From Candidatus Eiseniibacteriota bacterium (GTDB lineage: Bacteria > Eisenbacteria > RBG-16-71-46 > SZUA-252): a stretch of DNA of 64,000 nucleotides. Location of the stretch: positions 6,360 to 70,359 of the forward strand of contig DASTKG010000052.1 in the NCBI GenBank assembly GCA_035716005.1, given 5' to 3'. Made by a program: the position numbers and the translations under genes. This document shows, piece by piece, positions 1 to 64,000 of this stretch; position 1 is the stretch's first letter, and every line of letters starts with the position of its first letter. Under the pieces are notes generated by a model. That model did not search any database, was not told the origin of the DNA, and saw only the letters and a list, made by a program, of their open reading frames with translations.

Positions 1-1200
1 GCGGTCGTGGCCGCGGCGATCGCGCTCTCGCTCGCGGCGGGTCGCGGCGCGGCGAGCACGGTCTACGGGCCGGGCGGTCTCGGCGAGCCCTCGCTCGAGG
101 AAGGGGCCCGCATTCGCGCCCTGGGCGGGGCCGGCGTCGCCGAGCATGGCCCGATCCAGTTCTCCCTCGTCAATCCGGCGTCGACGACGGAGATCCGGAC
201 CCTCCTCCTCCAGGCGACGATTCTCCCCTCGTACCGGCAGATCGACGGGAAGTACGCCACGTCCGAAACGGCCTCGGAAACGGTCGTGCCGTCGTTCCGC
301 GCGGCGGTGCGCTTCCCGCTCGGGATGGTCCTCGGCGGCGCCTACGCCGTCGGAACGGACGCTCGATTCCGCGCCGACCGGCCCGAGAGCGCGGGAACGG
401 TTTCCGCGCTTCGCATCGAAGGCACGGGCGGTCTTCAGCTCATCCGGCTCTCCCTCGCGAAGGCGATCGGGCGCACCACGCGCGTCGGCTTCGACTACGA
501 GATCGTGGCCGGCTCCTTCCGCGAGGAGTGGAACCGCAATTTCGCCGACACCTCGCTCACGACCATGAGCGACACGGTGGAGGTCCGTTACGATCGCGTC
601 GGCCGCTGGCGGATCGGCGGGCAGCAATCGCTCGGGAGCTGGACCCTCGGCGGCGTCTACGAGACGAAGCGGGAGCTGCCGATGACCATCACGCAGCGGG
701 GCGCCGGCTCCACGATCAAGGAGACCGGGCGATCGCTCACGATTCCGGACGGCTGGGTGGTGGGTCTGAGCGGCATGCTCACGACGCGCCTCCACGTGGC
801 CACGCAGTACCGGCGCGCGAATTGGAAGCGCGAGTCGCTGCAGAGCGACCTCGTCGACTTCCGCCCCATGCAGCGCTACTCGTTCGGCCTCGAGCGCGTC
901 GGGAGCTCTCAGGACGGCGCGTCCTGGGCGAGCCGTCTGCCGATCCGGCTCGGCGTGAGCTATCTCGAGTGGCCCGATCTCATGCCGCTCGACGGAGAGA
1001 CGACGATCGCCGGCGGAAGCGCGGGCGTGAACGAGCTCACCTTCTCGCTCGGCACGGGGATGGCGACCCAGGACAAGGGCGGCGGGATCGACTTCACCAT
1101 CGAGGCGGGGAAGCGCGGCGACAAGGATGCGCTCGGCGTGAGCGAGCGATTCGTCCGCGCGGCGCTGACGCTACAGGTCGGCGACGATACCTGGAAGTGA
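1..1200 (+). CDS. Putative outer-membrane beta-barrel protein, 5'-partial at window edge
   Basis: ORF 7..1200 continues in frame back to base 1. Its N-terminal hydrophobic stretch (AAAIALSLAAG) looks like a signal-peptide core. The rest shows alternating hydrophobic/polar beta-strand patterning and high GC3. No specific family was recognised. Confidence 0.45.
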   Translation, partial: AVVAAAIALSLAAGRGAASTVYGPGGLGEPSLEEGARIRALGGAGVAEHGPIQFSLVNPASTTEIRTLLLQATILPSYRQIDGKYATSETASETVVPSFRAAVRFPLGMVLGGAYAVGTDARFRADRPESAGTVSALRIEGTGGLQLIRLSLAKAIGRTTRVGFDYEIVAGSFREEWNRNFADTSLTTMSDTVEVRYDRVGRWRIGGQQSLGSWTLGGVYETKRELPMTITQRGAGSTIKETGRSLTIPDGWVVGLSGMLTTRLHVATQYRRANWKRESLQSDLVDFRPMQRYSFGLERVGSSQDGASWASRLPIRLGVSYLEWPDLMPLDGETTIAGGSAGVNELTFSLGTGMATQDKGGGIDFTIEAGKRGDKDALGVSERFVRAALTLQVGDDTWK

Positions 1201-3252
1201 CGGGACGCGAGCCGCCTTCCCGGACGCGCCGGCGGCGCCGCGGCGGCGTTCGCGGCGCGCGGGCGCGGGCTCGCCGCAGCGGTCGCAGCGCGTGAGGAGC
1301 CGAGACCGCTCGCAGTAGTCGATGGCGGCCTGCACGAACCACGCGTGCGCCGCCAGCGAGGGCACGGGGCCGGTGGTCCGTCCGCGGTAGGGATGGAGCC
1401 GCTCCGGCAGGAGGCCGATCCCCTCGGCCCGCGCCGCGGCCCAGAAGAGAAGCGTTCGGGCAACCTCCAGATCCTGAACCCGGCGCGCCGCGCGGGCCGC
1501 GTGGAGCGCGAGCCAGAGCGTCGCCGCGACGTTCGGGCTTCCCGGAACGTCGCCGCCCTCCGAGACGCCGCCCCCGACGCTTCCGACGAGATCCCCTTCG
1601 TAGCGCGCGACTCCGCCCGTGCCGGTCCGCACCCAGAGGCGCTCGCGCGCGTCCGCCACCGTCGCGCGGACGCGCGGATCCTCGGGCTCGAAGTCGTCGA
1701 GCAGGCCGACGAGGAGGAGCGACGCGTCGGCGGTCTCGTCCGTCCGCCACGCGTCGGCGCCCGGCGACTCCGGGGAGAGGGGCTGGAGGCCGCGACGGAA
1801 GGCGCCCGAAGCGCCCTTCGCCAGCGAGAGGGACATGGCGCGGGCGACGCGGTCGGCCGCGGCCGACCAGGCGCGAGCCCGCGCGGCCTCTCCGAGGAGC
1901 GCCGCCACGCGCGCCGCGCCGCGGAGTCCGCCGCGCACCGCGGCCGCCGCCGCCGCGTGGATTCCGGGCCGCTCGTTCCACCAGTCGAGAGAGCGGGGAA
2001 GCCCGTGCGTTTCCGCGTCGAGCGACCCGGCCAGCCGCTCGGCCGACGGCACGAGGAGCGGCTCCCACATCGTGGCCAGGAATTCGACGTCGCGATCGCG
2101 CTCGAGATGCCGGGCCGCGGCCCAGAGGTGGAGCGCGGCGCCGAAGACGCCCGCCTCGGGCTCGCCCGGCAGAGTGACCGCCTCGCCCGAGGGTTCGTAC
2201 GCCGCGGCGAGACGCCCCGCGCGACGCGCCGCGTCCGCGACGAAGGAGAAGTAGCGCCGGGCGGCGCCGTGATAGCCCGCGCGCCCGAGCGAGTCGGCCG
2301 CGATCGCGGCGTCGGCGATCCGGCACCAGCGGGTCTCGCCGTCGCCCGAGACGATCGCCCCCTCCGGCGTCTGATGAAGCCTCAGCGCGAGGAGGCTCGA
2401 CGCGTAGATCGATCCGATCAGCTCGGGCAGATCGGCGAAGTCGCGCGCCCCCTCGCTCGACCAGAGGGTCCAGTGACCTCTCGTCCGCGCGAGGGAGGCG
2501 GCGAGCCCGTCGCGGCGGAACGCCGCGTCGAGGGCGCGGACCTCCTCCGGGGTCGAGCCGCAGGCGAGCCACCCCGTCACCATGGCCGAATCTCCGGCGC
2601 CGAGCGGGAACGACACGCCGCCCACCGAATCGGCGAAGCCCGTCGCCTCGGCGCGCGGCCTCGATCCCGCGTCGAGCGCTTCCGCGTCCGCGCCGGGGCT
2701 CTCTTCCGCGGCGCGCGACACGGCGCGGACGAGCGGGACGCCGGTTCCGCCCGGGCCCTCGAGATTGAAGAGGATCGCGCGCCGGCCCGACGAGTGAAGC
2801 AGTCCGCCCGTTTCGGCGTCGCGCCGGACGCTCTCGTGCGGGCGTCCCGCGGCGAGGCGGAAGTCGTGATGGAAGTAGAGCGAGACCGCGCGATCGACCG
2901 AGCCCCGATTCGTGACCTGCACGCGCCGCACCACGACCGGAAGGCGCGCGTCGACGTAGCTCTCGATCCAGATTTCCATCTCGAGCTCGTGGCCGTCGTC
3001 GTCGCCCGGCGCCGAGAGCGAGACGTCCGCGATCGGCGCGTCGCCCGGCTCGCCGGGCCTCGCGGCGTATCGATCGGGGAGCCAGTGGAGAATGCCGTCG
3101 ACGGAGAGCCCGAGCCGCGCGGGACGTCGAAGCGACTGCGTCTCGGAGGAGAGGGAGGGAACGTAGAGCTCGAGGAGCGCGCCGCCGCGATCGCCCGTCG
3201 CGGTCAGCGATCCGTTTCCGATGAGAAACGCGCGCGCCAGTTTGGCCTCCAT
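1171..3252 (-). CDS. Glycoside hydrolase family 15-like (glucoamylase/glucodextranase-type) protein
   Basis: 693-aa ORF. The N-terminal region resembles a glucoamylase N-domain (FLIGNGSLTA...). The remainder is compatible with a large (alpha/alpha)6-type catalytic region (GHWTLWSSEG...). It sits divergent from the GT2 gene. Confidence 0.55.
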   Translation of the reverse strand: MEAKLARAFLIGNGSLTATGDRGGALLELYVPSLSSETQSLRRPARLGLSVDGILHWLPDRYAARPGEPGDAPIADVSLSAPGDDDGHELEMEIWIESYVDARLPVVVRRVQVTNRGSVDRAVSLYFHHDFRLAAGRPHESVRRDAETGGLLHSSGRRAILFNLEGPGGTGVPLVRAVSRAAEESPGADAEALDAGSRPRAEATGFADSVGGVSFPLGAGDSAMVTGWLACGSTPEEVRALDAAFRRDGLAASLARTRGHWTLWSSEGARDFADLPELIGSIYASSLLALRLHQTPEGAIVSGDGETRWCRIADAAIAADSLGRAGYHGAARRYFSFVADAARRAGRLAAAYEPSGEAVTLPGEPEAGVFGAALHLWAAARHLERDRDVEFLATMWEPLLVPSAERLAGSLDAETHGLPRSLDWWNERPGIHAAAAAAVRGGLRGAARVAALLGEAARARAWSAAADRVARAMSLSLAKGASGAFRRGLQPLSPESPGADAWRTDETADASLLLVGLLDDFEPEDPRVRATVADARERLWVRTGTGGVARYEGDLVGSVGGGVSEGGDVPGSPNVAATLWLALHAARAARRVQDLEVARTLLFWAAARAEGIGLLPERLHPYRGRTTGPVPSLAAHAWFVQAAIDYCERSRLLTRCDRCGEPAPARRERRRGAAGASGKAARVPSLPGIVADL

Positions 3253-3295
3253 GCCGTGTTGAGGTTCAACTCCTTGTCTCCCGGCACGTTAGCAG

Positions 3296-4867
3296 ATGAC
3301 GCCGGAGACGGTCAATTCCTCCCCGCCCGCGGCGGGGGGAGAGCCGATTGACAGGAGCGGGAGGAGGGCTACGATCATCGCCCCCATGCTCCTGCCCATC
3401 GTATTTCGCTCGCCGCTCGCCGGCGATCTTCTCCTCGCGCTCTATCTTCTGGTGTGGCTCGTGCTGGCGGCGTACGGCGCGCATCGTCTCCATCTCGTGA
3501 AGCTCTACCGCCGGCGCGATCCGCTCGTGACGCCCCCGACGCAGACGGGCGACTGGCCGCGCGTCACGGTGCAGCTCCCCGTCTTCAACGAGGCGTACGT
3601 CGTGGAGCGTCTCCTCGACGCCGCGGCCCGGCTCGACTACCCGCGCGACCGGCTCGAGATCCAGCTCCTCGACGATTCCGTCGACGACACGACCGCCATC
3701 GCCGCGGCCCGCATCGCCGCGTGGCGCGCGCGCGGCGTCGACGTGGTCCATCTCCGCCGCGGCGACCGGCACGGCTTCAAGGCGGGGGCGCTCCAGCACG
3801 GGCTGGAGCGCGCCTCGGGGGAGCTCCTCGCGATCTTCGACGCCGACTTCGTCCCGCCGCCGGGATTCCTCCGCGCGCTCGTCCCCTATTTCCAGGACGA
3901 GCGGGTCGGGATGGTGCAGTCCCGCTGGGAGCACCTGAACGAAGGCTACTCGCTCCTCGCCCGGGCGCAGGCGATCTCCCTCGACGGGCACTTCGTCGTG
4001 GAGCACACGGCGCGGATGGTGGGGGGGTCGTACTTCAATTTCAACGGCACGGCGGGAATCCTGCGCAAGGCGTGCATCCGCGACGCGGGGGGATGGCAAT
4101 CGGACACCCTGACGGAGGACCTCGATCTTTCCTACCGCGCGCAGATGAAGGGATGGCGCTTCGTCTTCGCGTCGCACGTGGCGTGCCCCTCCGAGCTTCC
4201 GGTCGAGATGAACGCCTTCAAGGCGCAGCAGCATCGCTGGGTGAAGGGCTCGGTGCAGGTCGCCCGAAAGCTCCTGCCGGTCCTCTGGCGCTCCGCCGCG
4301 CCCCTGGCGGTGAAGGTGGAGGCGACGTTCCATCTCACCTACAACGTCGGCTACGTCGCGCTTCTCCTCCTGTCGCTCATCGTCTATCCCGTGGTGCTCG
4401 AGCGCTACGAGAGCCGGAGCCTCTTCTTCACGGTCGCCGACGCGCTCCTCTTCCTCGTGGCGACGATCTCGACGCTCCTCTACTTCGGCGTCGCGCAGAA
4501 CGACCTGCGGGGCGGATGGAAGCGGAAGCTCCACGTCCTGCCGTTCGTGATGTCGCTCGGGATCGGACTGGCGGTGAACAACTCGCGCGCGGTGCTCGGC
4601 GCGCTCTTCGGCTCGCGGGGGTCGTTCGTGCGGACGCCGAAGTTCAGGATCGCCTCGCCCGGCGACACGTGGCGGCGGAAGCGCTATCGCGCGCCCGTGA
4701 GCGGATGGGCCCTGCTCGAGATCGGGCTCGGCGTCTACTTCGCGTGGGCGATGGTGTCGCTCGCCCACGCCGAACGCTTCGCGTCGATTCCGTTCTTCCT
4801 TCTCTACTTCTGCGGCTTCCTCTACGTCGGCGTCCTCTCCCTGCTTCACGCCTCCGCGCGCCGGTAG
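3296..4867 (+). CDS. Family-2 processive beta-glycosyltransferase (cellulose/glucomannan-synthase-like)
   Basis: N-terminal TM helix, then a DxD-type region (LDDSVDD, FDADF). The QxxRW motif (QQHRWVKG) is followed by multiple C-terminal TM helices. An alternative start is ATG 3386. Confidence 0.8.
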   Translation: MTPETVNSSPPAAGGEPIDRSGRRATIIAPMLLPIVFRSPLAGDLLLALYLLVWLVLAAYGAHRLHLVKLYRRRDPLVTPPTQTGDWPRVTVQLPVFNEAYVVERLLDAAARLDYPRDRLEIQLLDDSVDDTTAIAAARIAAWRARGVDVVHLRRGDRHGFKAGALQHGLERASGELLAIFDADFVPPPGFLRALVPYFQDERVGMVQSRWEHLNEGYSLLARAQAISLDGHFVVEHTARMVGGSYFNFNGTAGILRKACIRDAGGWQSDTLTEDLDLSYRAQMKGWRFVFASHVACPSELPVEMNAFKAQQHRWVKGSVQVARKLLPVLWRSAAPLAVKVEATFHLTYNVGYVALLLLSLIVYPVVLERYESRSLFFTVADALLFLVATISTLLYFGVAQNDLRGGWKRKLHVLPFVMSLGIGLAVNNSRAVLGALFGSRGSFVRTPKFRIASPGDTWRRKRYRAPVSGWALLEIGLGVYFAWAMVSLAHAERFASIPFFLLYFCGFLYVGVLSLLHASARR

Positions 4868-6090
4868 CGGCGCCGCCACGCGGCCCGCGCCGTCCACGCC
4901 GCGGCCAGCGCCCATCCTCCGTACTCGATCCACGGAATCGCCGCCGGAAGCGCCCACGCGCCGGTCGTCCGATAGGCGCCGAGCGCCGCGTAGGAGAGGG
5001 CGACCAGGCCGCTGAAGAGGAGGAGCCCGAGGTCGGCGTGGAGCGGCAGGAGCGCCACGAGCATCACCAGGTACCAGGGATAGACCGTCGGGCTCGCCGC
5101 GATCCAGGCCGCGAGAAGCGCGAGGGCGGCGCCGGTGAGCGTCCGCGCCTTCCATCCGACGACCAGCGAGGCCGCGCCCACCGCCGCGGCGAGGAGAAGG
5201 CGAGGCGGCTCGCCCGTCGCGAAGAAGGGGCGGATCGCGGCGTAGATCGATCCGTTGAACTCCCAGTGACGGAGGTAGGTCGTGAGTCCGGTCCAGAGCG
5301 CGCCCCCCGCCGCGACGAAGGGGAGGAAGAGAAGCGCGCCGGCGACGGCGGCCGCGGCGAGCGTGGCGAAGGCGCGGCGGCGAAGGAGCGCCGGCAGGAG
5401 GAGAAGAGGCATATACTTCACGAGGACGGCGGCCGCCAGCGCGCCGCCCGCGAGACGCGAACGCTTCACCTCGACGAACGCGAGCGCGAGGAGGAGGAAC
5501 GCGGCGGCGGCCAGATCGACGTGTCCGTTGCCGAACGATTCCACGACGACGAGCGGATTCCAGAAGTAGAGAAGGAGCCGCTCGCTCGGCTGCCCGCGCG
5601 CCCTCAGGAGCGCGGCGAGCGCGAGGAGGAGCATCGCCTCGAGCGCGAGGAGGGTCGCTTTCCACGCCCACGGCTCGACGGCGAGGCGCGCCGTCGCCCC
5701 GAAGAGGAGCTGCGCCATCGGCGGGTAGATCGTGGGGACGTCGGCGTGGTTGAGGTGGTGGAGGAGCGGACCGTGGTAGCGTTCGAGCGCCGGATCGTTC
5801 GGCGCGTGGGTGAAGGGGTTCACGCCGTCCGCCACGAGCCGGCCGTCCCAGAGGTAGCGATAGAGATCCTCGGAGAGCCGCGGCTCCGCCGGCAGGAGCA
5901 GGAGTCTGGGGAGCAGGCCCACCGCGACGAGGAGCCCGAGGCGCAGGCGGGCTCCGCGGGAGACGACGAGCCAGACGGCGAGAAGGTAGAGGGCATGGGC
6001 GATGAGCCACGGAACCAGGAGATGGTCCGCCCTTGATCCGTCGGCGAAACCGGCGGCGGCCGTGAGGGCCGCCGAGGCGACACCGACCAA
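4846..6090 (-). CDS. Polytopic GT-C/DUF2029-like (GT87-type) membrane glycosyltransferase
   Basis: This is the C-terminal ~415 aa of the 814-aa minus ORF. It is strongly hydrophobic and carries a D-x-Y-x-Y...G..P motif (EDLYRYLWDGRLVADGVNPF). The upstream part of that ORF is antisense to the sigma54 activator and is rejected. The start is uncertain (TTG 6090 or TTG 6117). The gene converges on the GT2 gene with an overlap at 4846..4867. Confidence 0.55.
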   Translation of the reverse strand: MVGVASAALTAAAGFADGSRADHLLVPWLIAHALYLLAVWLVVSRGARLRLGLLVAVGLLPRLLLLPAEPRLSEDLYRYLWDGRLVADGVNPFTHAPNDPALERYHGPLLHHLNHADVPTIYPPMAQLLFGATARLAVEPWAWKATLLALEAMLLLALAALLRARGQPSERLLLYFWNPLVVVESFGNGHVDLAAAAFLLLALAFVEVKRSRLAGGALAAAVLVKYMPLLLLPALLRRRAFATLAAAAVAGALLFLPFVAAGGALWTGLTTYLRHWEFNGSIYAAIRPFFATGEPPRLLLAAAVGAASLVVGWKARTLTGAALALLAAWIAASPTVYPWYLVMLVALLPLHADLGLLLFSGLVALSYAALGAYRTTGAWALPAAIPWIEYGGWALAAAWTARAAWRRRYRRAEA

Positions 6091-6108
6091 GAGGAGCGCC
6101 CGTTCGGA

Positions 6109-7281
6109 ATGAGTCAATCGAGCCGCGATTCTAGGAAGCGCCCGTCCGCGGGTCAACGCGCGCGGGAGGGAGACGCCGGGCCGGCCGGAGAAGCCACGCC
6201 GCGTCCTTCCGCCGAGCTCGCCTCGAGCGACCCGCTGGCGCGCGGACTCTGGGAGGCGTCGGCGGTGGAGGCCGGGCCGAGGCAACACGAGCGGGATCGC
6301 GAACGTCGTCGCGGGTCGGGCCGCGAACGACGACCCTTCGTCCAGAACCTGATCGGCGTGAGCGCGCGGATGCAGCGCGTCTTCCGCCTCGTCGAGAAGG
6401 TGGCCCCCACCGACAGCCCCGTCCTCATCACCGGCGAGAGCGGAACCGGGAAGGAGATGGTGGCGACCGCGATCCATCTCCTGAGCCGCCGCGCCCACGA
6501 ACCGTTCGTGACCGTGAACTGCGCCGCGATCACCGAGTCGCTCTTCGAGAGCGAGCTCTTCGGGCACGTGAAGGGATCGTTCACCGGGGCGTCCTCCGAC
6601 CGGAGGGGGCTCATGCAGCAGGCCGACGGAGGGACGCTCTTCCTCGACGAAGTGGCGGAGATGGTCCCCGGCGCCCAGGTGAAGCTCCTGCGCGCGCTCC
6701 AGGGCGGGGAGGTGCGCCGCGTCGGAGGGAACGAATCGACCCGCGTCGACGTGAGGGTCATCGCCGCCACGAACATCGACGTTCGAAAGGCGCTGGCGGA
6801 CGGCCGGCTTCGCGAGGATCTCTACTACCGCCTGAGCGTCTTCCACATCGAGTTGCCGCCGCTCCGCGAACGACGGGACGACATTCCGGTGTTGGCGAAC
6901 TTCTTCCGCGAGAGCGCGGCCGCCAAGCTCGGGAAGCGGGTCGAGCGCTTCAGCGAGCGGGCCCAGTACTACCTCATGCACTACGACTATCCCGGGAACG
7001 TGCGGGAGCTCCTGAACGCCGTGGAGCGGGCCGCCGTCCTCGCCGACGGGGCCGAGATATCCCACCTCGATCTCCCCCCGACCTTCCGGGAGGTGCCGAT
7101 CCCGCTCCTTCGAGAAGGGGACGCCTTCCCCTACTCCGAAACGATGCCGCTCTCCGCGCTCGAGAAGGAGCACATCCGCCGGGTCCTCGTTCATCACGCC
7201 GGAAATACGACGAAGGCCGCGAAGAGCCTCGGAATTTCCCGTTCCACGCTCTGGCGAAAGATGAGAGAGTATCGGTTGTAG
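6109..7281 (+). CDS. Sigma54-dependent transcriptional activator (bEBP) lacking an N-terminal regulatory domain (PspF-like architecture)
   Basis: AAA+ sigma54-interaction domain with Walker A (GESGTGKE) and a GSFTGA motif (GAFTGA variant). A C-terminal HTH is present (STLWRKMREY). The first ~75 aa are low-complexity, so the true start may be internal. Confidence 0.85.
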   Translation: MSQSSRDSRKRPSAGQRAREGDAGPAGEATPRPSAELASSDPLARGLWEASAVEAGPRQHERDRERRRGSGRERRPFVQNLIGVSARMQRVFRLVEKVAPTDSPVLITGESGTGKEMVATAIHLLSRRAHEPFVTVNCAAITESLFESELFGHVKGSFTGASSDRRGLMQQADGGTLFLDEVAEMVPGAQVKLLRALQGGEVRRVGGNESTRVDVRVIAATNIDVRKALADGRLREDLYYRLSVFHIELPPLRERRDDIPVLANFFRESAAAKLGKRVERFSERAQYYLMHYDYPGNVRELLNAVERAAVLADGAEISHLDLPPTFREVPIPLLREGDAFPYSETMPLSALEKEHIRRVLVHHAGNTTKAAKSLGISRSTLWRKMREYRL

Positions 7282-7283
7282 TT

Positions 7284-7320
7284 GTTTCATCGTGAAACGG
7301 TAGTCGTTTCATACTGAAAC
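7284..7320. promoter_or_regulatory. Tandem perfect palindromes GTTTCA-N3-TGAAAC x2 (candidate bEBP upstream activating sites)
   Basis: GTTTCAtcgTGAAAC at 7284..7298 and GTTTCAtacTGAAAC at 7306..7320. Their centres are 22 bp apart (two helical turns). They lie ~100 bp upstream of the sigma54 promoter at 7409 and directly after the activator stop codon. Confidence 0.6.
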
Positions 7321-7408
7321 AGTTGACACAGTTGGGTACACACCCCCAAGTCGCCCAGCGGCTCGCTATCTGGCTGTAAAATAATCAGTAATGGTACTTG
7401 TCAACACC

Positions 7409-7423
7409 TGGCACGGACTCTGC
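7409..7423 (+). promoter_or_regulatory. Sigma54 (-24/-12) promoter TGGCACggactcTGC
   Basis: GG and GC elements have the exact consensus spacing (TGGCAC-N7-TGC versus consensus TGGCACG-N4-TTGC). It lies 108 bp upstream of the hsp20 start. Confidence 0.6.
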
Positions 7424-7530
7424 GTTAGGGAATCTGCGAGTGTGCGGCGCGGCCGGGATGGTCGCGCCCGAGTCGGGAGGCAGAAACCCTAACCCAAGGG
7501 CGGCAGGGCCGCCCGCCAGGAGGAAGCACC

Positions 7531-7989
7531 ATGAACCTCGTACGTTGGAGCCCGATGCGACCGATGCAGGACATCCTCTCGTTCGAGAACGAGATCAGCC
7601 GTCTCTTCCAGGATCTGGCCACCCGCGGCAGCCAGCAGGAGGGCGAGGCCCCCTCGGTCTGGGCCCCGCGCGTCGACATCGAAGAGGACAAGGAGAACTA
7701 CTTCGTGAAGGCCGAGCTCCCCGGGATGAAGCTCGAGGACATCAAGATCTCGATCTCGGACAACCAGCTCGTCATCCGCGGCGAGAAGCGGCGCGAAGTG
7801 GAGTCGAAGGACAAGACCTATCATCGGGTGGAGCGCGTCTACGGATCGTTCGAGCGCGCCTTCACGCTGACCAAGGCGGTCGCCGCCGACAAGGTCGAGG
7901 CGATCTACCGCGACGGCGTCCTCTCGGTTCGCGTTCCGAAGGCCGAGGAGGCCAAGGCCCGCGAGATCCAGATCAAGATCGAGAAGTAG
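7531..7989 (+). CDS. Small heat-shock protein, Hsp20/alpha-crystallin family
   Basis: 152 aa. Alpha-crystallin domain is present (VDIEEDKENYFVKAELPGMKLEDIKISISDNQLVIRGEK...GVLSVRVPK). RBS is AGGAGGAA. Confidence 0.9.
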   Translation: MNLVRWSPMRPMQDILSFENEISRLFQDLATRGSQQEGEAPSVWAPRVDIEEDKENYFVKAELPGMKLEDIKISISDNQLVIRGEKRREVESKDKTYHRVERVYGSFERAFTLTKAVAADKVEAIYRDGVLSVRVPKAEEAKAREIQIKIEK

Positions 7990-8097
7990 TCCAGGCTGTA
8001 ACGCAACGGTGGAACGGGGCCCGGCACACGGCCGGCCCCGACAGGAGTCGGATGCGCGGAGGGGCCTCGAGCCCCTCGTCGCGCAACGGAGGGAGTT

Positions 8098-10047
8098 ATG
8101 GGAAAGATCATCGGCATTGACCTTGGCACCACGAACTCGTGCGTGGCCGTCATGGAGGGCGGCGAGCCGGTCGTGATCGCGAACGCCGAGGGAAATCGCA
8201 CGACTCCCTCGATCGTGGCCTTCACGAAGACCGGCGAGCGTCTGGTCGGGCAGGTGGCGAAGCGCCAGTCCGTCACCAACCCCAAGAACACCGTCTACTC
8301 GGTGAAGCGCTTCATGGGCCGGAAGTTCGCGGAAGTCGCCGCCAGCGAAGTGAAGAACGTCCCCTACGTCGTGCGTGACGCGAGCGGGGGAGGCGTGGAG
8401 ATCGTCCTGAGCGACAAGGCGTACAGCCCGCCCGAGATCTCCGCCATGGTGCTCCAGAAGATGAAGCAGACGGCGGAGGACTATCTCGGCGAGAAGGTGA
8501 CCGAGGCGGTCATCACCGTTCCGGCCTACTTCAACGACGCGCAGCGGCAGGCCACGAAGGACGCCGGCCGGATCGCGGGTCTGGAAGTGAAGCGGATCAT
8601 CAACGAGCCGACGGCGGCCGCGCTGGCCTACGGGCTCGACAAGAAGAAGGACGAGAAGATCGCCGTCTACGACCTGGGAGGCGGCACGTACGACATCTCC
8701 GTCCTCGAGCTGGGCGACGGCGTCTTCGAGGTGAAGTCGACCAACGGCGACACGCACCTCGGCGGCGACGACTTCGACAAGCGGATCATCGACTGGCTGG
8801 CCGAGGAGTTCCAGAAGTCGGAGGGGATCGATCTGCGCAAGGACGCCATGGCGCTCCAGCGGCTGAAGGAAGCGGCGGAGAAGGCCAAGATCGAGCTCTC
8901 GACGGTCATGCAGACCGACGTGAACCTCCCCTTCATCACCGCCGACGCGACCGGGCCGAAGCACCTGAACGTCACCCTCTCGCGGGCGAACTACGAGAAG
9001 CTGGTCGACGATCTCGTGCAGCGGACGATCGAGCCGATGAAGAAGGCGCTCGCGGACGCCGGCCTGAAGCCCTCCGAGATCGACGAGGTGATCCTGGTCG
9101 GCGGCGCCACGCGGATGCCGAAGGTCCAGGAGGTGGTGAAGAACTTCTTCGGGAAGGAGCCGCATCGCGGCGTGAATCCCGACGAGGTCGTGGCGATCGG
9201 CGCGGCCATCCAGGGCGGTGTCCTGGGCGGCAGCGTGAAGGACGTGCTCCTGCTCGACGTGACGCCTCTTTCGCTCGGCATCGAGACGCTGGGCGGCGTG
9301 ATGACGAAGCTCATCGAGCGGAACACCACGATCCCGACGAAGAAGAGCGAGACTTTCTCGACGGCGTCGGACAACCAGCCGCAGGTGGAGATCCACGTGC
9401 TGCAGGGCGAGCGTCCGATGGCCATCGACAACAAGACGATCGGCAAGTTCCATCTCGACGGCATTCCGCCGGCCCCGCGCGGCATTCCGCAGATCGAGGT
9501 GTCGTTCGACATCGACGCGAACGGCATCCTCCACGTGCTGGCGCGCGACAAGGCGACCGGAAAGGAGCAGAAGATCCGGATCGAGGCCTCGAGCGGACTT
9601 TCCGAGCAGGAAATCCAGAAGATGGTGAAGGACGCGGAGGCTCACGCCGACGCCGACAAGTCGCGCCGCGAGGAAGTCGAGACGAAGAATCGCGGCGACG
9701 CCCTCGCCTGGGAGACCGAGAAGCAGATGAAGGACCTGGGCGACAAGGTGGATCCCGAGTCGAAGGCCAAGGTCGAGAACGCGCTCCAGACGCTGAAGAA
9801 GGCGCTGGAGAGCGGCGAGACCTCCGGCATCAAGTCGGCGAGCGAGGAGTTGACGAAGACCTGGAGCGAGGTCTCGAGCAAGCTCTACGCGGACGCGGCC
9901 AAGGCCGGCGGCCCGGGTGGTCCGGGTGCCGCGGGCGGTCCCGACATGGGTGGCCCGGGCGCTCCCGGCGCGACCGGTGACGCGGGTCAGCAGGGGAAGA
10001 AGGGCGACGACGGCGCCGTGGACGCGGATTACGAGGTGGTGAAGTAG
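8098..10047 (+). CDS. dnaK: Molecular chaperone DnaK (Hsp70)
   Basis: 649 aa. Canonical Hsp70 signatures are present ([35 protein letters not shown]). RBS is GGAGGGAG. Confidence 0.97.
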
Positions 10048-10187
10048 GGAGCCGTTTCGCGACGGTCTAGACTAGAGGCGCCCTGGCGGGGAAACCTTCC
10101 GGGGCGCCGTCGCATCCGGGTCCCAAATCGCGGCCCGGCTCGTACTCGACGTGAGACGCCATGGACCCGCGAAAGGAGCCCCATATC

Positions 10188-10673
10188 ATGAACGCAGCGA
10201 CCCTACAGAAAGCGACCTTCGCCGCCGGATGCTTCTGGGGCGTGGAGGAGACGTTTCGCAGCACTCCGGGCGTCGTCGACACGGCGGTGGGCTACACCGG
10301 CGGCGCGTCGAGCCGGCCGACCTACGAGCAGGTCTGCTCCGGGCGCACCGGGCACGCGGAGGCGGTCGAGGTGACCTTCGATCCGGCCCTCGTCACCTAC
10401 GAATCGCTGCTTCAGGTCTTCTGGGAGAACCACGACCCGACGACGCTGAATCGCCAGGGGCCGGACGTCGGCGAGCAGTATCGCTCCGCCATCTTCGTCC
10501 ATTCGCCCGAGCAGGAAGCGTCGGCGATCGCCTCGAAGGAAGCGGTCGCGGCGTCGGGGCGATTCGCGCGGCCGATCGTCACGCAGATCGCGCCGGCCGT
10601 CGAGTTCTGGCGCGCCGAGGAGTACCACCAGCGGTATCTCGCCAAGCGCGGCATCCGCTCCTGCCACATCTGA
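10188..10673 (+). CDS. msrA: Peptide methionine sulfoxide reductase MsrA
   Basis: GCFWGVE active-site motif. A MsrA-like fold signature extends throughout. Start is taken at MNAATLQK with RBS AAGGAG; the ORF itself extends to 10161. Confidence 0.9.
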
Positions 10674-10707
10674 CGCCGCCGAACTCCCCGAGTCCTCGGC
10701 CTCCGCC

Positions 10708-13179
10708 CTACTGCGACTCCTCGCGGGACGCGCCGATCAGGTGGCGGCGTCCCGCGAACGGCATCTGCACCAGCGCCGCCATCAGCACGACGCCGACGTG
10801 GGCGATCACGTAGCGCGTGAGGAGGTCCGCCCCCGACGAGTAGTGATTCCGGTCGGTGCTGAAGAGGAACTGCATCGCCGAGAAACTGGCGCCGTACTTG
10901 TCGATCTGGTTGGCGCTCCCCAGCGTGAGCGCCATCCATCCGAAGGCGACGCCCCCGGCCGCGAGAACGACGGCCGCCACGAGATTGGCCCGCCGCCGCA
11001 TGACCGCCGCCACGATGGAGGCGCTCGCCCCGAGATTCAGGATCCAGATCGCGAGCCAGAAGCAGGCGAGGAGCGAGCCGCCGCCCGCCATCAGCTCCGT
11101 GAGATTGTCGGTCGACGCGGCCTTCACCACGATGAGATAGGAGAGGCCCAGGATCGGCGCCGCCATGAAGATCCAGCGCGAGAGGGCGCGCCGGTCCCAG
11201 TCCGGATGCGGGCCGACGAGCGCGGCGGCCAGATGCGCGCCGCCCGTGTAGAGCGTGGAGACCGCGGCGAAGAGGCCGAGGAAGCGGAGCATGATCTCGA
11301 GGTCGCCCCACCATCCGAGGACCGGCGAGCCCACGATGTCGTGGATCGCCTCGACCGGCGCGCCGACGCGAATGCCGGTCCAGACGACGACGCCGTGGAC
11401 GAGCACGAAGAGCGGCAGGAAGATCGACCGCCGCCACTCGCCGCGAGCGCACCAGCGCGAGAAGATCATCGGCGGCGCGAAGGCGGCCAGGAGAACGAGA
11501 GGGAAACCGAGCAGCGCCACGTGGCCGCCCCGCATGAAAAGCTCCCGCACGTTGTAGGGGACGGCGGACGACTCGACGGCGAAGAAACCGAAGGCGATCA
11601 GGAGGAAGTAGGCGATGCCGGTGCGCTGGATCGCGAGCTCGGCCCGCCGGGCGCGCTTCGAGCGAAGCCGGAGATCGTCGGCCGTGAGGGGCGCCGGCCC
11701 GATCCACGTGGCCGCCGGCGGGCGCGGCTCGGGGCTCGGTGGGGCCTCCGCGCGGTCCGCGTCCGCGCCGTCGGACCGCGGCTCTCCGGCCGGGGAGGCC
11801 GCCTCGACCCGACGCGCCGCGCGGGCCAGAGCGCGGGCGGCGAGGTAGCCGCCCAGGCCGCCGATCGCGGCCACCACGATATCGGTCGAGTCGGGGACCT
11901 TTCCGGGAAGGAAGACTTGGAGCGCCTCGATACCCGCCGCCACGCCGCCCGCCACGAAGAAGGAAGCCGCGCCCGCGGCCCTCGCCGCCCACGGGGCGCG
12001 ATGCCGCGACGCGCCGAACGCGGCGACGGCGCCGAAGGGCGCGAAGAGGACGAGCTGGAGGAGGAGGTCCGAGACGGCGCGCGCCTCGGTCGCGAGCCAG
12101 TAGGTGCGAAACGGAACCGCGGTCAGGGCGTCGATGCGCGCGCGGAGGGTCGAGACGTCGTAGTGGAAGTGGAACGGATAGCAGAATCCGAAGACCAGGA
12201 CCACGGACCACGCGATGGCGGCGAGCGCCACGCCGACGTAGCGGCGCCGCGGCTCGAGCGGGGTCGCCGTCACGCCGCCCGGCCTCGCCGCCCGAAATCG
12301 AGCCCCGAGCCAAACGCCGGCCGCGGCGCCCGCGGCGGCGCAGAGGATGTCGGTCGAATCGCTCACTCGGCTCTGCACCAGGAGCTGCATCGTCTCGATG
12401 GCCACCGCGAAGAGAACCGTCACGCCCCACGCGGAGAAGCGGCGCCATCCGCGTCCGAGGACCAGGAGCGCGGCGAGAGGGAGCCAGAGAAGGGCCTCGG
12501 AGCCGATCCCGAAGACGGCCGTGACCGGATCGTCGCCGAGCGAGGTGAAGGGGATCGGGCGGATGAGGCCGCGATCCCATTTCCGGTAGAGCGCCGACGC
12601 GCTCAGGGTGAGGTCGGCGGGAAGGATGTTGTAGAAGAAGAGAACGACCGCGTACGGGGTCACCAGCCATCCCGCCACCCCCTGGCGTCCCTCCACGGCG
12701 TCCCAGCGATGGAAGGCGCGCCGCACGACGCCTCCGGCCAGATACCACGCGATCACGCCGGCCCCCGCGCCCCACGCGGCGGCGATGACGTCCCAGAGCT
12801 GAACGTTTCGAGGCGGCGTATAGATCTGCGCGAACTCGATCGCGGCCTGGAAGAGCACGGCCGCCGCCCAGGCCACGACCCCCAGGAGGATGTTCGAGAG
12901 GCGCTTCCATCCCGCGCCGATGGAGCCGGCCCAGAGGAAGGCGAGCGGCATGAAGAGGAGGACGTTCGCCGTGAAGTCGGTTCGGGAGAAGTGGCCCGGC
13001 TTGAACTCGGGGATGTGGCGGTAGACGGCCCAGGCCCGATCCCAGGGAATGGGCGTGAAATCGAGAGGGATCAGGCAGCCGTAGAGGACGAAAAGCGTGT
13101 AGAGCGCCGCCGCGATGCGCAGCGGCGCCGGAATCCACGGTACTTCGTCGGTCGTCCCGGACCTAGATTCAGCGGCCAC
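10708..13179 (-). CDS. Large polytopic membrane protein with three tandem VanZ-like domains plus a C-terminal uncharacterised membrane domain
   Basis: Three repeats of the VanZ signature are present (AIEFAQIYTPPRNVQLWDVIAAAWGAGAG; AIETMQLLVQSRVSDSTDILCAAAGAAAG; IEALQVFLPGKVPDSTDIVVAAIGGLGG). TM helices occur throughout. The 5' part of the ORF (to 13422) is Arg/Gly-rich and not coding-like, so the start is placed at GTG 13179 and remains uncertain. Confidence 0.65.
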   Translation of the reverse strand: MAAESRSGTTDEVPWIPAPLRIAAALYTLFVLYGCLIPLDFTPIPWDRAWAVYRHIPEFKPGHFSRTDFTANVLLFMPLAFLWAGSIGAGWKRLSNILLGVVAWAAAVLFQAAIEFAQIYTPPRNVQLWDVIAAAWGAGAGVIAWYLAGGVVRRAFHRWDAVEGRQGVAGWLVTPYAVVLFFYNILPADLTLSASALYRKWDRGLIRPIPFTSLGDDPVTAVFGIGSEALLWLPLAALLVLGRGWRRFSAWGVTVLFAVAIETMQLLVQSRVSDSTDILCAAAGAAAGVWLGARFRAARPGGVTATPLEPRRRYVGVALAAIAWSVVLVFGFCYPFHFHYDVSTLRARIDALTAVPFRTYWLATEARAVSDLLLQLVLFAPFGAVAAFGASRHRAPWAARAAGAASFFVAGGVAAGIEALQVFLPGKVPDSTDIVVAAIGGLGGYLAARALARAARRVEAASPAGEPRSDGADADRAEAPPSPEPRPPAATWIGPAPLTADDLRLRSKRARRAELAIQRTGIAYFLLIAFGFFAVESSAVPYNVRELFMRGGHVALLGFPLVLLAAFAPPMIFSRWCARGEWRRSIFLPLFVLVHGVVVWTGIRVGAPVEAIHDIVGSPVLGWWGDLEIMLRFLGLFAAVSTLYTGGAHLAAALVGPHPDWDRRALSRWIFMAAPILGLSYLIVVKAASTDNLTELMAGGGSLLACFWLAIWILNLGASASIVAAVMRRRANLVAAVVLAAGGVAFGWMALTLGSANQIDKYGASFSAMQFLFSTDRNHYSSGADLLTRYVIAHVGVVLMAALVQMPFAGRRHLIGASREESQ

Positions 13180-13396
13180 GGGCGGATAGAAGCACGACCG
13201 GCCCCCTTCGCGCCAGCGCGGGGTTTGCCGCCACGGGCCGCTTCCGGAGACCCGATTCGCGCCGTTCCGAGCCCCTCCGCGGCAAACTTTTCCGCTAAGC
13301 AAGCCCGAGAATCGCGCCGATATCCCCATCGTCACGGCAGGCCGCGCTCCGCGGCCGGGAGCCACGGGGGCGTCGCCGTCGGGGGAAGCCAACTCC

Positions 13397-14869
13397 TTGA
13401 ATCTCAACGTCGCTGTCATCATGCCGGCCGGACCGGAGCGGGATGCTCTGGTCGATCACGTCGCCACGCAGAAGTGCGCGGTGCAGGTCGCGGATCGTGT
13501 GGAGGATTTCCTCTCCCGCGGGGGTGAGGAAATGTGCTCGCTGGCGATTCTCGATTTCGGGGATGGATCCCTGGGGTCCGGTCGTTCTTCTTCCTTCGCG
13601 CCCCCCTCCTTCGCGGAGCGGCGCGACGCGGTCCGCCGACTGAAAGAGCGGTGGCCGCGCATGCAGCTCGCCGCGTTCCTCGATCGCTCCAACGCGGCCG
13701 AGGCGGCGGAAATGAACGAGCTGGGGATCCGCAATCTCTTCCTGAAGCCGATCCGCTTCGACGCCGTCGACGGGCTTCTCAAGGCCGCCGGCAAGAGCGC
13801 CGTGCAGCAGGCGCGCGAGCAGCGCGAGTCGTCGCGCGTCCGCGAGGAGTTCCGCTTCGATCGGATCCTCGGCCAGAGTCCGGCCCTCCGCCACGCCATC
13901 GAGCTGGCCCAGAGCGTCTCGCTCTCGAGCGCGACGTCGGTACTCATTCTGGGCGAGAGCGGCGTGGGGAAGGAACTCTTCGCCCGGGCCATTCACGGCG
14001 AGAGCCCGCGGGCCAAGGGGCCGTTCCTCGAGATCAACTGCGCCGCGATTCCGCGCGAGCTCCTGGAATCGGAGCTCTTCGGCCACGAAAGGGGAGCCTT
14101 CACGGACGCCTCGAGCCAGCGGATCGGGCTCTTCGAGGCGGGCGAGGGGGGATCGGTCTTCCTGGACGAAGTCGGCGAGCTGCCGCTCACGCTCCAAGCC
14201 AAGCTTCTCAAGTTCCTCGACATGAAGATCGTGCGGCGCGTCGGAGGCACGCGGGACATCGCGGTCGACGTCCGCATTCTCGCGGCCACGAACCGCGATC
14301 TCTCCGGGGAGGTCCGCCAGGGCCGGTTCCGTGAGGATCTCTTCTACCGTCTGAGCGTCGTGCCGATCACGGTGCCGCCTCTACGCGACCGCGGCGCCGA
14401 CGTCACGCTCCTCGCCGAGTCGTTCTGCGAGCGCGTGGCTCGGAAGCTGGGACGCACGGCGCGACTCTCTCCGGCCGCGGAGCGCGAGCTGATGCGCTAT
14501 CCGTGGCCCGGCAACGTCCGCGAGCTCGGCAACGCCATCGAGCGCGCGGTCCTCCTCGCGAAGAGCGAGGAGATCGGTCCCTCCGAGCTGGCGCTGCCGC
14601 GCGTCGGCGGCGCGGCGGGATCCGAAGCGCCGAACCTGAACGATCTCGGCCTCCGCTTCCCGGCGGACGGCCTCTCGCTCGTGGCGCTCGAGAAGGCGGC
14701 CATCGAGGGCGCGCTCGCCCGGACGGGCGGGAACGTCGTGGAGGCGGCCAAGCTCCTCCACGTCGGCCGCGGAAGCCTCCGCTGCAAAATGCGGCGCCAC
14801 AAGATCGACCGCACCGAGCCTCGTCCCGCGCCGGTTTCCCAGGGCTCGCCGGCCCTCGCCCGCATCTAA
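13397..14869 (+). CDS. Sigma54-dependent Fis-family response-regulator-like activator
   Basis: N-terminal degenerate receiver-like domain (AILDF...FLKP). AAA+ sigma54 domain with GESGVGKE and a GAFTDA motif. C-terminal Fis-type HTH. Start is TTG 13397, with an alternative ATG at 13421. Confidence 0.85.
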   Translation: MNLNVAVIMPAGPERDALVDHVATQKCAVQVADRVEDFLSRGGEEMCSLAILDFGDGSLGSGRSSSFAPPSFAERRDAVRRLKERWPRMQLAAFLDRSNAAEAAEMNELGIRNLFLKPIRFDAVDGLLKAAGKSAVQQAREQRESSRVREEFRFDRILGQSPALRHAIELAQSVSLSSATSVLILGESGVGKELFARAIHGESPRAKGPFLEINCAAIPRELLESELFGHERGAFTDASSQRIGLFEAGEGGSVFLDEVGELPLTLQAKLLKFLDMKIVRRVGGTRDIAVDVRILAATNRDLSGEVRQGRFREDLFYRLSVVPITVPPLRDRGADVTLLAESFCERVARKLGRTARLSPAAERELMRYPWPGNVRELGNAIERAVLLAKSEEIGPSELALPRVGGAAGSEAPNLNDLGLRFPADGLSLVALEKAAIEGALARTGGNVVEAAKLLHVGRGSLRCKMRRHKIDRTEPRPAPVSQGSPALARI

Positions 14870-14961
14870 GTAGTTTGGAGTAGCAACCCTCGGGCGCCCG
14901 GCGCCCCTTGACACCCGCACGACCGCCCCCGTAGCCTCATCGGACCACCTACGAAGGTTTT

Positions 14962-14989
14962 CCGAACCCAACGTCTCTCCGCCGCGTCT
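14962..14989 (+). promoter_or_regulatory. Candidate ECF-type promoter CCGAAC-N17-CGTCT upstream of the ECF sigma gene
   Basis: It matches the GGAAC-N16/17-CGTCT class that ECF sigmas recognise, and it sits 16 bp before the GTG start. An alternative sigma70-like TTGACA-N18-TAGCCT lies at 14908..14937. Confidence 0.35.
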
Positions 14990-15004
14990 CTAATCGAGGA
15001 TCGA

Positions 15005-15616
15005 GTGGCCCAGGACCTGAAGGCCCTACCAGACGAAACGCTCGTGCTCCGAGCCCAGGAGGACGACGACCGGGCGTTCGGCGAGCTGATCGGGCGCTAC
15101 GAGACGAAGGTCTACAGCCTGGCCATGAAGATGCTTCGCAATCCGGAAGACGCGGAAGACGTCCTCCAGGAGACCTTCCTCCGCGCGTATCGCGGCCTGA
15201 AGTCATTCCGGGGGAATTCGACCTTCTCGACCTGGATCTACCGGATCACGGCCAACTCGGCCCTGATGAAGCTGCGGAAGAAGCAGTTGCCGACCGTCTC
15301 CATCGAGGACGCGGACGAGCGCGAAGTGCCGCTCAACATCGCCGATTGGGCGCCGGGTCCCGTGGAGCAGCTCTTGACGCTGGAGACCCAGCAGGCGATG
15401 TCCGACGCGATCGAAGCGCTTCCCGCGGAGTTCAGGCAGGTCTTCGTGCTGCGCGATCTGGAGGGGCACTCGAACGCCGACGTCGCCGAGATCCTCGATC
15501 TCTCGGTGGCCGCCGTGAAGTCGCGCCTTCACAGGGCGCGCCTCAAGGTGCGGAATCATCTCACCCGCTTCTTCAACGACACGCGCGGTCAAAAGGCGAT
15601 GGGAGCCAGGTCATGA
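15005..15616 (+). CDS. ECF (sigma-70 family group IV) RNA polymerase sigma factor
   Basis: Region 2 (DVLQETFLRAYRGL) and region 4 (DLEGHSNADVAEILDLSVAAVKSRLHRAR) motifs are present. Start is GTG 15005 with RBS GAGGA. Confidence 0.9.
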   Translation: MAQDLKALPDETLVLRAQEDDDRAFGELIGRYETKVYSLAMKMLRNPEDAEDVLQETFLRAYRGLKSFRGNSTFSTWIYRITANSALMKLRKKQLPTVSIEDADEREVPLNIADWAPGPVEQLLTLETQQAMSDAIEALPAEFRQVFVLRDLEGHSNADVAEILDLSVAAVKSRLHRARLKVRNHLTRFFNDTRGQKAMGARS

Positions 15617-15891
15617 TGTCCTGCAAGGAAGTCCTCGAGTCGATCTCCTCGTACCTCGACGAAGAGCTGAAAGAGGAAATCGCGGTGGAGATGCACAAGC
15701 ACATCGGGAAGTGCTCCGACTGCCGCGCCGAGTTCGACACGCTCACCATGACCATCAAGCTCTACAAGCATAGCGAAACCCCCCAGATGCCCGCCGAATG
15801 CCACGACCGCCTCGTCAAGACCCTCGAAATCGAGAAGATGCGGGCGAAGCAGGGCGGCGGCGAACCCGACACCAATCCCACCGGGGTCTAA
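15613..15891 (+). CDS. Zinc-binding anti-sigma factor (ZAS-type, HxxxCxxC)
   Basis: 92 aa. Its ATG overlaps the sigma stop (ATGA). Motif H-x3-C-x2-C is present (HKHIGKCSDC). This is the typical partner position for an ECF anti-sigma. Confidence 0.75.
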   Translation: MMSCKEVLESISSYLDEELKEEIAVEMHKHIGKCSDCRAEFDTLTMTIKLYKHSETPQMPAECHDRLVKTLEIEKMRAKQGGGEPDTNPTGV

Positions 15892-15903
15892 GACCGCGCC
15901 GAC

Positions 15904-16893
15904 GTGGACGCCGCCCCGCGCCGCATCCACCTCTACCGCCCCCACAACCAGCTCGGCGATCTCCTCCTCAACGTCCCGGCCATCCGCGCCGTTCGGGACC
16001 GGTTCCGCGACGCCCGCGTCACGCTGATCGTCGGCCGCCAGAACGCCGCCGCGGTCCTGGGGCAGCCGTGGGCCGACGAGGTTCGGATCGTGGAGACGAA
16101 GAACTTCTCCGGCGTGCTGAGCGCCGCGCTCCGGCGCGGACGGCGGCCCGATCTGGCGATCTACTTCACCACCGTTTCCTATTCGCGAAGCGGCGCGCTC
16201 CTCGCCGCCTGGTCGGGAGCGCGGGAGCGCGTCGGCTTCGATCCCTCCCGCTGGGGCGCGCGCGACGCCGCCCGCCTCACGCGCGTCGTGCCCTATCCGG
16301 AAGGCGCGCCTCATCAGTCCGAGATCTCGATGGCCCTCTCCCGCGCGGTGGGCGCCGTCGATCGGCCCGCTCCGCCTTACTTCATCCCCGACCCGGCCCT
16401 CGTCGCGCTCGCGCCCGAGGGGGTCGTCTATCTTCATCCCGGCGCCGGCAAGCTCAAGAATCGGTGGCCGGCCGAGCGGTTCGCCGCCGTGGCGCGCGAG
16501 CTGACGTCGAGGGGGCGCGACGTTCGTCTCCTGGAAGGGCCGCAGGATTCCGGAACGTCCGAGGCCGTCGTCGGCGCGCTGGGGCGCCCGCTTCCCGTCG
16601 TGCGCGGCGAGACGATTCCCCAGCTCGCCGCACGGTTCGCGCGCGCCGCGCTCTACGTCGGAAACGACACGGGGCCGCTCCACCTGGCCGGCGCGGTGGG
16701 CGCCCCCACGGTCGGCATCTACGGCTGGACCGATCCCCGCGAGTGGTCGCCCGTCGGGCGAATCGTTCGCGCGGTTCGAGCCGCCGACGCGCGACTCGAA
16801 TCGATCGATCCCGGGGCGGTGCTCGACGTCGCGCTGCCGCTTCTCGCCACGACCCCGACATCGATCGGGGCCGCGGCCACGGCCAAGGACTAA
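15904..16893 (+). CDS. Glycosyltransferase family 9 (LPS heptosyltransferase-like)
   Basis: GT9 C-terminal signature is present (YVGNDTGPLHLAGAVGAPTVGIYG). Overall length is heptosyltransferase-like. Confidence 0.8.
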   Translation: MDAAPRRIHLYRPHNQLGDLLLNVPAIRAVRDRFRDARVTLIVGRQNAAAVLGQPWADEVRIVETKNFSGVLSAALRRGRRPDLAIYFTTVSYSRSGALLAAWSGARERVGFDPSRWGARDAARLTRVVPYPEGAPHQSEISMALSRAVGAVDRPAPPYFIPDPALVALAPEGVVYLHPGAGKLKNRWPAERFAAVARELTSRGRDVRLLEGPQDSGTSEAVVGALGRPLPVVRGETIPQLAARFARAALYVGNDTGPLHLAGAVGAPTVGIYGWTDPREWSPVGRIVRAVRAADARLESIDPGAVLDVALPLLATTPTSIGAAATAKD

Positions 16894-16904
16894 CCGGAGG
16901 AACG

Positions 16905-18872
16905 ATGTCGCACCCCATGAGCCGGACGCCCGCCGTTCTCGCGCTGCTCGCCGGACTTCTCGCGGCGGCCCCCGCCTCGTCGCAGCCGAGCCCCAAATCG
17001 CCCGAGGAGACGATCCTCCTCCAGGAGGGCGCCCGCGACACGACCGGCCTCGCCCTCCTCGCGCGGGCGCACACGAAGCCGGCCGTGCGCGCGCGCGCGG
17101 CCCGGGCGCTCGGGCACATCGGGAATCGCGGGAGCGTGCCCGTGCTCGACGCGGCGCTCCGCGACCCGGTCGCCGCGGTCCGGCGGGAAGCGGCCTTCGG
17201 GCTCGGCTTGATCGGCGATTCGGCCGCGGTGGGCCCTCTCCTCGGCCGGCTGGCGCACGAGACCGACGCGGGCACGCGCGTCGCCATCGTGACCTCGCTC
17301 GGGAACGTGGCGGCGGGCTCGGCGGGCGCGGGGCGACCGAACGAATCGGTCGGCCGCGCGCTCGCGAACTCGCTGAAGGGGCCGCGCGTCTCGGAGCGAT
17401 GGGCCGCCGCGTTCGCCGCCGCCCGTCTTCGCGACTCCTCGCTCGTCGAGCCGCTTCGGCGCGCCGCGCGCGACCCCCGCCCCGACCTCCGGTGGAGAGC
17501 CGCCTACGCGCTCGGGAAGATCGGGGAGCGGAACGCGGCTCCGACGCTTCGAACCCTTTCCTTCGACAAGGACGCGATGGTTCGCGCCGCGGCGGCGCGC
17601 GCGCTCGGCGAGGTGGGCGATTCGAGCGCCACCGCGCGGCTCGGCGCGCTCCTTCACGACCCGGCGTGGCGCGTTCGCGTGAACGCCGCCGCGTCCCTCG
17701 GCACGCTCCGGATCGCCCGGGAGTCGCGGACGCTCATGCCGTTCCTGAGCGATCCGCACGCCCACGTCCGCTGGCAGTCCGCGATCTCCCTCGGGCAGAT
17801 GCGCGATACGCTGGCCGTTCCGCCGCTCATGAAGGCGCTCGCCGATTCCTCGACGGGCGTCGTTCAGGCCGCGGCGATCGCCCTCCTCAAGATCGAGGGG
17901 GACCGCGCCGTGCCGGCCGTCGCGCCGTCGCTCGATCTCCTTCCCGCCTTCCTCCGTTCGGGCCTGGCCGACGCGCTCGGCGACGTCGAGGGCCCGACGG
18001 CCCGCGAGCTGATGCTGGCTCGCGCCCGGCAGACGTCCGATCCCGCGCAGGCGGCGGGCGCGGCCTCCGCGCTCGGGCGACGGCCCGAGGCGCGCGGCGC
18101 CTCGCTCCCGATCCTTCGAGAGCTTCTCGCCGACAAGGACTTCACCGTCGTCTGCTCCGCGGCCGAGGCGCTGGGGACGCTCGGCGACTCGGCGGCCGTA
18201 CCGGCCCTCGGCGCTCTCCTCGCGCGAAAGGGCACCAATCAGGACGACGACGTGCGCACCTCCGCCGCCACGGCGCTCGCGGCGCTCAAGTCGCCCGAGG
18301 CGCTGGCGGCCCTTCGCGCCGCGCGCGGCGACGCCGACCGTCGCGTGCGCGAGATCGCGACCCGGGCGCTCGGCCTTCCCGCCGATTCGATCGGCGACTC
18401 GCCACGCGCGGCGCTGAAGACGCGGGCCACGCCCGCGAGCGAGGCCCGGCGCATGACCGCCCTCGTCACCACCGAGCGCGGCCTCGTCACGATCGCGCTC
18501 GATCCCTCGACCGCCCCGGAAAACGTCGAGAACTTCGCCTCGCTCGCGAGGGCGGGCTACTTCGACGGCCTCCTCTTCCACCGCGTCGTGCCGAACTTCG
18601 TCGTCCAGACCGGCTGCCCGCGCGGCGACGGTTGGGGAAGCCCCGGTTACGCCATCCCCTGCGAGTACAGCGATCGCCCGTACGAGACCGGCACGGTGGG
18701 AATGGCGCTCTCCGGCAAGGACACCGGGGGGAGCCAGTGGTTCATCACGCTCTCGCCGCAGCCGCGTCTCGAAGGGCGCTACACGGTGCTCGGGAAGGTG
18801 ACCGCGGGGATGGACGTCGTGGAGCGGATCATGCCGGGAGATCGGATCGTGAAAGTCACGGTCCGGTACTGA
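16905..18872 (+). CDS. Secreted HEAT/PBS-lyase-repeat protein fused to a cyclophilin-type peptidyl-prolyl isomerase
   Basis: Signal peptide (MSRTPAVLALLAGLLAAAPASS). Multiple HEAT-like repeats follow (VRARAARALGHIG..., VRREAAFGLGLIGD...). A C-terminal cyclophilin domain is present (FHRVVPNFVVQTGCPRGDGWGSPGY...GKDTGGSQWFITL). RBS is GGAGG. Confidence 0.8.
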   Translation: MSHPMSRTPAVLALLAGLLAAAPASSQPSPKSPEETILLQEGARDTTGLALLARAHTKPAVRARAARALGHIGNRGSVPVLDAALRDPVAAVRREAAFGLGLIGDSAAVGPLLGRLAHETDAGTRVAIVTSLGNVAAGSAGAGRPNESVGRALANSLKGPRVSERWAAAFAAARLRDSSLVEPLRRAARDPRPDLRWRAAYALGKIGERNAAPTLRTLSFDKDAMVRAAAARALGEVGDSSATARLGALLHDPAWRVRVNAAASLGTLRIARESRTLMPFLSDPHAHVRWQSAISLGQMRDTLAVPPLMKALADSSTGVVQAAAIALLKIEGDRAVPAVAPSLDLLPAFLRSGLADALGDVEGPTARELMLARARQTSDPAQAAGAASALGRRPEARGASLPILRELLADKDFTVVCSAAEALGTLGDSAAVPALGALLARKGTNQDDDVRTSAATALAALKSPEALAALRAARGDADRRVREIATRALGLPADSIGDSPRAALKTRATPASEARRMTALVTTERGLVTIALDPSTAPENVENFASLARAGYFDGLLFHRVVPNFVVQTGCPRGDGWGSPGYAIPCEYSDRPYETGTVGMALSGKDTGGSQWFITLSPQPRLEGRYTVLGKVTAGMDVVERIMPGDRIVKVTVRY

Positions 18873-18892
18873 GCGGGCCGGAGTCTCGATCG

Positions 18893-20950
18893 ATGGCGCG
18901 GCGGGAGAGAAGGGCGACACGAAAGGGCGCCGGGCGCGCGCCCGGCGCGTCGACCGGCGGCGCCGTCGCGTCGACCGGCGGCCCCGCCGCTCTCTGGCTC
19001 TTCGCGATTCCCATCCTCGTCGGCGTCGTCCTGAATCTTCCGGCCCTTCGTCTCGGCTATTTCTGGGACGACTTCTATTTCCTGACGTTTCGGGGAGGGC
19101 AGGGGAACCTCTTCGCCTTCCTTCTCCCGGACGCGCACGCGGACTTCTACCGGCCCATCCCGCTCGGCGTCTACTTCAAGCTCCTCCGATTCCTCGATCC
19201 CGTCCACGGCGTCCTGGCGCACGCTCTCAACCTGGCCGCCCTCGCCGCGTCGATCGCGCTCCTCGTGGCGCTCGTGTCGCGACTGGCCGGCCCCCGCGCG
19301 GGCTTCCTCTCCGGGCTCATCTTCGCCGGTTACGGGCACGTGCCGGGACTCGTCGCCTGGATCAGCTGCAGCCAGGATCTCCTCGCCCTGCTCTTCCTCC
19401 TCGCGGCGTTCCTGCTTCGGCATCGGGGGAACGACGCTCCGGCCTTCGCCTGCGCCGTCGCCGCGCTTCTCTGCAAGGAACCCGCCATCACGGCGTTCCC
19501 CGTCCTCGCGGCGTGGGACTCGATCGTGGGCCGCCCGGCACGGAATCCCCGCCTTCAGATCGCCGGCTACGCGGCGGCGGCTCTCGGTTGGGCGCTCGTT
19601 CATCCCGGCATCCATCAGCTGGTCGAGCGCGGGTTCAGGAGCGGAACGTCGGGCTACGTGGGAATCGGCCGATCGGAGCGAACGATCGAGTACGTCTGGC
19701 GGTACGTGCTGGCGCTCGCGAACGTGCCGCCGCCCGGGCTCGCGGTCGCCTGGTGGTGGGACCGGGCCTGGTTCGGGCTCGCGGCGCTGCTCTCGGCGCT
19801 GGCGGGTTTCTGGCTGCTCGATCGTCGCCGCGGCGCGCTTCGGGCGCAGCCGCGGGAGCGGACGATCCCGCTCGCGCGGATCGCGATCCTCAGCGCTTCC
19901 TTCGCGATTCCCGCGCTCGCCATGCCGGCGCTCCTCGTCCGGCACTGGTCCCCCTATTTCGTCTCCATCGCCTCGGTCGGCGCGGCGATCCTCGCCGGCG
20001 CGGCGCTCTCCCGGCGGCCGCGCGCGGTCGTCGCGACCGTGCTGGCGCTCTTCTTCGTCCTCGGAATCTGGAGCCGCGGACTTCGGGGAGAGCGCGAATG
20101 GATCCTGAGCGAGCCGCTCATGGCCGAGTCCGCGGCGAGCGTTCGCGCGCTTCACCGGAACGTCGAGTCGCTCTTCCCGGCGTTTCCGAAGGGAAGCGAG
20201 GTCGTCGTCTCCGTCGAGGCGAGAGGCATCCGGGGCATCCGGAGCGCGCTCATCGACGGCCAGGCGCTGAGCCTCTGGTACTCGGATCCGTCGCTCCGGA
20301 CCGTCACGCCGATGCAGCGCCGTCCCGGCGCGCCCGCGGAGTTCCTGATTCGTGTCACGGGCGGATCCGACGTGATCGCCGTCGATCCGGGGACGGGGGA
20401 GATCCGCACGACCCAGCCGGGCCAGCCGGCCCTGGAGGAGTTCGAGCCTCTCCTCGTGGCCTACGCGCGAGCGGTGGCGGCCGGCGGCTCCCTCGATCGC
20501 GCCGTCGGGATCATGGAGAGGCTTCGCCCCTGGGAGACGGGCGACCTCGTCTTCTATCATCGCCGTCTGATCGCGAGCATGCTCCTCGCCGGCGGACGCC
20601 GGGAGGCGGCCGATTCGCTCCTCGCGACGCTGCCGCCCTATCCTCCCGACGTGGCCCGCACGCTCGTCTTCAACCTCCTCGCGAACGCGAGCCCGAGCGA
20701 GCCGCTCGACCTTGCCGCGTTCGAGGCGTTCGGACTCTCGGCGGGCGACCCCGCGGCGATTCGCTGGACGATGCGCGAATTCACGAGGGTGGGCGCGCTC
20801 GGCCAGGCCGCGTGGTACGCGCGGACGCTCGAACGGCTGGCGCCGGGCGACGGCGAGAGCGCGGAGCTGCTTCGGAGGGCGGAGCGGCTCGGGATCGAGC
20901 CCCGGCGGGAGCCTTCGCCCCGCCTCGCGAGGCCCGGCGAGAAGGCGTAG
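18893..20950 (+). CDS. Polytopic membrane protein, GT-C-like (PMT/ArnT-type) putative glycosyltransferase
   Basis: 685 aa. About 10 N-terminal TM helices with a YFWDDFYF periplasmic-loop motif, followed by a C-terminal soluble domain. The upstream part of ORF 17399..20950 overlaps the PPIase gene in another frame and is rejected. Confidence 0.6.
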   Translation: MARRERRATRKGAGRAPGASTGGAVASTGGPAALWLFAIPILVGVVLNLPALRLGYFWDDFYFLTFRGGQGNLFAFLLPDAHADFYRPIPLGVYFKLLRFLDPVHGVLAHALNLAALAASIALLVALVSRLAGPRAGFLSGLIFAGYGHVPGLVAWISCSQDLLALLFLLAAFLLRHRGNDAPAFACAVAALLCKEPAITAFPVLAAWDSIVGRPARNPRLQIAGYAAAALGWALVHPGIHQLVERGFRSGTSGYVGIGRSERTIEYVWRYVLALANVPPPGLAVAWWWDRAWFGLAALLSALAGFWLLDRRRGALRAQPRERTIPLARIAILSASFAIPALAMPALLVRHWSPYFVSIASVGAAILAGAALSRRPRAVVATVLALFFVLGIWSRGLRGEREWILSEPLMAESAASVRALHRNVESLFPAFPKGSEVVVSVEARGIRGIRSALIDGQALSLWYSDPSLRTVTPMQRRPGAPAEFLIRVTGGSDVIAVDPGTGEIRTTQPGQPALEEFEPLLVAYARAVAAGGSLDRAVGIMERLRPWETGDLVFYHRRLIASMLLAGGRREAADSLLATLPPYPPDVARTLVFNLLANASPSEPLDLAAFEAFGLSAGDPAAIRWTMREFTRVGALGQAAWYARTLERLAPGDGESAELLRRAERLGIEPRREPSPRLARPGEKA

Positions 20951-20977
20951 CCCGGGCGGGGAGCGCGCGTCCGCGCG

Positions 20978-21859
20978 CTAGACGATTCCGACGACGAGCC
21001 GCTCGAGCATCGACTTGAGCGGAGGCGCCACGCGGGCGACGGCGTTGGTCACGTCGTCGTGCGCGAGCCGGGCGGGGGATCGGCCCGCGGCCCAATTCGT
21101 CACGCAGGAGATCGCCACGCAAGGCAGCCCGAGCGAGGCCGCCATGGCCGTCTCGGCGCCCGTCGACATGCAGACGACGTCGGCCCCGAGCCTCTCCAGC
21201 ATTTCGATCTCGGCCGGCGTCTCGTACGACGGGCCGAGCATCACGCCGAGCACGCCGCGCTCGAGCGTCACGCCCGCGACGGCCGCCGCGCGCGCCGCCT
21301 TCCCCATCAGCTCGGCGTCGTAGACGGGCCGGCGGGTGAGCCCCCGGGCGCCGAGCTCGCCGGCGCCGAGCTCGCCGCTTCCGCGAAGGGGCGAGCGCCA
21401 CTGCAGATTCACCTGGTCCTCGATCAGGACGAGCGTTCCCGGCGCCATGCGCGCCGCGATCCCGCCCGAGGCGTTCGTGAGGATGAGAGCCTTCGATCCG
21501 AGCCCCGCCAGGAGCCGAACCATCCGCGTCGCCACGTCCGCCGAGAATCCCTCGTAGAGGTGCGACCGCCCCTGGGCGATGGCCACCGGGCGGCCGCCCC
21601 ACTTGCCGAGAAGGAGACGCCCCGCGTGGCCCGCCACCGAGGAGTGCGGGATTCCCGGGAGATCGCGGTAGGGAATTTCCGCCTCCCACGCCGTCCCCTC
21701 GGCCAGCACGCCGAGACCGCTCCCGAGGACGAGGGCCGACCGGGGAACGAGCGGCGTGCGGCGCCGGACCACGGCCAGCGCCTCCTCCAGCGAGAAGGGA
21801 ATGCTCGCCGCGTCCGCGTGGGCCGGTGCGTGTCGGCGGGCGGAGATCGACGGCTTCAC
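20978..21859 (-). CDS. Purine nucleoside phosphorylase (PNP/MTAP family)
   Basis: PNP-family motifs are present (VLGSGLG, GHAGRLLLG, MLGPSYETPAE, VCMSTG). Confidence 0.85.
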   Translation of the reverse strand: MKPSISARRHAPAHADAASIPFSLEEALAVVRRRTPLVPRSALVLGSGLGVLAEGTAWEAEIPYRDLPGIPHSSVAGHAGRLLLGKWGGRPVAIAQGRSHLYEGFSADVATRMVRLLAGLGSKALILTNASGGIAARMAPGTLVLIEDQVNLQWRSPLRGSGELGAGELGARGLTRRPVYDAELMGKAARAAAVAGVTLERGVLGVMLGPSYETPAEIEMLERLGADVVCMSTGAETAMAASLGLPCVAISCVTNWAAGRSPARLAHDDVTNAVARVAPPLKSMLERLVVGIV

Positions 21860-21866
21860 AGGCGGC

Positions 21867-22751
21867 TCAGAGGGTGTCGGGATCGAGGCGAGCTTGCCGC
21901 GTCGCGGCGATGCGGAGCGAGCGGCGCGAGAAGAGCACGAGATAGGCGAGAGCCAGGACGAAGGGCGCGGCTTCGAGTCCGACGGCCGCCGGACCCGAGG
22001 CGCCGGCGTAGGGACGAAGCGTGCGGAGGATCGCCGGACCCGACGCGAGGAGGATCGCCGGCGCGAAGCTCCAGCGTCCCGCGATGGCGCAGGCGAGCGC
22101 CAGCATCCCGAGGGCGACCGGAGGCGAAGCGCCCGAGACGCGCAGCAGGAGCGCCGCGCCGGGGACGACGAAGAGCGCTCCGGCCGCGAGGCCGATGAGC
22201 CTCGTCCGCGTCGCGTTCGCGTGCGGAACGCGGAGCGAGGGCGTCTCGCCGAACGCGCGGAGCCTGAGGCCGAAGGGAGTCCTCCAGTAGATCCAGGAGG
22301 CGAGAGCCACCAGGAGCGGCGACGCGAGGAGCCAGGGATTCGCCAGGAGATCCTCGGCGTAGGTTCCGGCCAGGGGCGTTCCGCCCACGAGGCCCGGCGG
22401 CGGCGTCTCGGTGAGAAGGAGGTGCGTGCCGGCCCGCGTCAGGAGTCCGAGGCCGCACGCCGCCACGAGGCTCGCGGCGAAGGTGCCGATGGCGCGGTCG
22501 GTCCCGAGGAGGTGGAGGATCGTTCCGGTGGCGAGGGCGAAGACGAGGGCCGAGCCCGCCGCGATCGCCGCGGCGCCCCAGTAGGAGGCCGTGGCGTCGT
22601 AGCCCGCGATGAATCCGATCATGGCCGCGGCGACGCACCCTTCGACGCCGAGCCCCGAGTAGCCGGCGCGCTCCCAGTAGAGGCAGGCAACGACGAAGAG
22701 CGCGAGCGCGCTCCACTCGATCGGGAAGCGGAGGAGCGGGATCCAGTCCAT
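21867..22751 (-). CDS. ABC-type transporter permease-like membrane protein (BPD_transp_2/nucleoside-permease-like)
   Basis: 294 aa with ~8 TM helices, sitting inside the nucleoside salvage operon. The family assignment is tentative. Confidence 0.45.
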   Translation of the reverse strand: MDWIPLLRFPIEWSALALFVVACLYWERAGYSGLGVEGCVAAAMIGFIAGYDATASYWGAAAIAAGSALVFALATGTILHLLGTDRAIGTFAASLVAACGLGLLTRAGTHLLLTETPPPGLVGGTPLAGTYAEDLLANPWLLASPLLVALASWIYWRTPFGLRLRAFGETPSLRVPHANATRTRLIGLAAGALFVVPGAALLLRVSGASPPVALGMLALACAIAGRWSFAPAILLASGPAILRTLRPYAGASGPAAVGLEAAPFVLALAYLVLFSRRSLRIAATRQARLDPDTL

Positions 22752-22773
22752 GGCCGGTGGTTCCGCCGCGCTC

Positions 22774-23409
22774 TCAGCGCTTCTCGGCCAGGAGCGCCCG
22801 GATCTTCGTCTTCAGCAAGTCGATCGCCACGACGTTGTAGCCCCCCTCGGGGATGACGAGGTCAGCGTAGCGCTTGGAGGGCTCCACGAACTGGAGGTGC
22901 ATGGGGCGGACGCTCGATTCGTACTGGCGAATGATCGAGTCGAGGGTCCGGCCGCGCTCGGTGAGGTCCCGCTTCAGGCGCCGGATGAATCGGATGTCGG
23001 GATCGGCGTCGACGTAGATCTTGATGTCCATCAGCTGCCGGAGCGACGGGTCCTCGAGGATCAGGAGGCCGTCGAGGATGATGATCGGCCGCGCCTGCAC
23101 CTTCAGCGGCTCGGCGAGGCGCGTGTGCGTCCGCATGTCGTAGACCGGCATCTCGATGGCGCCCCCCGAGAGGATCGTCTCGAGATGCTGGCGAAGGAGA
23201 TCGCGGTCGAAGGCGTCGGGGTGATCGAAGTTCCGGTTCTCCCGCTCGCCGAGCGGAATCTTCTGAAGATCGCGGTAGTAGGAGTCCTGTTCGAGCAGGA
23301 GAACCTTGTCGTGTCCCAGGTCCTCCGCGATCGACTGGGCGACGAGCGTCTTGCCGGCGCCGGTTCCTCCCGCGATGCCGATGAGAATGCCGCGGCCCCG
23401 TCCCGGCAT
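22774..23409 (-). CDS. udk: Uridine kinase
   Basis: P-loop GIAGGTGAGKT. Uridine/cytidine kinase signature runs throughout (YYRDL, DHPDAFD, IILDGLL). Confidence 0.9.
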   Translation of the reverse strand: MPGRGRGILIGIAGGTGAGKTLVAQSIAEDLGHDKVLLLEQDSYYRDLQKIPLGERENRNFDHPDAFDRDLLRQHLETILSGGAIEMPVYDMRTHTRLAEPLKVQARPIIILDGLLILEDPSLRQLMDIKIYVDADPDIRFIRRLKRDLTERGRTLDSIIRQYESSVRPMHLQFVEPSKRYADLVIPEGGYNVVAIDLLKTKIRALLAEKR

Positions 23410-23412
23410 CGG

Positions 23413-23964
23413 CTAGGCGACTTCCTCGCGCGGCCGGGGTTCCGCGTCGATCTCGGCGGCGCTCAACGCGGCGATATAGGGGAGATGGCGGAAACGCTCC
23501 GCGAAGTCGAGGCCGTAGCCGACCAGGAAGCGGTCGGGGACGGAGAAGCCGACGTAGTCGAGCGGAACGGCGCGCTCGCGGCGCTCGGCCTTGTCGAGCA
23601 GGGTCACGATCCGGAGCGAGCGAGGCCCGCGGGCGAGGAGCGATTCGCGAAGGAAGTGGAGCGTATGCCCGCTGTCGACGATGTCCTCGACGAGGATCAC
23701 GTCGCGGCCCGCGATCTTCTTTTCCAGATCCTTCACGAGGCGGGGATTCCGGCTCGATTCGGAGGCCGAGCCGTACGAGGTGACGCTCACGAAATCGAGT
23801 TCGTGCGGAATGGGGATCGCCTGCATCAAATCGGATACGAAACAGATGCACCCGTTCAGCACGCCGACCAGAAGAGGGGTGCTGTCGGGATAGTCGCGGG
23901 CGATCTGACTTCCCAACTCGCAAACCCGGCGCCGGATATCCGCCGATGCGATCAGGACTTCCAT
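23413..23964 (-). CDS. hpt: Hypoxanthine-guanine phosphoribosyltransferase
   Basis: PRTase motif VILVEDIVDSGHTL. HGPRT-family N-terminus is present. Start is at the internal ATG (MEVLIAS), because the upstream part of ORF 23413..24120 is not coding-like. Confidence 0.88.
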   Translation of the reverse strand: MEVLIASADIRRRVCELGSQIARDYPDSTPLLVGVLNGCICFVSDLMQAIPIPHELDFVSVTSYGSASESSRNPRLVKDLEKKIAGRDVILVEDIVDSGHTLHFLRESLLARGPRSLRIVTLLDKAERRERAVPLDYVGFSVPDRFLVGYGLDFAERFRHLPYIAALSAAEIDAEPRPREEVA

Positions 23965-24005
23965 GGGGTGCGCCACCTCCTGACGGGTCGTTTTCACGAC
24001 TTTAG

Positions 24006-24023
24006 CACCCCCCTCGGGGGGTG
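24006..24023. promoter_or_regulatory. Perfect palindrome CACCCCCC-tc-GGGGGGTG in the divergent hpt/DUF5658 intergenic region
   Basis: 18-bp inverted repeat located between the two divergent gene starts (23964 and 24201). Confidence 0.35.
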
Positions 24024-24200
24024 TCAAATCAGGCGCAAGTTCGCCCCCAGGCTGCCGATATAAGCCGAAACGAAGCACGAGCCAGGCGGGGGCGGCCGGG
24101 AGGGACCGACGTGGCGGCAACGACAGCGAGTGTGGCGGAGCGCCGGCAGGGTCAGCGGCGGCGAAGCGATCGGCGCTCGGCCGGACGGCTGGAGCGGCGG

Positions 24201-24506
24201 ATGTTCTTCATGCTCTGGGGCGTCGGCATTCTCAACTACACCGACGCCGCCCAGACGATCTACCTCCTGAACGTGAAGCTGATGGTGGAGGCGAACCGCT
24301 TCATGGCGTTCCTCCTCGACCATTCCCCCTACGTCTTCTGGATGTACAAGACGCTGGTGCCGACGCTCGGCTGCGTTCTCCTCTGGCGTTTCCGGACGAA
24401 GGTGAAGTGGCTTCCCGGGGCCGTCATCACCGTCTTCGCCGTCTACCTCACGGTGGTGATCCGCAGCTTCCTCTACATGCTCCTGCCGAACACGCCGACG
24501 GTCTGA
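24201..24506 (+). CDS. Small membrane protein, DUF5658-like
   Basis: About 100 aa with the motif LNYTDAAQTIYLL...EANRFMAFLL...LLWR, typical of this family. The N-terminal 60 aa of ORF 24021..24506 are Arg-rich junk and are excluded. Confidence 0.55.
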   Translation: MFFMLWGVGILNYTDAAQTIYLLNVKLMVEANRFMAFLLDHSPYVFWMYKTLVPTLGCVLLWRFRTKVKWLPGAVITVFAVYLTVVIRSFLYMLLPNTPTV

Positions 24507-24513
24507 GATCGCC

Positions 24514-25338
24514 ATGTCCGAGCACTATCTCAGGCTGACGCCGTTCGTTCGCGAGGCCGGCCCCGCCGGGCCGGACGGTCCTCCCGCGCGGGAGGACGTC
24601 GGCTATTTCTTCATCAACTCCTTCCTCCTCTCGCGCATCGACTCGGACATGCCGTCCGACCTGAAGGAGTACGACGAGGACGTGAACGTCTACACGGCGT
24701 CCCTCCTGGCCGGCATCGTGTCGGGCCGCGAGGATCTTCTCCGGGCCGATCTCGTCTCGCCGCGCGACACCGACGTCTTCGCCCGCGTGCAGGAGAGCAA
24801 GGACCAGCGCCATCGCTACCGCGTCTACAAGGCCAACGCCGACTTCATCTACGTCTCGCTCGGCATCTTCAGCGGGGGCGCCGCGCCGCGAAGCCCCATC
24901 GCCGAGGACCTGGAGGAGCGCGAGCAGCTCCTGACGGGGCGCGGAAAATCGTACTACCACTTCGCGGCGGCCTACGCGGAGCGCCTCTACCGGAGCCGCG
25001 CCGGCGTGGCCGAAGTGATGGACAAGCTCTCCCGCAACTTCGAGTCGTACACGAAGGTCATGGCGTGGATGAGCGGCGAGTACCTCCATCTCCTGCGAAA
25101 GATCAGCGAGGGGGAGGAGTTCCACCTGAGCCGCGACGCGCAGAGCCGGTTCGAATCGGCGCACAAGACGCACGTCTGGGACGAGCTCCTGGAATCGTAC
25201 GTGGCCTGGCAGAAGACCCACGCGCTCGAATCCCGCCGGCGGCTCCATCGCGCGGCGCGCGAACTTCGGAAGATCGACCCCGATTTCTCGTTTCGCGCCT
25301 TCCGCGACCGCTGGGACGACGCCTCCGGCACCGTTTGA
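24514..25338 (+). CDS. Hypothetical soluble protein (274 aa), co-transcribed with the DUF5658 gene
   Basis: High GC3 and balanced composition. It starts 7 bp after the upstream stop. No family was recognised. Confidence 0.55.
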   Translation: MSEHYLRLTPFVREAGPAGPDGPPAREDVGYFFINSFLLSRIDSDMPSDLKEYDEDVNVYTASLLAGIVSGREDLLRADLVSPRDTDVFARVQESKDQRHRYRVYKANADFIYVSLGIFSGGAAPRSPIAEDLEEREQLLTGRGKSYYHFAAAYAERLYRSRAGVAEVMDKLSRNFESYTKVMAWMSGEYLHLLRKISEGEEFHLSRDAQSRFESAHKTHVWDELLESYVAWQKTHALESRRRLHRAARELRKIDPDFSFRAFRDRWDDASGTV

Positions 25339-25372
25339 CGGCCCGGCGGCCGCTACCGTAGGCTCCCGCGGC

Positions 25373-26677
25373 ATGCCTCCCACTCCTCTTCGCGTCGGCA
25401 TCCTCGGCTGCGGCGTCGTCGGCACGGGGCTTCTCAGGCTCCTGGCCGAGCGTGAGCGCGCGGTCGCCGAGGCGGCGGGCGGGCCGCTCCGCGTCACGCG
25501 CATCGCCGTGCGCGACCTCGGGAAGCGGCGCGAGGCCGATCCCGGCAAGGCCGCGGTCGGCATCGATCCGATGGCCGTCGCGGAGGCCGACGACGTCGAC
25601 ATCGTCGTCGAGCTGATGGGGGGAATCGACGCGGCCTACCCGGCCGTCCGGAGGGCCCTGGAGCGGGGCCTCCCCGTCATCACGGCGAACAAGCACCTCA
25701 TCTCGCTCCACGGGCCCGAGCTCGAGGCGACGGCGGCCCGAACGGGCGCGGCGCTCCGCCACGAGGCCTCCGTCGGCGGCGTGATCCCCATCCTCCAGTC
25801 GCTCGACCAGGGGCTTCGCACCGAACGCTTCACGCTCCTCGTCGGCATTCTCAACGGAACGACGAACTTCATCCTCTCGACGATGGAGCGGGAGGGGCGC
25901 GACTTCTCGGAGGCGCTCGACGCCGCCCGCTCGCTCGGATTCGCCGAGGCCGATCCGTCGCTCGACCTCTCGGGGGCCGACACCGCGCAGAAACTGACGC
26001 TCCTCGCCCGGAAGGCCTTCCGGACCGACGTGCCGCACGGATCGATCCCCACCGAGGGAATCGTCGGCATGGAGCTCGAGGACCTCCGCCAGGCCGACCG
26101 CTTCGGCTACGTGGTGAAGCTCCTCGGCATCGGACAGCGGACGCCCGAAGGGCTCGACCTGCGCGTCCATCCCGCCTTCATCCCGAAGCGCTACCTCCTC
26201 GCGGCCGTCCGCGACGAATTCAACGGCGTCTATCTCCGCGGCGAGGCGGCGGGCTCCATGCTCCTCTACGGCAAGGGCGCCGGCGCGCTTCCGACCGCGC
26301 AGGCGGTCCTCGGCGACCTGATCGCCGTGGCGCGCGAGCGGAGGCTCCGCGGCGCGGGCGCTCCCGTGAAGCCCGGCGCGCCCCCCGCGCTCGAGCCGGA
26401 GGCGAAGCTCTCGATCGACGACGTGCGGACGAAGTTCTACGTCCGGCTCCTCGTCGACGACCAGCCGGGCGTCCTCGCGCAGATCGCGCAGCGCCTCGGG
26501 GGCTCGCGCGTCAGCGTGGCGCAGATGTTCCAGGAACCGGGCGTTCGCGGGGAGGCGTCGATCACGCTCCTCACGCACGAGGCGCGCGATCGGGACGTCC
26601 GCGACGCGGTGGGCGCGATCGGCGCGCTTCCCACGGTCCGGCGCTCGCCTCGCGCCATCCGGATCTTCGACCGATGA
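25373..26677 (+). CDS. hom: Homoserine dehydrogenase
   Basis: N-terminal NAD(P)-binding motif (GILGCGVVG), catalytic domain and a C-terminal ACT domain. Confidence 0.92.
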
Positions 26678-27801
26678 CGGCCTGGCGCGGAATCTGCCGC
26701 GAATTCCGCGACATCCTGCCGCCGATCCCCGACGCCTCGGTGGTGACGCTCCTCGAGGGGAACACGCCGCTCGTCGCGGCGCCCCGCCTCGCCGAGCGCA
26801 TCGCGCCGGGGCTCTCGCTCCACCTCAAGGTGGAGGGGCAGAATCCCACCGGCTCGTTCAAGGACCGCGGCATGACCGTGGCGGTCTCGAGAGCCGTGGC
26901 GGCCGGGGCGCGCGCGGTCATCTGCGCCTCGACGGGGAACACGTCGGCCTCCGCGGCCGCCTACGCCGGACGCGCCGGGCTACGCTGCGCGGTGGTCATT
27001 CCCGACGGGCAGATCGCGCTCGGAAAGCTGGCCCAGGCGATGGTGCACGGCGCGCGCGTCGTGGCGGTGCGCGGGAATTTCGACCGGGCCCTGGAGCTCG
27101 TCCGCCTCCTCGCCGAGGAGGGCGCCGCGGTCGTCGTGAACTCCGTCAATCCCGACCGGATCGAAGGGCAGAAGACGATCGCCTGGGAGATCGCGGCGGC
27201 GCTCGGCCGCGTGCCCGACCTTCACGCGCTCCCCGTCGGGAACGCCGGCAACATCACGGCGGCCTGGAAGGGATGGACCGAGCGGGCGCGGCTCGTCGGC
27301 GGCGAGCGGCCGCGCATGCTCGGCTTTCAGGCCGAAGGGGCGGCCCCCATCGTCCGCGGCGAGAGGGTGAGCGACCCGAAGACGATCGCCACCGCGATCA
27401 AGATCGGAAATCCCGCCTCGTGGCAGGGCGCGCTCGACGCCCGCGAGCAGTCGGGGGGCCTCATCGAGGCCGTGAGCGACGAGGAGATCCTCGCGGCCTA
27501 CCGGCTCCTCGCCGCGCTCGAAGGTGTCTTCGTGGAGCCGGCGTCGGCCGCGGGGATCGCGGGGCTCCTGAAGCTCGGCGCCCGGGGCGCGATCGCGAAG
27601 GGCGCCGTCGCCGTCTGCACGGTGACCGGGCATGGCCTCAAGGATCCGGAGCGCGCGGTGGCGGTGTCGGGGCGATTCGAGACGGTGGACGCCGAGCTCG
27701 AGGCGCTTCGCCGCGCGATTTTGGCGCCGGGGGCGCCGGGGGAACCTCTGGAGCCGGAGGGGCCATCGGCTCCGTCGGAGCGGAAGGCGCCCCGCGCGTG
27801 A
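26674..27801 (+). CDS. thrC: Threonine synthase
   Basis: PLP-lysine motif GSFKDRG. It overlaps the hom stop by 4 bp. Confidence 0.92.
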
Positions 27802-28745
27802 AACGGGCGAAGACGCTCGAGCGATGGAGCGCGACCGCGCCCGCCTCGACGTCGAATCTCGGTCCCGGCTTCGACTGTCTCGGCATGGCGATGGCCCTGA
27901 ATCTCACCGTGACGGCGACCCGGATCCCCGAAGGGTTCCGCATCGAGCGGAGGGGCGAAGGGAGCGATCTCGCGCTCGACCCGCATCGCGATCCGGTGCT
28001 CCAGGCCTTCCGCCACCTCTGCCGCCTCGCCCACGAACCCGTCCCCACGGTGGCGCTCCGCATCCGCTCGGCGATTCCCGTGGCTCGCGGCCTCGGGAGC
28101 AGCGCGGCGGCCATCGTGGCGGGGCTCACGCTGGCGAATCACTGGCTCGGCGGGCGATTCGGCGGCGACGCGCTTCTCGAGGAGGCCGTTCGGCTCGAAG
28201 GACACCCCGACAACGTGGCGCCGTCGCTCCGCGGAGGCCTCATCCTCTCTCTGCCGCGATCGGGCGGCCGGATCGAGGCGCTCCGGCTTCCGACTCCGCG
28301 CGGCCTCGGCATCACGCTCCTCGTTCCCGAGATCCGCGTCGGCACGAAGGAGGCGAGAGCGCTCCTTCCGAAAGCGGTTCCGCTGCGCGACGCGGCGGCG
28401 AACACCGCTCGCGCGCTCGCGCTTCTCACCGTCTTCTCGCAACGGCGCTTCGATCTCTTGGCCGACGCGCTCGAGGACGTGTACCATGTGCCCTATCGCG
28501 CGCGTCTCATTCCCGCGTACGGGGCCGTCGCCTCGGCCGGCCGTCGCGCGGGCGCCCACGGCGTGACCATCAGCGGGAGCGGTCCGACGCTCCTCGCGTT
28601 CCACGCCCCCGGCGCGGGCGCGCGCGTCGGCGCCGCCATGATTCGGGCCTTCGCGCGCGCGGGCGTTCGCGCCCGGGCGATCCCCGGCCGGATCGCGCCG
28701 CGAGGGGCTTCCGCCCGCACCCTTCGAGAAAGCCGGAACCGCTGA
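27798..28745 (+). CDS. thrB: Homoserine kinase
   Basis: GHMP-kinase motif [16 protein letters not shown]. The GTG start overlaps the thrC stop (GTGA). Confidence 0.88.
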
Positions 28746-28746
28746 C

Positions 28747-29964
28747 ATGGGTCTCTTGGTTCAAAAGTACGGTGGAACGTCGGTCGGCTCGCCGGAGCGC
28801 ATCCAGCGGGTGGCCGATCGCATCGCGCGGACGCGCCGGACCGGGACCGGCCTGGTGGTGGTCGTCTCGGCCATGGGCGACACGACCGACGATCTGATCG
28901 ACCTCGCGAAGAAGGTCTCGCCCGAGGAGCATCCGCGCGAGATGGACATGCTTCTCACGGCCGGCGAACGGATTTCGATGGCGCTCGTCGCCATGGCGGT
29001 GCGGGATCGCGGCCAGGAGGCCGTCTCGTTCACGGGCTCGCAGAGCGGGATCGTGACCGACACGTCGCACACGCGGGCGAAGATCGTGGAGATCCGCGCC
29101 GAGCGGATCCGCGAGGAGCTGGCGAAGGGGCGCGTCGTGATCGTGGCGGGGTTCCAGGGCGTGAGCCGGGAGCGCGAAGTCACCACGCTCGGGCGCGGCG
29201 GTTCCGACACCACCGCCGTGGCCCTCGCGGCCGCGCTCGAAGCCGAGGAGTGCGAGATCTACACCGACGTGGACGGCGTCTACACGGCCGACCCGAGGAT
29301 CGTGCCGGGCGCGCGGAAGCTCGCCGCCCTTTCGTACGACGAGATGCTGGAGCTGGCGTCCCTCGGAGCGAAGGTGCTCCACAACCGCTCGGTGGAGATC
29401 GCGCGCCGCTACGGCGTGCCGGTCCACGTGCGCTCCAGCTTCAACTGGAACGAAGGAACCCGAATTCGAAAGGGTGGTTCGATGGAACAGGTCGTCATAC
29501 GCGGCATCGCGCACGACGCGGACGTCGCGAAGATCGCTCTCCTCGGCGTCCCCGACCGGCCGGGCGTGGCGTCGGAGATCTTCCGCGCCGTGGGGAGCCA
29601 GGGAGTGAACGTCCGCATGATCGTGCAGGCGAGCGGCGAAGGGGGGAAGAACGACGTGACGTTCGCCGTCGGCACGCACGACGTGAAGGCGGTGCTCCCC
29701 GTCGTGGAATCCATGCGGAAGGATCTCGGCGCGCGGGCGTTCGTCTACGACCCCGACGTGGCGATCATCTCCGTGGTCGGCGAGGGGCTCGCCACCTCCG
29801 CGGGGACGGCCGGCGCCGTCTTCGAGGCGCTCGCCCAGGCGAAGGTGAACATCGAGCTCATCAGCACCTCGTCCATCACCATCACGTGCATGGTGCGCCA
29901 GGAGGACGTGGAGCGGGCCGTGCGGTCGCTCCACGAGGCGCTCCAACTGGAGCAAGGGCCCTAG
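28747..29964 (+). CDS. lysC: Aspartate kinase
   Basis: KYGGTSV N-terminal motif, kinase domain and two C-terminal ACT domains. Confidence 0.93.
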
Positions 29965-29990
29965 CGGGGGCTCTTCCGGACGCTTCCGCC

Positions 29991-30737
29991 ATGGAATGGC
30001 GCGAGAAGCCATCGGTTCTGCGCCGCGGAGCGGCCCCACCGGATGAACGGACTTCGGCGATCGTCCTCGCGATCGCGTGCGCCCTCCATCTCCTCATCGT
30101 TCCCCTCTTCCTCATCCGGATCAAGCCGCCGACGGAGATCTCGCTTCCGAGCGGCGCCGGGACGCCGACGCGCACGCAGCTCGTGAAGCTCGCGCCGCTC
30201 CGCACGCTTCCCGCGCCGGAGGCCGAGGCCGCTTCGGCGAAGGCGAAGCCGAAGCCCGCGCTCCTGAAGAAGTACACGAAGGGCGCGAAGATCGCCATTC
30301 GCGAGGAGCGCGGGCCGGTCAAGAAGGGGAAGGCCGAGGAGACGAAGGCGGCGCCCGAGAAGAAGGAGACGGCCTCGGCGGCCGATCTCATGCCGAGGTG
30401 GTTCTCGAACGACTCGACGCGCGCGACCAGCGCCCTGACGGACGGCGATTTCCGGTTCGCGTATTATCTCGCGGCCATCCGGAACAAGATCGGCTCGCGG
30501 TGGGTTCCTCCCACGGAGGTGGACGGCCGCGACCGCCCGGTGAAGACGGTGCTCTATTTCCGGGTGCAGCGCGACGGCAAGATCTCGCAGGCGTCGGTCG
30601 AGAAGTCGTCCGGATACGCGTTCTTCGATCAGACCGCGATGCGGGCGCTGCTGGCGGCGGCGCCGCTTCCGCCCCTTCCGGCGGGCTACACGGACAACTA
30701 CTTGGGGGTTCATTTTGGCTTCGAATTCCAGCAGTAG
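29991..30737 (+). CDS. TonB/TolA-like energy-transducer protein (TonB C-terminal domain)
   Basis: N-terminal TM anchor, Pro/Lys/Ala-rich linker and a TonB_C domain (YYLAAIRNKIGSRWVPP...VLYFRVQRDGKI...GYAFFDQTAMRAL). It sits immediately upstream of tolB. Confidence 0.8.
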   Translation: MEWREKPSVLRRGAAPPDERTSAIVLAIACALHLLIVPLFLIRIKPPTEISLPSGAGTPTRTQLVKLAPLRTLPAPEAEAASAKAKPKPALLKKYTKGAKIAIREERGPVKKGKAEETKAAPEKKETASAADLMPRWFSNDSTRATSALTDGDFRFAYYLAAIRNKIGSRWVPPTEVDGRDRPVKTVLYFRVQRDGKISQASVEKSSGYAFFDQTAMRALLAAAPLPPLPAGYTDNYLGVHFGFEFQQ

Positions 30738-32019
30738 GGCGCGGGCCGCCGCGGCGGGCCTCGCGCTCCTCCTCCTAGCGCTCGCCGGCGCTCCGCGCGA
30801 GGCGGGAGCCCAGTCCGACGTGCGGATCGGCGTTCAGGCCTCGGGATCGAACAAGTCGCCGCTCCTCCTCGGCACGTTCGTCGCCGGAAGCGGAGCGGGG
30901 CGCGCGGCGACCCAGGCGCACGACGTGGTGCGAAGCGACTTCGATCTCTCCGGAATCTTCACCGTGCGGGAGGTGCCGGAGCTCGACGGAACGCTCACCC
31001 CGAATCCGGGCCTCTCCGGCTCGGTGCGGGTCGAAGGAAGGGTCGATGCCGACGGGGGCGGCTTCAAGCTGACCGGCGAAGCCTTCGATCTCGGCACGGC
31101 CGAATCGGTCTTCCGGCGCACCTACACGTTCGTCCCCGCGGCGGGCCGCGCCACGGCCCACCGCTTCGTGGACGACGTCATCGAGGCGCTCACCGGCGAG
31201 CGGGGCATCTGCGAGACGCAGATCGCCTTCGTCCGCCAGTCCGGGAAGATGAAGGAGATCTGGGTGATGGACTACGACGGCGAGAATCAGCGGCAGCTGA
31301 CGCACGATCGGAGCATCGCCATCTCCCCCACGTGGGCTCCGTGGGGCACCGAGATCGCCTTCACCACGTTCAAGCGCGGCAATCCCGATCTCTACCTCTT
31401 CGATCTCCGGCGCGGGGCGTCGTATCCCTTCTCGACCAGGCCGGGACTCAACACGGCGCCCTCCTATTCGCCGGACGGGAAGTGGATCGCCTGCACGCTC
31501 TCGCGGGACGGGAACGCGGAGGTCTACCTCGTCAGCCGGGACGCGCAGACGGCGAAGCGCCTCACCCGGAACCCGCGCATCGACTCCTCGCCCTGTTTCA
31601 GCCCGACGGGACGCGACATCGTCTTCACGTCCGACCGCTCCGGCTCCCCGCAGCTCTACGTGATGGACACCGAGGGCGTGAACCAGCGCCTCCTCACGAT
31701 GGAAGGGAAGTACAACGATTCGCCGCAGTGGTCGCCCAAAGGGGACAAGATCGTCTACGCGGCGCGGCACGACGGGATCTTCGACATCGTGGTCATCGAG
31801 TCGAACGGCCAGAATCCGATCCAGGTCACGTCGGACGCCGGGCACAACGAGAACCCGCGCTGGTCGGCGGACGGCCGGAAGATCATCTTCTCGAGCAGCC
31901 GGAGCGGCCGCCGGCAGATCTACATGATGAATCTCGACGGAAGCGACGTCGTTCAGCTGACGCGAACGGACGAAAGCTACAATCCGGCCGCGGGGCCGAG
32001 ACCCCGCCGGAAGGGATGA
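30715..32019 (+). CDS. tolB: Tol-Pal system beta-propeller protein TolB
   Basis: Signal peptide, TolB N-domain and repeated PD40 motifs (SPDGKWIA, SPTGRDIVFTSDRSG, SPKGDKIVYAA, SADGRKIIFSS). TTG start overlaps the upstream gene. Confidence 0.9.
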   Translation: MASNSSSRARAAAAGLALLLLALAGAPREAGAQSDVRIGVQASGSNKSPLLLGTFVAGSGAGRAATQAHDVVRSDFDLSGIFTVREVPELDGTLTPNPGLSGSVRVEGRVDADGGGFKLTGEAFDLGTAESVFRRTYTFVPAAGRATAHRFVDDVIEALTGERGICETQIAFVRQSGKMKEIWVMDYDGENQRQLTHDRSIAISPTWAPWGTEIAFTTFKRGNPDLYLFDLRRGASYPFSTRPGLNTAPSYSPDGKWIACTLSRDGNAEVYLVSRDAQTAKRLTRNPRIDSSPCFSPTGRDIVFTSDRSGSPQLYVMDTEGVNQRLLTMEGKYNDSPQWSPKGDKIVYAARHDGIFDIVVIESNGQNPIQVTSDAGHNENPRWSADGRKIIFSSSRSGRRQIYMMNLDGSDVVQLTRTDESYNPAAGPRPRRKG

Positions 32020-32023
32020 TCCC

Positions 32024-32052
32024 TTCGGGCGGGTTGACGCTCTCGCGGGCCT
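32024..32052 (+). promoter_or_regulatory. Candidate sigma70 promoter TTGACG-N17-(TGa)TAGGGT upstream of pal
   Basis: Near-consensus -35 with an extended -10 TG, in the 102-bp tolB-pal gap. Confidence 0.3.
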
Positions 32053-32121
32053 GTGATAGGGTGCCTAGGTAGCCCGAAGTCATTGTAGGACAACACTCTG
32101 ACCCAGATGGGGGATTGCAGA

Positions 32122-32652
32122 ATGCGCAGCGCGCCACGGATGGTTAGCCTGGCCACAGCGGGGTTGCTCGCCGCCCTCCTGGTGGCCGTCGGATGTGCCT
32201 CACGCAAGCAGGTCAGCACCGCCCAGGTCGAGCCGCCTCCTCCGGCCACGACGACGCCGCAGGAAACGACTCCGCCGCCTCCGCCCCCGCCGGCCCAGAC
32301 GGAAGACGATTCGGCCACGCGGATGGCGATGACGGACGCCTTCTTCGACTTCGACGAGGCGGCCCTTCGCGACGACGCGAAGGCCGCGCTCACGAACAAC
32401 GCGAAGTGGATGGAGAAGAACGCCTCCGCGAACGTGATCATCGAGGGCCACTGCGACGAGCGGGGCTCGGTCGAGTACAACCTGGCGCTCGGCGAGCGGC
32501 GCGCGAAGGCGGCGAAGGAATATCTCGTCTCCTACGGCATCGCCGCGGGCCGCATGACGACGATTTCGTACGGCAAGGAGCGGCCGTTCGACCCGGGGCA
32601 CGACGAGAACGCCTGGGCGCAGAATCGCCGCGCGCACTTCATCTCGAAATGA
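32122..32652 (+). CDS. pal: Peptidoglycan-associated lipoprotein Pal (OmpA-family)
   Basis: Lipobox LLVAVGC. Pro/Thr-rich linker. OmpA-like domain ([23 protein letters not shown]). Start is chosen at ATG 32122; the ORF extends to 32107. Confidence 0.88.
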
Positions 32653-33455
32653 TCGACGTGGGCCGCGCGACTTCGGGGCGCTCACGCAGCGGTAGCACCC
32701 TTCGGGGGCCGGTCGCGGCCGTCGCGTTCGCCGTCCTCGTGACGGCGGGTGCGTTCGGCTGCGCCCCGAGCGGCTACTACAACGCCTCGCAGTCCTCCCT
32801 CGACAGCCTCATGACGACGCAGGCCGAAATCCTGAAACGCGTGGACGCCCTCGACAAGAAGGTCGAGGCGACGCGCGAATCGGTCCAGACCACGCGCGCG
32901 AACACCGACACGCGGCTCACGGAGGTTTCGCAGCGGCTCGACGTCATGGAAGGGAAGATGGACGAATCGGGCGAGCGCTTCAGCAGCGTGGCCCAGAAGA
33001 TCGACACGGTGAGGGAGCGGCTCTCGCGCGCCGACAGCACGCGGGCGGCGTCGGGCATCGTCCGCGCCGACACCAGCGCGATCCTCGATCCGGAGGCGGC
33101 CTACAACGCCGCCTACGCCGACCTCTCGGCGGGGCGCTACGATCTCGCGCGGCAGGCGTTCGGCGAGTACCTGAAGCACTACCCCGACACCGAGCGGTCG
33201 GACAACGCGCAGTACTGGGTGGGCGAGTGTCTCTACGCCACGGGCGATTTCGACGGCGCCATCGCCGAGTACGCGAAGGTGGTGGAGCGCTATCCCAAAG
33301 GGGACAAGGTCGCCGCGGCGCTCTTGAAGACGGGATACGCGCACGCCCGGATGAACCGCGCCGACCAGGCCAAGAAGTTCTTCCAGCAGGTCGTGAATCG
33401 TTACCCGAAGAGCGACGAAGCCCGCCTCGCCAAGGAACGTTTGGCATCTAAATAG
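32649..33455 (+). CDS. cpoB: Tol-Pal system protein CpoB/YbgF (coiled-coil + TPR)
   Basis: Signal peptide, coiled-coil region and C-terminal TPR repeats ([30 protein letters not shown]...). The ATG overlaps the pal stop (ATGA). Confidence 0.8.
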
Positions 33456-33508
33456 CGCCCAGTTCGGGCCGCTTCGCGGATCCCCCGCCGGACGGCCCGG
33501 GTGAAGCC

Positions 33509-36154
33509 ATGCGATTCGAGAAGCTGACGACGAAGAGCCAGGAGGCCCTGGCCCAGGCCGAATCGGGCGCGTCCCGCGCCGGCCACCCCGAAGTGCGCCC
33601 CGAGCACCTGCTCGTCGCCCTCCTCCGCCAGAAGGACGGAGCCGTCCGCCCCGTTCTGGAGGGGGCCCGCGTCGACGCCGCCGCGCTCGAGAACGCCGTC
33701 GAAGCGAAGCTCGACCGGCTGCCCAAAGTGGGCGGCTCGCGGCAGATCGTCCTCGCGCCCGCGTTGAGCCGGATCCTCGAGCAGTCGTTCGTGGAGGCGG
33801 AGCGCCTTCAGGACGAGTACGTCAGCACCGAGCATCTCCTCCTCGCCATGCTCGATCCCGGATCCTCCTCCGAAGCGGGGGAGATCCTCAACGCCCACGG
33901 CGCGACGCGCGAGGCGGTCTACCACGCTCTCCTCGAAATCCGGGGGGGCGAGCAGGTCACCTCGCCCGATCCCGAGGAGAAGTACCAGGCCCTCGCGAAG
34001 TACGCGCGCGATCTCACGGAGATGGCGCGCAAGGGGTCGCTCGATCCGGTCATCGGCCGCGACGAGGAGATCCGCCGGGTCATCCAGGTCCTTTCCCGGC
34101 GCACGAAGAACAACCCGGTCCTCATCGGCGAACCGGGCGTGGGGAAGACCGCCATCGCGGAGGGGCTCGCGCAGCGCATCGTGAGCGGCGACGTTCCCGA
34201 AGGTCTCAAGTCGCGCCGCATCCTGGCCCTCGATCTCGGATCCCTCCTCGCGGGCGCCCAGTTCCGCGGCCAGTTCGAGGAGCGCCTCAAGTCGGTGCTC
34301 AAGGAAGTGACGCGCTCGGCGGGCCAGGTCATCCTCTTCATCGACGAGCTCCACACGCTCGTCGGGGCCGGCGCGGCCGAGGGCGCGCTCGACGCCTCGA
34401 ACCTCCTGAAGCCGGCCCTCGCCCGCGGCGAGCTCCACTGCGTCGGCGCCACGACGCTCGACGAGTACCGGAAGCGGATCGAGAAGGACGCCGCGCTCGA
34501 GCGGCGCTTCCAGCCCGTCTTCGTCGGAGAGCCGACGGTGGAGCAGACGATCGCGATCCTCCGCGGCCTGCGCGAGCGCTACGAAACCTTCCACAAGGTG
34601 AAGATCCAGGACAGCGCGCTCGTGGCCGCGGCCGTCCTCTCGCACCGCTATCTCCCCGACCGCCAGCTCCCCGACAAGGCGATCGACCTCGTGGACGAGG
34701 CCGCGTCGCGGCTTCGCATCGAGATCGACAGCCTTCCGTCCGAAATCGACACGCTCGAGAGGAAGAAGCGCCGGCTGGAGGTGGAGCGCCTCGCGCTGAA
34801 GCGCGAGAAGGACGACGCCTCGAAGGCGCGCCGCCGCGACATCGAGGCGGAGATCGAGGCGACGGAGAAGGAGCTTTCCCGGCTGCGCGCCCACTGGGAG
34901 AAGGAGCGCGCACGCATCCAGGTGATCCACGAGATCCGCGAGCGGATGGAGGCCATGAAGACCGAGCAGCAGCGCGCGGAGCGCGACTCCGATCTCGAGC
35001 GCGTGGCGCGCATCCGGCACGGCGACATCCCGAAACTCGAAAAGCAGCTCGCCGCCGAGACGGCGGCCCTCGCCGATTTGCAGAAGGACTTGAAGATCCT
35101 GAAGGAGGAGGTGGACGAAGAGGACATCGCCGAGGTGGTGGCGCGCTGGAGCGGCATCCCGGTGCAGCGGCTCCTCGAAGGGGAAGTCGAGAAGCTCCTC
35201 CGCATGGAGGAGCGGTTGGGCGAGCGCGTCGTGGGGCAGGATCGGGCGGTCCGCGCCGTCTCCGACGCGGTGCGCCGGGGCCGGGCCGGGCTCCAGGATC
35301 CGAACCGCCCGCTCGGATCGTTCCTCTTCCTCGGGCCGACCGGCGTCGGGAAGACCGAGCTGGCGCGGGCCCTGGCGCAATTCCTCTTCGACGACGAGCG
35401 CGCCATGGTGCGGATCGACATGTCGGAGTACATGGAGAAGCACGCCGTGGCCCGCCTCATCGGATCGCCCCCGGGCTACGTCGGCTACGAGGAGGGGGGC
35501 CAACTGACCGAGGCGGTGCGGCGCCGGCCCTACTCCGTCATCCTCCTCGACGAGATCGAGAAGGCGCACCCCGACGTGGCGCAGGTTCTCCTGCAGATCC
35601 TGGAGGACGGGCGGCTCACCGACGGGCAGGGGCGCACCGTCGAATTCAAGAACGTCATCGTCATCATGACGAGCAACATCGGAAGCGATCTGATTCTCGA
35701 GTCGGGCGGAGAAGGGAGCGAGCGGATGCGCGCGCGGCTTCTCGAGGCTCTGCGCGGCCACTTCCGCCCCGAGCTCCTGAACCGGATCGACGAGATCCTC
35801 GTCTTCGAGCCGCTCACGATGGACGCGCTCGAGCGGATCGTCACCCTCGAGCTCCGGAAGGTGGAGCGGCGTCTCCGCGACCGGGAGCTGACGCTGCGCC
35901 CCGATCCGGAGGTCCTGGCCTATCTCGCGCGGGAAGGGTACGACCCGGCCTACGGAGCCCGCCCCCTCAGGCGGCTCATCGAACGGCTGGTCCAGAATCC
36001 GCTCGCCCGACGAATCCTCACGGGCGAGTTCCAGCCGGGCGACGCCATCCGAGTACGGCTCGGCGACACGCGGGCCGGCGCCGACGCCGGGGAATTCCGC
36101 TTCGAGCGCGAGGAAAAGCCCGAAACCGCAAGCGCCGGGGCGTTTTCCGCTTGA
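33509..36154 (+). CDS. clpB: ATP-dependent chaperone ClpB
   Basis: 881 aa. Two AAA+ modules (GEPGVGKT and GPTGVGKT) with a long middle coiled-coil. Confidence 0.96.
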
Positions 36155-36234
36155 CGCCCCCTCGCGGGCGCCGCTAGCGTGGCGGTTCGCGTCACGGGGA
36201 ACCGATCGAATCCCACTTCATCCCGCCGAGGTCC

Positions 36235-36717
36235 ATGACGGTCGGTCTATTCATGCGCCTTTCCGAACTGCTGAACGAGCAATCGATCAGTCTCTCCTTG
36301 TCTGCCCGAGACAAGGAGTCGTGCATCAAGGAGCTCGTTCAGCTCCTGGAGAGCGCGCACGGCGTGAACACCAAGGGCGAGATCCTCAGCAAGGTCCTCC
36401 AGCGCGAATCGATGATGTCGACGGGCATCGGGAACGGCGTGGCGATTCCACACGGCAAGACCCGACTCCTCGACCATCTCGTCGCCGCCTGCGCGGTGGC
36501 CCCCGCCGGGGTCGAATTCGACACCATGGACGGGGAGCCGGCGACTCTATTCATCCTCCTCGTCTCGCCGGAAAGCCTTCGGGGACCGCACGTAAAGGCG
36601 CTGGCGAACGTGTCGAGGCTCCTGAAGGAGGAGTCGGTCCGCGCGGCTCTCCGCGAGTGCGATTCCCCCCGCCGCTTTCTAGAGGTCCTTCGCGAGGCCG
36701 AGAGCCGGTATCTTTAA
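36235..36717 (+). CDS. PTS EIIA (fructose/nitrogen-regulatory, PtsN-like) protein
   Basis: EIIA-Ntr fold signature with the phosphorylatable His in GNGVAIPHGK. Confidence 0.75.
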   Translation: MTVGLFMRLSELLNEQSISLSLSARDKESCIKELVQLLESAHGVNTKGEILSKVLQRESMMSTGIGNGVAIPHGKTRLLDHLVAACAVAPAGVEFDTMDGEPATLFILLVSPESLRGPHVKALANVSRLLKEESVRAALRECDSPRRFLEVLREAESRYL

Positions 36718-36816
36718 GCCGGACCGCTCCCCCACGGCCGGGTTGACGCCGGGGCCGCCCCCCTGATACCGTTTCGCCGTCTACTGCCGTCCCCCAGAAA
36801 GGAGTAAATCCCTTCC

Positions 36817-38157
36817 ATGAAGTCGCTGCATGGCCTTTTGGCGGGCGCCCTCCTGCTTGTGGCGGTCGCCGGCTGTTCCGAGGATTCGAAAACCGTCAAG
36901 GGCACGGGGTCGTACGCCCCGATCATCACCGGCCTCAAGAACGCGACCGGCGAGCCCGCGATTCGCGGCATTCCGAACGATCTCCAAGTCATCGTCACGA
37001 ACGTCAACGCCCTTCCGCTGACGGTCCACTGGGCCGCCACGGCGGGAGTCTTCTCCGACTCCACCACGCTCGACGCCGTCTGGACGCCCCCCGACACGGT
37101 CGGCACGTACAGCATCACCGTCTCCGTGGAGGCGAGCGACGCGACGCAGTACTTCTTCAAGACGACGACCTTCAGCGTCTACGTCGACAATCTCTACGAG
37201 CGCTGGACCAAGACCGACGCCATTCAGTTCGATCCGGCTCCCACCACGAGCGGCGCTCTCGTCTACGCGGAAATCCGCAACAACGTGACGGGCGAAGGCG
37301 ACGTCTATCGAGTCAGCTCGCCGATGGGCGGGGCCGAACAGATCTCCACCAGCTTCTACCGGGTGTCGTCGCCGACGCCCCGCGGGGACGAGCAGCAGAT
37401 CGCCTTCGCCGGCCGGCGCCGCTCCAGCGATTCCACGTCGATCTGGCTCGTTCCGTGGTCGGGCGCCGACACGCTCGGCGCGACGAAGCTGAGCCAGGCG
37501 AACACGCAGTTCCAGCGATTCCTCGCGCATCCGAGATTCGCCTGGAACGGCGGCTTCCTCATGTACGCCAGCGATTCGAATCTCGTCGGCTTCCCGAAGC
37601 TCTGGTACCGCGACGTCATCAACCCGGCCGCGCCGGTTCCCTTCATGAGCGTCGCCAACAACTCGAATCTCGTCCTCGACTCGTACCTGCCGGCGAATTG
37701 GGGCCCGGGCGGGTCGAACGTGGCGGCGCCCGAGTCGGTCGTCACGCAATCGTTCGAACTGTTCAACAACGTGGGGCAGACCGCGCGGGGCGCGTTCAAG
37801 TTCAAGACGCTCCTCTTCGGGCAGACGCCGCCGACCAGCGATCAGGCCTGGATCGCGGACACGACGTTCGCGGAGCCCGACTGGTCCTCCGACGGCAAGT
37901 ACATCGTCTTCTCGAGACGCGACCCGGCGGCGAGCGATCGCGACATCTGGATCGTCGCGACCAACGCCACGAGTCTCGCCGAAGCCAAACAGGTCACTCG
38001 GGGCCCCGCGGACGATTTCCACCCGCGGTTCTCGAAGGACGGAAACACCATCTACTTCGTCTCGAATCGCCAGGATCGCTACGGGCTGAACGGCCTCTTC
38101 CTCACGGAGAGGCGCGGCACCAACCTCTGGAGCGTCCGCCGATTCGATTTACCGTAG
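36817..38157 (+). CDS. Lipoprotein with Ig-like and PD40/TolB-like beta-propeller repeats
   Basis: Lipobox LVAVAGC. PD40-like motifs (WSSDGKYIVFSRRD, FSKDGNTIYFVSNRQD). RBS is AAAGGAG. Confidence 0.7.
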   Translation: MKSLHGLLAGALLLVAVAGCSEDSKTVKGTGSYAPIITGLKNATGEPAIRGIPNDLQVIVTNVNALPLTVHWAATAGVFSDSTTLDAVWTPPDTVGTYSITVSVEASDATQYFFKTTTFSVYVDNLYERWTKTDAIQFDPAPTTSGALVYAEIRNNVTGEGDVYRVSSPMGGAEQISTSFYRVSSPTPRGDEQQIAFAGRRRSSDSTSIWLVPWSGADTLGATKLSQANTQFQRFLAHPRFAWNGGFLMYASDSNLVGFPKLWYRDVINPAAPVPFMSVANNSNLVLDSYLPANWGPGGSNVAAPESVVTQSFELFNNVGQTARGAFKFKTLLFGQTPPTSDQAWIADTTFAEPDWSSDGKYIVFSRRDPAASDRDIWIVATNATSLAEAKQVTRGPADDFHPRFSKDGNTIYFVSNRQDRYGLNGLFLTERRGTNLWSVRRFDLP

Positions 38158-38168
38158 GGAAATCGATC

Positions 38169-38196
38169 GGGGGACCGGACGGCCCGCCGGTCCCCC
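38169..38196 (+). promoter_or_regulatory. Perfect 10-bp GC stem-loop GGGGGACCGG-N8-CCGGTCCCCC
   Basis: Located between the lipoprotein stop (38157) and the RBS/start of the PLP enzyme (38209). No U-tract follows. It may act as a terminator/attenuator or occlude the RBS. Confidence 0.4.
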
Positions 38197-38208
38197 GATG
38201 AGGTCCCC

Positions 38209-39408
38209 ATGAAGCAACGCGATCCGTCGCGCCTCACCTTCAACACCCTCTGCGTGCACGGCTCCGGCGGCGCCGACCCGCTGACCGGCGCGGTCTCCAC
38301 GCCGATCTACCAAAGCAGCACCTTCGCCTTCAAGAGCGCCGAACAGGGCGCCGCCATCTTCGCCGGCGAGCAGGAAGGCTACTTCTACACGCGCCTCGGG
38401 AACCCGACGACGGCGGCCTTCGAGCGCGAGATGGCGTTCTTGGAGTGCGGCGAGGCCGCCCTCGGGACGGGGAGCGGCATGGCGGCCACCTCCACGGCCG
38501 TGCTCACCCTCGCGCAAAAGGGCGACAACATCATCGCCGCCCACACGCTCTACGGCGGCACGCACAAGCTCTTCCAGGAGCTCCTTCCGCGGCTCGGCAT
38601 CGAGGCGCGCACCGTCGACGCGAACGACCCCGACGCCATCGCGCGCGCGGCGGACGCCAAGACGCGGCTCCTCTTCGTCGAGACCCCCGCGAATCCGACG
38701 CTTTCCATCGTCGATCTCCGCCTCTGCGTGCGCGAATGCCGCCGGCACGGGTTTCCGCTCTTCGTCGACAACACGTTCGCCACGCCCTACTACCAGCGCC
38801 CCCTCGAGCTCGGCGCCGACGTCGTGATCCACAGCGCCACGAAGTACATCGGCGGGCACGGCGACACGGTGGCGGGCGTCATGATCGGGACGAAGGAGTT
38901 CATCACGCGCGCGCGGTTCGAGATGATCCGCGACCTCGGCGGGATCCTGAGCCCCTTCAACGCGTGGCTCCTGCTGCGCGGCCTGAAGACGCTCCCGGTG
39001 CGCATGGAGCGCCACTCCGAGAACGCCATGCAGATCGCCCAGTTCCTCAACTTCCACCCCAAGGTGTCGCGCGTCTGGTACCCGGGGCTCCGGACCCACC
39101 CGCAGCACGAGGTCGCGGCGCGGCAGATGAGCGGCTTCGGAGGGATGCTCGCGTTCGAGTTGAAGGGCGGGCACGACGCGGGCGTCACGCTCCTCGATTC
39201 GGTGGAGCTGATGACGCTGGCGGTGAGCCTCGGCGATTGCGACACCCTCATCGAGCATCCGGCGTCGATGACTCATTCGACCTATTCGGCCGAGGAGCTG
39301 GCGGCCGTGGGAATCACCGGCGGTCTCGTGCGCCTCTCGGTCGGCATCGAGGGAGTCGAGGATCTGATCGCCGATCTGGACCAGGCCCTGGCCAGGATTC
39401 CCGCGTGA
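38209..39408 (+). CDS. Cys/Met-metabolism PLP-dependent enzyme (methionine gamma-lyase / cystathionine gamma-synthase family)
   Basis: PLP-lysine region SATKYIGGHGD. Family-wide conservation is present (STPIYQSSTF, GNPT). Confidence 0.88.
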   Translation: MKQRDPSRLTFNTLCVHGSGGADPLTGAVSTPIYQSSTFAFKSAEQGAAIFAGEQEGYFYTRLGNPTTAAFEREMAFLECGEAALGTGSGMAATSTAVLTLAQKGDNIIAAHTLYGGTHKLFQELLPRLGIEARTVDANDPDAIARAADAKTRLLFVETPANPTLSIVDLRLCVRECRRHGFPLFVDNTFATPYYQRPLELGADVVIHSATKYIGGHGDTVAGVMIGTKEFITRARFEMIRDLGGILSPFNAWLLLRGLKTLPVRMERHSENAMQIAQFLNFHPKVSRVWYPGLRTHPQHEVAARQMSGFGGMLAFELKGGHDAGVTLLDSVELMTLAVSLGDCDTLIEHPASMTHSTYSAEELAAVGITGGLVRLSVGIEGVEDLIADLDQALARIPA

Positions 39409-39860
39409 CCGCGGCCCCGGGCCGCGCGGCCGGGGCGGGCGAACGACCGAGCGCCTCGACCCTCCTCGGCTACTGGCTTCCCGCCGTCGCCTACGTCGGG
39501 CTGATCTTTTCGCTCTCGTCCATCCGGGGAACGGACATTCCGTCCGGCTTCCCCAACATGGACAAACTCGCCCATCTCCTGGAGTATTCGCTGCTCGGCC
39601 TCCTGCTCGGCCGCGCCATCCGCTTCACGATGGCCGGGCGGGGGAGAGTCGCCGCCTCGTTCGCCACCGTCCTGGCCGGCGCTCTGGTCGGCATGGCCGA
39701 CGAGCTCTATCAGCGGGGCGTTCCGGGGCGAAGCAGCGACATCCGGGATTGGATGGTGGACGTCCTGGCCGTGTCGGCCTCGGTCGTCTTCACGCAGTGG
39801 GTCAGCACGCGCTCCCTTCGCGGGCGCGGCGTCGCTTCGACGGGAGAAGAGCCGCGATGA
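39405..39860 (+). CDS. VanZ-family small membrane protein
   Basis: 151 aa with VanZ-like motif (DKLAHLLEYSLLGLLLG ... DELYQRGVPGRSSDIRDWMVDVLAVSAS). GTG overlaps the upstream stop (GTGA) and the hisS start (ATGA). Confidence 0.65.
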   Translation: MTAAPGRAAGAGERPSASTLLGYWLPAVAYVGLIFSLSSIRGTDIPSGFPNMDKLAHLLEYSLLGLLLGRAIRFTMAGRGRVAASFATVLAGALVGMADELYQRGVPGRSSDIRDWMVDVLAVSASVVFTQWVSTRSLRGRGVASTGEEPR

Positions 39861-41167
39861 AATTCCAGGTGCCGCGCGGGACGCGCGACATCCTACCGCC
39901 CGACTCGGACCGGTGGGCGGAGATCGAGGCGCAGGCGCGCCGGGTCCTGGGGAGCTACGGCTACCGCGAGGTCCGCACGCCGATCTTCGAATCGACCGAC
40001 CTCTTCGTTCGAAGCGTCGGCGAGTCGACCGACATCGTCCGGAAGGAGCTCTACACCTTCACCGATCGCGGCGATCGCTCGCTCACGCTCAGGCCCGAGG
40101 GAACGGCGCCGCTCGTGCGCGCCTACCTCGAGAGCCCCGTGCTCCGCCAGGAGACGCCGGCGCGCCTCTCCTATCTGGGACCGATGTTCCGCTACGAGCG
40201 GCCCCAGAAGGGGCGCTACCGCCAGTTCTGGCAGATCGGCGCCGAGCTTCTCGGCTCGAAGGAGCCGGCGGCGGACGTCGAGATGATCGACCTCTTCGTC
40301 GCGATCATGCGCGAGGTCGGGCTCCCGCACGCGCGGGTTCTCCTGAACTCGCTGGGCGACGCGGCCTGCCGGCCGCTCTACCGCCAGCGCGTTCGCGACT
40401 ATTTCGGCGCGCATCTCGACGAGCTTTGCGAGGACGATCGCGAGCGGTGGAAGACGAATCCGCTCCGCATCCTCGACTGCAAGAATCCGAAATGCCAGCC
40501 GATCCTGGCGGGCGCGCCGAAGGGTCTCGACTCGCTTTGCGAGCCGTGCCGGACGCATTTCGATTCCGTCCTCGCCGGCCTGGAGGCGATGGAGATCGAG
40601 GTGGAAGTGGCGCCCCGGCTCGTGCGCGGGCTCGACTACTACACGCGCACCGTCTTCGAGGTGCACGACACGGGCCTCGGCGCGCAGAACGCGGTGGGGG
40701 GCGGCGGACGTTACGATCAGCTCGTCGAGGAGCTGGGGGGCGCGGAGACGCCGTCGCTCGGCTTCTCGATCGGCATGGACCGGCTCTTCCTCACGACCTC
40801 GGAGGAGCACCCCGAAGGGGCCCCCGCCGAGCCCGACGCGTTCGTCGTCGCGCGCCGGCCCGAAGCGGTCACCGAGGCCCTGCGCGCCGCGCGGCTCCTC
40901 CGGCGCGCGGCCGGGAGCCGCGAGGAACGGCCCCTCCGCGTCATGGCCGACGTCCAGGGGCGGAGCGCCTCGTCCCAAATGAAGGTGGCGTCCCGCGCGG
41001 GCGCGAAATACGTCGTGTTCGTCCCGGCGGAGGCCGATGGATACGCGGTCCGCGACATGACCGCCGGCAAGGACGAGACCAAGCAGGCCGATCTGGACAA
41101 ACTTCGCGACTGGCTGCGCGAGCGCCGCCGGGAGCGTGACGCGTCGAACTCTCGGGAGACCGCATGA
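39857..41167 (+). CDS. hisS: Histidine--tRNA ligase
   Basis: Class II aaRS motifs and a HisRS N-terminus (MKFQVPRGTRDILP). Confidence 0.95.
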   Translation: MKFQVPRGTRDILPPDSDRWAEIEAQARRVLGSYGYREVRTPIFESTDLFVRSVGESTDIVRKELYTFTDRGDRSLTLRPEGTAPLVRAYLESPVLRQETPARLSYLGPMFRYERPQKGRYRQFWQIGAELLGSKEPAADVEMIDLFVAIMREVGLPHARVLLNSLGDAACRPLYRQRVRDYFGAHLDELCEDDRERWKTNPLRILDCKNPKCQPILAGAPKGLDSLCEPCRTHFDSVLAGLEAMEIEVEVAPRLVRGLDYYTRTVFEVHDTGLGAQNAVGGGGRYDQLVEELGGAETPSLGFSIGMDRLFLTTSEEHPEGAPAEPDAFVVARRPEAVTEALRAARLLRRAAGSREERPLRVMADVQGRSASSQMKVASRAGAKYVVFVPAEADGYAVRDMTAGKDETKQADLDKLRDWLRERRRERDASNSRETA

Positions 41168-42960
41168 CGTCGATCGATCCACTTCTTCAACGGAAGCGAA
41201 CCCACCGCTGCGGCGACCTTCGCCCCGAGCACGCCGGCACGCGCACCCGCCTCATGGGCTGGGCGCATCGCGTCCGCGACCACGGAGGCGTCCTCTTCCT
41301 CGACCTCCGCGACCGATATGGCATCACGCAGGTCGTCTTCCGGCCTCAGAAGCTGAACGTGAAGACCATGGAGCGGGCGCGGGAGATCGGGAGCGAGTTC
41401 GTCGTGCTGGTCGAGGGAACCGTCTTGCAGCGGCCGCCGGGGAGCGAGAATCCCGATCTCCCGACGGGCGGCATCGAGGTGGAGGCCGACGCCCTCGCGA
41501 TCCTCAACACGAGCAAGACGCCCCCCTTTCCGCTCGACGAGACGGGCACGGCGTCCGAGGACGTGCGGCTTCGCTACCGCTATCTCGACCTGCGGCGGGA
41601 GCCGCTCAAGCGGAACATCGTCTTCCGCCACAATCTCGTGCGAAGCGTCCGCGACTACCTCTCGGATCAGGGCTTCCTGGAAATCGAGACGCCGCTCCTC
41701 GTCAAGCCGACGCCCGAGGGAGCGCGCGATTACGTCGTCCCCTCCCGTATCCATCCGGGGAAGTTCTTCGCGCTGCCGCAGTCGCCGCAGCTCTACAAGC
41801 AGATCCTCATGGTCTCGGGCTTCGACCGCTATTTCCAGATCGCGAAGTGCCTGCGCGACGAGGATCTCCGGGCCGACCGGCAGCCCGAGTTCACGCAGAT
41901 CGACCTCGAGATGAGCTTCGTCTCCGAGGACGACGTCTTCGGGGTGGTGGAGGGAATGCTGGAATCGGCCTTCCGCCGCGATCTCGGCCGGGAGCTGAAG
42001 ATCCCGTTCCCGCGCATCACCTATCGCGAGTCGATGCATCGGTACGGGAGCGACAAGCCCGATCTGCGGATTCCGTTCGAGATCCGCGACGTGACGGCCG
42101 CCGCCGCCGCCGGAACGATGGAGAAGTTCAAGGAGGCCGCGGCGAGCGTGGAGGGTCGGATGACCGGCGTCCTCGCGGTGCCGGGCCAGGGGGGCGCGTC
42201 CCGCCGCGAGATCGAGGCGTGGGAAGCGTCCGCCAAGGTGATGGGCGCCTCGGGTCTCGCGTGGTCTCGCGTGAAGGGGAACGCGCTCGACGGCGGCGTC
42301 GCGAAGTTCTTCGCCGAGGGCGACACGGCCGCGAAGCTGATCGCCGCCTCCGGCGCGAAGGAGGGGGATCTCCTGCTTCTGGCATCCGGTCCCCGTTCCG
42401 TCGTGCTTCGCGCGCTGGGCAGCGTTCGCACGCAGGTCGGAAATCAAAAGTTCACGCTCGACCCCAAGGACTTCCGATTCGTCTGGGTCCATCAGTTCCC
42501 GCTCTTCGAGTGGGACGAGCCCCGGAAGGCCTGGGCTCCGGCGCATCACATCTTCACGATGCCGCTCGACGAGCATCTGGCGCATCTCGAGAGCGACCCC
42601 GGAAAGGTCCACGCGCAGCTCTACGATCTCGCCGCGAACGGCAACGAGCTCGCGTCGGGGAGCATCCGGATCCACCGGAAGGACATCCAGGAAACCGTCC
42701 TCCGCGTCATCGGGATGAAGTCGGAGGAGGCGCACCACAAGTTCGGCTTCCTGCTCGAGTCGTTCGAGTACGGCGCGCCGCCGCACGGCGGCATCGCGCT
42801 CGGACTCGACCGGCTCGTCGTCCTCTTCAACGGAGGCGACTCCATTCGCGACGCCATCGCGTTCCCGAAGACCGCGAGCGCCACGTCGCTCATGGACGGA
42901 GCTCCGGCGGCGGTCGATCCGGCCGATCTGCGCGACCTGAAGCTCAAGGTGGACCTCTAG
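41164..42960 (+). CDS. aspS: Aspartate--tRNA ligase
   Basis: OB-fold anticodon-binding N-domain and class II catalytic core (FQIAKCLRDEDLRADRQPEFTQIDLEMSF; GAPPHGGIALGLDRL). Confidence 0.95.
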   Translation: MTSIDPLLQRKRTHRCGDLRPEHAGTRTRLMGWAHRVRDHGGVLFLDLRDRYGITQVVFRPQKLNVKTMERAREIGSEFVVLVEGTVLQRPPGSENPDLPTGGIEVEADALAILNTSKTPPFPLDETGTASEDVRLRYRYLDLRREPLKRNIVFRHNLVRSVRDYLSDQGFLEIETPLLVKPTPEGARDYVVPSRIHPGKFFALPQSPQLYKQILMVSGFDRYFQIAKCLRDEDLRADRQPEFTQIDLEMSFVSEDDVFGVVEGMLESAFRRDLGRELKIPFPRITYRESMHRYGSDKPDLRIPFEIRDVTAAAAAGTMEKFKEAAASVEGRMTGVLAVPGQGGASRREIEAWEASAKVMGASGLAWSRVKGNALDGGVAKFFAEGDTAAKLIAASGAKEGDLLLLASGPRSVVLRALGSVRTQVGNQKFTLDPKDFRFVWVHQFPLFEWDEPRKAWAPAHHIFTMPLDEHLAHLESDPGKVHAQLYDLAANGNELASGSIRIHRKDIQETVLRVIGMKSEEAHHKFGFLLESFEYGAPPHGGIALGLDRLVVLFNGGDSIRDAIAFPKTASATSLMDGAPAAVDPADLRDLKLKVDL

Positions 42961-42971
42961 CCCGCCCGGTC

Positions 42972-42986
42972 TGGCACCCTTCCTGC
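42972..42986 (+). promoter_or_regulatory. Second sigma54-type promoter candidate TGGCACccttccTGC
   Basis: It has the same GG-N10-GC geometry and the same CTGCGTT -12 region as the hsp20 promoter. It lies 12 bp after the aspS stop, at the head of the 540-bp gap preceding the LysM-phoH-ybeY operon. Confidence 0.4.
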
Positions 42987-43502
42987 GTTCGCATCGCCCG
43001 ACGGGCGGGGTCTTGACTTCCGTCCCGGCGGGCCCTACCGTCGATTCCGTGGCGAGGGTGCCGGGAGGGGCTCTCGCCGATCATTTAAATTGAATAATAT
43101 CAATCACTTAGAAATCGATCGCCGCGCCTCGTCCCACGGGGTGCGCCTCCATCGCCGCACGGCGCCGGCCAGCGTCCGTCCGGACGGATTCTGGTCACGC
43201 CTTCGAATCATCCCCCCTCGAGCGGCGGCTATCGAGCTCCTAAGTATATTGACAATAGTGACTTGCGGTTGTGGAGGAGCCACGGCGCCGTGCCCGACGC
43301 CGACCACCGACCTCGACCGCCATCGGGAAGAATCGGCCCAGGCGCAGCGGGCGGCCTCGAAAGCGGCATCGGAGGCGAGAGCGGCGGAGGCGAAGCGGGC
43401 CGACCTGGAACGCCGCGTGGCGGCCTCCAGCGCGGCCTACGACTCGCTTTCGCTCGCCCGCCCCACGTCCTCCCCCCGGACCTCGAAACCGTGAGGCGGG
43501 GG

Positions 43503-44014
43503 ATGGCCGTGACGCTCTCCATGGCGGCGGGGCTCGGGTTCCTGGCCTGCGGATGCGGGAAACCCGTGCTGCGCGTGGCCGACGCGTCGCTGGGCGACTA
43601 CTACACCGAGAAGGAGTTCAGGAAACTGAGCGAGGAGCAGCGCCAGGATTACTGCCAGGAGCTGGCCGAGCAGGATTCCATTTACCGGGAGGAGATCGCC
43701 GACGCGCGGACGGCCGGCGACCGATTCGCCGGCCGCGCCCAGGCCGCCCGCGCCGCCGCCGATTCGCTGGCGCGGCTCGCCGATTCGCTCGACACGCGCG
43801 TCGCGGAACTGCGCCGGACGCCGCCGGCCGAAACGCCGGCCGCGGCGGGGAGAGCCACCGTCACGGTCGGACCGGGCGATTCGCTCTGGCGGATCAGCGC
43901 GCGCGAGGCCGTCTACGGCGACGGACACCGCTGGAACGAGCTCTACGAGGCCAACCGGGACCGGATCCGGGACGCCGATCGGATCTATCCGGGACAGGAG
44001 CTGGTGGTGCCACG

Positions 44015-44018
<4 letters not shown>
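43503..44018 (+). CDS. LysM-domain lipoprotein
   Basis: Lipobox-like FLACGCG. C-terminal LysM is present (VTVGPGDSLWRISAREAVYGDGHRWNELYEANRDRIRDADRIYPGQELVVP). Confidence 0.75.
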
Positions 44019-45014
<996 letters not shown>

Positions 45015-45025
<11 letters not shown>

Positions 45026-47306
45026 GAACCTCCGAATCCTCGAGTCGCGCCGGCGCGAGCGGGCGCCCTGGAAGGCGGCCCTCGCCGCCGTCTTCGGGCC
45101 GCGCTTCCGGAGGATCACGCTCTTCGTCGGATTCCTGGCGTACGCCTGCCTTCTCTTCCCGCGAGATTCCTCCTTCGAGGTCATGACGCTGCGCGAGGGG
45201 TATCCCGCGAAGCGCGACCTCATCGCTCCGGTCCAGTTCTACCTTCTCAAGGACAGGAACCAGTACCGGGCCGAGCAGGGGATCGCGGCGAGGCGCGTGG
45301 CGCCGGTCTATTCCGTCGACGCGAGCGTCACCGCCGCGAGCGCGGCGCTCCTCGATTCGCTCCGCGCGGCCGCCTCCCAAGGGAGCGGCCTCGCGGCGCG
45401 AGTGAGGACGCTCGGGCTCGGCCCGGACGCCTCGCGGATCCTCGCCGGCCCCGACGCGAGACGGATCCTTCCGATCGCGGCGCGGCTCTCCGAGCGGGCG
45501 CACGCGGCCGGACTCCTCGCCGAGCTCGACGGGGCGCGCATCGACACCGAATCGCCGGTCGCCATGGTCGAGCGGGACGGCGTGCGCATGCGCACGCCGT
45601 GGGACGAGCTCCTCGACGTGAAGGAACTCCGCGATCTGGCGTGGGAGGACGGCGTGCGCGCCTTCCCGGGCCGGCCGGAGGCGGCGCAGGCGCTCCAGGA
45701 CCTCGTCCTGGCCGCCACGCTCCCGAATCTCCACTACGAGGCCTCGACCACCGAGCGGCTCCGGAGCGAAGCGCGGAACGCCGTGAATCCCTACGACGGC
45801 CTCGTTCGGAAGGACGAGAAGATCATCGGCAGCCACGAAATCGCGACGGCCGAGCACATTCGAAAGCTGGAGTCGCTCCGGGCGTGGCGGGCCCACGACA
45901 AGCCCGCGCCCGATTGGCGGACCGATCTTCAGCCGGTGCTGGGGCGGCTGATCCTCATCGCGTTCCTCATCCTCGGCTTTTCGGCCTATCTGAAGCTCCA
46001 TCATCCGAGCGTCTACGCCGAGACGCCGCCGCTCCTCCTCCTCGCGATTCTCTCGGCGCTCGTGATGGGGGTGGGCTGGCTCGTGGTGAATCAGTTCCGC
46101 GGCTACGAGATGCTCATTCCGATCACCGTCCTGTCGCTCTCGGCGGCGCTCCTCTTCGGGAACGCTCTGGCCTTCGCGGCGACGCTGGTGGCGTCGCTCC
46201 TCACGGGCGTCGTCTTCGGGCTCGGGCTCCCGTTCCTCACGGGGAGCGCCCTCGCCGGCATCGCCGCCATCGGCACGGCGACCGGCGTGCGCCGCCGCCG
46301 CGACTTCTACCGTCCGATGCTGGTGGTGGCCCTGACCTACGCGGTGGCGATCGCCGCGATGGGCCTCGTCGACGGCGCGCGCATCGACATCCTGGTCCGC
46401 CGCATGGCGTGGGGCATGGGCGCCGGGCTCGCCTCGGTCCTCGCGGTCACGATGCTCCTGCCGCTCCTCGAGAGCGTCTTCACCGTGACGACCGACATCA
46501 CGCTCCTCGAGCTGGCCGATCTGAACCGCCCGATTCTCCGCCGCCTCATGCTCGAGGCGCCGGGGACCTATCACCACAGCATCGTGGTCGGCACGCTCGC
46601 CGAGTCGGCCGCCGCGGCCATCGGCGGGAATCCGCTCCTCGCGCGGGTCGGGGCCTACTATCACGACATCGGAAAGATCGACAAAGCCGAGTACTACGTG
46701 GAGAATCAGTCGAGCGCGCGGAACCGGCACGAGAAGCTCTCCCCCACGATGAGCAGCCTCATCATCCAGGCGCACGTGCGCGAAGGGGCCGAGATCGCGC
46801 GGAAGGAGAAGTTGCCGAAGGCGATCGTGAACGCCATCCTGGAGCACCACGGGACGACGATTCTCAGCTTCTTCTACGCGAAGGAGCAGGGCCGCCGGAA
46901 GCAGGAGGAGAAGCAGAAGAAGCTGAACGCGTCCGAACTCGAGGTGCCGGAGGCCGAGTTCCGCTATCCGGGCCCCAAGCCGAGGTCGAAGGAGACCGCG
47001 GTGCTGATGCTCGCCGACGCCGTGGAAGCGGCGGCGCGCTCCCTGAACGAACCGACGCCGGGCCGGATCCGCGGCGTCGTCAACCGGATCCTCGACGCGC
47101 GCGTGAAGGACGGCCAGCTCGATGAAAGCCCGATCACCTTCGAAGAACTCGCGAAGATCCGGGATTCCTTCATCCCGATCCTCACGGCGCTCTTCCACGC
47201 TCGCGTCCACTACCCGGGCGTCTTCGCCGAAGAGCCCCGCGTTCGTCCCGCGGACGACCGTGGCCAGCCCCGCGAAGGATCCCGGCTTAAGATCGACAAC
47301 TCTTAG
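45015..47306 (+). CDS. 7TM-receptor-associated HD-superfamily phosphohydrolase (YqfF-like, 7TMR-HDED)
   Basis: Central 7-TM block. The C-terminal HD domain carries HHSIVVG...YHDIGK. It occupies the conserved phoH-yqfF-ybeY gene order. Confidence 0.85.
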
Positions 47307-47316
47307 GGCGCTCGTC

Positions 47317-47712
47317 GTGGAGGCGCTCCGTCTCCTGGGCCGCCCGAACGCCACGCTCTCCGTCGTGCTGGCCGACGACCGGCTGGTCCGGGAGCTGAAC
47401 CGCGACTACCGGGAGGCGGACAAGGCCACCGACGTCCTCTCCTTCGCGTTCGCCGACCCCGCCGCGCTCGCCGACCCCGCCGCGCGGCTCTTCCTGGGCG
47501 AGATCTACGTCTCCGTCGAAACGGCCCGCCGCCAGGCTCGCGCCGCGCGCCGTCCGTACGCCCGCGAGGTCGCGCACCTCGTGGTGCACGGGCTCCTTCA
47601 TCTCCTGGGGCACGACCACGCGATGGCGGGCGAGCGGAGCCGCATGAGGGCGGAGGAACGCCGGCTCCTGAGGGCCCTCTCGCCGCGCATTCGGGCTCTC
47701 CAAGTGCTATAA
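47317..47712 (+). CDS. ybeY: Endoribonuclease YbeY (rRNA maturation factor)
   Basis: HGLLHLLGHDH zinc-binding motif. The start is placed at the first GTG after the upstream stop and is approximate. Confidence 0.85.
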   Translation: MEALRLLGRPNATLSVVLADDRLVRELNRDYREADKATDVLSFAFADPAALADPAARLFLGEIYVSVETARRQARAARRPYAREVAHLVVHGLLHLLGHDHAMAGERSRMRAEERRLLRALSPRIRALQVL

Positions 47713-47719
47713 TCAAACG

Positions 47720-48313
47720 ATGTTGCGTCTGCTCCGCTCCAATTTCATCACGGGCCTCCTCGTCCTCGCGCCGCTCGCCATCACGGGCTACATCGTCTAT
47801 CGCCTCTTCGTCTGGGTCGATCACCTGCTCGGCGCCACGCTTCGCGGCGGCTACATCCGCCCGGGCGGCGTGCCGGGGCTCGGATTCCTGACCGTGATCG
47901 TCATCATCGTGGTCACGGGAGCGATCGCGAACAATTTCCTCGGCCGGCAGGTCGGGGCGGCCATCGAGTCGATGCTCTTGAAGGTGCCCGTCCTGCGAGG
48001 CGTCTACGTCACGCTCAAGGAGATCGGCGAGGCGGTTCTGAGCGACCGGAAGACCGCCTTCCAGAAAGTCGTCCTCGTGGAGTATCCGAGGCCCGGGATC
48101 TACAGCATCGGGCTCGTGACGGGGGACGCGCCCCGCACCTTCGACGAAGCGTCGGGACAGGAATTGCGCGGCGTCTTCATCCCCACGACTCCCAATCCGA
48201 CCACCGGCCCTCTCATCTATCTCACCGATGCGCAGATGATTCCCACGTCGCTCCGCGTGGAGCAGGCGGTGAAGATGGTCGTCTCGGGCGGCGTCGTCGT
48301 TCCACCGGAATAG
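47720..48313 (+). CDS. DUF502-family membrane protein
   Basis: N-terminal TM helices and the conserved DUF502 core ([19 protein letters not shown]). Confidence 0.7.
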
Positions 48314-48316
48314 CGC

Positions 48317-49092
48317 GTGGCCATCGAACAGACCGACGCGCTCGTCATCCGTTCCTACCGGCTCGGGGAAACGAGTCTCATCGTCAGCCTCTTCACGACC
48401 GAGTTCGGGCTCATGCGCTGCGTCGCCAAGGGCGCGCGCGGTCCGAAGAGCCGCTTCGGCGGCGCCCTGGAACCGGGAGTCCGGCTCCGCGCCGTCGTCT
48501 ACCGGAAGCCGAACCGCGATCTCCAGCTCCTCTCCAAGGCCGACGTCGTCGCCTACTGGCCCGCCCTCTGGGAGGACCCGGATCGATTCGCGCGGGCCGG
48601 CTCCGTGCTCGAGTTCCTGGAGCGGGCCGCGTACGGGGAAGGGGAGGACTCGGAGCTGATGGAGCTGGCCGCGTCGACCCTGGCGGCGATGGCCGAGGCG
48701 CCGCTCGACGTGCTCGAGGCGATGCTCCGCGCATTCGAGGTGCAGGCATGCCGGCGTCTCGGGTACGCTCCGGAGCTCACCGTCTGTCTGGAATGCAGGC
48801 GGACGCTCGAGGGGGGAGGACTCTTCCATCCCGTGCGCGGCGGTCTTCTCTGCGGGGACCCCTGCGGGGACGACGGGGGCGCCTTCCGGCTCTCGGAGAA
48901 GGCGCGCCGCACGCTGGTCGCCCTGGCCGATCGGCCGGTCGCCGCCGTCGCGTCCTGGGTCATGGAGCGTTATCCGGGCCCCGAAGTGGCCCGGGCCATC
49001 GAACGATTCCTCGCGGCGCATCTCGAGCGCTTCGAAGGTCTGCGCGCGCAGCGCGTGGGAGAACAACTTGCTCGTTACGCGGGAGGCCTGAA

Positions 49093-49096
<4 letters not shown>
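48317..49096 (+). CDS. recO: DNA repair protein RecO
   Basis: OB-fold N-domain ([20 protein letters not shown]) and a Cys4 zinc motif (C-x2-C...C-x3-C). Confidence 0.85.
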
Positions 49097-50032
<936 letters not shown>

Positions 50033-50040
<8 letters not shown>

Positions 50041-52156
50041 GCGCCTCCTGCTCGAGATCGGCTGCGAGGAGCTGCCGGCGTCGTTCGTCGGGCCGGCCCT
50101 CGAGGAGCTGGAAGCGCTGGCGCGGGCGGGGCTCGCGGAAGCCCGTCTCTCGTTCGGAGCCGTTCGCGTCCTCGGCACGCCGCGCCGTCTGGCGCTTCTC
50201 GTCGAGGGGCTCGCCGAGCGCCAGGAGGACCGGACGCGGGAAGTGCTCGGCCCGGCCGTCCGCGTGGCCTACGACGCGAAGGGCGCTCCCACGAACGCCG
50301 CGGCGGGCTTCGCGAAGGGGGCCGGGGTTCCGGTGGAGTCGCTCGAGCGGGCCACGACGCCGAAGGGGGAGTACCTCATGGCGCGCGTGCACGACGTGGG
50401 GGAACCGTCGGCCAAGGTCCTGCCCGCGCTCCTCGTCTCCTGGATCACGGGAATTCACTTTCCGAAGACGATGCACTGGAACGCCACCGGGCGCTTCGCG
50501 CGTCCTGTCCGCTGGCTCGTCTCGCTCCTCGACGGGGATCTCCTCCCGCTGGAGTGTTTCGGAGTCGCCGCCGGCACCCGGTCGAGAGGGCACCGGACGC
50601 TCGCCCCGGGATGGGTCGAGATCGGGCGCCCCGAGCGCTACGTCGACGCTCTCCGCGACGCGGGGGTCGTCGTCGATCCCGCCGAGCGGCGACGCCGGAT
50701 CGAGGAGGAGCTGGCGAGCGCCGTGGTGCCGATCGGCGGGCGCGCGGTGGAGGACGCCGAGCTCCTCGACGAGGTGACGCAGCTCGTCGAGTGGCCCGAA
50801 GCGGTGGTCGGCTCGTTCGACTCGAAATACCTCCAGCTCCCGCGGCCGGTCGTCGTGACCGCCATGCGCGCCCATCAGCGCTACTTCGCCGTGGAGCGCC
50901 CCGACGGCTCGCTCCTCGGGAATTTCGTCATGATCCGGAGCGGCCGCGGCGACGGGGCCGACCAGGTGCGCCGCGGAACGCAGGCCGTCCTTCGAGCGCG
51001 GCTCGAGGACGCCCGGTTCTACTGGGAGAACGATCTGAAGGGCGGGCTCGAATCGAAGCTGGAGACACTCAAGGGAATCGTCTGGCACGAGAAGCTCGGG
51101 TCGATCTACGACCGCACGCAGCGTCTCGGATTTCTCGTCGACGACCTGGCCCGATCGCTCGCGCCGAACGCCCGCGCCGCCGCCTCCCGCGCCGCGCGGC
51201 TCTGCAAGGCCGATCTCGCGACCGAGATGGTCCGCTCGGGCAAGGAGTTCGCCACGCTCCAGGGGATCGTGGGCGCCGAGTACGCGGCGGCGACCGGCGA
51301 GCCCGAGGGCGTGGTCCGGGCGATTCGCGAGCACTACCTCCCGCAGGGGCCTTCCGACCCGCTTCCCGCGACCGTGGAGGGGACGCTCCTGAGTCTGGCC
51401 GATCGGATCGAGGCGATCGTCGGCGGGCTCAGGGCCGGCCTCGAGGTGACGGGCTCGCAGGACCCGTACGGGCTTCGCCGCGCGGGGAACGGGGTCGTGC
51501 GGATTCTCCTCGAGAAGCAGCTCCGTCTCGACGTGCTGGAAGTCGCGTCCCGACTCTCGGCGTACTTTGAGAAGTCGGGCGTCCCGGTCGACCCCAAGGC
51601 GGGCGACCTGGTCGCCTTCTGGGCCCAGCGGCTCGAGAGCGCGCTGGAGGAGCAGGGGGTGACCCACGACACGGCGGCGGCGGTTCTGGCCGTCCGTCCC
51701 GGGGATCCGCTCGACGTCCTGGCGCGGGCCCGCGCGATCGACGAGATCCGCCGGAGCGAGGACTTCGAGGGCCTCATGGTCGGCTACCGGCGGGCCGCGA
51801 ATCTCCTCCGCACGGCCAAACCGGGCGACATTTCCGGCTCGGGGTCGCCGCTGGCCGAGCGCGCCGAGAATTTCGGGGAGAAAGTGGAGGCCGATCTCCA
51901 CCTCGAGACGAAGATGGCGAGGCAAGCGGTGGAGACGCTCCTCCAGGGCGACGCGCCCGATTATCCCAAGGCGCTTCGGATCCTCCTCGGCCTCCGACCG
52001 CCGATTGACGGATTCTTCGACGGGGTGATGGTTATGGTAGACGACACCGTCGCTCGTCGGCGTCGCCTCGGACTCCTCGAAGAGGTCCGGCAGACGTTTC
52101 TACGAATAGCGGACTTCTCCGCCCTCCCGGCGGGCGCAGGTCAAAAAGCTACTTGA
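50033..52156 (+). CDS. glyS: Glycine--tRNA ligase beta subunit
   Basis: GlyS N-terminus ([12 protein letters not shown]). 707 aa. GTG overlaps the glyQ stop. Confidence 0.93.
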
Positions 52157-52181
52157 CACTAGCCGGTTTCTGACCTATACT
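52153..52181 (+). promoter_or_regulatory. Perfect-consensus sigma70 promoter TTGACA-N17-TATACT with upstream A5 tract
   Basis: -35 is at 52153..52158 and overlaps the glyS stop codon. -10 is at 52176..52181. An AAAAA tract lies 5 nt upstream of the -35. GC content drops sharply downstream. Confidence 0.65.
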
Positions 52182-52187
52182 GGGCGG

Positions 52188-52627
52188 GTAAAGGAGATAG
52201 AATAATCTGTCTCCAGACAGCCGCAACCGCTAGAACCGATTGATATTACAGCGAATGCACGACACCCGATGGGCTGACGGTGCGGCTCGCTTTGTCTTTG
52301 GGGTTACTCGCGTTCGGCGCGTTTTCGCTTATTCGAGAGATTGATGGTAAGGGGGTGAGAGGACAGAGCGCTCTCTGGCTACCACTCGATTTTTGAAGAA
52401 GTTATGGAATGTGGATCGATTCGACGAAATTCAAAAGAGAGAAAGGAGGTCGGTAGGATTTCTCGTGAAGGGTAAGTCCATCAGCGCTCGAACTGTCCCG
52501 AACGAGCGGACGAACCCGACGCAGCACTCCAGACTCAACTAGAATTACCGAATCCCGTGTCGTGAAGTTCCAGTTAGTCCTCCCGATCTAGGGCTCCGAG
52601 TCAGGAAACACTAAGGAGGATGTGACA
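52188..52627 (+). other. Long (~440 nt) low-GC 5' leader / possible small RNA upstream of the 1248-aa gene
   Basis: Lies between the consensus promoter and the AAGGAGGA RBS. It begins with an 8-bp stem-loop at 52194..52215 (GGAGAUAG-aauaau-CUGUCUCC). A short CGCG-uucgg-CGCG hairpin followed by UUUU sits at 52311..52327. There is no convincing ORF. Confidence 0.4.
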
Positions 52628-55600
52628 ATGCGGAAAACCTTGTTCGCCTTGCTGGGTCTCGTGGCGATCGGATCGTGGGCCGTCCCGGCCCTCGCCGGTG
52701 TCGCTTTCAACGACCCGCCCAAGGCGTTCGCGCCGATTCCGCTCGAGAATCGTGCGGGCGCTATCGGAGCAATGGCAAAGAGCGGCACCAATTACCAGGC
52801 CACGCTGAGCGGCACGCTCATCAAGCAGGCGTCGGCCACCACCTCGTGGTTCCTCTATCCGGGCGCTTGCACCGACCGTGCGAACAACACGTGGGTGCCT
52901 CGTACCGCGGTCCAGGCCGACTCGCTCAACTCGTACCTCGTCGGTTCGCAGGGCGGATACGGGCGTGCGGATCAGTCGCTTTCCGAGAAGCTGTTCCATA
53001 TCGTTAGCTCGGGCCTGCCGGTCGGCCAGAAGCCGAACGGCATCAACGGCACGAACGCGATCTGGGCCGGAAAGTACGACGCGAACTGGGTGAACCCGGT
53101 CGGCTATCCGAACCTCACGAACCAGATCCTTTACATCGATCTCGAGTCGAACCGGGCGCCGATCGCGGCGAACACCGGTACGTACACGATCACGATGAAG
53201 CTGAACAGCTCCACCGAGCAGAATTACGACTTCCTGTACTTCATCGGTGGCGGCGATGCCGACGCGAACAACTTCGGCGACGAAGATCCGCTCGGCAACG
53301 ACCGCGGCGGCTTCGACCAGGTTCGCTCGACCGGATCGTTCGACGCTGCCACGCTTCAGGCCACGCTCACCGGCTCCATCATCGCCACGACCTCGGGTCT
53401 CCTGCCGTTCATCAATGGCTCGGCGGGTCCGACGATCGTGGGCGAGGGCGGTTCGCAGCCGGCGACGGTCAACCTGAACTTCCACATGACGACGGACAAC
53501 CGTGCGTTCTACATCCTCTTCACCGCCGACTGTCTCTTCTCGAGCGAAGACGGCCTCTGGCCCTTCGGCACGGGCGTGACGATCGACGACCTCACGGTGT
53601 TCGACGGCAGCGTGACCCGTAACCTCTACGTCGACCAGACGGCTGCCGGCGGCTCGGACACGGTGGGTGGCGACATCCTCGTGGCCGATCCGATCACGGC
53701 GACCGAGACGGACGGCGTGCGCATCTCGGCCCGCGTGTTCCCCGGCAAGGGCGAGCTCTGGGCCATCCAGCAGGGCAGCAGCTACACCACGTCCGACATC
53801 TGCCAGACGCAGAAGAACGCCACCACGGACCGCTTCTTCCTGGGCGTCGACCCCGTGACCAAGAACGCGCTTCCCGGCCAGTTCAACTCGGTCGTGACGT
53901 GCACGTTCGCGGTGCCGGCCGGCACGGCCGACATCACGGCGCTCTGGGGCGAGTACCTGAACCTGCCGCGTACCACGGGCTACGTTCAGTACTCGGAGTA
54001 CCGCTACTTCAAGGACGGCTCCTGGTCCAACTGGGAGAATACGGCTGCCGGCGGCGGTGTCCGCACGTCGGTGATCGACCAGTGGGTGGTTGACGGCGAT
54101 CCGCTCGCCTCGGCCGTCCAGGCCGATTCGTTCCAGGTCCGCTACAACATTCAGTGCATCACGGCGTTCGCCGCTGACCGCACGAATTGCGACAACAACA
54201 CGCAGTACGCCGTGCTCTACGACGACCTGTTCCTGCAGGTCACGACGGGCGTTCCGGCGCCGGTGTTCGGTATCTTCCCGGGTTCGGTGGCGCAGTCGAC
54301 CTTCGTCGACGGCAACATGACCGGCTTGAACTGCACCGTCACGCCGTGCTGGCCTGGCATCCGTGGTTCGGACCTCCAGACCAACCCGAACGTCGACATC
54401 GCTCGTAGCGCGGTGAAGGACAATCTCAACTCGCCGCTCGGCGACTCGCTCACGATGTCCTTCGTGACCGGTCTCCGCAAGAACGGCATGGGCATCAACT
54501 GGCACTACGGTTACGACAAGTCTGTGAACGGCGGTCTCACCGTCGCGATCACGAACGGCGCGTACAACCCGGCGTTCGATACGCCTCGGGTGATCTACCG
54601 CCTGTTCGACCCGGCCTCGAAGACCTGGAGCCCGTGGGACTCGACGTCCCTCAACGGCAACAACGTCTCCGTCGCGGGCGACACGGTCGTCATCGACTCC
54701 GAGTACCGCTTGAACTGGCCGCCGGCCGACAAGGTTGGTCTCAACCTGCCGGGCGGATTCACGATCAACGGTCAGGGCGCCTACAACAACCTGGCGTTCC
54801 TCCCGCGCGGTACGCGGATGCAGTACTACTTCAAGGCGGTCGACATCAACGGCGGCGTCAGCTACCAGTTCACGACCGATGCGCTCTCGCGCGAGGTCGA
54901 GGACCTGCCGACGCTTCCGGGCAGCGCGAACATCGCTGCTGACATCGTCGAGTTCGACGTTCTCCCGCGCGTTTATCCGGCGGGCACGGCGGGGACGCTT
55001 GCGGCGGGTCGCACCGACACGCCGGTCCTGAATCTCGACGGCGCCTACTGTGGTTGGGGCTTCGGCCAGGATCCCGTCACCGCGGCTCTCCGCGGCATGG
55101 GCGTCCGCGCCGACCGGTACCGTCCTCTCGCGGCGATCGACGAGGGTCATCTCCTCGGCGGGCACGAACTCGCCCCCGATCGTCCGTCGCGTCAGAGCAA
55201 TTACTTCCCGAATAAGGATGAGTACGGGATCAAGGATTCGCTCGCGACGTGGTACCGCATCATGATCCAGAATTCGCACACCAGCACGGTCCCGTCGATC
55301 GACGAGTCCGCGGCTCAGCTCGTTTCCGACTGGGCGGCCACGGATACCGGCGCTAACGGCGGCGATCGCTGCATCTTCTTCTCGGGCGATGACGCCTTCA
55401 ACTCGCTGACCAACTCTCCGGTCGGCGTCCCCGGCGCCCGCAAGCTCGCGCTCTCGACGGCCGTCTTCGGCGTCGCGAACGTGGTGACGCTGGCTCCGAG
55501 CGCGGCGAAGGGCTCCTGGGCGGGTACGACCGGCAATGCGTATCCGACCATCGATGACCGCTTCGCGGCTCAGGCTTCCGGTCCTGGTCTCGCGGCCCCC

Positions 55601-56374
55601 GGTTCGTTCACCTACGAAGTCGACGGTGGATGCCCCGGTCCGAACCGCTTCGATCCTCTCACCCCGACGGGCGGTGCGGTTGCTGCGGCGACCTTCCCGG
55701 TCGCGGCGGGCGTGACGGACGTCGCGGGTGTGGCCAAGGCGAGCGAGCTCGACAACACGCCCGACCTCGACCAGACCAAGGCCCTCAGCTACGGTTACTC
55801 GATCCAGTTCGTGCGTGGCACCGCGGGCGTGATTCCGCGCAACGCGGCCAACTACGTGCGTTCGGGCGTCCAGAACCGCATGCAGATTCTCTACAAGTTC
55901 CTGACGGGTTGCCGCGGCGCTCGTGGTGCTGGCTCGCTCTGCTGGCCGTGCCCGACGGATGCCAACCTGATCAGCAACTGGCTCACGGCGCCGGGCTTCA
56001 ACACGGCGACCTACGGCCCGCTCTATCCGATTCAGGACTTCACGAAGGCGACGGGTGTCGAGGTCGAGGAAGCGTCCGCGGCTCCGCGGGTCAACCGCAT
56101 CTTCGGCAACAGCCCGAACCCCTTCAACCCGATGACCAAGATCTCGTTCAGTGCCGCGCAGGCGGGCAAGGTCACGATCCGTATCTTCAACGTGGCCGGC
56201 CAGCTCGTTCGCACCCTCGAGACCAAGGTTGAGACGCCCGGAACCGCGAGCGTCTACTGGGATGGCATGTCGGATCGCAACGTCAAGTCGGGCAGCGGCG
56301 TGTACTTCTACAAGGCCACGTTCGCCAACGGCACCACGTTGACGGCCGATCGCAGCATGGTGCTCGTGAAGTAA
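52628..56374 (+). CDS. Large secreted protein of unknown function with a T9SS-type (Por_Secre_tail-like) C-terminal sorting domain
   Basis: Signal peptide (LFALLGLVAIGSWAVPALAG). About 1150 aa with no recognised catalytic motif. The final ~85 aa match the T9SS C-terminal-domain pattern (NSPNPFNPMTKISFS..GKVTIRIFNVAGQLVRTL.....SGVYFYKA....MVLVK). The strong RBS AAGGAGGA lies 7 nt before the ATG. Confidence 0.8.
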   Translation: MRKTLFALLGLVAIGSWAVPALAGVAFNDPPKAFAPIPLENRAGAIGAMAKSGTNYQATLSGTLIKQASATTSWFLYPGACTDRANNTWVPRTAVQADSLNSYLVGSQGGYGRADQSLSEKLFHIVSSGLPVGQKPNGINGTNAIWAGKYDANWVNPVGYPNLTNQILYIDLESNRAPIAANTGTYTITMKLNSSTEQNYDFLYFIGGGDADANNFGDEDPLGNDRGGFDQVRSTGSFDAATLQATLTGSIIATTSGLLPFINGSAGPTIVGEGGSQPATVNLNFHMTTDNRAFYILFTADCLFSSEDGLWPFGTGVTIDDLTVFDGSVTRNLYVDQTAAGGSDTVGGDILVADPITATETDGVRISARVFPGKGELWAIQQGSSYTTSDICQTQKNATTDRFFLGVDPVTKNALPGQFNSVVTCTFAVPAGTADITALWGEYLNLPRTTGYVQYSEYRYFKDGSWSNWENTAAGGGVRTSVIDQWVVDGDPLASAVQADSFQVRYNIQCITAFAADRTNCDNNTQYAVLYDDLFLQVTTGVPAPVFGIFPGSVAQSTFVDGNMTGLNCTVTPCWPGIRGSDLQTNPNVDIARSAVKDNLNSPLGDSLTMSFVTGLRKNGMGINWHYGYDKSVNGGLTVAITNGAYNPAFDTPRVIYRLFDPASKTWSPWDSTSLNGNNVSVAGDTVVIDSEYRLNWPPADKVGLNLPGGFTINGQGAYNNLAFLPRGTRMQYYFKAVDINGGVSYQFTTDALSREVEDLPTLPGSANIAADIVEFDVLPRVYPAGTAGTLAAGRTDTPVLNLDGAYCGWGFGQDPVTAALRGMGVRADRYRPLAAIDEGHLLGGHELAPDRPSRQSNYFPNKDEYGIKDSLATWYRIMIQNSHTSTVPSIDESAAQLVSDWAATDTGANGGDRCIFFSGDDAFNSLTNSPVGVPGARKLALSTAVFGVANVVTLAPSAAKGSWAGTTGNAYPTIDDRFAAQASGPGLAAPGSFTYEVDGGCPGPNRFDPLTPTGGAVAAATFPVAAGVTDVAGVAKASELDNTPDLDQTKALSYGYSIQFVRGTAGVIPRNAANYVRSGVQNRMQILYKFLTGCRGARGAGSLCWPCPTDANLISNWLTAPGFNTATYGPLYPIQDFTKATGVEVEEASAAPRVNRIFGNSPNPFNPMTKISFSAAQAGKVTIRIFNVAGQLVRTLETKVETPGTASVYWDGMSDRNVKSGSGVYFYKATFANGTTLTADRSMVLVK

Positions 56375-56396
56375 GCGAGTTCCAGCAGCAGCGGAA

Positions 56397-56431
56397 GGGC
56401 CGCCAGGTTCGCCTGGCGGCCCTTTTCGTTT
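56397..56431 (+). terminator. Rho-independent terminator
   Basis: GGGCCGCCAGG-uucg-CCUGGCGGCCC followed by UUUUCGUUU, 23 nt after the stop codon. Confidence 0.8.
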
Positions 56432-56557
56432 GCCCCCGGTGGGCCTGAATGGCACACTTGGCGGCGCCGGGGCCGCGCCGCCTGGATCGCCCCATGCCCC
56501 GCCCCTCGAACCGGCCCGATCGGCTGAACTGGGCCTTCCGGACCAGGTAAAATCGGT

Positions 56558-56586
56558 TTGACTCGTCCGGAGAGGATTGGTAGCTT
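56558..56586 (+). promoter_or_regulatory. Candidate sigma70 promoter TTGACT-N17-TAGCTT with upstream A-tract
   Basis: AAAATcggtTTGACT...TAGCTT lies 70 bp before the lipoprotein start. Its architecture matches the other island promoters. Confidence 0.45.
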
Positions 56587-56655
56587 AGGGGAGTCCCCCA
56601 AGACGATCACTCGAATGACCTGCCGGTGAACAACCCAGTCTCCTCGGAGAGCTAA

Positions 56656-58212
56656 ATGCCCCAGCGCGTTGCGTGGCGCACCGCCGCCCGTCCCGTTGTG
56701 ATCCTTGTCGGGCTCGCCGCATTGCTGGCGGCCTGCGCCAAAGAACCAGTCGCCGTCGATCGGAATCGCCCTCCGCGCACCTATCTCGTGTCGGCGCCGC
56801 CGGAGAGCGGTTCGTTCTCCTATCGCATTCATCTCTACTGGCGCGGCGAGGATCCGGACGGCTACGTGGTCGGATACCAGTGGGCGTGGGACGATTCGAG
56901 CATCAACGCGTTCCACTTCACCACGAAGACGGACACGATCTTCGAGCTCGCCGTGAACGACTCGGCCACCATCACCGGCGGCAACACCAACCAGCCGCCA
57001 GGGACGTCGAAGGGCCATACGTTCTTCATCCGCGCGGTGGACAATCTCGGCAAGCCCGATCCGAACCTGGCCGTATTCAACAGGCGCATCATCATCTCCA
57101 CGACGGTGAAGCCCACGGTGGCGTTCAAGCCCCCGCTCCCGGGCCCGGGGCCCGGCGTCGACTCGCTCTGCGACGGGCAGCCCTTCGAAGTATGCTGGGG
57201 CGGTAGCGATCCGGACGGGAGCATTCTCGGATACAAGTTCGACGTCGGCTCCTACAGCAGCCCGATCGTCCGGGATTCCTGCGTCAGCTTCAACGACGCG
57301 AACAATCCGAACTCCATCGCGCTGGCGAGCGGCCTCTACACGCTGACGGTCCAGTCGGTCGACAACGCCTACGCGCTGAGCGATCCCGGCGCGAGCAAGT
57401 TCCTCTTCGTCGTCAACCGCGATCCCGTCACCTGGTTCAAGGACGCGTCGGGCGGACGGGGCATCCCGGTCGGCTACTACATCGCGCCGTATCTCCGCGG
57501 GCAGCTCGTGCCGCCGACGATCAGGCAGTTCGCCCCCGGCGACACGGTTCCGTATCGGTCCACCGTCTGGTGGCAGTGGGACGGGGAGGACAATGCGTGC
57601 GACAGCCCGAGCGGCATCAACGCGTTTTCGCTCTCCGGGCAGGTCTATCACAACGGCAACGTGCCCTACATCATCGGCTTCCTGCCCGAAATCGCGCCCG
57701 GGATTCCGTTCAAGACGAACGATCCGGTCGTGCTGGGGCAGAACAATTTCTCCAACCTGATCCTCGACTCCCTCGACGCGGGGAACGGCATTCTCATGCG
57801 AGTCCGCGCGCGGGACCTCTCGAACCGCATCTCGGGGCTCCAGTACTCCGGGGAGTTCACGTTCAACTGCAACTTCCCGCCCAAGCTGAAGAACTTCCGA
57901 GTCTGCGACGCCTGCTCGCTCGGACAGAAGTGGAAGCGCTTCGAGTGGGACGCCGAGGATGAGGAGGACGGATTCCCGGCCGAGGCCACGCTCTACCTGG
58001 AGAACGGCCTCGACACGAGGACGGTTCTCGGCCCGAATTTCTTCTACATCCCCGAACGAGTGTTCCGGGACTTCTCCCCGACGAATCCGCACGTCGCCGA
58101 GGTGCGGGTCAAGGATCGCGCCGGCTATGCGTCCGCGGAACGCCTGAAAGTGACGTTCAACGTCGATTACGTAGACACATTGTGCAATTTCCCCAACGCA
58201 CCTTGTCCCTAG
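56656..58212 (+). CDS. Lipoprotein with repeated W-x-G-x-D-P-D-G Ig-like modules (paralog A)
   Basis: Lipobox LLAACA. At least four repeats are present (HLYWRGEDPDGYVVGYQW; EVCWGGSDPDGSILGYKF; VWWQWDGEDNACDSPSG; FEWDAEDEEDGF). Y_Y_Y-like motifs appear as well (LYTLTVQSVDN, LFVVNRDPVTWF). Confidence 0.75.
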   Translation: MPQRVAWRTAARPVVILVGLAALLAACAKEPVAVDRNRPPRTYLVSAPPESGSFSYRIHLYWRGEDPDGYVVGYQWAWDDSSINAFHFTTKTDTIFELAVNDSATITGGNTNQPPGTSKGHTFFIRAVDNLGKPDPNLAVFNRRIIISTTVKPTVAFKPPLPGPGPGVDSLCDGQPFEVCWGGSDPDGSILGYKFDVGSYSSPIVRDSCVSFNDANNPNSIALASGLYTLTVQSVDNAYALSDPGASKFLFVVNRDPVTWFKDASGGRGIPVGYYIAPYLRGQLVPPTIRQFAPGDTVPYRSTVWWQWDGEDNACDSPSGINAFSLSGQVYHNGNVPYIIGFLPEIAPGIPFKTNDPVVLGQNNFSNLILDSLDAGNGILMRVRARDLSNRISGLQYSGEFTFNCNFPPKLKNFRVCDACSLGQKWKRFEWDAEDEEDGFPAEATLYLENGLDTRTVLGPNFFYIPERVFRDFSPTNPHVAEVRVKDRAGYASAERLKVTFNVDYVDTLCNFPNAPCP

Positions 58213-58248
58213 TGCGACCACGCCGAGGATAGAGGAGTAAACGATTCG

Positions 58249-60528
58249 ATGATCCGGAACATCCTGAAGCTGGTCCCAGTCCTGCTCTTCGCGGCCGTCG
58301 CGGCTCTCTTCGCGGGTTGCTCGAAGGACAATACCGCGGGCCCGACTCCGGTGAAGCAGAACCCGGAGACCGAGCTGACGTACGCGCCGCTGCAGGGAGA
58401 CACCGCGGGGTATCGCGTCCGCCTCTATTGGAACGGCTACGATCGCGACGGAGAGGTGGTTCGGTTCCGCTACGCGATCGACTCCGACACGCTGGAGCCC
58501 GATCCCACGAAGTGGAAATCGACCACCGCCAAGGACACGACGCTGCTCCTTCTCGTCGACCCGGTGAAGGAGATCCGTGGGCACGTCTTCTGGGTCTCCG
58601 CGGAGGACAACGAGGGCCGGATCGATCCGACGCCCGCGAAGCGGTTCTTCTCCACGAAGACGATTCCGCCGACCTCGGAGATCCTCCGGGGACCGTCGGC
58701 GTTCAACGCGATCATCGGCCCGAACTTCACGTATGAATGGGAGGGGATCGATCCCGACGGCGGCGAGACGGGCGGCCGCGCTCCCTGCGATTCGTTCGAA
58801 TACCTGTTGCTTCTGATCGGGGCCGTGAACGATCCGAACACGCCGCCGACGCATCCGCCTCTCCCCCAGTTCAATCAGACGTTCTACGTCAATCTGATCA
58901 ACGCGAGCGTGAACGACACGCTCGTGGCGCCTCACGGAGACTGGCGCTGGACCGGAATCCGGGGAACCCGCCTGCGGGTCCGGAACGCGAGCCCCGGCGA
59001 GTACGTCTTCGCCCTGCGCGCGGTCGACCTGGCCGGCGCGCGTGAGAAGAACATCGCCTTCGTGCGGAACATCCGGCACTTCACGGTCACGAACCGGAAC
59101 CCCGGGCCGACGCTGACCATCGAGGCAAGCGTGCTGACGACGCCTCTGCCGACGGCGACGGGACCGGAGGATTTCCCGCGGCGCGAGATCCAGATCTTCG
59201 AAGGCGAGATCATCTCCTTCTCCTGGTCGGCGTCGGCCGACGCCTATGGCGGCAGCATCGTCGGGTTCACGTACGCTCTCGACGACACGGCGTCGTTCCC
59301 CGGCCTCGACGTCAGGAATATCGGCGTGACCTACCGGCCCCAGGATCTGGGCGTGGGCCTCCACTACCTTTTCGTGCGGGTCTTCGACGACGGCGGTCTG
59401 AGAACGAACGCCATCATCCCGTTCCGGATCGTTCATCCCACGTTCAAGGACCCGCCGGGTCCGTTGAACCCGCCGTCGTACCTCTACGTGGATGACGCCC
59501 TTTCTCCGGGCGTGAACAACAGGAATCGCTTCTTCAACTACCCGTCCGACGCCGAAGAGGACGAGTGGATGCGGATCAACGTCCTGACACCCATTTCTCT
59601 GGCCACCGGCGTCGGCAAGTCCGACTGGGACACGTTCGGCAAAGGCGACGAGGGCGGGGGAGGATCCCGAATTCAGCCCCTCCCGGCCGATCTGGCGCCC
59701 TACCGCGTCGTGATCTGGAGCGTCGACCACAACAACCAGGTCGGGAATCCGACGGCGCTCTGGCTGACCCTGGTCGGCGGGGCCTACAGCGATCTGGGCG
59801 GATACCTGCGCGCGGGCGGAACCCTGGTTCTCTACGGCTTCTCGGTCGCCAGCAGCATCGTACAGCCGACCACGGCTCTGACGGCGAACTTCTCACGAGG
59901 AATCTGCTTCGCGTTCCCGGCGAACACCCTCGGCTACAACCAGACGTTCTTCCCCCGGTCGATGATGGGGATCGACGGCGCCAGAGCCGCCGACGAAGGG
60001 TTGCGGAGGCAGGGCGCGAAGGACTTCCTGGAGGCGCGGGTGACCCCGCAGGGCGCCGCCCTCGGATATCAGACGGCGGTCGTCGACACGGGCGCGGGCA
60101 ACAAGTGGGACGGCAAGCTCGTGGCCGGAGATCCCGAGTCGTCCTGGGCTCCGGGCCTCCCGCGTATCGAAGGCTGGAAGATGGCCTCGCTCTTCAACTG
60201 CGAGCCGAGCCAAGGGCTCCTTCGCAAGGAGGACGCGAGCAGGCCGATCTCGACGCCTCTCTACACGTACCACGGGGCCCCGATCGGGATCTACATGACG
60301 GGGGCTCAGTCGCCGCGCGAGAACCTGATCGTCGGCGTCCAGGTGCAGGCGCACGACGTCGGCGGCTTCGGTGGCGGGACGGTCACACAGGGTTCCCTGG
60401 GCGTCATCGGACGCGTCGTGGTGCTCGGGTTCCCGATGTACTTCCTGAAGGATGCCCAGGCGACGTCGATCATGCTGACCGCCTTCAACTACGTGAACGG
60501 GTCGCCGACGCTGCCCCTGATGCCATAG
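58249..60528 (+). CDS. Lipoprotein with W-x-G-x-D-x-D-G modules (paralog B, 759 aa)
   Basis: Lipobox LFAGCS. The N-terminal repeats are homologous to the upstream gene (YRVRLYWNGYDRDGEVVRFRY; FTYEWEGIDPDGG). The C-terminal half is unique. The RBS GAGGAG 36 bp after the upstream stop suggests co-transcription. Confidence 0.75.
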   Translation: MIRNILKLVPVLLFAAVAALFAGCSKDNTAGPTPVKQNPETELTYAPLQGDTAGYRVRLYWNGYDRDGEVVRFRYAIDSDTLEPDPTKWKSTTAKDTTLLLLVDPVKEIRGHVFWVSAEDNEGRIDPTPAKRFFSTKTIPPTSEILRGPSAFNAIIGPNFTYEWEGIDPDGGETGGRAPCDSFEYLLLLIGAVNDPNTPPTHPPLPQFNQTFYVNLINASVNDTLVAPHGDWRWTGIRGTRLRVRNASPGEYVFALRAVDLAGAREKNIAFVRNIRHFTVTNRNPGPTLTIEASVLTTPLPTATGPEDFPRREIQIFEGEIISFSWSASADAYGGSIVGFTYALDDTASFPGLDVRNIGVTYRPQDLGVGLHYLFVRVFDDGGLRTNAIIPFRIVHPTFKDPPGPLNPPSYLYVDDALSPGVNNRNRFFNYPSDAEEDEWMRINVLTPISLATGVGKSDWDTFGKGDEGGGGSRIQPLPADLAPYRVVIWSVDHNNQVGNPTALWLTLVGGAYSDLGGYLRAGGTLVLYGFSVASSIVQPTTALTANFSRGICFAFPANTLGYNQTFFPRSMMGIDGARAADEGLRRQGAKDFLEARVTPQGAALGYQTAVVDTGAGNKWDGKLVAGDPESSWAPGLPRIEGWKMASLFNCEPSQGLLRKEDASRPISTPLYTYHGAPIGIYMTGAQSPRENLIVGVQVQAHDVGGFGGGTVTQGSLGVIGRVVVLGFPMYFLKDAQATSIMLTAFNYVNGSPTLPLMP

Positions 60529-60561
60529 GCCGCTCGGCCGCCTTCCCGCGGCACGCGACGG

Positions 60562-60602
60562 GGCCGCGTTCACCTCACCGGTGGACGCGGCCTCTCGCTT
60601 TT
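60562..60602 (+). terminator. Rho-independent terminator candidate
   Basis: GGCCGCG...CGCGGCC stem with an inner CACCGGTG palindrome, followed by UCUCGCUUUUCGG. Confidence 0.5.
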
Positions 60603-60739
60603 CGGACACGACGGCTCGGACTCGGGCGATCGACGGCAACTCCTGTTCCCGAGGCGCGACGAGCATCTCTCCCGTCGGTTGAATTTCAGTTCGCGGTTTC
60701 TCCGCCCGTCCTTGATTCTTCCGGCCAGTCGCTCTTCGG

Positions 60740-61115
60740 ATGCACGTCTGGGCGACGGACTCTCAGGACGCGAAGCGGACGCACGAGGGCGTGGTCCGGG
60801 CGTTCGAGCACTTCGGCGGCGTGGTGCGCGAAGTGCCGGTGGACAACCAGAAGTGCGCGCCGCTCGATGATCGTCCCGGGAACGGCCGCGGTTCAACGAG
60901 CGGTTCCTCGACCTCGGCCACCACTACGCTACGTGATGCGGAACTTCTTCGTTCGCTACCGCGAGTTCGAGAGCTACGCCCACCTGAATCAGCTCCTCGA
61001 GCGGTGGTTGAGAGAGGAGGCCGATCCCCGGATCCACGGCACCGTGCGGGAAGTGGTGGCGGCGCGGTTTCTCCGGGAGGCGCCGACGCTCACGCCGCCC
61101 CCTGGAGACCTATGA
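60740..61115 (+). pseudogene. istA: istA (IS21 transposase) C-terminal fragment, multiple frameshifts and internal deletion
   Basis: See the mobile-element entry. The segments are in frames 1, 0 and 2 in turn, with an in-frame stop after HHYAT. Confidence 0.7.
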
Positions 61116-61127
61116 GGAGGTGGCGAC

Positions 61128-61632
61128 GTGGAATTGACCACCTTCCTCGAACGGATGAAGCGGGAGCATCCGGCCGCGCGGATCGACAGCGTCTGCGAGC
61201 AGGCCGCGGGACAGGACCTCGACTACAAGAGGTTCCTCGCCCAGGCCCTGGTGACGGAATGCCAGGGCCGATTCCGTCGGGGGATCGAGGCCCGCGGGAA
61301 GCTGGCGCGGTTCCCCTGGATCAAGGCCCCTCGACCAGTTCGACTTCGACTTCCAGCCGAGCCTCGATCGGAAGATCGTGCGCGAGCTCGCCTGGCTCTC
61401 CGTCGTCGAGCGGGCGCACAACGTGGTGCTCCTCGGCCCGCCGGGCGTCGGCAAGACGGACCTGGCCATCTCGCTGGGGATGAACGCGGTCGAGGCAGGC
61501 TACTCTGTCCTGTTCCTCACCCTGGAGCAATTGATGACCCGGCTCACGCGGGCTCGGCAGGAGAACCGGCTCGAGCGCGCGCTTCAGCAGCATGTGTATC
61601 CCAGAGTGCCGATCCTCGACGAGCTCGGCTAG
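61128..61632 (+). pseudogene. istB: istB (IS21 helper ATPase) fragment, frameshift near 61325 and truncation after ILDELG
   Basis: Walker A GPPGVGKT is in a different frame from the N-terminal MELTTFLERMK segment. The C-terminal ~80 aa are missing. Confidence 0.7.
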
Positions 61633-61779
61633 GGCTAGAGCTGCCGGCTGAAGGAGAAACGCCGGGCCGGCCTTCTCGGCCAAATCCCCCAGCGCCAGCC
61701 CGAGGAGGTTGCCACGGCGGGACGATCGCATCGGCGATCAGGGGACAAAATCGTCGGCGATCGGGGGTGTGACGCGGTG

Positions 61780-61821
61780 GCCGACAAGGAAACGGCCGCG
61801 GAGCCGAGGCCCCGCGGCCGT
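61780..61821 (-). terminator. Rho-independent terminator for the minus-strand PD40/T9SS-CTD gene
   Basis: On the minus strand: ACGGCCGCGG-loop-CCGCGGCCGU followed by UUUCCUUGUCGG, 29 nt after the stop. Confidence 0.55.
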
Positions 61822-61849
61822 TCGTGCTTCTGTTACGAGTGGCTCTGGC

Positions 61850-63706
61850 TTACTTCGCCATCACCATCTTGACGACGTCGGACGTGATCTCGCTGCCCTT
61901 GCCGTCGCCGACCGAAGCCTTCGCGAAGTAGATACCCGAAGCAGCCTTCGCGCCGGTGCTGGTCGAACCATCCCACGCAGCCTCGTGCGAACCGGTCCCG
62001 TAGTTGCCGCTGGCGACGGTCTTCACGAGCTCGCCGCGCACGTTGTAGACGCGGACGTTCACGAAGCCGGGCTTGGCGACCGAGAAGCGGATCTTGGTCA
62101 CGGGGTTGAAGGGATTCGGCGAGTTCTGCTCGAGACGAACCACCTGGCCGGCCGCGTTGTTGGACGAGAGCTTGAGGTAGCCGTAGCCCTGGAACTGGCG
62201 GCCGCGGGTGCTCGAGTAAGCGGTAACCGGGCAGATGACGGTCTGATTGACGAGACCGAGAGCGACAAGGCGAGCCTCGACCGTCTTACGGTTGAGCTGC
62301 ATGATCGTCTCGTATTCCCCGCCGTTGACCTGGTTCGTCATCGCGGCGAACGGCGCACCGTTCACGGCCGAGGTCGGTCCAGGCTGGCCGAGGAAGGTCG
62401 GGCTGATGATGATCGAGTTGCGGTTCTTGATGCCCTCGTGTCCGGCCGGAATGCCGATGAAGCCCTTGTCGTCGACGTCGGCGACGGCCACGAATCCGGC
62501 GGCCTGCGTCTCGGCGGGCATGCTGATCGTCACGTTGAGATTCCCGCCATTGCTGCCCAAGTTGAGGGTCGTCGGGCTGATCGCGACGCCGAGCGGGAGA
62601 GCCGGGAAGCAGTTGTTCGCGCTGGCACGCCAGATGCCGAGACCGAAGTTGGCGCCCTGGCTGGAGCAGAGGAACAGGTTGTACGGGTTGCCGTCGAGGT
62701 TGAAGTTCGTCAGGGACGAGACATCCGGATCGGCGTCGCCGCGATTGTCGAAGAAGATGTCGCACTTCGACTGCGTCGCGAGGTCGAGCTTGAAGATGTC
62801 GGTGTTGTTGTTGATGTCCTCGCCCTGCGGAGCGTCATAGAAGATCGACGCGCCGTCGGACGACCACGACGGGTTGTTGTGCGAAATCGAGGCGAAATTC
62901 GTCTCGGCGAGGTAGAACGTGCCCGGAGCGTTGAGGTCGGCGATCTCGATCACGTTGCGGCCGAACTTGTTGGTCGCGTACGCGATCAGATTGTTGGGAC
63001 CCCACGTCGGGTTGATTTCCGACCGGGCGTCGTTCGTGGTGGCGCGCGCCGGGACGCCGACCGTGGCGGTCGGAACGTCGACCGAGACGTACCAGATGTC
63101 GGTCGAAGGACCCGCCGCGTTCGACGCGTAGCAGAGCGCCGTGCCGTCCGGCTTCCAATCGGGGGTGCGATTGATGACGCCGGGGGCGGCCGGGACGACG
63201 AGCAGGGGCGAACCGACCGGGGTCGTCGCGGCGAGCGTGGTCGTTCCGGTCATGTACTCCTGGACGTAGATCGCCGACTGCGTGATCTGGCCGTCCGTCT
63301 GCACGTACGCGAGGTACTTGCCGTTCGGGCTCCACGCCGGATCCGTGTAGGAGACCATGGCGGCGGGATCAAGGAGCATCGGACGACGAGCGTCCATAAT
63401 GTCGGCCACCGAGAAGCCGATCTGAGCGGCATTCTGGCCGAGCCAGATCGAACGAACGGTTTCGCTGCCGACCACGGTGCTGCGGGTGGAGAACGAGTAC
63501 CAGCGCTCGGTCTGCGCATGGCCGCCGTTCGCCCGGATATTGGCGTTGCGGAGCGACGGCTGCTCGCAGCCGTTCGCGAGGCCTGTGTTGAACGGTGCAC
63601 CATTCGTGAGGGGATCCCAGACCCCACGAAGGGCCGCACTCGCATGTACCGGCACGAGCGCGAAGAAGAGCGCCAGCAGCACGGTCACACCTAGCAGTTT
63701 CTTCAT
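61850..63706 (-). CDS. Secreted PD40/TolB-like beta-propeller protein with T9SS-type C-terminal sorting domain
   Basis: Signal peptide (MKKLLGVTVLLALFFALVPVHASA). PD40-like repeats (YTDPAWSPNGKYLAYV; NRTPDWKPDGTALCYASN; EINPTWGPNNLIAYATN; HNNPSWSSDGASIFYDA). The C-terminal ~90 aa match the T9SS C-terminal-domain pattern (NSPNPFNPVTKIRFSV..PGFVNVRVYNVRGELVKTV....SGIYFAKA....MVMAK). Confidence 0.85.
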   Translation of the reverse strand: MKKLLGVTVLLALFFALVPVHASAALRGVWDPLTNGAPFNTGLANGCEQPSLRNANIRANGGHAQTERWYSFSTRSTVVGSETVRSIWLGQNAAQIGFSVADIMDARRPMLLDPAAMVSYTDPAWSPNGKYLAYVQTDGQITQSAIYVQEYMTGTTTLAATTPVGSPLLVVPAAPGVINRTPDWKPDGTALCYASNAAGPSTDIWYVSVDVPTATVGVPARATTNDARSEINPTWGPNNLIAYATNKFGRNVIEIADLNAPGTFYLAETNFASISHNNPSWSSDGASIFYDAPQGEDINNNTDIFKLDLATQSKCDIFFDNRGDADPDVSSLTNFNLDGNPYNLFLCSSQGANFGLGIWRASANNCFPALPLGVAISPTTLNLGSNGGNLNVTISMPAETQAAGFVAVADVDDKGFIGIPAGHEGIKNRNSIIISPTFLGQPGPTSAVNGAPFAAMTNQVNGGEYETIMQLNRKTVEARLVALGLVNQTVICPVTAYSSTRGRQFQGYGYLKLSSNNAAGQVVRLEQNSPNPFNPVTKIRFSVAKPGFVNVRVYNVRGELVKTVASGNYGTGSHEAAWDGSTSTGAKAASGIYFAKASVGDGKGSEITSDVVKMVMAK

Positions 63707-63844
63707 TCCTTCATCTCCTCTCTAACGCGGGTAAAATCGAGAAGACACCTCAAGAGGATAAGGTAGACGACAGTCTGAGCCCGATCACCTCCTTATTAAC
63801 TCAGCTTTCAGAGTGACTCTAAAGTGATGTAATTACAAGCAATC

Positions 63845-63860
63845 GGGAACACGTGTTCCC
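63845..63860. promoter_or_regulatory. Perfect 16-bp palindrome GGGAACACGTGTTCCC (candidate operator)
   Basis: Positioned at about +11..+26 relative to the predicted minus-strand transcription start, inside the 5' leader of the 61850..63706 gene. Confidence 0.5.
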
Positions 63861-63877
63861 GCTTTCACACTCCAAGT

Positions 63878-63907
63878 AGTATACGCGTCCGATCGATGAA
63901 GTGTCAA
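63878..63907 (-). promoter_or_regulatory. Consensus sigma70 promoter (minus strand) TTGACA-N18-TATACT with upstream A5 tract
   Basis: Reverse complement of 63902..63907 is TTGACA. Reverse complement of 63878..63883 is TATACT. TTTTT at 63912..63916 supplies the A-tract. The promoter sits ~170 nt upstream of the CDS start. Confidence 0.6.
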
Positions 63908-63951
63908 GCAGTTTTTGGAAATCGTGACCGCCCCTCCCACCCAAAAACGTC

Positions 63952-63980
63952 TTGACACTCCACCACTTGGAGCCTAGTCT
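63952..63980 (+). promoter_or_regulatory. Divergent sigma70-like promoter AAAAAcgtcTTGACA-N17-TAGTCT reading out of the window
   Basis: Back-to-back with the minus-strand promoter. It has the same A-tract/TTGACACT architecture as the promoters at 52153 and 63907. Confidence 0.45.
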
Positions 63981-64000
63981 GCGGCCAGGGTCAGGCTCCG

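Follow-up and report, generated by a model that had tools for sequence, protein, structure and literature searches.

A conserved secreted protein of Candidatus Eisenbacteria with a T9SS-type C-terminal domain and a structured 5' leader: a possible cell-surface scaffold or adhesin

The window analysed here (64,000 nucleotides of contig DASTKG010000052.1, assembly GCA_035716005.1, from a Candidatus Eisenbacteria genome) carries a gene for a secreted protein of 1248 amino acids, which lies in the gene order glyQ-glyS-leader-gene-lipo518-lipo759, an arrangement conserved at ~50% protein identity. The features of the locus are as follows:

52153..52181, + strand: sigma-70-type promoter, TTGACA-17-TATACT (11/12 consensus score)
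52188..52627, + strand: conserved structured 5' leader of ~440 nt, the inferred 5' UTR (nhmmer and covariation)
52192..52215, + strand: leader hairpin P1 (AGGAGAUAG / CUGUCUCCA; compensatory changes at 5 of 9 pairs)
52220..52299, + strand: long-range leader stem P2 (GCCGCAACCG ... CGGUGCGGC; covarying pairs 89:148 and 100:139)
52469..52517, + strand: leader hairpin around GCUCG/CGAGC (7 compensatory pairs in helices 11-12, 1 in helix 13)
52577..52585, + strand: anti-Shine-Dalgarno GUCCUCCCG, pairing with GGAGGAU of the Shine-Dalgarno (SD)
52613..52630, + strand: SD AAGGAGG, 8-nt spacer and ATG
52628..56374, + strand: reading frame of the 1248-aa protein, from ATG (alternative GTG at 52622; open reading frame and coding signals)
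52628..52696, + strand: Sec signal peptide, residues 1-23, cleavage after ALA (by eye from sequence)
52697..53017, + strand: N-terminal segment and 'strap' (WFLYPGAC...ADSLNSY), residues 24-130 (BLASTP of variant paralogues)
53018..53692, + strand: variable jelly-roll 'head', ~residues 131-355 (approximate boundaries)
53693..55042, + strand: core beta-sandwich region, ~residues 356-805 (approximate boundaries)
55043..55822, + strand: ThuA/GATase1-like alpha/beta domain, ~residues 806-1065 (approximate boundaries)
55823..56113, + strand: Cys-rich helical tail CRGARGAGSLCWPCP and low-confidence linker
56114..56374, + strand: C-terminal sorting domain (CTD), type A T9SS / FlgD-Ig-like, residues 1163-1248, with stop codon (TIGR04183, PF13860)
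56397..56431, + strand: intrinsic terminator, GGGCCGCCAGG-UUCG-CCUGGCGGCCC then UUUUCGUUU (from sequence)
56656..58212, + strand: co-conserved lipoprotein of 518 aa, lipobox LAAC, repeated Ig/PKD-like domains (synteny in 10 loci)
58249..60528, + strand: co-conserved lipoprotein of 759 aa, lipobox FAGC
61850..63706, - strand: PD40/TolB-like beta-propeller protein with a CTD of the same type (own 11/12 promoter at 63907)

That the 1248-aa secreted protein is encoded by a real gene, as the initial annotation had it, is borne out by several signals that all agree: the GC3 of the reading frame (0.87) equals that of the neighbouring genes, as expected of native codon usage, a signal peptide is present, full-length homologues of the plus-strand protein were found, and its AlphaFold model is confident. 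A 1284-aa reading frame on the opposite strand (52601-56455) was rejected as a high-GC artefact, since every coding signal favours the plus strand. The start is ATG 52628, with AAGGAGG 8 nt upstream and with ATGCGGAAAACC near-invariant over all orthologous loci; in the public MAG record P0001 (1237 aa) the start was placed 11 codons downstream, so that the signal peptide is truncated in that record. With its promoter, leader and terminator, the gene is a stand-alone transcription unit, and a terminator-like hairpin follows the stop codon at 12 of the 12 orthologous loci examined. The structured leader, the terminator, the two co-conserved lipoprotein genes and the restriction to one phylum were all absent from the initial annotation.

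The -35 hexamer of the promoter overlaps the glyS stop codon, and the promoter is conserved in 46 of 46 non-redundant leaders. It had been described, together with the ribosome-binding site, as the strongest in the window. The 11/12 score and the AAGGAGG are real, but the score is tied with that of one other site in the window (63907, minus strand), the promoter is ~440 nt distal, and a conserved anti-SD is predicted to sequester the ribosome-binding site by pairing with it.

With nhmmer the leader was recovered in full length at 64 loci, and each copy immediately precedes an orthologue of the gene. The proposed structure pairs 94.7% of cells, compared with 35-45% in slid controls, and covariation amounts to 0.149, versus 0.026-0.053 in the controls. 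No conserved reading frame was seen in the leader, the indels between its conserved blocks not being multiples of three, and Rfam 15 gave no leader match at gathering threshold for the window and nine orthologous loci, with noise only at E<=10. Stem P2 encloses a conserved internal region of ~48 nt, and the U-rich tract UCGCUUUGUCUUU that comes after it gives it the look of a terminator or attenuator; a terminator scan marks 52270-52299 within the leader. The covariance model R1 returned one match per orthologous locus and none elsewhere in 458 kb. Downstream, an invariant CCUCC is predicted to pair with the SD, and codons 2-3 with an upstream UUCC; this SD-masking helix appears in the MFE fold of the window's own sequence too. 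The anti-SD is invariant in 21 of 21 loci fetched through the protein, whereas in 56 metagenome loci, which were fetched with the anti-SD motif itself, invariance is given by construction.

Since the ribosome-binding site forms part of a conserved helix that would mask it, the gene is probably regulated, not just expressed as strongly as possible; a high abundance of the protein is what the expression signals, and only these, would suggest. As a candidate new regulatory RNA the leader is well supported, and it appears to be a structured RNA not described before. SD-masking 5' leaders are known as RNA thermometers and translational riboswitches, and the mRNAs of S-layer and outer-membrane proteins have long stabilising leaders. 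The Eisenbacteria leader resembles the SD-masking type in its long 5' UTR, conserved helices and CCUCC:SD pairing, but it is far longer (~440 nt), possesses a separate 5' element of P1/P2 and a U-tract, and belongs to no Rfam family.

The signal peptide, MRKTLFALLGLVAIGSWAVPALA (followed by GV), displays by eye a basic n-region, a hydrophobic core and an AxA site, and is kept in the orthologue consensus. The mature protein measures 120 kDa. The full-length sequence is rich in Gly, Thr and Asn, as first noted (11.0%, 9.1% and 6.5%, respectively), with Ala also high (10.8%), and its pI is 4.6. Cysteines had been remarked upon toward the C-terminus; indeed, C1095, C1105 and C1108, among 14 in total, fall within CRGARGAGSLCWPCP, and C1105 and C1108 are invariant, variant paralogues included. 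The body between signal peptide and CTD is compact and disulfide-containing.

Pfam identified the CTD as FlgD_ig (PF13860; 36.9 bits, threshold 27; residues 1172-1234), and NCBIfam as a type A sorting domain (TIGR04183; 26.3, cut-off 23), while Por_Secre_tail (PF18962) remained sub-threshold (22.6 versus 27). Outside the CTD, ~1130 residues found no match in Pfam, NCBIfam, PHROGs or PDB sequence searches, with PHROGs yielding no match at all. The claim of a body without a recognisable sequence family thus stands, since a confident full-length match to a characterised family, which was to have counted against it, was searched for and does not exist.

At the level of structure, in contrast, the statement that no domain besides the CTD is recognisable does not survive, as the AlphaFold model (pLDDT below 50 at residues 1121-1135) resolves into common folds, namely jelly-roll CBM/MAM-like sandwiches and a ThuA/GATase1-like domain. 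The alpha/beta fold of class I glutamine amidotransferases is present in the latter; the Pfam ThuA (PF06283) and GATase models do not match the protein, and by sequence alignment the GATase Cys-His-Glu triad and the G-x-C-x-G elbow are missing, the elbow after strand RCIFFS reading S-G-D-D. The closest ThuA-/GATase1-like non-catalytic domains are those of PDB entries 3rht, 2gk3, 4jqs and 1t0b, the GH42 middle domain, the GIFT domain of IFT52, and OST48, from which the present domain differs in sequence (5-16% identity) and in being embedded in a secreted protein of 1248 aa.

A profile search of 1.84 billion representative proteins returned only 87 hits; the full-length hits examined are all members or variants of the same family, and the rest are short partial-profile fragments. 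Relatives with a named source all derive from Candidatus Eisenbacteria MAGs or from probable mis-binned contigs, and the 31 genome loci are almost all from Eisenbacteria MAGs. On these hits, the family is confined to a single uncultured soil phylum, Eisenbacteria. Identity across the phylum is at least 47%, with 110 invariant positions and 14 Cys, a pattern more expected of a constrained machine or enzyme than of a coat protein that evolves fast. By module, conservation is lowest in the head and highest in the core. In genomes where two copies can be compared, there is one glyS-linked orthologue locus.

The paralogues keep a ~770-aa core and the CTD, and substitute other N-terminal domains for the jelly-roll head; the strap (conservation 0.68) is common to all core-bearing paralogues by BLASTP. 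One of them, P0124, mounts Trypsin_2 on the core (31.7 bits, threshold 27.6), with the motifs TACHV, DWAVV and NNSGS read by eye as the His, Asp and Ser sites, while P0128 and P0125 give sub-threshold matches of Peptidase_C13-like and alpha/beta-hydrolase-like (lipase-like) type, respectively. The head, for its part, is found by itself in P0153, P0155 and P0161. Of 94 core invariants, 73 are retained by the variant paralogues, all of them Asp, Trp, Gly, Pro or Cys, and the family core keeps neither a His nor a Glu as invariant when these paralogues are included in the alignment.

Of the two lipoproteins, the 518-aa one has no match in Pfam or NCBIfam and weak Ig/PKD matches in the PDB, and hhalign shows homology of its first ~180 aa with the 759-aa lipoprotein (99.1%). 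In the latter, beta-rich Ig/FN3-like domains at the N-terminus precede a ThuA/GATase1-like domain, whose fold recurs in the 1248-aa protein, for which hhalign detected no sequence-level relation to either lipoprotein. Homologues of the PD40/TolB-like protein are located downstream of the lipoprotein genes in three further loci (L007, L009 and L021).

The initial annotation proposed a novel surface enzyme or adhesin. The enzyme half of this proposal is the less likely one, because invariant His and Glu residues are missing from the core, the GATase nucleophile motif is lacking, and the paralogues swap their N-terminal domains, a confident trypsin-like protease being one of those attached to the core. 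A core without invariant His/Glu under exchangeable heads leads us to read the protein as a display scaffold or adhesin, and we give an even chance to the gene encoding a phylum-specific, non-catalytic surface protein of this kind, possibly an S-layer-like coat. A catalytic site appears to be absent, judged from sequence conservation.

Under this reading, the protein would cross the inner membrane by Sec, and fold and form its disulfides in the periplasm, whereupon the CTD would carry it over the outer membrane via a putative T9SS-like route, to stay on the cell surface. S-layer proteins, adhesins and enzymes are all among the known cargo of T9SS (PMC10202324). The conserved core may act as a dock to the lipoproteins and/or a surface glycan, via its invariant Asp and Trp residues, leaving the variable head facing outward to bind ligands; on the same dock, paralogues could present hydrolases. 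Opening of the SD-masking helix of the leader would gate translation. Clostridioides difficile CWB2 cell-wall proteins, including the protease Cwp84, similarly combine a common anchoring module with a varying functional domain. The likeness, of one conserved module in a major structural paralogue and in hydrolase-bearing ones, is an analogy only, as module, envelope type and secretion route are wholly different. The gingipains RgpA/Kgp of Porphyromonas gingivalis consist of a catalytic head, cleaved-adhesin domains and a CTD, whereas the Eisenbacteria protein has a lectin-like jelly-roll head in place of a protease, and a ThuA/GATase1-like domain in its core, which gingipains do not; it matches neither Cleaved_Adhesin nor Peptidase_C25 of Pfam.

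A more specific version of the scaffold reading, credible but unlikely, is that of an S-layer protein forming a two-dimensional lattice, T9SS-exported, glycan-anchored and self-assembling through its core like TfsA/TfsB of Tannerella forsythia, with the ThuA-like domain as oligomerisation module (cf. GH42 trimers). S-layer genes are typically monocistronic, their promoter and terminator being strong and their leader long and structured, all of which recurs here. GATase1-like domains mediate oligomerisation in GH42 enzymes, so the fold match is in keeping with a lattice, as are the size, low pI and G/A/T/D/N-rich composition of the protein, its T9SS-type CTD, and paralogues with a common assembly core and differing functional domains. 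S-layer proteins are usually fast-evolving with few or no Cys, however, which the cross-phylum identity and the 14 Cys contradict, and the masked SD speaks for regulated, not constitutive maximal, synthesis. Furthermore, no homology to known S-layer proteins was detected in Pfam, NCBIfam, the PDB or the 1.84 billion representatives, and that last search brought up nothing resembling TfsA/B (if they are in the library). According to two publications (PMC10202324, PMC4175972), TfsA and TfsB are T9SS-exported, anchored on the cell and, like the Eisenbacteria protein, large (>1100 aa) surface proteins that begin with a Sec signal and end in a type-A CTD. They form an S-layer, whereas the Eisenbacteria protein, known from its sequence and a monomer model, has no detectable sequence relation to them, is Cys-rich and highly conserved across its phylum, and has a host outside Bacteroidota.

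It is improbable that the protein is instead an enzyme whose active site is novel, such as a hydrolase acting on glycans or peptides, with its catalytic centre in the ThuA/GATase1-like domain or between this and the adjacent sandwich, as in dimethylformamidase or GH42/GH164. The very high conservation and the many invariant Asp, Arg and Lys residues would suit such an enzyme, but no Pfam or NCBIfam enzyme family was matched, and HEXXH (its absence already reported), HxxEH and GxSxG were all absent in a motif scan of the protein, as is the nucleophile elbow. H821, E822 and H859 (model numbering) are invariant in full-length members but replaced in variant paralogues. The fold-matched enzymes hold their catalytic residues in other domains, either TIM barrels or, in dimethylformamidase, a metal site in the beta-barrel, and the bona fide protease domain added in paralogues suggests that the core itself is not the catalyst. 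An enzyme would nevertheless agree with the proposal that Eisenbacteria subsist on proteins and peptides (10.1101/2025.11.25.690425).

The export route rests on the CTD, and here the initial description of a secreted protein with a T9SS-type tag is upheld by the signal peptide and by TIGR04183. No paper linking Eisenbacteria with T9SS came up in our literature search. That the domain is no T9SS signal in this phylum, and serves as a FlgD-Ig-like element for cell-wall or outer-membrane attachment of a periplasmic or otherwise exported protein, seems quite improbable to us. The best Pfam match is indeed FlgD_ig, with Por_Secre_tail below threshold; NCBI taxonomy places Eisenbacteria outside the FCB group; a GldK/PorK FGE-sulfatase motif search found no T9SS gene in 857 kb of sequence (a very weak test); and reviews describe T9SS as a Bacteroidota system. 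Against this, the domain exceeds the curated cut-off of TIGR04183, carries the type-A features NPFNP...I near its start and GVYFY near its end, and matches in profile not only FlgD but also the CTD of PorZ in the PDB. The same tag, moreover, ends the PD40 propeller, a GSDH protein and the paralogues with trypsin- and lipase-like domains, with 58 NPFNP motifs in the family loci sequence; as one tag on many different secreted proteins, it behaves as a sorting signal. Very improbable, finally, is a part of the secretion or attachment machinery (a CTD-retaining functional analogue of PorU or PorZ, not cargo): occurrence is phylum-wide, with one glyS-linked locus, in genomes where two copies can be compared, in a conserved housekeeping context, the length is similar to that of PorU, and the PorU model NF033707 is the best NCBIfam match, but that match reaches 37.9 bits against a cut-off of 420 in the CTD only, no full-length match with the C25-like peptidase domain was found, and strong expression signals with swappable heads suit cargo or a structural protein more than a machine component of low copy number.

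The scaffold or adhesin reading may be extended, tentatively, to an undescribed, phylum-defining envelope structure, in which a T9SS-exported coat or scaffold would join the two lipoproteins, as dedicated partners, through docking of the ThuA-like domains on both sides, under a new class of long cis-regulatory RNA with a 5' P1/P2 attenuator-like element and a signal-responsive SD-masking switch. If true, this would be direct evidence of T9SS-type display as a core feature outside Bacteroidota. Few bacterial phyla are as poorly characterised as the uncultured Eisenbacteria (10.1101/2025.11.25.690425), and of the conserved features of their surface this locus may be the most distinctive. The protein could be targeted in metaproteomics and used as an antigen to sort or enrich cells, the gene could serve as a phylogenetic marker for the phylum, and the locus lends itself to testing T9SS-type sorting outside Bacteroidota. 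The 440-nt leader offers a clear, testable mechanism of predicted SD masking, and the reusable core with its swappable heads suggests a natural surface-display platform.

The forward-strand ORF at 52622-56374 (1250 aa) is fully overlapped by a 1284-aa ORF on the reverse strand in the ORF listing. The forward-strand ORF is the real gene, since its GC3 of 0.87 is identical to that of the flanking genes, its product carries a signal peptide and a sorting domain, and the protein has homologues (158, mostly full-length) and a confident predicted fold. The sequence places the start at ATG 52628, which agrees with the length of 1248 aa proposed in the initial annotation: an AAGGAGG Shine-Dalgarno (SD) motif lies 8 nt 5' of this codon, and ATGCGGAAAACC is near-invariant across orthologous loci. 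An identical public protein from a Candidatus Eisenbacteria MAG (P0001, 'FlgD immunoglobulin-like domain containing protein') is annotated from GTG/Val12, 11 residues further on, a start that cuts the signal peptide; the 1248-aa form is preferred because of the conserved SD and ATG. The protein contains 14 Cys, CRGARGAGSLCWPCP among them, and the mature form has a pI of 4.6. It was described as Gly/Thr/Asn-rich, which is correct, although Ala is enriched as well. GC lies between 0.61 and 0.75 across the window (2-kb windows), and the lower GC of the gene is attributed to amino-acid composition, as its GC3 equals that of its neighbours; horizontal transfer was ruled out as the source on the same ground. 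Motif searches of the 1248-aa protein found neither HxxEH nor GxSxG, and the reported absence of HEXXH was confirmed; no internal repeats were found.

The sole Pfam match above threshold is FlgD_ig (36.9 bits, residues 1172-1234), with Por_Secre_tail and CHU_C falling below it. Among NCBIfam models, TIGR04183 (T9SS type A sorting domain) scored above its cut-off, in support of the C-terminal tag recognised initially, and several long T9SS models were matched solely through their C-terminal ~90 positions. PHROGs gave no match to the protein, while PDB sequence and profile searches returned matches limited to FlgD and the PorZ C-terminal sorting domain (CTD). Hence, the central statement of the initial annotation, that the protein belongs to no recognisable family, holds for ~1130 residues across Pfam, NCBIfam, PHROGs and the PDB. 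A CTD-free profile searched against 1.84 billion cluster representatives retrieved 87 proteins at E<=1e-3; those full-length hits that were examined belong to the same family, as members or variants, and the remainder, short fragments, match the profile only in part. Scanning one genome per GTDB species with the CTD-free alignment as query yielded 31 loci, nearly all in Candidatus Eisenbacteria MAGs, with two copies of the family in three genomes; NCBI treats this phylum as a candidate phylum, under the name Candidatus Eiseniibacteriota. The few loci with other labels have the same synteny as the Eisenbacteria loci and are probably mis-binned. Five of them (L006, L011, L022, L026 and L034), deposited as Bacteroidota, Dormiibacterota, Binatia, Hyphomicrobiales and Limnocylindrales MAGs, show the glyS-leader-gene arrangement, and are most likely mis-binned Eisenbacteria contigs.

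An AlphaFold2 model of residues 26-1160, built from the 80-sequence family alignment, has a mean pLDDT of 87.1 and a pTM of 0.87. The predicted body is compact and multi-domain rather than resembling beads on a string. Remote-homology searching of this model with Foldseek, the check suggested initially, gave no confident family match, although common folds were found through weak matches. Against the PDB, jelly-roll arrays were matched only weakly (E>=6e-6, TM about 0.1); the jelly-roll matches included CBM, MAM, Eph-LBD and gingipain-K1-adhesin structures. The DSSP string places an alpha/beta domain at residues ~800-1065; after it come a Cys-rich helical tail, a disordered linker and the CTD. 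ThuA/GATase1-like alpha/beta matches were to 3rht, 2gk3, 4jqs, 1t0b, the GH42 middle domain, dimethylformamidase, IFT52 and OST48; both the ThuA/GATase1-like and the jelly-roll labels are fold assignments, not family memberships.

The search of cluster representatives revealed variant architectures, which are as follows.

P0124 (locus L092, 8001-12119): a Trypsin_2 domain, 31.7 bits, above the threshold of 27.6
P0128 and P0130: a long N-terminal region; that of P0128 matches Peptidase_C13 just below threshold
P0125: a lipase/alpha-beta-hydrolase-like region, sub-threshold
P0133 and P0135: homology limited to residues ~555 onward
P0153, P0155 and P0161: the head without the core, combined with Big_9 or CarboxypepD_reg and a CTD

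In P0124, the motifs TACHV, DWAVV and NNSGS were read by eye as those of the catalytic His, Asp and Ser; its gene is preceded by rpsP-rimM-trmD-rplS-rnhB and followed by a glycosyltransferase gene. Every core-bearing paralogue keeps a short N-terminal 'strap' (residues ~60-130, WFLYPGAC...ADSLNSY), residues ~372-1135 and the CTD, while the jelly-roll 'head' (residues ~131-355) is absent where paralogues carry other N-terminal domains. Conservation among full-length members is lowest in the head (mean majority fraction 0.55; 9 invariant columns of 225) and highest in residues 546-805 (0.72; 39 of 260). Variant paralogues retain 73 of the 94 core invariants, and these are Asp, Trp, Gly, Pro and Cys with a few Arg, Lys and Ser, without any His or Glu; where full-length members have an invariant His or Glu, the variants carry other residues. 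The module swap and the conservation pattern argue against a catalytic core and for a platform with a structural, docking or glycan/Ca-binding role; they also point to the head as the exposed, diversifying part.

The gene is situated in a housekeeping region (aspartokinase, TolB-like proteins, clpB, hisS, aspS, a 7TMR-HD protein, DUF502, glyQ and glyS), to which one orthologous locus, L001, adds ybeY and recO. The order glyQ-glyS, a 470-nt gap, the gene, and the lipoprotein genes lipo518 (56656-58212) and lipo759 (58249-60528) is conserved between loci whose proteins are only ~50% identical; paralogues are located elsewhere, without the two lipoprotein genes. A promoter (TTGACA-17-TATACT, 11/12) overlapping the glyS stop codon and a terminator hairpin after the gene's own stop codon indicate, at the level of sequence, that it is its own transcription unit. 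This GC-rich hairpin with a U-tract is present in 12 of 12 orthologous loci, in many of which TTGACA for the next gene lies beyond it. The promoter, initially regarded as the strongest in the window, does score 11/12, but is tied with that of a neighbouring PD40/TolB-like propeller gene (61850-63706, reverse strand; promoter at 63907-63878, reverse strand, TTGACA-18-TATACT, 11/12), which bears the same CTD type. The propeller gene has a ~170-nt leader beginning with the hairpin GGGAACACGUGUUCCC, and its homologue is syntenic in L007, L009 and L021, where it ends within ~0.7-0.9 kb of the lipoprotein gene.

Both lipoproteins possess lipoboxes and have an Ig-like N-terminal region of ~180 aa in common (hhalign 99.1%), and neither matched a family in Pfam or NCBIfam. 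A sequence-level relation between them and the 1248-aa protein was ruled out (hhalign probability <1%), fold class alone being common to them. By structure prediction, two envelope proteins of the locus appear to have an uncommon extracytoplasmic fold in common, which suggests that the 1248-aa protein and lipo759 form a functional pair. The 1.3 kb between the second lipoprotein gene and the propeller gene (60529-61849) holds only high-GC ORFs without a Pfam match. One of these, at 61128-61772, was suspected to resemble an IS21 IstB N-terminus, but Pfam gave no support for an IS21 remnant at 60.6-61.8 kb.

The 470-nt gap between glyS and the gene is more than a spacer: a full-length leader element was found by nhmmer upstream of every orthologue, and a metagenome scan with the anti-SD...SD motif added 56 further loci. 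In the resulting set (64 full-length copies, 46 non-redundant, mean identity 65%), the RNAalifold structure has 94.7% of cells paired, against 35-45% in slid controls, and a covariation of 0.149, against 0.026-0.053; none of 500 shuffles reached 0.149, and compensatory change occurs at 16 pairs. The energy of the whole leader is not unusual (z = -0.65, not significant), so support for the structure comes from covariation. The best-supported helices are the following.

52192-52215, forward strand: hairpin P1
52220-52229 / 52278-52286, forward strand: long-range stem P2, with a U-rich tract after it
52469-52517, forward strand: leader hairpin

An anti-SD, GUCCUCC (52577-), is predicted to form a helix with the SD (GGAGGAU), and codons 2-3 would pair with UUCC. 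In the 21 loci reached by way of the protein, neither strand varies; loci selected with the anti-SD...SD motif provide no independent evidence for this invariance. A second GGAGG (52445), predicted to pair with CUCC (52527), could act as an anti-anti-SD. Rfam returned no match for the leader, and a known RNA (tmRNA, RNase P, 6S, T-box or riboswitch) was thereby ruled out. A uORF or small protein was likewise rejected, since no start codon is conserved and, between the conserved blocks, the reading frame is interrupted by indels whose lengths are not divisible by three. We conclude from the aligned sequences that the leader is a gene-specific structured RNA, predicted to mask the ribosome-binding site. 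The region 52153-52627, with promoter, P1, P2 and U-tract, covarying hairpins and anti-SD:SD helix, is a candidate new cis-regulatory RNA. At 52220-52299, a terminator-like stem is followed by UCGCUUUGUCUUU, ~110 nt past the inferred transcription start. A multi-copy riboswitch was rejected for this 5' element: in 458 kb, the only matches of its covariance model lie upstream of this gene. The element may be an attenuator, a small RNA in its own right or the terminator of glyQS.

As to function, we favour, at even odds, a non-catalytic surface scaffold or adhesin. Export of such a protein would proceed through Sec, followed by a T9SS-type route; its conserved core would serve as a dock and its variable, lectin-like head would be exposed. 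Paralogues would display hydrolases through the same core, and the leader would gate translation. An S-layer protein, a more specific sub-case of the scaffold, is plausible if not probable; both the Cys content and the strong conservation tell against it. A novel enzyme seems rather unlikely. That the CTD is not a T9SS signal in Eisenbacteria is doubtful; it accords with the description of T9SS as a system of Bacteroidota (PMC10202324). A GldK-like motif search in the collected loci, a very weak and uninformative test, gave no match. A PorU/PorZ-like machine part is very improbable.

Eisenbacteria are described as being among the most poorly characterised phyla, and CTD-tagged modular surface proteins are an already known kind. 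In the literature searched, no paper connects Eisenbacteria with T9SS. Described in none of the libraries searched are the family itself, its swappable-head architecture, its ThuA-like partners and its leader RNA.

Follow-up and report, generated by a model that had tools for sequence, protein, structure and literature searches.

A conserved gene cluster places two predicted lipoproteins with Ig-like domains beside proteins carrying type IX secretion sorting domains in Eisenbacteria and other lineages

Type IX secretion (T9SS) has, to our knowledge, been studied almost solely in Bacteroidota, where the cargo is held on the cell surface by anionic LPS (type A C-terminal domains, CTDs) or by PorP-like barrels (type B CTDs). 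T9SS-type CTD sequences are abundant in uncultured Eisenbacteria, Latescibacterota, and Krumholzibacteria, and we know of nothing on how cargo is retained in these phyla. For PorP/SprF-like proteins and type B CTD cargo, it is established that the cognate partner is encoded next to its cargo; in Porphyromonas gingivalis PorP-PG1035 and Flavobacterium johnsoniae SprF-SprB, the partner keeps the substrate at the surface or targets it there, and several such paralogous pairs occur per genome (PMC9143113, PMC12618676).

The gene pair described here, A and B, lies in a 64,000-nucleotide stretch of a Candidatus Eiseniibacteriota genome (GCA_035716005.1, contig DASTKG010000052.1, positions 6,360 to 70,359; hereafter the window). 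Both open reading frames are exactly where the first-pass annotation had placed them (Table 1), and their GC3 (0.87-0.88) is on par with that of the other real genes of the window. Co-transcription of the pair, which had been asserted from the 36-nt gap (58213-58248) and its ribosome-binding site, is plausible because both elements are present and strong terminator-like hairpins stand ahead of A and behind B. The hairpin between the upstream gene, BIG, and A (-35.6 kcal/mol, z -4.8; equally good folding in 0/200 shuffles) makes it probable that BIG and A-B are on separate transcripts. Such a strong hairpin at this position counts against a role of A and B in anchoring the BIG product.

Table 1. 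Features of the BIG-A-B locus (window positions)
Feature	Position	Strand	Description
Sigma-70-like promoter match upstream of BIG	52153..52181	+	TTGACA-17-TATACT, 11/12; consensus match only
BIG, conserved first gene of the cluster	52622..56374	+	1250-aa secreted protein; T9SS C-terminal sorting domain aa ~1165-1240
Terminator-like hairpin 3' of BIG	56388..56433	+	11-bp GC stem, TTCG loop, T-rich tail
Lipoprotein A	56656..58212	+	518 aa; signal peptide and lipobox (Cys27), four FN3/PKD-like beta-sandwich domains
A signal peptide and lipobox LLAAC	56656..56736	+	Cys27 codon 56734-56736; followed by conserved A-K-D/E-P
A domain 1 (aa 41-149)	56776..57102	+	W62-R-G-E-D-P-D-G; homologous to B domain 1
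A domain 2 (aa 154-253)	57115..57414	+	W181-G-G-S-D-P-D-G
A domain 3 (aa 258-405)	57427..57870	+	Enlarged sandwich; degenerate W308-D-G-E-D-N; partial profile match, aa 339-409
A domain 4 (aa 410-501)	57883..58158	+	Degenerate W431-D-A-E-D-E-E-D-G; predicted fold pLDDT >90
Ribosome-binding site GAGGAG	58232..58237	+	In A-B spacer, 11 nt ahead of the ATG of B
Lipoprotein B	58249..60528	+	759 aa; signal peptide and lipobox (Cys24), three FN3/PKD-like domains, C-terminal glutamine-amidotransferase-like alpha/beta domain
B domain 1 (aa 40-137)	58366..58659	+	W61-N-G-Y-D-R-D-G
B domain 2 (aa 142-280)	58672..59088	+	W164-E-G-I-D-P-D-G; large insertion including helix aa 210-219
B domain 3 (aa 288-395)	59110..59433	+	Degenerate W326-S-A-S-A-D-A-Y-G-G
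B alpha/beta domain (aa 410-750)	59476..60498	+	ThuA-like / class-I GATase-like fold; from AlphaFold model, structural neighbours, and ortholog alignment
B C-terminal pentapeptide S-P-T-L-P	60502..60516	+	Invariant, 46/46 orthologs
Terminator-like hairpin 3' of B	60560..60594	+	15-bp stem; -40.1 kcal/mol, z -5.3
TolB/PD40-like beta-propeller protein with T9SS CTD	61850..63706	-	618 aa; convergent with B; kept downstream in Eisenbacteria

As the first-pass annotation had read them, both proteins open with a signal peptide ending in a lipobox of the form [LVI][ASTVI][GAS]C (LLAAC27 in A, LFAGC24 in B), and both are predicted to be lipidated. The Cys is invariant in 49 A and 46 B orthologs (~95 in all) and is also found in most of the 38 distant relatives examined. 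It is followed by A-K-D/N/E-P in A orthologs (K in 46/46) and by [ASG]-K-D in B orthologs (K in 21 of the 25 parsed). In Bacteroidetes, the lipoprotein export signal is K-(D/E)2 or Q-A-(D/E)2 just past the lipid Cys (PMC5080379). The A/S/G-K-D of A and B resembles this signal, which is not defined for these phyla, without matching it, having one acidic residue instead of two, and may be taken as a weak hint of surface export.

The two proteins are homologous over their N-terminal regions (A13-218 and B10-199; 31% identity, E 3e-22; profile-profile probability 99.3%) and are built of beta-sandwiches in AlphaFold models of the monomers, in keeping with their description as tandem paralogs made of a repeated Ig-like module. 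The models give the four modules expected in A; B has three instead of two, plus an alpha/beta domain of ~350 aa, and the modules measure 92-148 aa, not ~90 aa. Each is predicted to fold as a seven-strand beta-sandwich that superimposes on FN3 or PKD domains of known structure. The strict motif W.G.D.DG occurs twice per protein (A62, A181, B61, and B164), and at least one match arose in only 16 of 20000 shuffles. Degenerate copies were recognized by eye near A308 (WDGEDN), A431 (WDAEDEEDG), and B326 (WSASADAYGG), and in the models the motif, canonical or degenerate, forms a hairpin in each beta-sandwich. Searches for internal repeats found a periodicity that is uneven but real. In module-against-module hhalign comparisons, the probabilities were 99% for A1-B1, 89% for A1-A2, 88% for A2-B1, 80% for A1-B3, and 50% for A3-B1, while A4 and B2 were not significant. 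An iterated profile seeded with B domain 1 recovered domains 1 and 2 and part of domain 3 of A as well as domains 1 and 3 of B from the window proteins (E<1e-3). Neither method detected a repeat in the window copy of A domain 4, despite its confidently predicted fold. The likeness to Y_Y_Y domains that had been suggested survives at the level of a generic Ig/E-set fold: a Pfam search of A and B returned no model at E<=1, Y_Y_Y included, neither protein reached the gathering score of PF07495, and the sole sequence link to Y_Y_Y/Big_13 proteins is a generic last-strand motif at B profile positions 110-168. The segment LFVVNRDPVTWF sits across the boundary between domains 2 and 3 of A, comprising the last strand of the former, the linker, and the first strand of the latter.

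The C-terminal ~400 aa of B had been left unassigned and unrelated to the rest. In the model, this region is predicted to adopt a flavodoxin-like, class-I glutamine-amidotransferase-like fold of the ThuA/GIFT kind, its best structural neighbours being ThuA-like proteins and non-catalytic GIFT or trimerisation domains with 7-16% identity. The likeness is structural only: B matched no sequence model in Pfam or NCBIfam, ThuA-like (PF06283) and GIFT/ABC_transp_aux (PF09822) included, and the B profile found no match among PDB sequences. Nor did A match any Pfam or NCBIfam model; a clear assignment to a well-characterised enzyme family would have spoken against the original description. Invariant in the head of B orthologs are VDD414-416, D461, W490, D493, R521, GGT523-525, C553, C651, E661, Q700, and H702; in the wider family, only the VDD, W, and GG/G positions remain so. 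Many of the invariant residues are polar and could equally mark an enzyme site, which counts against an anchoring function.

The pair sits, as stated before, between two genes with T9SS CTDs. The CTD of BIG is matched by FlgD_ig, Por_Secre_tail, and TIGR04183, and no known domain was found in the remainder of the protein. The downstream PD40 gene has an uncertain functional link to A and B, the weaker of the two; it is convergent, and IS21 debris lies between it and B in this genome. The proposed surface complex or accessory-cargo relationship holds up better for BIG, the candidate partner supported by synteny in at least three lineages, than for the downstream gene. A and B show no match to T9SS sorting domains (TIGR04183, PF18962, or FlgD_ig-like), and therefore they are not cargo themselves. 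No sequence relationship between A or B and BIG was detectable, an observation that counts against anchoring.

The gene order was then compared across genomes. Wherever BIG was found in Eisenbacteria (18 loci), it lies directly upstream of A in the order BIG > A > B(-B), with 44-80% protein identity, and as in the window the genes adjoin on the same strand. Within Eisenbacteria, this synteny is weak evidence by itself because the conserved block also holds the unrelated housekeeping genes recO-glyQ-glyS. However, a T9SS CTD protein of ~1000-1300 aa precedes A and B not only in every Eisenbacteria locus with enough flank but also in other lineages, which were surveyed by HMM maps of 76 metagenome loci and of Latescibacterota and Krumholzibacteria contigs (names as the sources give them). 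The BIG-A-B order recurred in ~15 metagenome loci outside Eisenbacteria that had sufficient upstream flank, and the ~1050-aa CTD proteins heading the clusters in other phyla are homologous to BIG from end to end (hhalign 100%, E 1e-46). One lineage has the order BIG homolog (CTD) > A-like > B-like > ~440-aa CTD protein > B-like > S8 subtilase-CTD; another has repeated pairs of an ~840-aa CTD protein and a B-like protein, often with overlapping stop and start codons. The conserved placement of these lipoproteins beside T9SS cargo genes extends to at least three lineages, and A and B form the lipoprotein half of a conserved cluster with CTD proteins. Outside Eisenbacteria, a same-strand CTD gene adjoins 62 of the 151 testable sides of A/B-like genes, against a background of ~1 CTD gene per 10 kb, a count that overstates independence since the loci are related. 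CTD genes are common in these genomes, which counts against the anchoring of cargo by A and B. Some B-like paralogs (loci L018, L022, L028, and L038) have no CTD gene beside them; this too counts against it.

From these features we infer, tentatively and at somewhat less than an even chance, that A and B are anchored in a membrane and, as partners of co-encoded T9SS substrates, hold or organize these at the cell surface. Each would be attached to the outer membrane through its N-terminal lipid, A projecting as a rod of four FN3/PKD-like beta-sandwiches and B as a rod of three tipped by the ~350-aa head. BIG, presumably exported via the T9SS, would be bound through the distal domains of A and B and thereby held or organized as a surface complex. 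The best candidates for the contact are the conserved pocket in the B head at the C-terminal strand ends (VDD, D461, W490, and D493) and the SPTLP tail. A wider proposition, which we regard as doubtful, is that in FCB-group phyla other than Bacteroidota the A/B lipoproteins make up a new class of cognate anchor for T9SS substrates: once secreted, every CTD protein (BIG, the ~440-aa c440, the ~840-aa c840, and the subtilase) would be caught by an Ig-stalked lipoprotein of its own. Such capture would replace or supplement the covalent linkage to anionic LPS and would build up a modular layer of enzyme or adhesin complexes on the surface.

The same gene pairing would be expected if A and B were secretion-specificity or escort factors, lipoprotein counterparts of the PorV or PorP/SprF shuttles, whose cognate CTD protein would need them for export and meet them in the periplasm or at the translocon. 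Cognate shuttle genes beside cargo genes are documented (PMC12618676), and behind each CTD partner family (BIG, c440, c840, and S8) comes a lipoprotein paralog of its own. We consider this unlikely, since known shuttles are outer-membrane beta-barrels rather than lipoproteins with soluble domains, and a long multi-domain stalk with a distal head better suits a protein projecting from the surface. Moreover, the CTDs found here belong to type A (TIGR04183/Por_Secre_tail), all of which use the general shuttle PorV in Bacteroidota (PMC12618676).

Alternatively, A and B could act on their own as surface adhesins or as ligand-binding lipoproteins resembling SusE/F or SGBPs, adjacent to CTD genes only through a shared cell-surface regulon. 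Their architecture of lipid anchor, tandem Ig-like domains, and distal domain would fit, Foldseek matches include adhesin, FN3, and S-layer arrays and the Bacteroides SGBP-B lipoprotein 6e57, and sugar binding has been proposed for GIFT/ThuA-like domains. However, the cluster has no SusC/SusD-like or glycoside-hydrolase genes, and co-regulation alone poorly explains a CTD pairing that occurs in three configurations, including translationally coupled overlaps; this explanation is quite improbable.

That B is an enzyme is very unlikely; its head would then be a working hydrolase or transferase from the GATase1/DJ-1/ThuA superfamily, with the cell envelope or the neighbouring secreted proteins as its target. 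Many invariant polar residues (D415, D416, D461, D493, R521, E661, Q700, and H702) do group at the C-terminal strand ends, and Q-A-H-D at 700-703 recalls the His-Glu segment, Q-F-H-P-E, of class I amidotransferases. However, the residue at the nucleophile elbow is not conserved, B fits no enzyme model in Pfam or NCBIfam, the structures nearest to the head are ThuA-like proteins or non-catalytic domains with only 7-16% identity, and few head positions persist in the wider family. In particular, a catalytic class I glutamine amidotransferase, with its conserved elbow Cys after strand 4 and a His-Glu pair, was considered for the head and rejected: position 532 is S, Q, T, N, A, or D among the 46 orthologs, and an acidic residue (D) follows the invariant H702 in only 35 of them. 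The head no longer has a catalytic nucleophile; because that position is not conserved, it is probably a binding or assembly module. Equally improbable is the absence of any functional link, with gene order simply inherited among related genomes rich in CTD proteins and lipoproteins, for which the recO-glyQ-glyS block and the appreciable background of CTD genes speak, since the pairing survives among entirely different flanking genes, with different CTD partner families and in overlapping reading frames.

The cluster joins CTD proteins to a dedicated family of lipoproteins, is kept across phyla, and contains no annotated family; it yields a testable hypothesis and defines at least three protein families (BIG, A, and B) absent from Pfam and NCBIfam. 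Even if the link were only syntenic, it would provide domain annotation for several hundred "hypothetical" proteins. In comparison with known systems, A and B, as putative cargo-specific partners, share with PorP/SprF a gene position beside a T9SS substrate gene, a likeness of gene arrangement only. PorP/SprF proteins are outer-membrane beta-barrels with type B CTD cargo, whereas A and B are predicted lipoproteins with type A-like CTD neighbours (TIGR04183/FlgD_ig), and their AlphaFold models contain only soluble FN3-like beta-sandwich and alpha/beta domains and no PorP/SprF-family barrel. Like SusE/SusF and SGBP-B of Bacteroidota, A and B combine an N-terminal lipid anchor, a tandem Ig-like spacer, and a distal functional domain; however, the distal domain of the former is a carbohydrate-binding beta-sandwich, the B head is a GATase1-like alpha/beta domain, and A and B share neither SusC/D context nor sequence relationship with them. 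The non-catalytic ThuA-like and class I GATase-like domains (1t0b, 4jqs, and 3rht; GIFT of IFT52, OST48/WBP1, and GldG; the GH42 trimerisation domain) differ from the similarly folded B head, which at 7-16% identity is ~110 residues bigger through insertions, carries an invariant Cys pair (C553 and C651) and the SPTLP tail, and is joined to the FN3-like stalk of a lipoprotein. The modules differ from Y_Y_Y (PF07495), Big_13 (PF19077), PKD, and FN3 domains in the W-x-G-x-D-x-D-G hairpin followed by [YF]-x-[YW]-x-x-D, which is particular to the A/B family. Taken together, the A and B families are new, while their folds and this sort of gene pairing are already known.

The two lipoprotein genes A and B, with A upstream of B, correspond to VFS09_04205 and VFS09_04210 in NCBI, respectively (each 100% identical), and their ORF coordinates are those of the first-pass annotation. 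Their GC3 (0.87-0.88) is typical for real genes in this high-GC window (~69%), which derives from a Candidatus Eisenbacteria metagenome-assembled genome. Each signal peptide closes with a lipobox (A, LLAAC27; B, LFAGC24), and the lipobox Cys is invariant in both ortholog alignments (49 sequences for A, 46 for B). Because the 36-nt spacer carries GAGGAG 11 nt upstream of the ATG of B and strong hairpins flank the pair, A and B appear to be transcribed together as a two-gene unit. The residues following the lipid-bearing Cys (A/S/G-K-D) are near to K-(D/E)2, the surface-export signal of Bacteroidetes lipoproteins (PMC5080379), and fall short of it, so that surface exposure of A and B is something we infer. 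A near-consensus sigma-70-type promoter match (TTGACA-17-TATACT, 11/12) overlaps the stop codon of glyS, upstream of BIG, a large protein with a T9SS C-terminal sorting domain (CTD). Housekeeping genes fill the remaining upstream part of the window (DnaK, ClpB, a sigma-54 activator, aspartokinase, PhoH, and a 7TM-HD protein), with two PD40 proteins and a protein containing three VanZ-like stretches that is unusually large for the VanZ-like family.

Coordinates of features in the window and, in the last two lines, in the numbered comparison loci
Feature	Position	Details
VanZ-like protein	10708-13419 (-)	903 aa
PD40 protein	30715-32016	
PD40 protein	36817-38154	
Promoter match	52153-52181	
BIG	52622-56374	1250 aa, T9SS CTD; 13 invariant cysteines (17 orthologs)
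Hairpin + T-rich tail, just upstream of A	56388-56433	-35.6 kcal/mol, z -4.8
A	56656-58212	518 aa
B	58249-60528	759 aa
S-P-T-L-P of B	60502-60516	aa 752-756
Hairpin + T-rich tail, just downstream of B	60560-60594	inside fold of -40.1 kcal/mol, z -5.3
IS21 debris	60741-61632	
IstA-like stretch	60741-61112	resembles IstA C-terminus by eye; Pfam without match
Truncated IstB fragment	61378-61629	Pfam IstB_IS21, E 4.6e-26, profile positions 81-163 of 238
PD40-propeller + CTD gene	61850-63706 (-)	618 aa
~840-aa CTD proteins, L040	7443-9989, 12398-14899	
~840-aa CTD protein, L037	12279-14798	

The first-pass annotation described A and B as built from tandem repeat modules, and this was borne out by paralogy, a shared motif, structure models, and internal profile matches. 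A13-218 aligned with B10-199 at 31% identity (E 3e-22; profile-profile probability 99.3%). A strict W-x-G-x-D-x-D-G motif occurs twice per protein (A62, A181, B61, and B164), while only 16 of 20000 shuffles of both sequences gave at least one match. AlphaFold2 models built from family alignments (pLDDT 89.4 for B and 79.4 for A) contained four beta-sandwich domains in A (aa 41-149, 154-253, 258-405, and 410-501) and three in B (aa 40-137, 142-280, and 288-395). The module had been put at ~90 aa with two copies in B, but the model of B shows three and the modelled lengths are 92-148 aa. In domain 1 of B, the motif lies between predicted strands (aa 56-64 and 70-77) and is read from the model as a hairpin turn; degenerate copies are present in other domains (WDGEDN and WDAEDEEDG in A, WSASADAYGG in B). 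Module-versus-module hhalign comparison linked A1 to B1 (99%), A1 to A2 (89%), A2 to B1 (88%), A1 to B3 (80%), and A3 to B1 (50%), and was not significant for A4 and B2. An iterated profile seeded by domain 1 of B recovered domains 1 and 2 and part of domain 3 of A and domains 1 and 3 of B among the window proteins, and reached domain 4 of A in some orthologs. Judged from these sequence comparisons, the periodicity is genuine but differs in strength between modules.

Scanned against Pfam and NCBIfam, A and B gave no match at E<=1; PDB sequences searched with the B profile gave none, and Foldseek comparison of the models with the PDB found generic tandem-Ig arrays only. Run against the full database, the B profile matched 3233 proteins at E<=1e-3. 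The giant multi-match proteins in this set are Big_13/Y_Y_Y Ig arrays that always align to B profile positions ~110-168, and they were rejected as members of the B family because they share with B only a generic last-strand motif (G-x-H/Y-x-F-x-V-x-A-x-D-x-x-G) and a P-rich linker. The earlier term "Y_Y_Y-like" therefore holds only in the sense of an Ig-like, E-set fold; as Y_Y_Y proper it fails, Pfam having no match at the same threshold. A and B each have >200 full-length relatives (46-87% identity), nearly all from Eisenbacteria bins and all annotated as "hypothetical". A further ~100 cluster representatives of 670-1000 aa align with B from its lipobox to midway through its C-terminal alpha/beta domain, and B-like proteins of this kind carry Candidatus Latescibacterota and Krumholzibacteria as source names. 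Of 38 distant B relatives examined, most have the lipobox Cys, and most have the head's C-terminal helix and the N-x-x-P-x-V-x-L-T at the start of domain 1.

This C-terminal head of B (aa 410-750) has a class-I GATase-like/ThuA-like fold. Its structural neighbours (7-16% identity) include domains within GH42 beta-galactosidase chains, which we take to be the trimerisation domains of those enzymes. Residue 532, the would-be nucleophile at the elbow after strand 4, is S/Q/T/N/A/D across B orthologs, which excludes an amidotransferase-type mechanism, and an active amidotransferase was accordingly rejected. Invariant residues lie at the C-terminal ends of strands 1-3 (VDD414-416, D461, W490, and D493) and elsewhere in the head (R521, GGT523-525, the Cys pair C553/C651, E661, Q700, and H702); in the wider family, only the VDD, Trp, and Gly positions stay invariant. 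We read these residues as a probable conserved binding or assembly surface, not a catalytic site. All 46 aligned orthologs share the S-P-T-L-P near the C-terminus without change; it forms the very end in about half of them, the others running up to ~3 residues further, and a distant relative, P0288, terminates in EEVPTLP. This pentapeptide may serve as a tail for recognition or cap the structure.

Co-occurrence with T9SS cargo genes, which the first-pass annotation had suggested as a check, recurs in Eisenbacteria and in other lineages. In Eisenbacteria, the order glyS > BIG > A > B, at times with a second B, was seen in 18/18 loci where BIG was found, with the convergent PD40-propeller + CTD gene downstream wherever the flank was available. 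Since this synteny takes in housekeeping genes, it proves little on its own. The pairing of BIG or other CTD genes with the lipoproteins recurs, however, where the surrounding genes differ. Using family HMMs, we mapped 76 metagenome loci (from a Latescibacterota-type B alignment) and named Latescibacterota and Krumholzibacteria contigs. The common order was BIG-like (CTD) > A-like (610-770 aa) > B-like > ~440-aa CTD protein > B-like > subtilase-CTD (a Peptidase_S8 match), and the ~1050-aa heading proteins are full-length BIG homologs (hhalign 100%, E 1e-46, 934 columns). BIG is followed directly by B in some loci (L055, L058). In L037, L040, L095, L099, L101, L103, and L109, ~840-aa CTD proteins alternate with B-like genes, and stop and start codons often overlap in this lineage. 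These proteins always adjoin B-like genes, have no Pfam match besides the CTD, and carry DDDGDG...DED repeats that are rich in Asp and recall the calcium-binding type 3 repeats of thrombospondin. Among A/B-like genes from outside Eisenbacteria, 62 of the 151 sides that could be tested abut a same-strand CTD gene, against a background of ~1 CTD gene per 10 kb; because the loci are phylogenetically non-independent, we give the count as a description and do not treat it as a formal test.

Outside its CTD, BIG has no recognisable domain in Pfam or NCBIfam, and a PDB profile search with its family matched the CTD only. BLASTP and hhalign detected no relationship of BIG to A, B, or their modules. 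With a broader profile, hhalign gave a collinear, non-significant match of the B head to BIG ~800-1100 (probability 7%, P 0.005), on the basis of which BIG may hold the same fold. Downstream of B, IS21 debris precedes the conserved TolB/PD40-like propeller + CTD gene, which likewise lies convergent to B in L004, L006, L012, L014, L017, L021, L024, L025, L029, and L033. The gene after it in other Eisenbacteria is divergently oriented and encodes a CTD protein of 330-480 aa; here it would fall past the end of the window.

Neither A nor B matched a CTD in Pfam or NCBIfam, and both were thus rejected as T9SS cargo themselves. Their genes repeatedly adjoin those for T9SS substrates, which belong to several unrelated families. 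From this pairing, their shape, and the precedent of PorP/SprF-like proteins, we tentatively propose for A and B a role as membrane-anchored partners, which would capture the co-encoded secreted proteins and organise them at the cell surface. That they are instead escort or secretion-specificity factors seems unlikely, and a role as autonomous adhesins or ligand binders is more doubtful still. The many invariant head residues would suit B as an enzyme of some other kind, but with the elbow residue variable we regard this as improbable. Mere inherited synteny as the source of the A/B-CTD pairing is equally hard to credit, because the pattern recurs in differing surroundings. A PUL-like glycan system was rejected, SusC/D or glycoside-hydrolase genes being absent among the neighbours.

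Searches of the accessible literature found no report of T9SS in Eisenbacteria or Latescibacteria. Pfam, NCBIfam, and the searchable literature contain no description of the BIG, A, and B families, of a lipoprotein in the partner role, or of occurrence outside Bacteroidota. With function inferred by comparison only, the A/B cluster offers a testable entry into T9SS-cargo retention in uncultured FCB-group phyla. The folds themselves are already known, as is the logic of pairing a cargo with a partner. In their lipid anchor, Ig-like stalk, and distal head, A and B resemble the projecting envelope proteins SusE/F and SGBP-B, and PorP/SprF-like partners, which bind cognate type B CTD cargo and set its surface location (PMC9143113, PMC12618676), are a precedent for such gene pairing beside a substrate.

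Follow-up and report, generated by a model that had tools for sequence, protein, structure and literature searches.

The window analysed here is a 64,000-nucleotide stretch of DNA from a MAG of Candidatus Eisenbacteria, an uncultured phylum that is widespread in soil and sediment and in which, to our knowledge, nothing is known of gene regulation. Near its end the minus strand carries a coding sequence of 618 aa (61850..63706, from the open reading frame list and its translation), preceded by a leader of ~165 nt. Syntenic orthologs of this gene were compared at 30 loci (designated by L numbers), with protein identity down to 40%.

The cargo gene and its divergent promoters

The 618-aa protein matches PD40 and FlgD_ig, both above the Pfam cut-offs, and has TolB-like propeller matches, consistent with a TolB/Tricorn-like PD40 beta-propeller. 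The T9SS type A sorting domain TIGR04183 (NCBIfam) reaches 29.6 bits, above its cut-off of 23, and Por_Secre_tail of Pfam falls below threshold in the same protein (19.3 against 27). The N-terminus, MKKLLGVTVLLALFFALVPVHASA, is signal-peptide-like as judged by inspection. An earlier note on this DNA had described a gene with a signal peptide, a beta-propeller and a T9SS tail, and the open reading frame together with the PD40, FlgD_ig, TIGR04183 and TolB-like matches bears this out; with a type A C-terminal domain and an N-terminal signal peptide, the protein is on sequence grounds a secreted T9SS cargo. It has 170 homologs, mostly in Eisenbacteria MAGs, and a scan of genome contigs with a generic T9SS tail motif returned one true ortholog only, L006. 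Downstream of the gene a ~15-bp GC-rich stem followed by UUUCCUU (61786..61823, minus strand) was matched by the terminator-like scan and folds at −37 kcal/mol (z = −3.1), and is predicted to be an intrinsic terminator.

The promoter of the gene (P1, minus strand) consists of the −35 hexamer TTGACA at 63902..63907 and the −10 hexamer TATACT at 63878..63883, found by promoter scan, with 11 of 12 consensus matches and a spacer of 18. TTGACA is invariant in 30/30 orthologous loci, and TATACT is present in 29, the exception being TATAAT in L167. The spacer is 18 long in all 30 loci and only 52% identical in sequence. Directly upstream of the −35 hexamer is the A-tract CCAAAAAC (63912..63916, minus strand), which lies in a CCAAAAA that is invariant in the alignments and which we take to be akin to an UP element. 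The rarity attributed to this promoter in the earlier note did not hold on frequency alone, as two promoter-like sites were found in the window at the scan threshold against 1.3 expected; P1 is present as described, and it stands above chance because the hexamers and N18 are conserved in 30 loci while the spacer drifts. On this footprint P1 is well supported as a real, strong sigma-70-type promoter. From the promoter geometry, transcription is predicted to start at an A (63871, minus strand) 7 nt after the −10 hexamer, where an AG is conserved; P1 would then give a monocistronic mRNA of ~2.05 kb that ends at the strong terminator.

Back-to-back with P1, on the plus strand, is a second promoter (P2, 63952..63980), formed by TTGACA (63952..63957), N17 and TAGTCT (63975..63980) and equipped with its own upstream A-tract (63943..63947, plus strand). 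It had been noticed before as a divergent look-alike, and it proves to be conserved in the orthologs. P1 and P2 are mirror images of each other, forming a 31-nt inverted repeat with 77% complementarity, and they share a variable core of ~22 bp. The arrangement suggests two sigma-70-type promoters, each with an upstream A-tract, that fire divergently. The gene driven by P2 would lie beyond the end of the window at 64000, where the earlier note had recommended looking; in the orthologs it encodes a T9SS-tagged protein of ~300-330 aa (423 aa in L087) with a TIGR04183 match, and this divergent gene was seen in L001, L004, L087, L090 and L167-L169. The remark that no regulator gene lies nearby was also accurate, as no DNA-binding regulator is encoded on the window side within ~19 kb, and the orthologous loci examined showed no regulator gene conserved as a neighbour.

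The strong sigma-70 promoter rrnB P1 has an UP element, and promoters of this type share with the present ones the consensus −35, the near-consensus −10 and the adjoining A-tract. They differ in that the spacer of P1 here is 18 and not 17, and in that two promoters are set here in a mirror-image arrangement. The locus thereby gives a phylogenetically footprinted promoter architecture, TTGACA-N18-TATACT with an A-tract.

A variable palindrome near the start of the leader

The 16-mer GGGAACACGTGTTCCC reported previously at 63845..63860 extends to a perfect 18-mer, CGGGAACACGTGTTCCCG, at 63844..63861 (minus strand). In the transcript this would be a stem of 7 bp, CGGGAAC with GUUCCCG, around the 4-nt loop ACGU. 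Counting from the predicted start at 63871, the leader is 165 nt long and the palindrome occupies approximately +11 to +28, in agreement with the placement first given for it. Statistically its perfection is unremarkable: in the window there are seven perfect palindromes of at least 16 bp, against 4.2 ± 2.2 in shuffles, and five of at least 18 bp, against 1.2 ± 1.3, with at least one of the latter in 65% of shuffles.

The earlier note had read the palindrome as a repressor roadblock, that is, as the operator of a dimeric repressor which blocks RNA polymerase just past the start, perhaps with only the CGGG...CCCG half-sites being read. The perfect 18-bp dyad at +11 to +28 would suit such a site, as would its GG/CC (G12 G13 and C26 C27), which are invariant in the 30 leaders, and there is no significant covariation in favour of an RNA stem, which leaves room for a reading at the DNA level. 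However, these four are the only invariant bases of the palindrome, and its conservation in orthologous promoters does not go beyond them in the 30 loci. Close relatives already differ in the central 4 nt (ACGT, AGTT, AGGT), the upper arms vary with partial compensation (AAC/GTT to AAA/TTT or AC/GT), the spacing from GGG to CCC is either 9 or 10 nt with a bulge in some clades, the dyad is lost in the deepest orthologs, L167 and L169, and the whole falls in that 30-nt bin of the intergenic region where conservation is lowest. The search for further copies that had been proposed, carried out on the window and ~1 Mb of related loci, gave only one more exact copy, at the orthologous spot of a close relative, and in the window the conserved core CGGG-N10-CCCG occurs at chance frequency (9 against 9.3 expected). 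Within the loci searched, the two signs that the earlier note had named as speaking against the site, no copies elsewhere and no conservation in orthologous promoters, are thus both seen. Palindromes of this perfection are expected by chance, no conserved regulator gene adjoins, operator-like conservation is absent, and an operator is improbable. Still less credible is the more specific idea of an SOS box of the LexA type. The LexA (Cheo) box of Gram-positive bacteria is GAAC-N4-GTTC, and GAACACGTGTTC at 63847..63858, contained in the palindrome, fits it; but the motif occurs at chance level in the window (3 found against 1.27 expected, a number reached by 12/100 shuffles), SOS control is not expected for a secreted surface protein, and unlike a LexA box the motif is unconserved and without a second copy, being lost in L006 (GAAA-N4-TTTC) and in all more distant orthologs (GGAC..., GGCT...). 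A transcription attenuator or terminator just after the start was suggested by the terminator scan, which flagged the 7-bp stem followed by AUUGCUUGUA; the U-rich tail is unconserved (for example CCCGAUUCCAAACC in L087) and many orthologs have a weak stem or none, and we consider this very improbable. Pairing of CCCGAU with a downstream AUCGGG, seen by eye, was unsupported in L006 or L089, and the ECF-sigma (GGAAC) and sigma-54 readings, also made by eye, were unconserved.

What remains to be weighed is whether the palindrome does anything. It could be an accidental, functionless dyad in the leader's 5' half, which is variable, with GGG/CCC kept on other grounds, for instance as part of the initially transcribed sequence or through long-range pairing, and the chance expectation for palindromes of this size, the position in the least conserved bin and the virtual absence of a stable hairpin in the deepest orthologs (−1.8 and −1.4 kcal/mol in L167 and L169, compared with −11.7 in the window and −4.8 to −11.8 elsewhere) all favour this. 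Covariation does likewise, with 79.3% of cells paired, equal to the shuffle mean, and double-sided changes in two pairs against 1.9 in shuffles; the universal GG/CC pairs are uninformative on pairing because they never vary. On the other side, 28/30 leaders, despite their differing sequences, are predicted to form a hairpin of 3-7 bp at this one position, some changes are compensatory (C-G to A-U in L006, A-U to C-G in L152 and L164), and the wobble pairs are specific to the sense strand (G.U in 14 cells, A.C in none). A purely accidental dyad is unlikely in our view, and the palindrome is most likely a small, clade-specific mRNA stem-loop, 5'-proximal in a long leader.

The palindrome in the DNA would then be the image of a small stem-loop at approximately +11 to +28 of the P1 mRNA. 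Its GGG/CCC base is probably ancestral, the perfect 7-bp stem would be peculiar to the clade of the window, and the self-complementarity of the ACGU loop is probably a matter of chance that is also peculiar to this clade. As L167 and L169 all but lack the hairpin, it is not essential to the module. If it has a role, the most plausible one would be that of a 5'-proximal stabilising element and not of a repressor binding site. Stabilisers in the form of 5'-terminal stem-loops are found in the E. coli ompA 5' UTR and the B. subtilis aprE leader, and the present leader resembles them in having a small hairpin near the 5' end, in its length and in belonging to the mRNA of what is probably an abundant envelope or secreted protein. 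The likeness is incomplete: the ompA and aprE hairpins lie within a few nt of the 5' end, whereas the present one follows a single-stranded A-rich tail of ~10 nt, and some members of the family have only a weak one or none. Stabilisers of the ompA type in E. coli are effective only when closer to the 5' end than ~10 nt, and the start of the hairpin ~10 nt from the predicted 5' end counts against this role. A perfect palindrome beside a consensus promoter looked operator-like and yet was the least constrained piece of the region, which is a caution for similar readings.

The conserved 3' part of the leader

The 88 nt that end at the start codon (63707..63794, minus strand) are ultra-conserved. 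Mean pairwise identity is 0.89 over the 3' ~90 nt of the leader; the CDS reaches 0.61 as a whole and 0.75 in its best 90-nt window, and the value of 0.89 also holds in nine loci that were found independently of the DNA pattern. In the alignment of this part 65/92 columns are invariant, and the length of the leader is fixed at 160-166 nt in the 30 orthologous loci. Profile search with nhmmer gave one match per ortholog locus and nothing else, so that the element is single copy. When metagenomes were scanned with the leader core, its true occurrences all lay before orthologs, the other ~35 matches being chance occurrences inside unrelated genes, and the element is specific to its gene in that it stands only upstream of syntenic orthologs and is missing from the non-syntenic paralogs L086 and L091. 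Searches of Rfam gave no match at the gathering threshold in the window and nothing credible at E ≤ 10 in the leaders of the window or of L167, and the folding energy of the leader is no better than that of shuffles (z = −0.34).

At the upstream edge of the block, ~77 nt before the ATG, is a Shine-Dalgarno-like motif that is unique in the window, AAGGAGGTGAT (63784..63794, minus strand), here called the orphan SD. Its AGGAGGTGAT is invariant in 30/30 leaders, and the preceding A in 29/30, with G in L168. SD-like sequences have the canonical bacterial 16S rRNA 3' tail as their pairing partner, and the orphan SD is complementary to that canonical tail, which may not be the tail of this organism; any docking of the motif would depend on a 16S 3' tail with ...GAUCACCUCCUU. 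The true Shine-Dalgarno sequence, GAGGAG (63715..63720, minus strand), is present in all leaders, 8 nt before the ATG. No conserved ATG, GTG or TTG was found 4-12 nt after the orphan SD in the 30 leaders. A leader peptide was rejected, as the sole recurrent start is a variable C/G/TTG at 14 nt; the stop of the candidate uORF is lost in 7/30 leaders, the ORF itself is absent in L167, and the peptide is not conserved wherever nucleotides vary. The orphan SD therefore does not appear to direct translation initiation.

Two helices predicted by RNAalifold involve the SD-like sequences. In the first (H2) the orphan SD pairs with a pyrimidine tract, GUCGUCUACCUU (63760..63771, minus strand), with 98.5% of cells paired and seven one-sided changes that keep the pairing; the orphan SD is invariant while the predicted partner strand varies in L167 and L169. 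In the second (H4) the true SD is paired with the anti-SD-like UCUUCUC (63739..63745, minus strand), and predicted accessibility is low. Across the 30 leaders neither H2 nor H4 has double-sided changes, the sequence being too invariant, and those columns of the 3' leader that do vary are placed in loops by the prediction. For the orphan SD the predicted unpaired probability is 0.31; it would be paired most of the time, which is as compatible with a structural role as with a docking one.

The leader as a proposed post-transcriptional element

The locus as a whole is best read as a conserved module that expresses a major secreted T9SS cargo protein in Candidatus Eisenbacteria, with divergent promoters, a clade-specific hairpin and post-transcriptional control through the leader, a reading to which we assign a probability of about 55%. 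Its constrained part would be the last ~90 nt of the leader and not the palindrome. Within these the orphan SD-like AAGGAGGUGAU could pair either with the pyrimidine tract in cis or with the 16S rRNA 3' tail, and the second pyrimidine tract could sequester the true SD; control would then be exerted by 30S docking (mRNA protection or standby), by regulated SD occlusion, or by both. The 3' leader thus points to an undescribed post-transcriptional element, whose mode of action we infer from its predicted pairings, and the locus offers a candidate new leader RNA that is better conserved across the phylum than the secreted protein behind it, as well as evidence for canonical SD-anti-SD pairing in this lineage. 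For relatives, once any is cultured, the promoter-leader cassette would be an obvious expression part.

A comparable orphan SD is that of STAB-SD, a 5' mRNA stabiliser of Bacillus thuringiensis cry3A reportedly described by Agaisse and Lereclus in 1996. In cry3A the orphan SD stabilises the mRNA via 30S binding, and the major transcript begins 129 nt upstream of the start codon (PMC4113751). Both leaders would hold, within a long 5' UTR, an SD-like sequence that is complementary to the 16S 3' end and does not start translation, and the very high expression of cry3A invites a likeness to the gene behind the present leader. There are also clear differences: STAB-SD lies near the 5' terminus of the stable transcript, whereas the motif here is ~78 nt away from the predicted start; the mechanism of STAB-SD requires the 5'-3' exonuclease RNase J1 and was shown in Firmicutes, whereas the present leader comes from the FCB group; and the motif here is embedded in ~90 nt of invariant sequence, a block that STAB-SD does not have. 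If the orphan SD acts like STAB-SD, a mechanism tied so far to Firmicutes and RNase J would reach the FCB superphylum.

Two more specific readings of the 3' leader can be set out, both of them tentative. The region 63707..63794 may be an undescribed cis-regulatory RNA class specific to Candidatus Eisenbacteria, in which the orphan SD docks 30S or toggles between cis anti-SD mimics and thereby sets how stable the mRNA of the phylum's flagship T9SS cargo is and how it is translated; the leader would be held tighter than the protein because each base serves two mutually exclusive partners. It is also possible, though doubtful, that the 3' leader is a switch which opens and closes the true SD in response to a ligand, temperature, a protein or an sRNA (a riboswitch, an RNA thermometer or a CsrA-type operator), with the orphan SD as an anti-anti-SD and not as a 30S-docking or stability element. 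Such a switch could account for the predicted pairing of the true SD with UCUUCUC, which includes G.U pairs, and of the orphan SD with the other pyrimidine tract, and for the GGA motifs at the orphan SD, at the true SD and next to the AUG. Four purine and pyrimidine segments are mutually complementary, so that each base may take part in two alternative pairings, and invariance without covariation could follow from this. The lack of covariation nevertheless counts against a switch, as do the folding energy, the absence of an Rfam family match and the fact that the 10-11-mer complementary to the 16S tail is invariant over its full length, which is more than an anti-anti-SD requires. ROSE and fourU are RNA thermometers that sequester the SD, and the predicted pairing of the true SD here with an upstream U/C-rich tract, in a helix with G.U pairs, resembles them; in contrast to these, the present leader matches neither Rfam family, has a much longer invariant sequence and gives no thermodynamic signal.

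The ends of assembled contigs also touch on the leader. Five transcript-sized contigs (~2.03 kb) begin at +15 to +43 and none upstream of +1, which may be a weak hint of transcript ends near the predicted start. A second cluster of contig ends at +63 to +76 was rejected as evidence of transcript ends, as some of its contigs are clearly genomic; breaks in the assembly at the border of the ultra-conserved block explain it better.

A conserved promoter-leader unit

The interest of this locus stems from the ultra-conserved leader of the minus-strand gene near the right end of the window, and not from the palindrome within that leader. The gene is a 618-aa ORF (63706..61850, minus strand), which the earlier note had read as a T9SS-tagged beta-propeller gene. 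The reading holds, as the N-terminus is signal-peptide-like, the PD40 repeat and FlgD_ig domains exceed their Pfam cut-offs, the protein is similar to TolB-like propellers, and the T9SS type A sorting domain (TIGR04183) scores 29.6 bits against an NCBIfam cut-off of 23. There are 170 homologs, and P0001, annotated on a 91.6-kb contig from a Candidatus Eisenbacteria MAG, is 100% identical. A strong terminator (61786..61823; z = -3.1, fold against shuffles) lies 3' of the gene.

The comparison set was made up of 30 orthologous promoter-leader sequences, all different from one another. Protein look-ups supplied nine loci (protein identity 82% down to 40%), a protein-based scan of genome contigs supplied L006 (64% protein identity), and one metagenome scan using a 19-nt core of the leader supplied the remainder. 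About 40 of the 75 matches in that scan precede orthologs of the gene; the remaining ~35 fall by chance within coding sequences of unrelated genes. A profile built from the leader has one match per ortholog locus and one in the window (63871..63696), with no match elsewhere in about 1 Mb of loci, and the non-syntenic paralogs L086 and L091 carry no leader. This makes it a single-copy element specific to the gene, and not a regulon motif. A tRNA-like sequence was noticed in the alignment at about 2720..2800 of L091, upstream of its paralog P0043.

The promoter reported for this gene, TTGACA-N18-TATACT, is present on the minus strand (-35 at 63907..63902, -10 at 63883..63878). TTGACA is found in 30/30 loci and TATACT in all except one, which has TATAAT; the spacer is exactly 18 nt throughout, while only 52% identical in sequence with 1 of 18 columns invariant. 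The A-tract CCAAAAA abutting the -35 on its upstream side is invariant. The divergent promoter leading out of the window was also found, TTGACA (63952..63957)-N17-TAGTCT (63975..63980) on the plus strand, and in orthologs its TTGACA is invariant and its -10 has the form TAnnnT. Judged by ortholog conservation, both are real. They are mirror images, forming a 31-nt imperfect inverted repeat (77% complementary) that flanks a variable, GC-rich 22-nt core (63888..63971). The whole control region is itself a large dyad.

A start predicted 7 nt past the -10 (63871) would give a leader of 165 nt, in agreement with the length proposed previously, and the leader is 160-166 nt long in every ortholog. 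Five contigs of 2003-2033 nt (L111, L134, L136, L163 and L166) start at +15 to +43 of the leader and end 14-28 nt past the stop codon, and in many homolog clusters the longest contig is likewise near 2.0 kb. These ~2.03-kb contigs resemble what assembly of an abundant, monocistronic mRNA would yield, which is only a hint that the gene may be a highly expressed monocistronic unit. Six metagenome contigs (L105, L132, L138, L158, L116 and L151) break at +63 to +76, just upstream of the ultra-conserved block; this probably reflects collapse of the assembly graph at leader sequence that is identical among co-occurring strains.

The palindrome

The 16-bp palindrome GGGAACACGTGTTCCC (63845..63860) is perfect, as described, and is in fact contained in a perfect 18-mer, CGGGAACACGTGTTCCCG (63844..63861). 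The window holds seven perfect palindromes of at least 16 bp against 4.2 +/- 2.2 in dinucleotide shuffles, and five of at least 18 bp against 1.2 +/- 1.3, with 65% of shuffles having one; GAAC-N4-GTTC occurs three times against 1.27 expected. The other four perfect palindromes of 18-24 bp, all GC-rich, are at 1851, 18927, 24578 and 45577. Promoter-like sites number two against 1.3 expected in 14 kb, and the promoter is ordinary in kind. As bare sequence features, neither palindrome nor promoter is beyond chance, and their significance must come from position and conservation.

Conservation does not favour the repressor operator that had been proposed. The only invariant positions are G12, G13, C26 and C27 of the leader; identity in the 30-nt bin around the palindrome is 0.61, lower than in any other bin of the intergenic region. 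GGG and CCC stand 9 or 10 nt apart, a bulge occurs in one clade, and stems of 3 to 7 bp are predicted. Among the closest relatives the centre differs (ACGT, AGTT, AGGT) and the arms are kept, so the perfect 16-18-bp symmetry in the window is partly an accident of the loop. In the two deepest orthologs, L167 and L169, the hairpin is all but absent (-1.8 and -1.4 kcal/mol), with promoter, leader length and 3' leader all intact. A search of the window and about 1 Mb of loci for further copies found the exact sequence nowhere but at the orthologous site in one close relative, and the conserved CGGG-N10-CCCG core occurs in the window about as often as expected by chance. An operator is thus not supported by these comparisons, and of the suggested bidirectional control region the back-to-back, mirror-image promoters remain but not the palindrome as their operator. 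The LexA-like resemblance (GAAC-N4-GTTC) and a terminator-like tail of the hairpin were both rejected as readings, as neither is conserved in orthologs.

The variation points instead to RNA. Upper-stem changes are compensated (AAC/GTT to AAA/TTT in L006 and to AC/GT in L152 and L164), and the wobble pairs are G.U on the sense strand in 14 cells and A.C in none, which fits an mRNA stem better than a DNA dyad. Covariation did not reach significance (79.3% of cells are paired, just as in the shuffles on average), so the stem-loop reading rests on this pattern of variation and not on statistics. The 5' half of the leader is variable with a small, clade-dependent predicted hairpin, and the palindrome would be a dispensable 5'-proximal stem-loop.

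The ultra-conserved 3' leader

From AAGGAGGTGAT (63794) to the ATG, the leader is almost unchanging: 19 complete loci have a mean pairwise identity of 0.89, and the nine loci found independently of the DNA pattern likewise give 0.89. In the same set, coding sequence identity is 0.61 overall and reaches 0.75 in its best 90-nt window, that of the T9SS tail motif, and protein identity is 0.51. The block opens about 77 nt before the ATG with an invariant 10-11-mer, exactly complementary to the canonical 16S rRNA 3' tail and here termed the orphan SD. No ATG, GTG or TTG was found at a usable distance after it across the leaders; the only recurrent candidate is a C/G/TTG 14 nt away, for which stop and peptide are not conserved.

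RNAalifold pairs the orphan SD with a pyrimidine tract (63760..63771, minus strand), and the true SD (63715..63720, minus strand) with UCUUCUC (63739..63745, minus strand). Predicted accessibility is low for both SDs, and the few variable columns sit in predicted loops. In the first of these helices 7/7 one-sided changes preserve pairing; no double-sided changes occur in the predicted helices among the aligned leaders, and the folding energy is ordinary (z = -0.34). Such invariance without covariation fits either a conserved trans pairing partner or exclusive folds that use the same bases. L167 and L169 differ in the partner strand and are unchanged in the orphan SD, which suggests that more than the cis partner acts on the motif.

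The module thus comprises a conserved mirror-image pair of strong promoters, a fixed-length leader, an ultra-conserved 3' half (orphan SD and two anti-SD-like tracts) and a terminator. The 3' leader would act post-transcriptionally, and may serve as a docking site for the 30S subunit that gives protection or standby, like the STAB-SD of cry3A, which is a precedent for docking at a leader SD (PMC4113751). Alternatively it may serve as a switch by occluding the true SD. In its logic the leader is like STAB-SD and 5' stem-loop stabilisers, but the likeness may not extend to the details that define them, namely how far they lie from the 5' end and that they depend on RNase J. No Rfam family matches the leader, which is filed here as a putative conserved cis-acting 5' UTR element; that it represents a new and separate class of regulatory RNA in Eisenbacteria is doubtful, at roughly three chances in ten.

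Neighbouring genes

On the window side no DNA-binding regulator is encoded within about 19 kb of the gene, as had been noted. To its left are recO, glyQ and glyS, then three large secreted proteins (one T9SS-tagged), then an IS21-family remnant (60740..61772, plus strand) between a 759-aa gene and the terminator. The remnant includes a truncated IstB ATPase fragment (61378..61632, 92 bits), upstream of which a stretch resembles IstA-type residue by eye, with no match in a Pfam search; at this place the syntenic locus L004 carries a 273-aa ORF that is unrelated. A second 11/12 promoter, TTGACA-N17-TATACT (52153..52181, plus strand), has an upstream CAAAAA tract like that of the target gene. With a low-GC (0.58), non-coding leader of ~440 nt it precedes a 1250-aa T9SS-tagged protein (52622..56374, plus strand), and 52153..52621 may be a long regulatory leader too, belonging to the same style of expression.

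Inspection beyond base 64000, which the earlier note had proposed, was possible through syntenic orthologous loci, where a divergent gene lies about 390-440 nt away. It encodes a protein of ~300-330 aa (423 aa in L087), T9SS-tagged in both loci tested (L001 and L004), and is followed by an aldehyde dehydrogenase and, where the locus is long enough, by asparaginase II and PPDK. Its own leader is apparently about 150-170 nt (L001 5560..5790 and the equivalents in L004, L006 and L087), with conserved islands that include a C8 run and AAGGGGA-N6-ATG, whose ATG is a start lying further downstream than the called one; the called start codon may be wrong.
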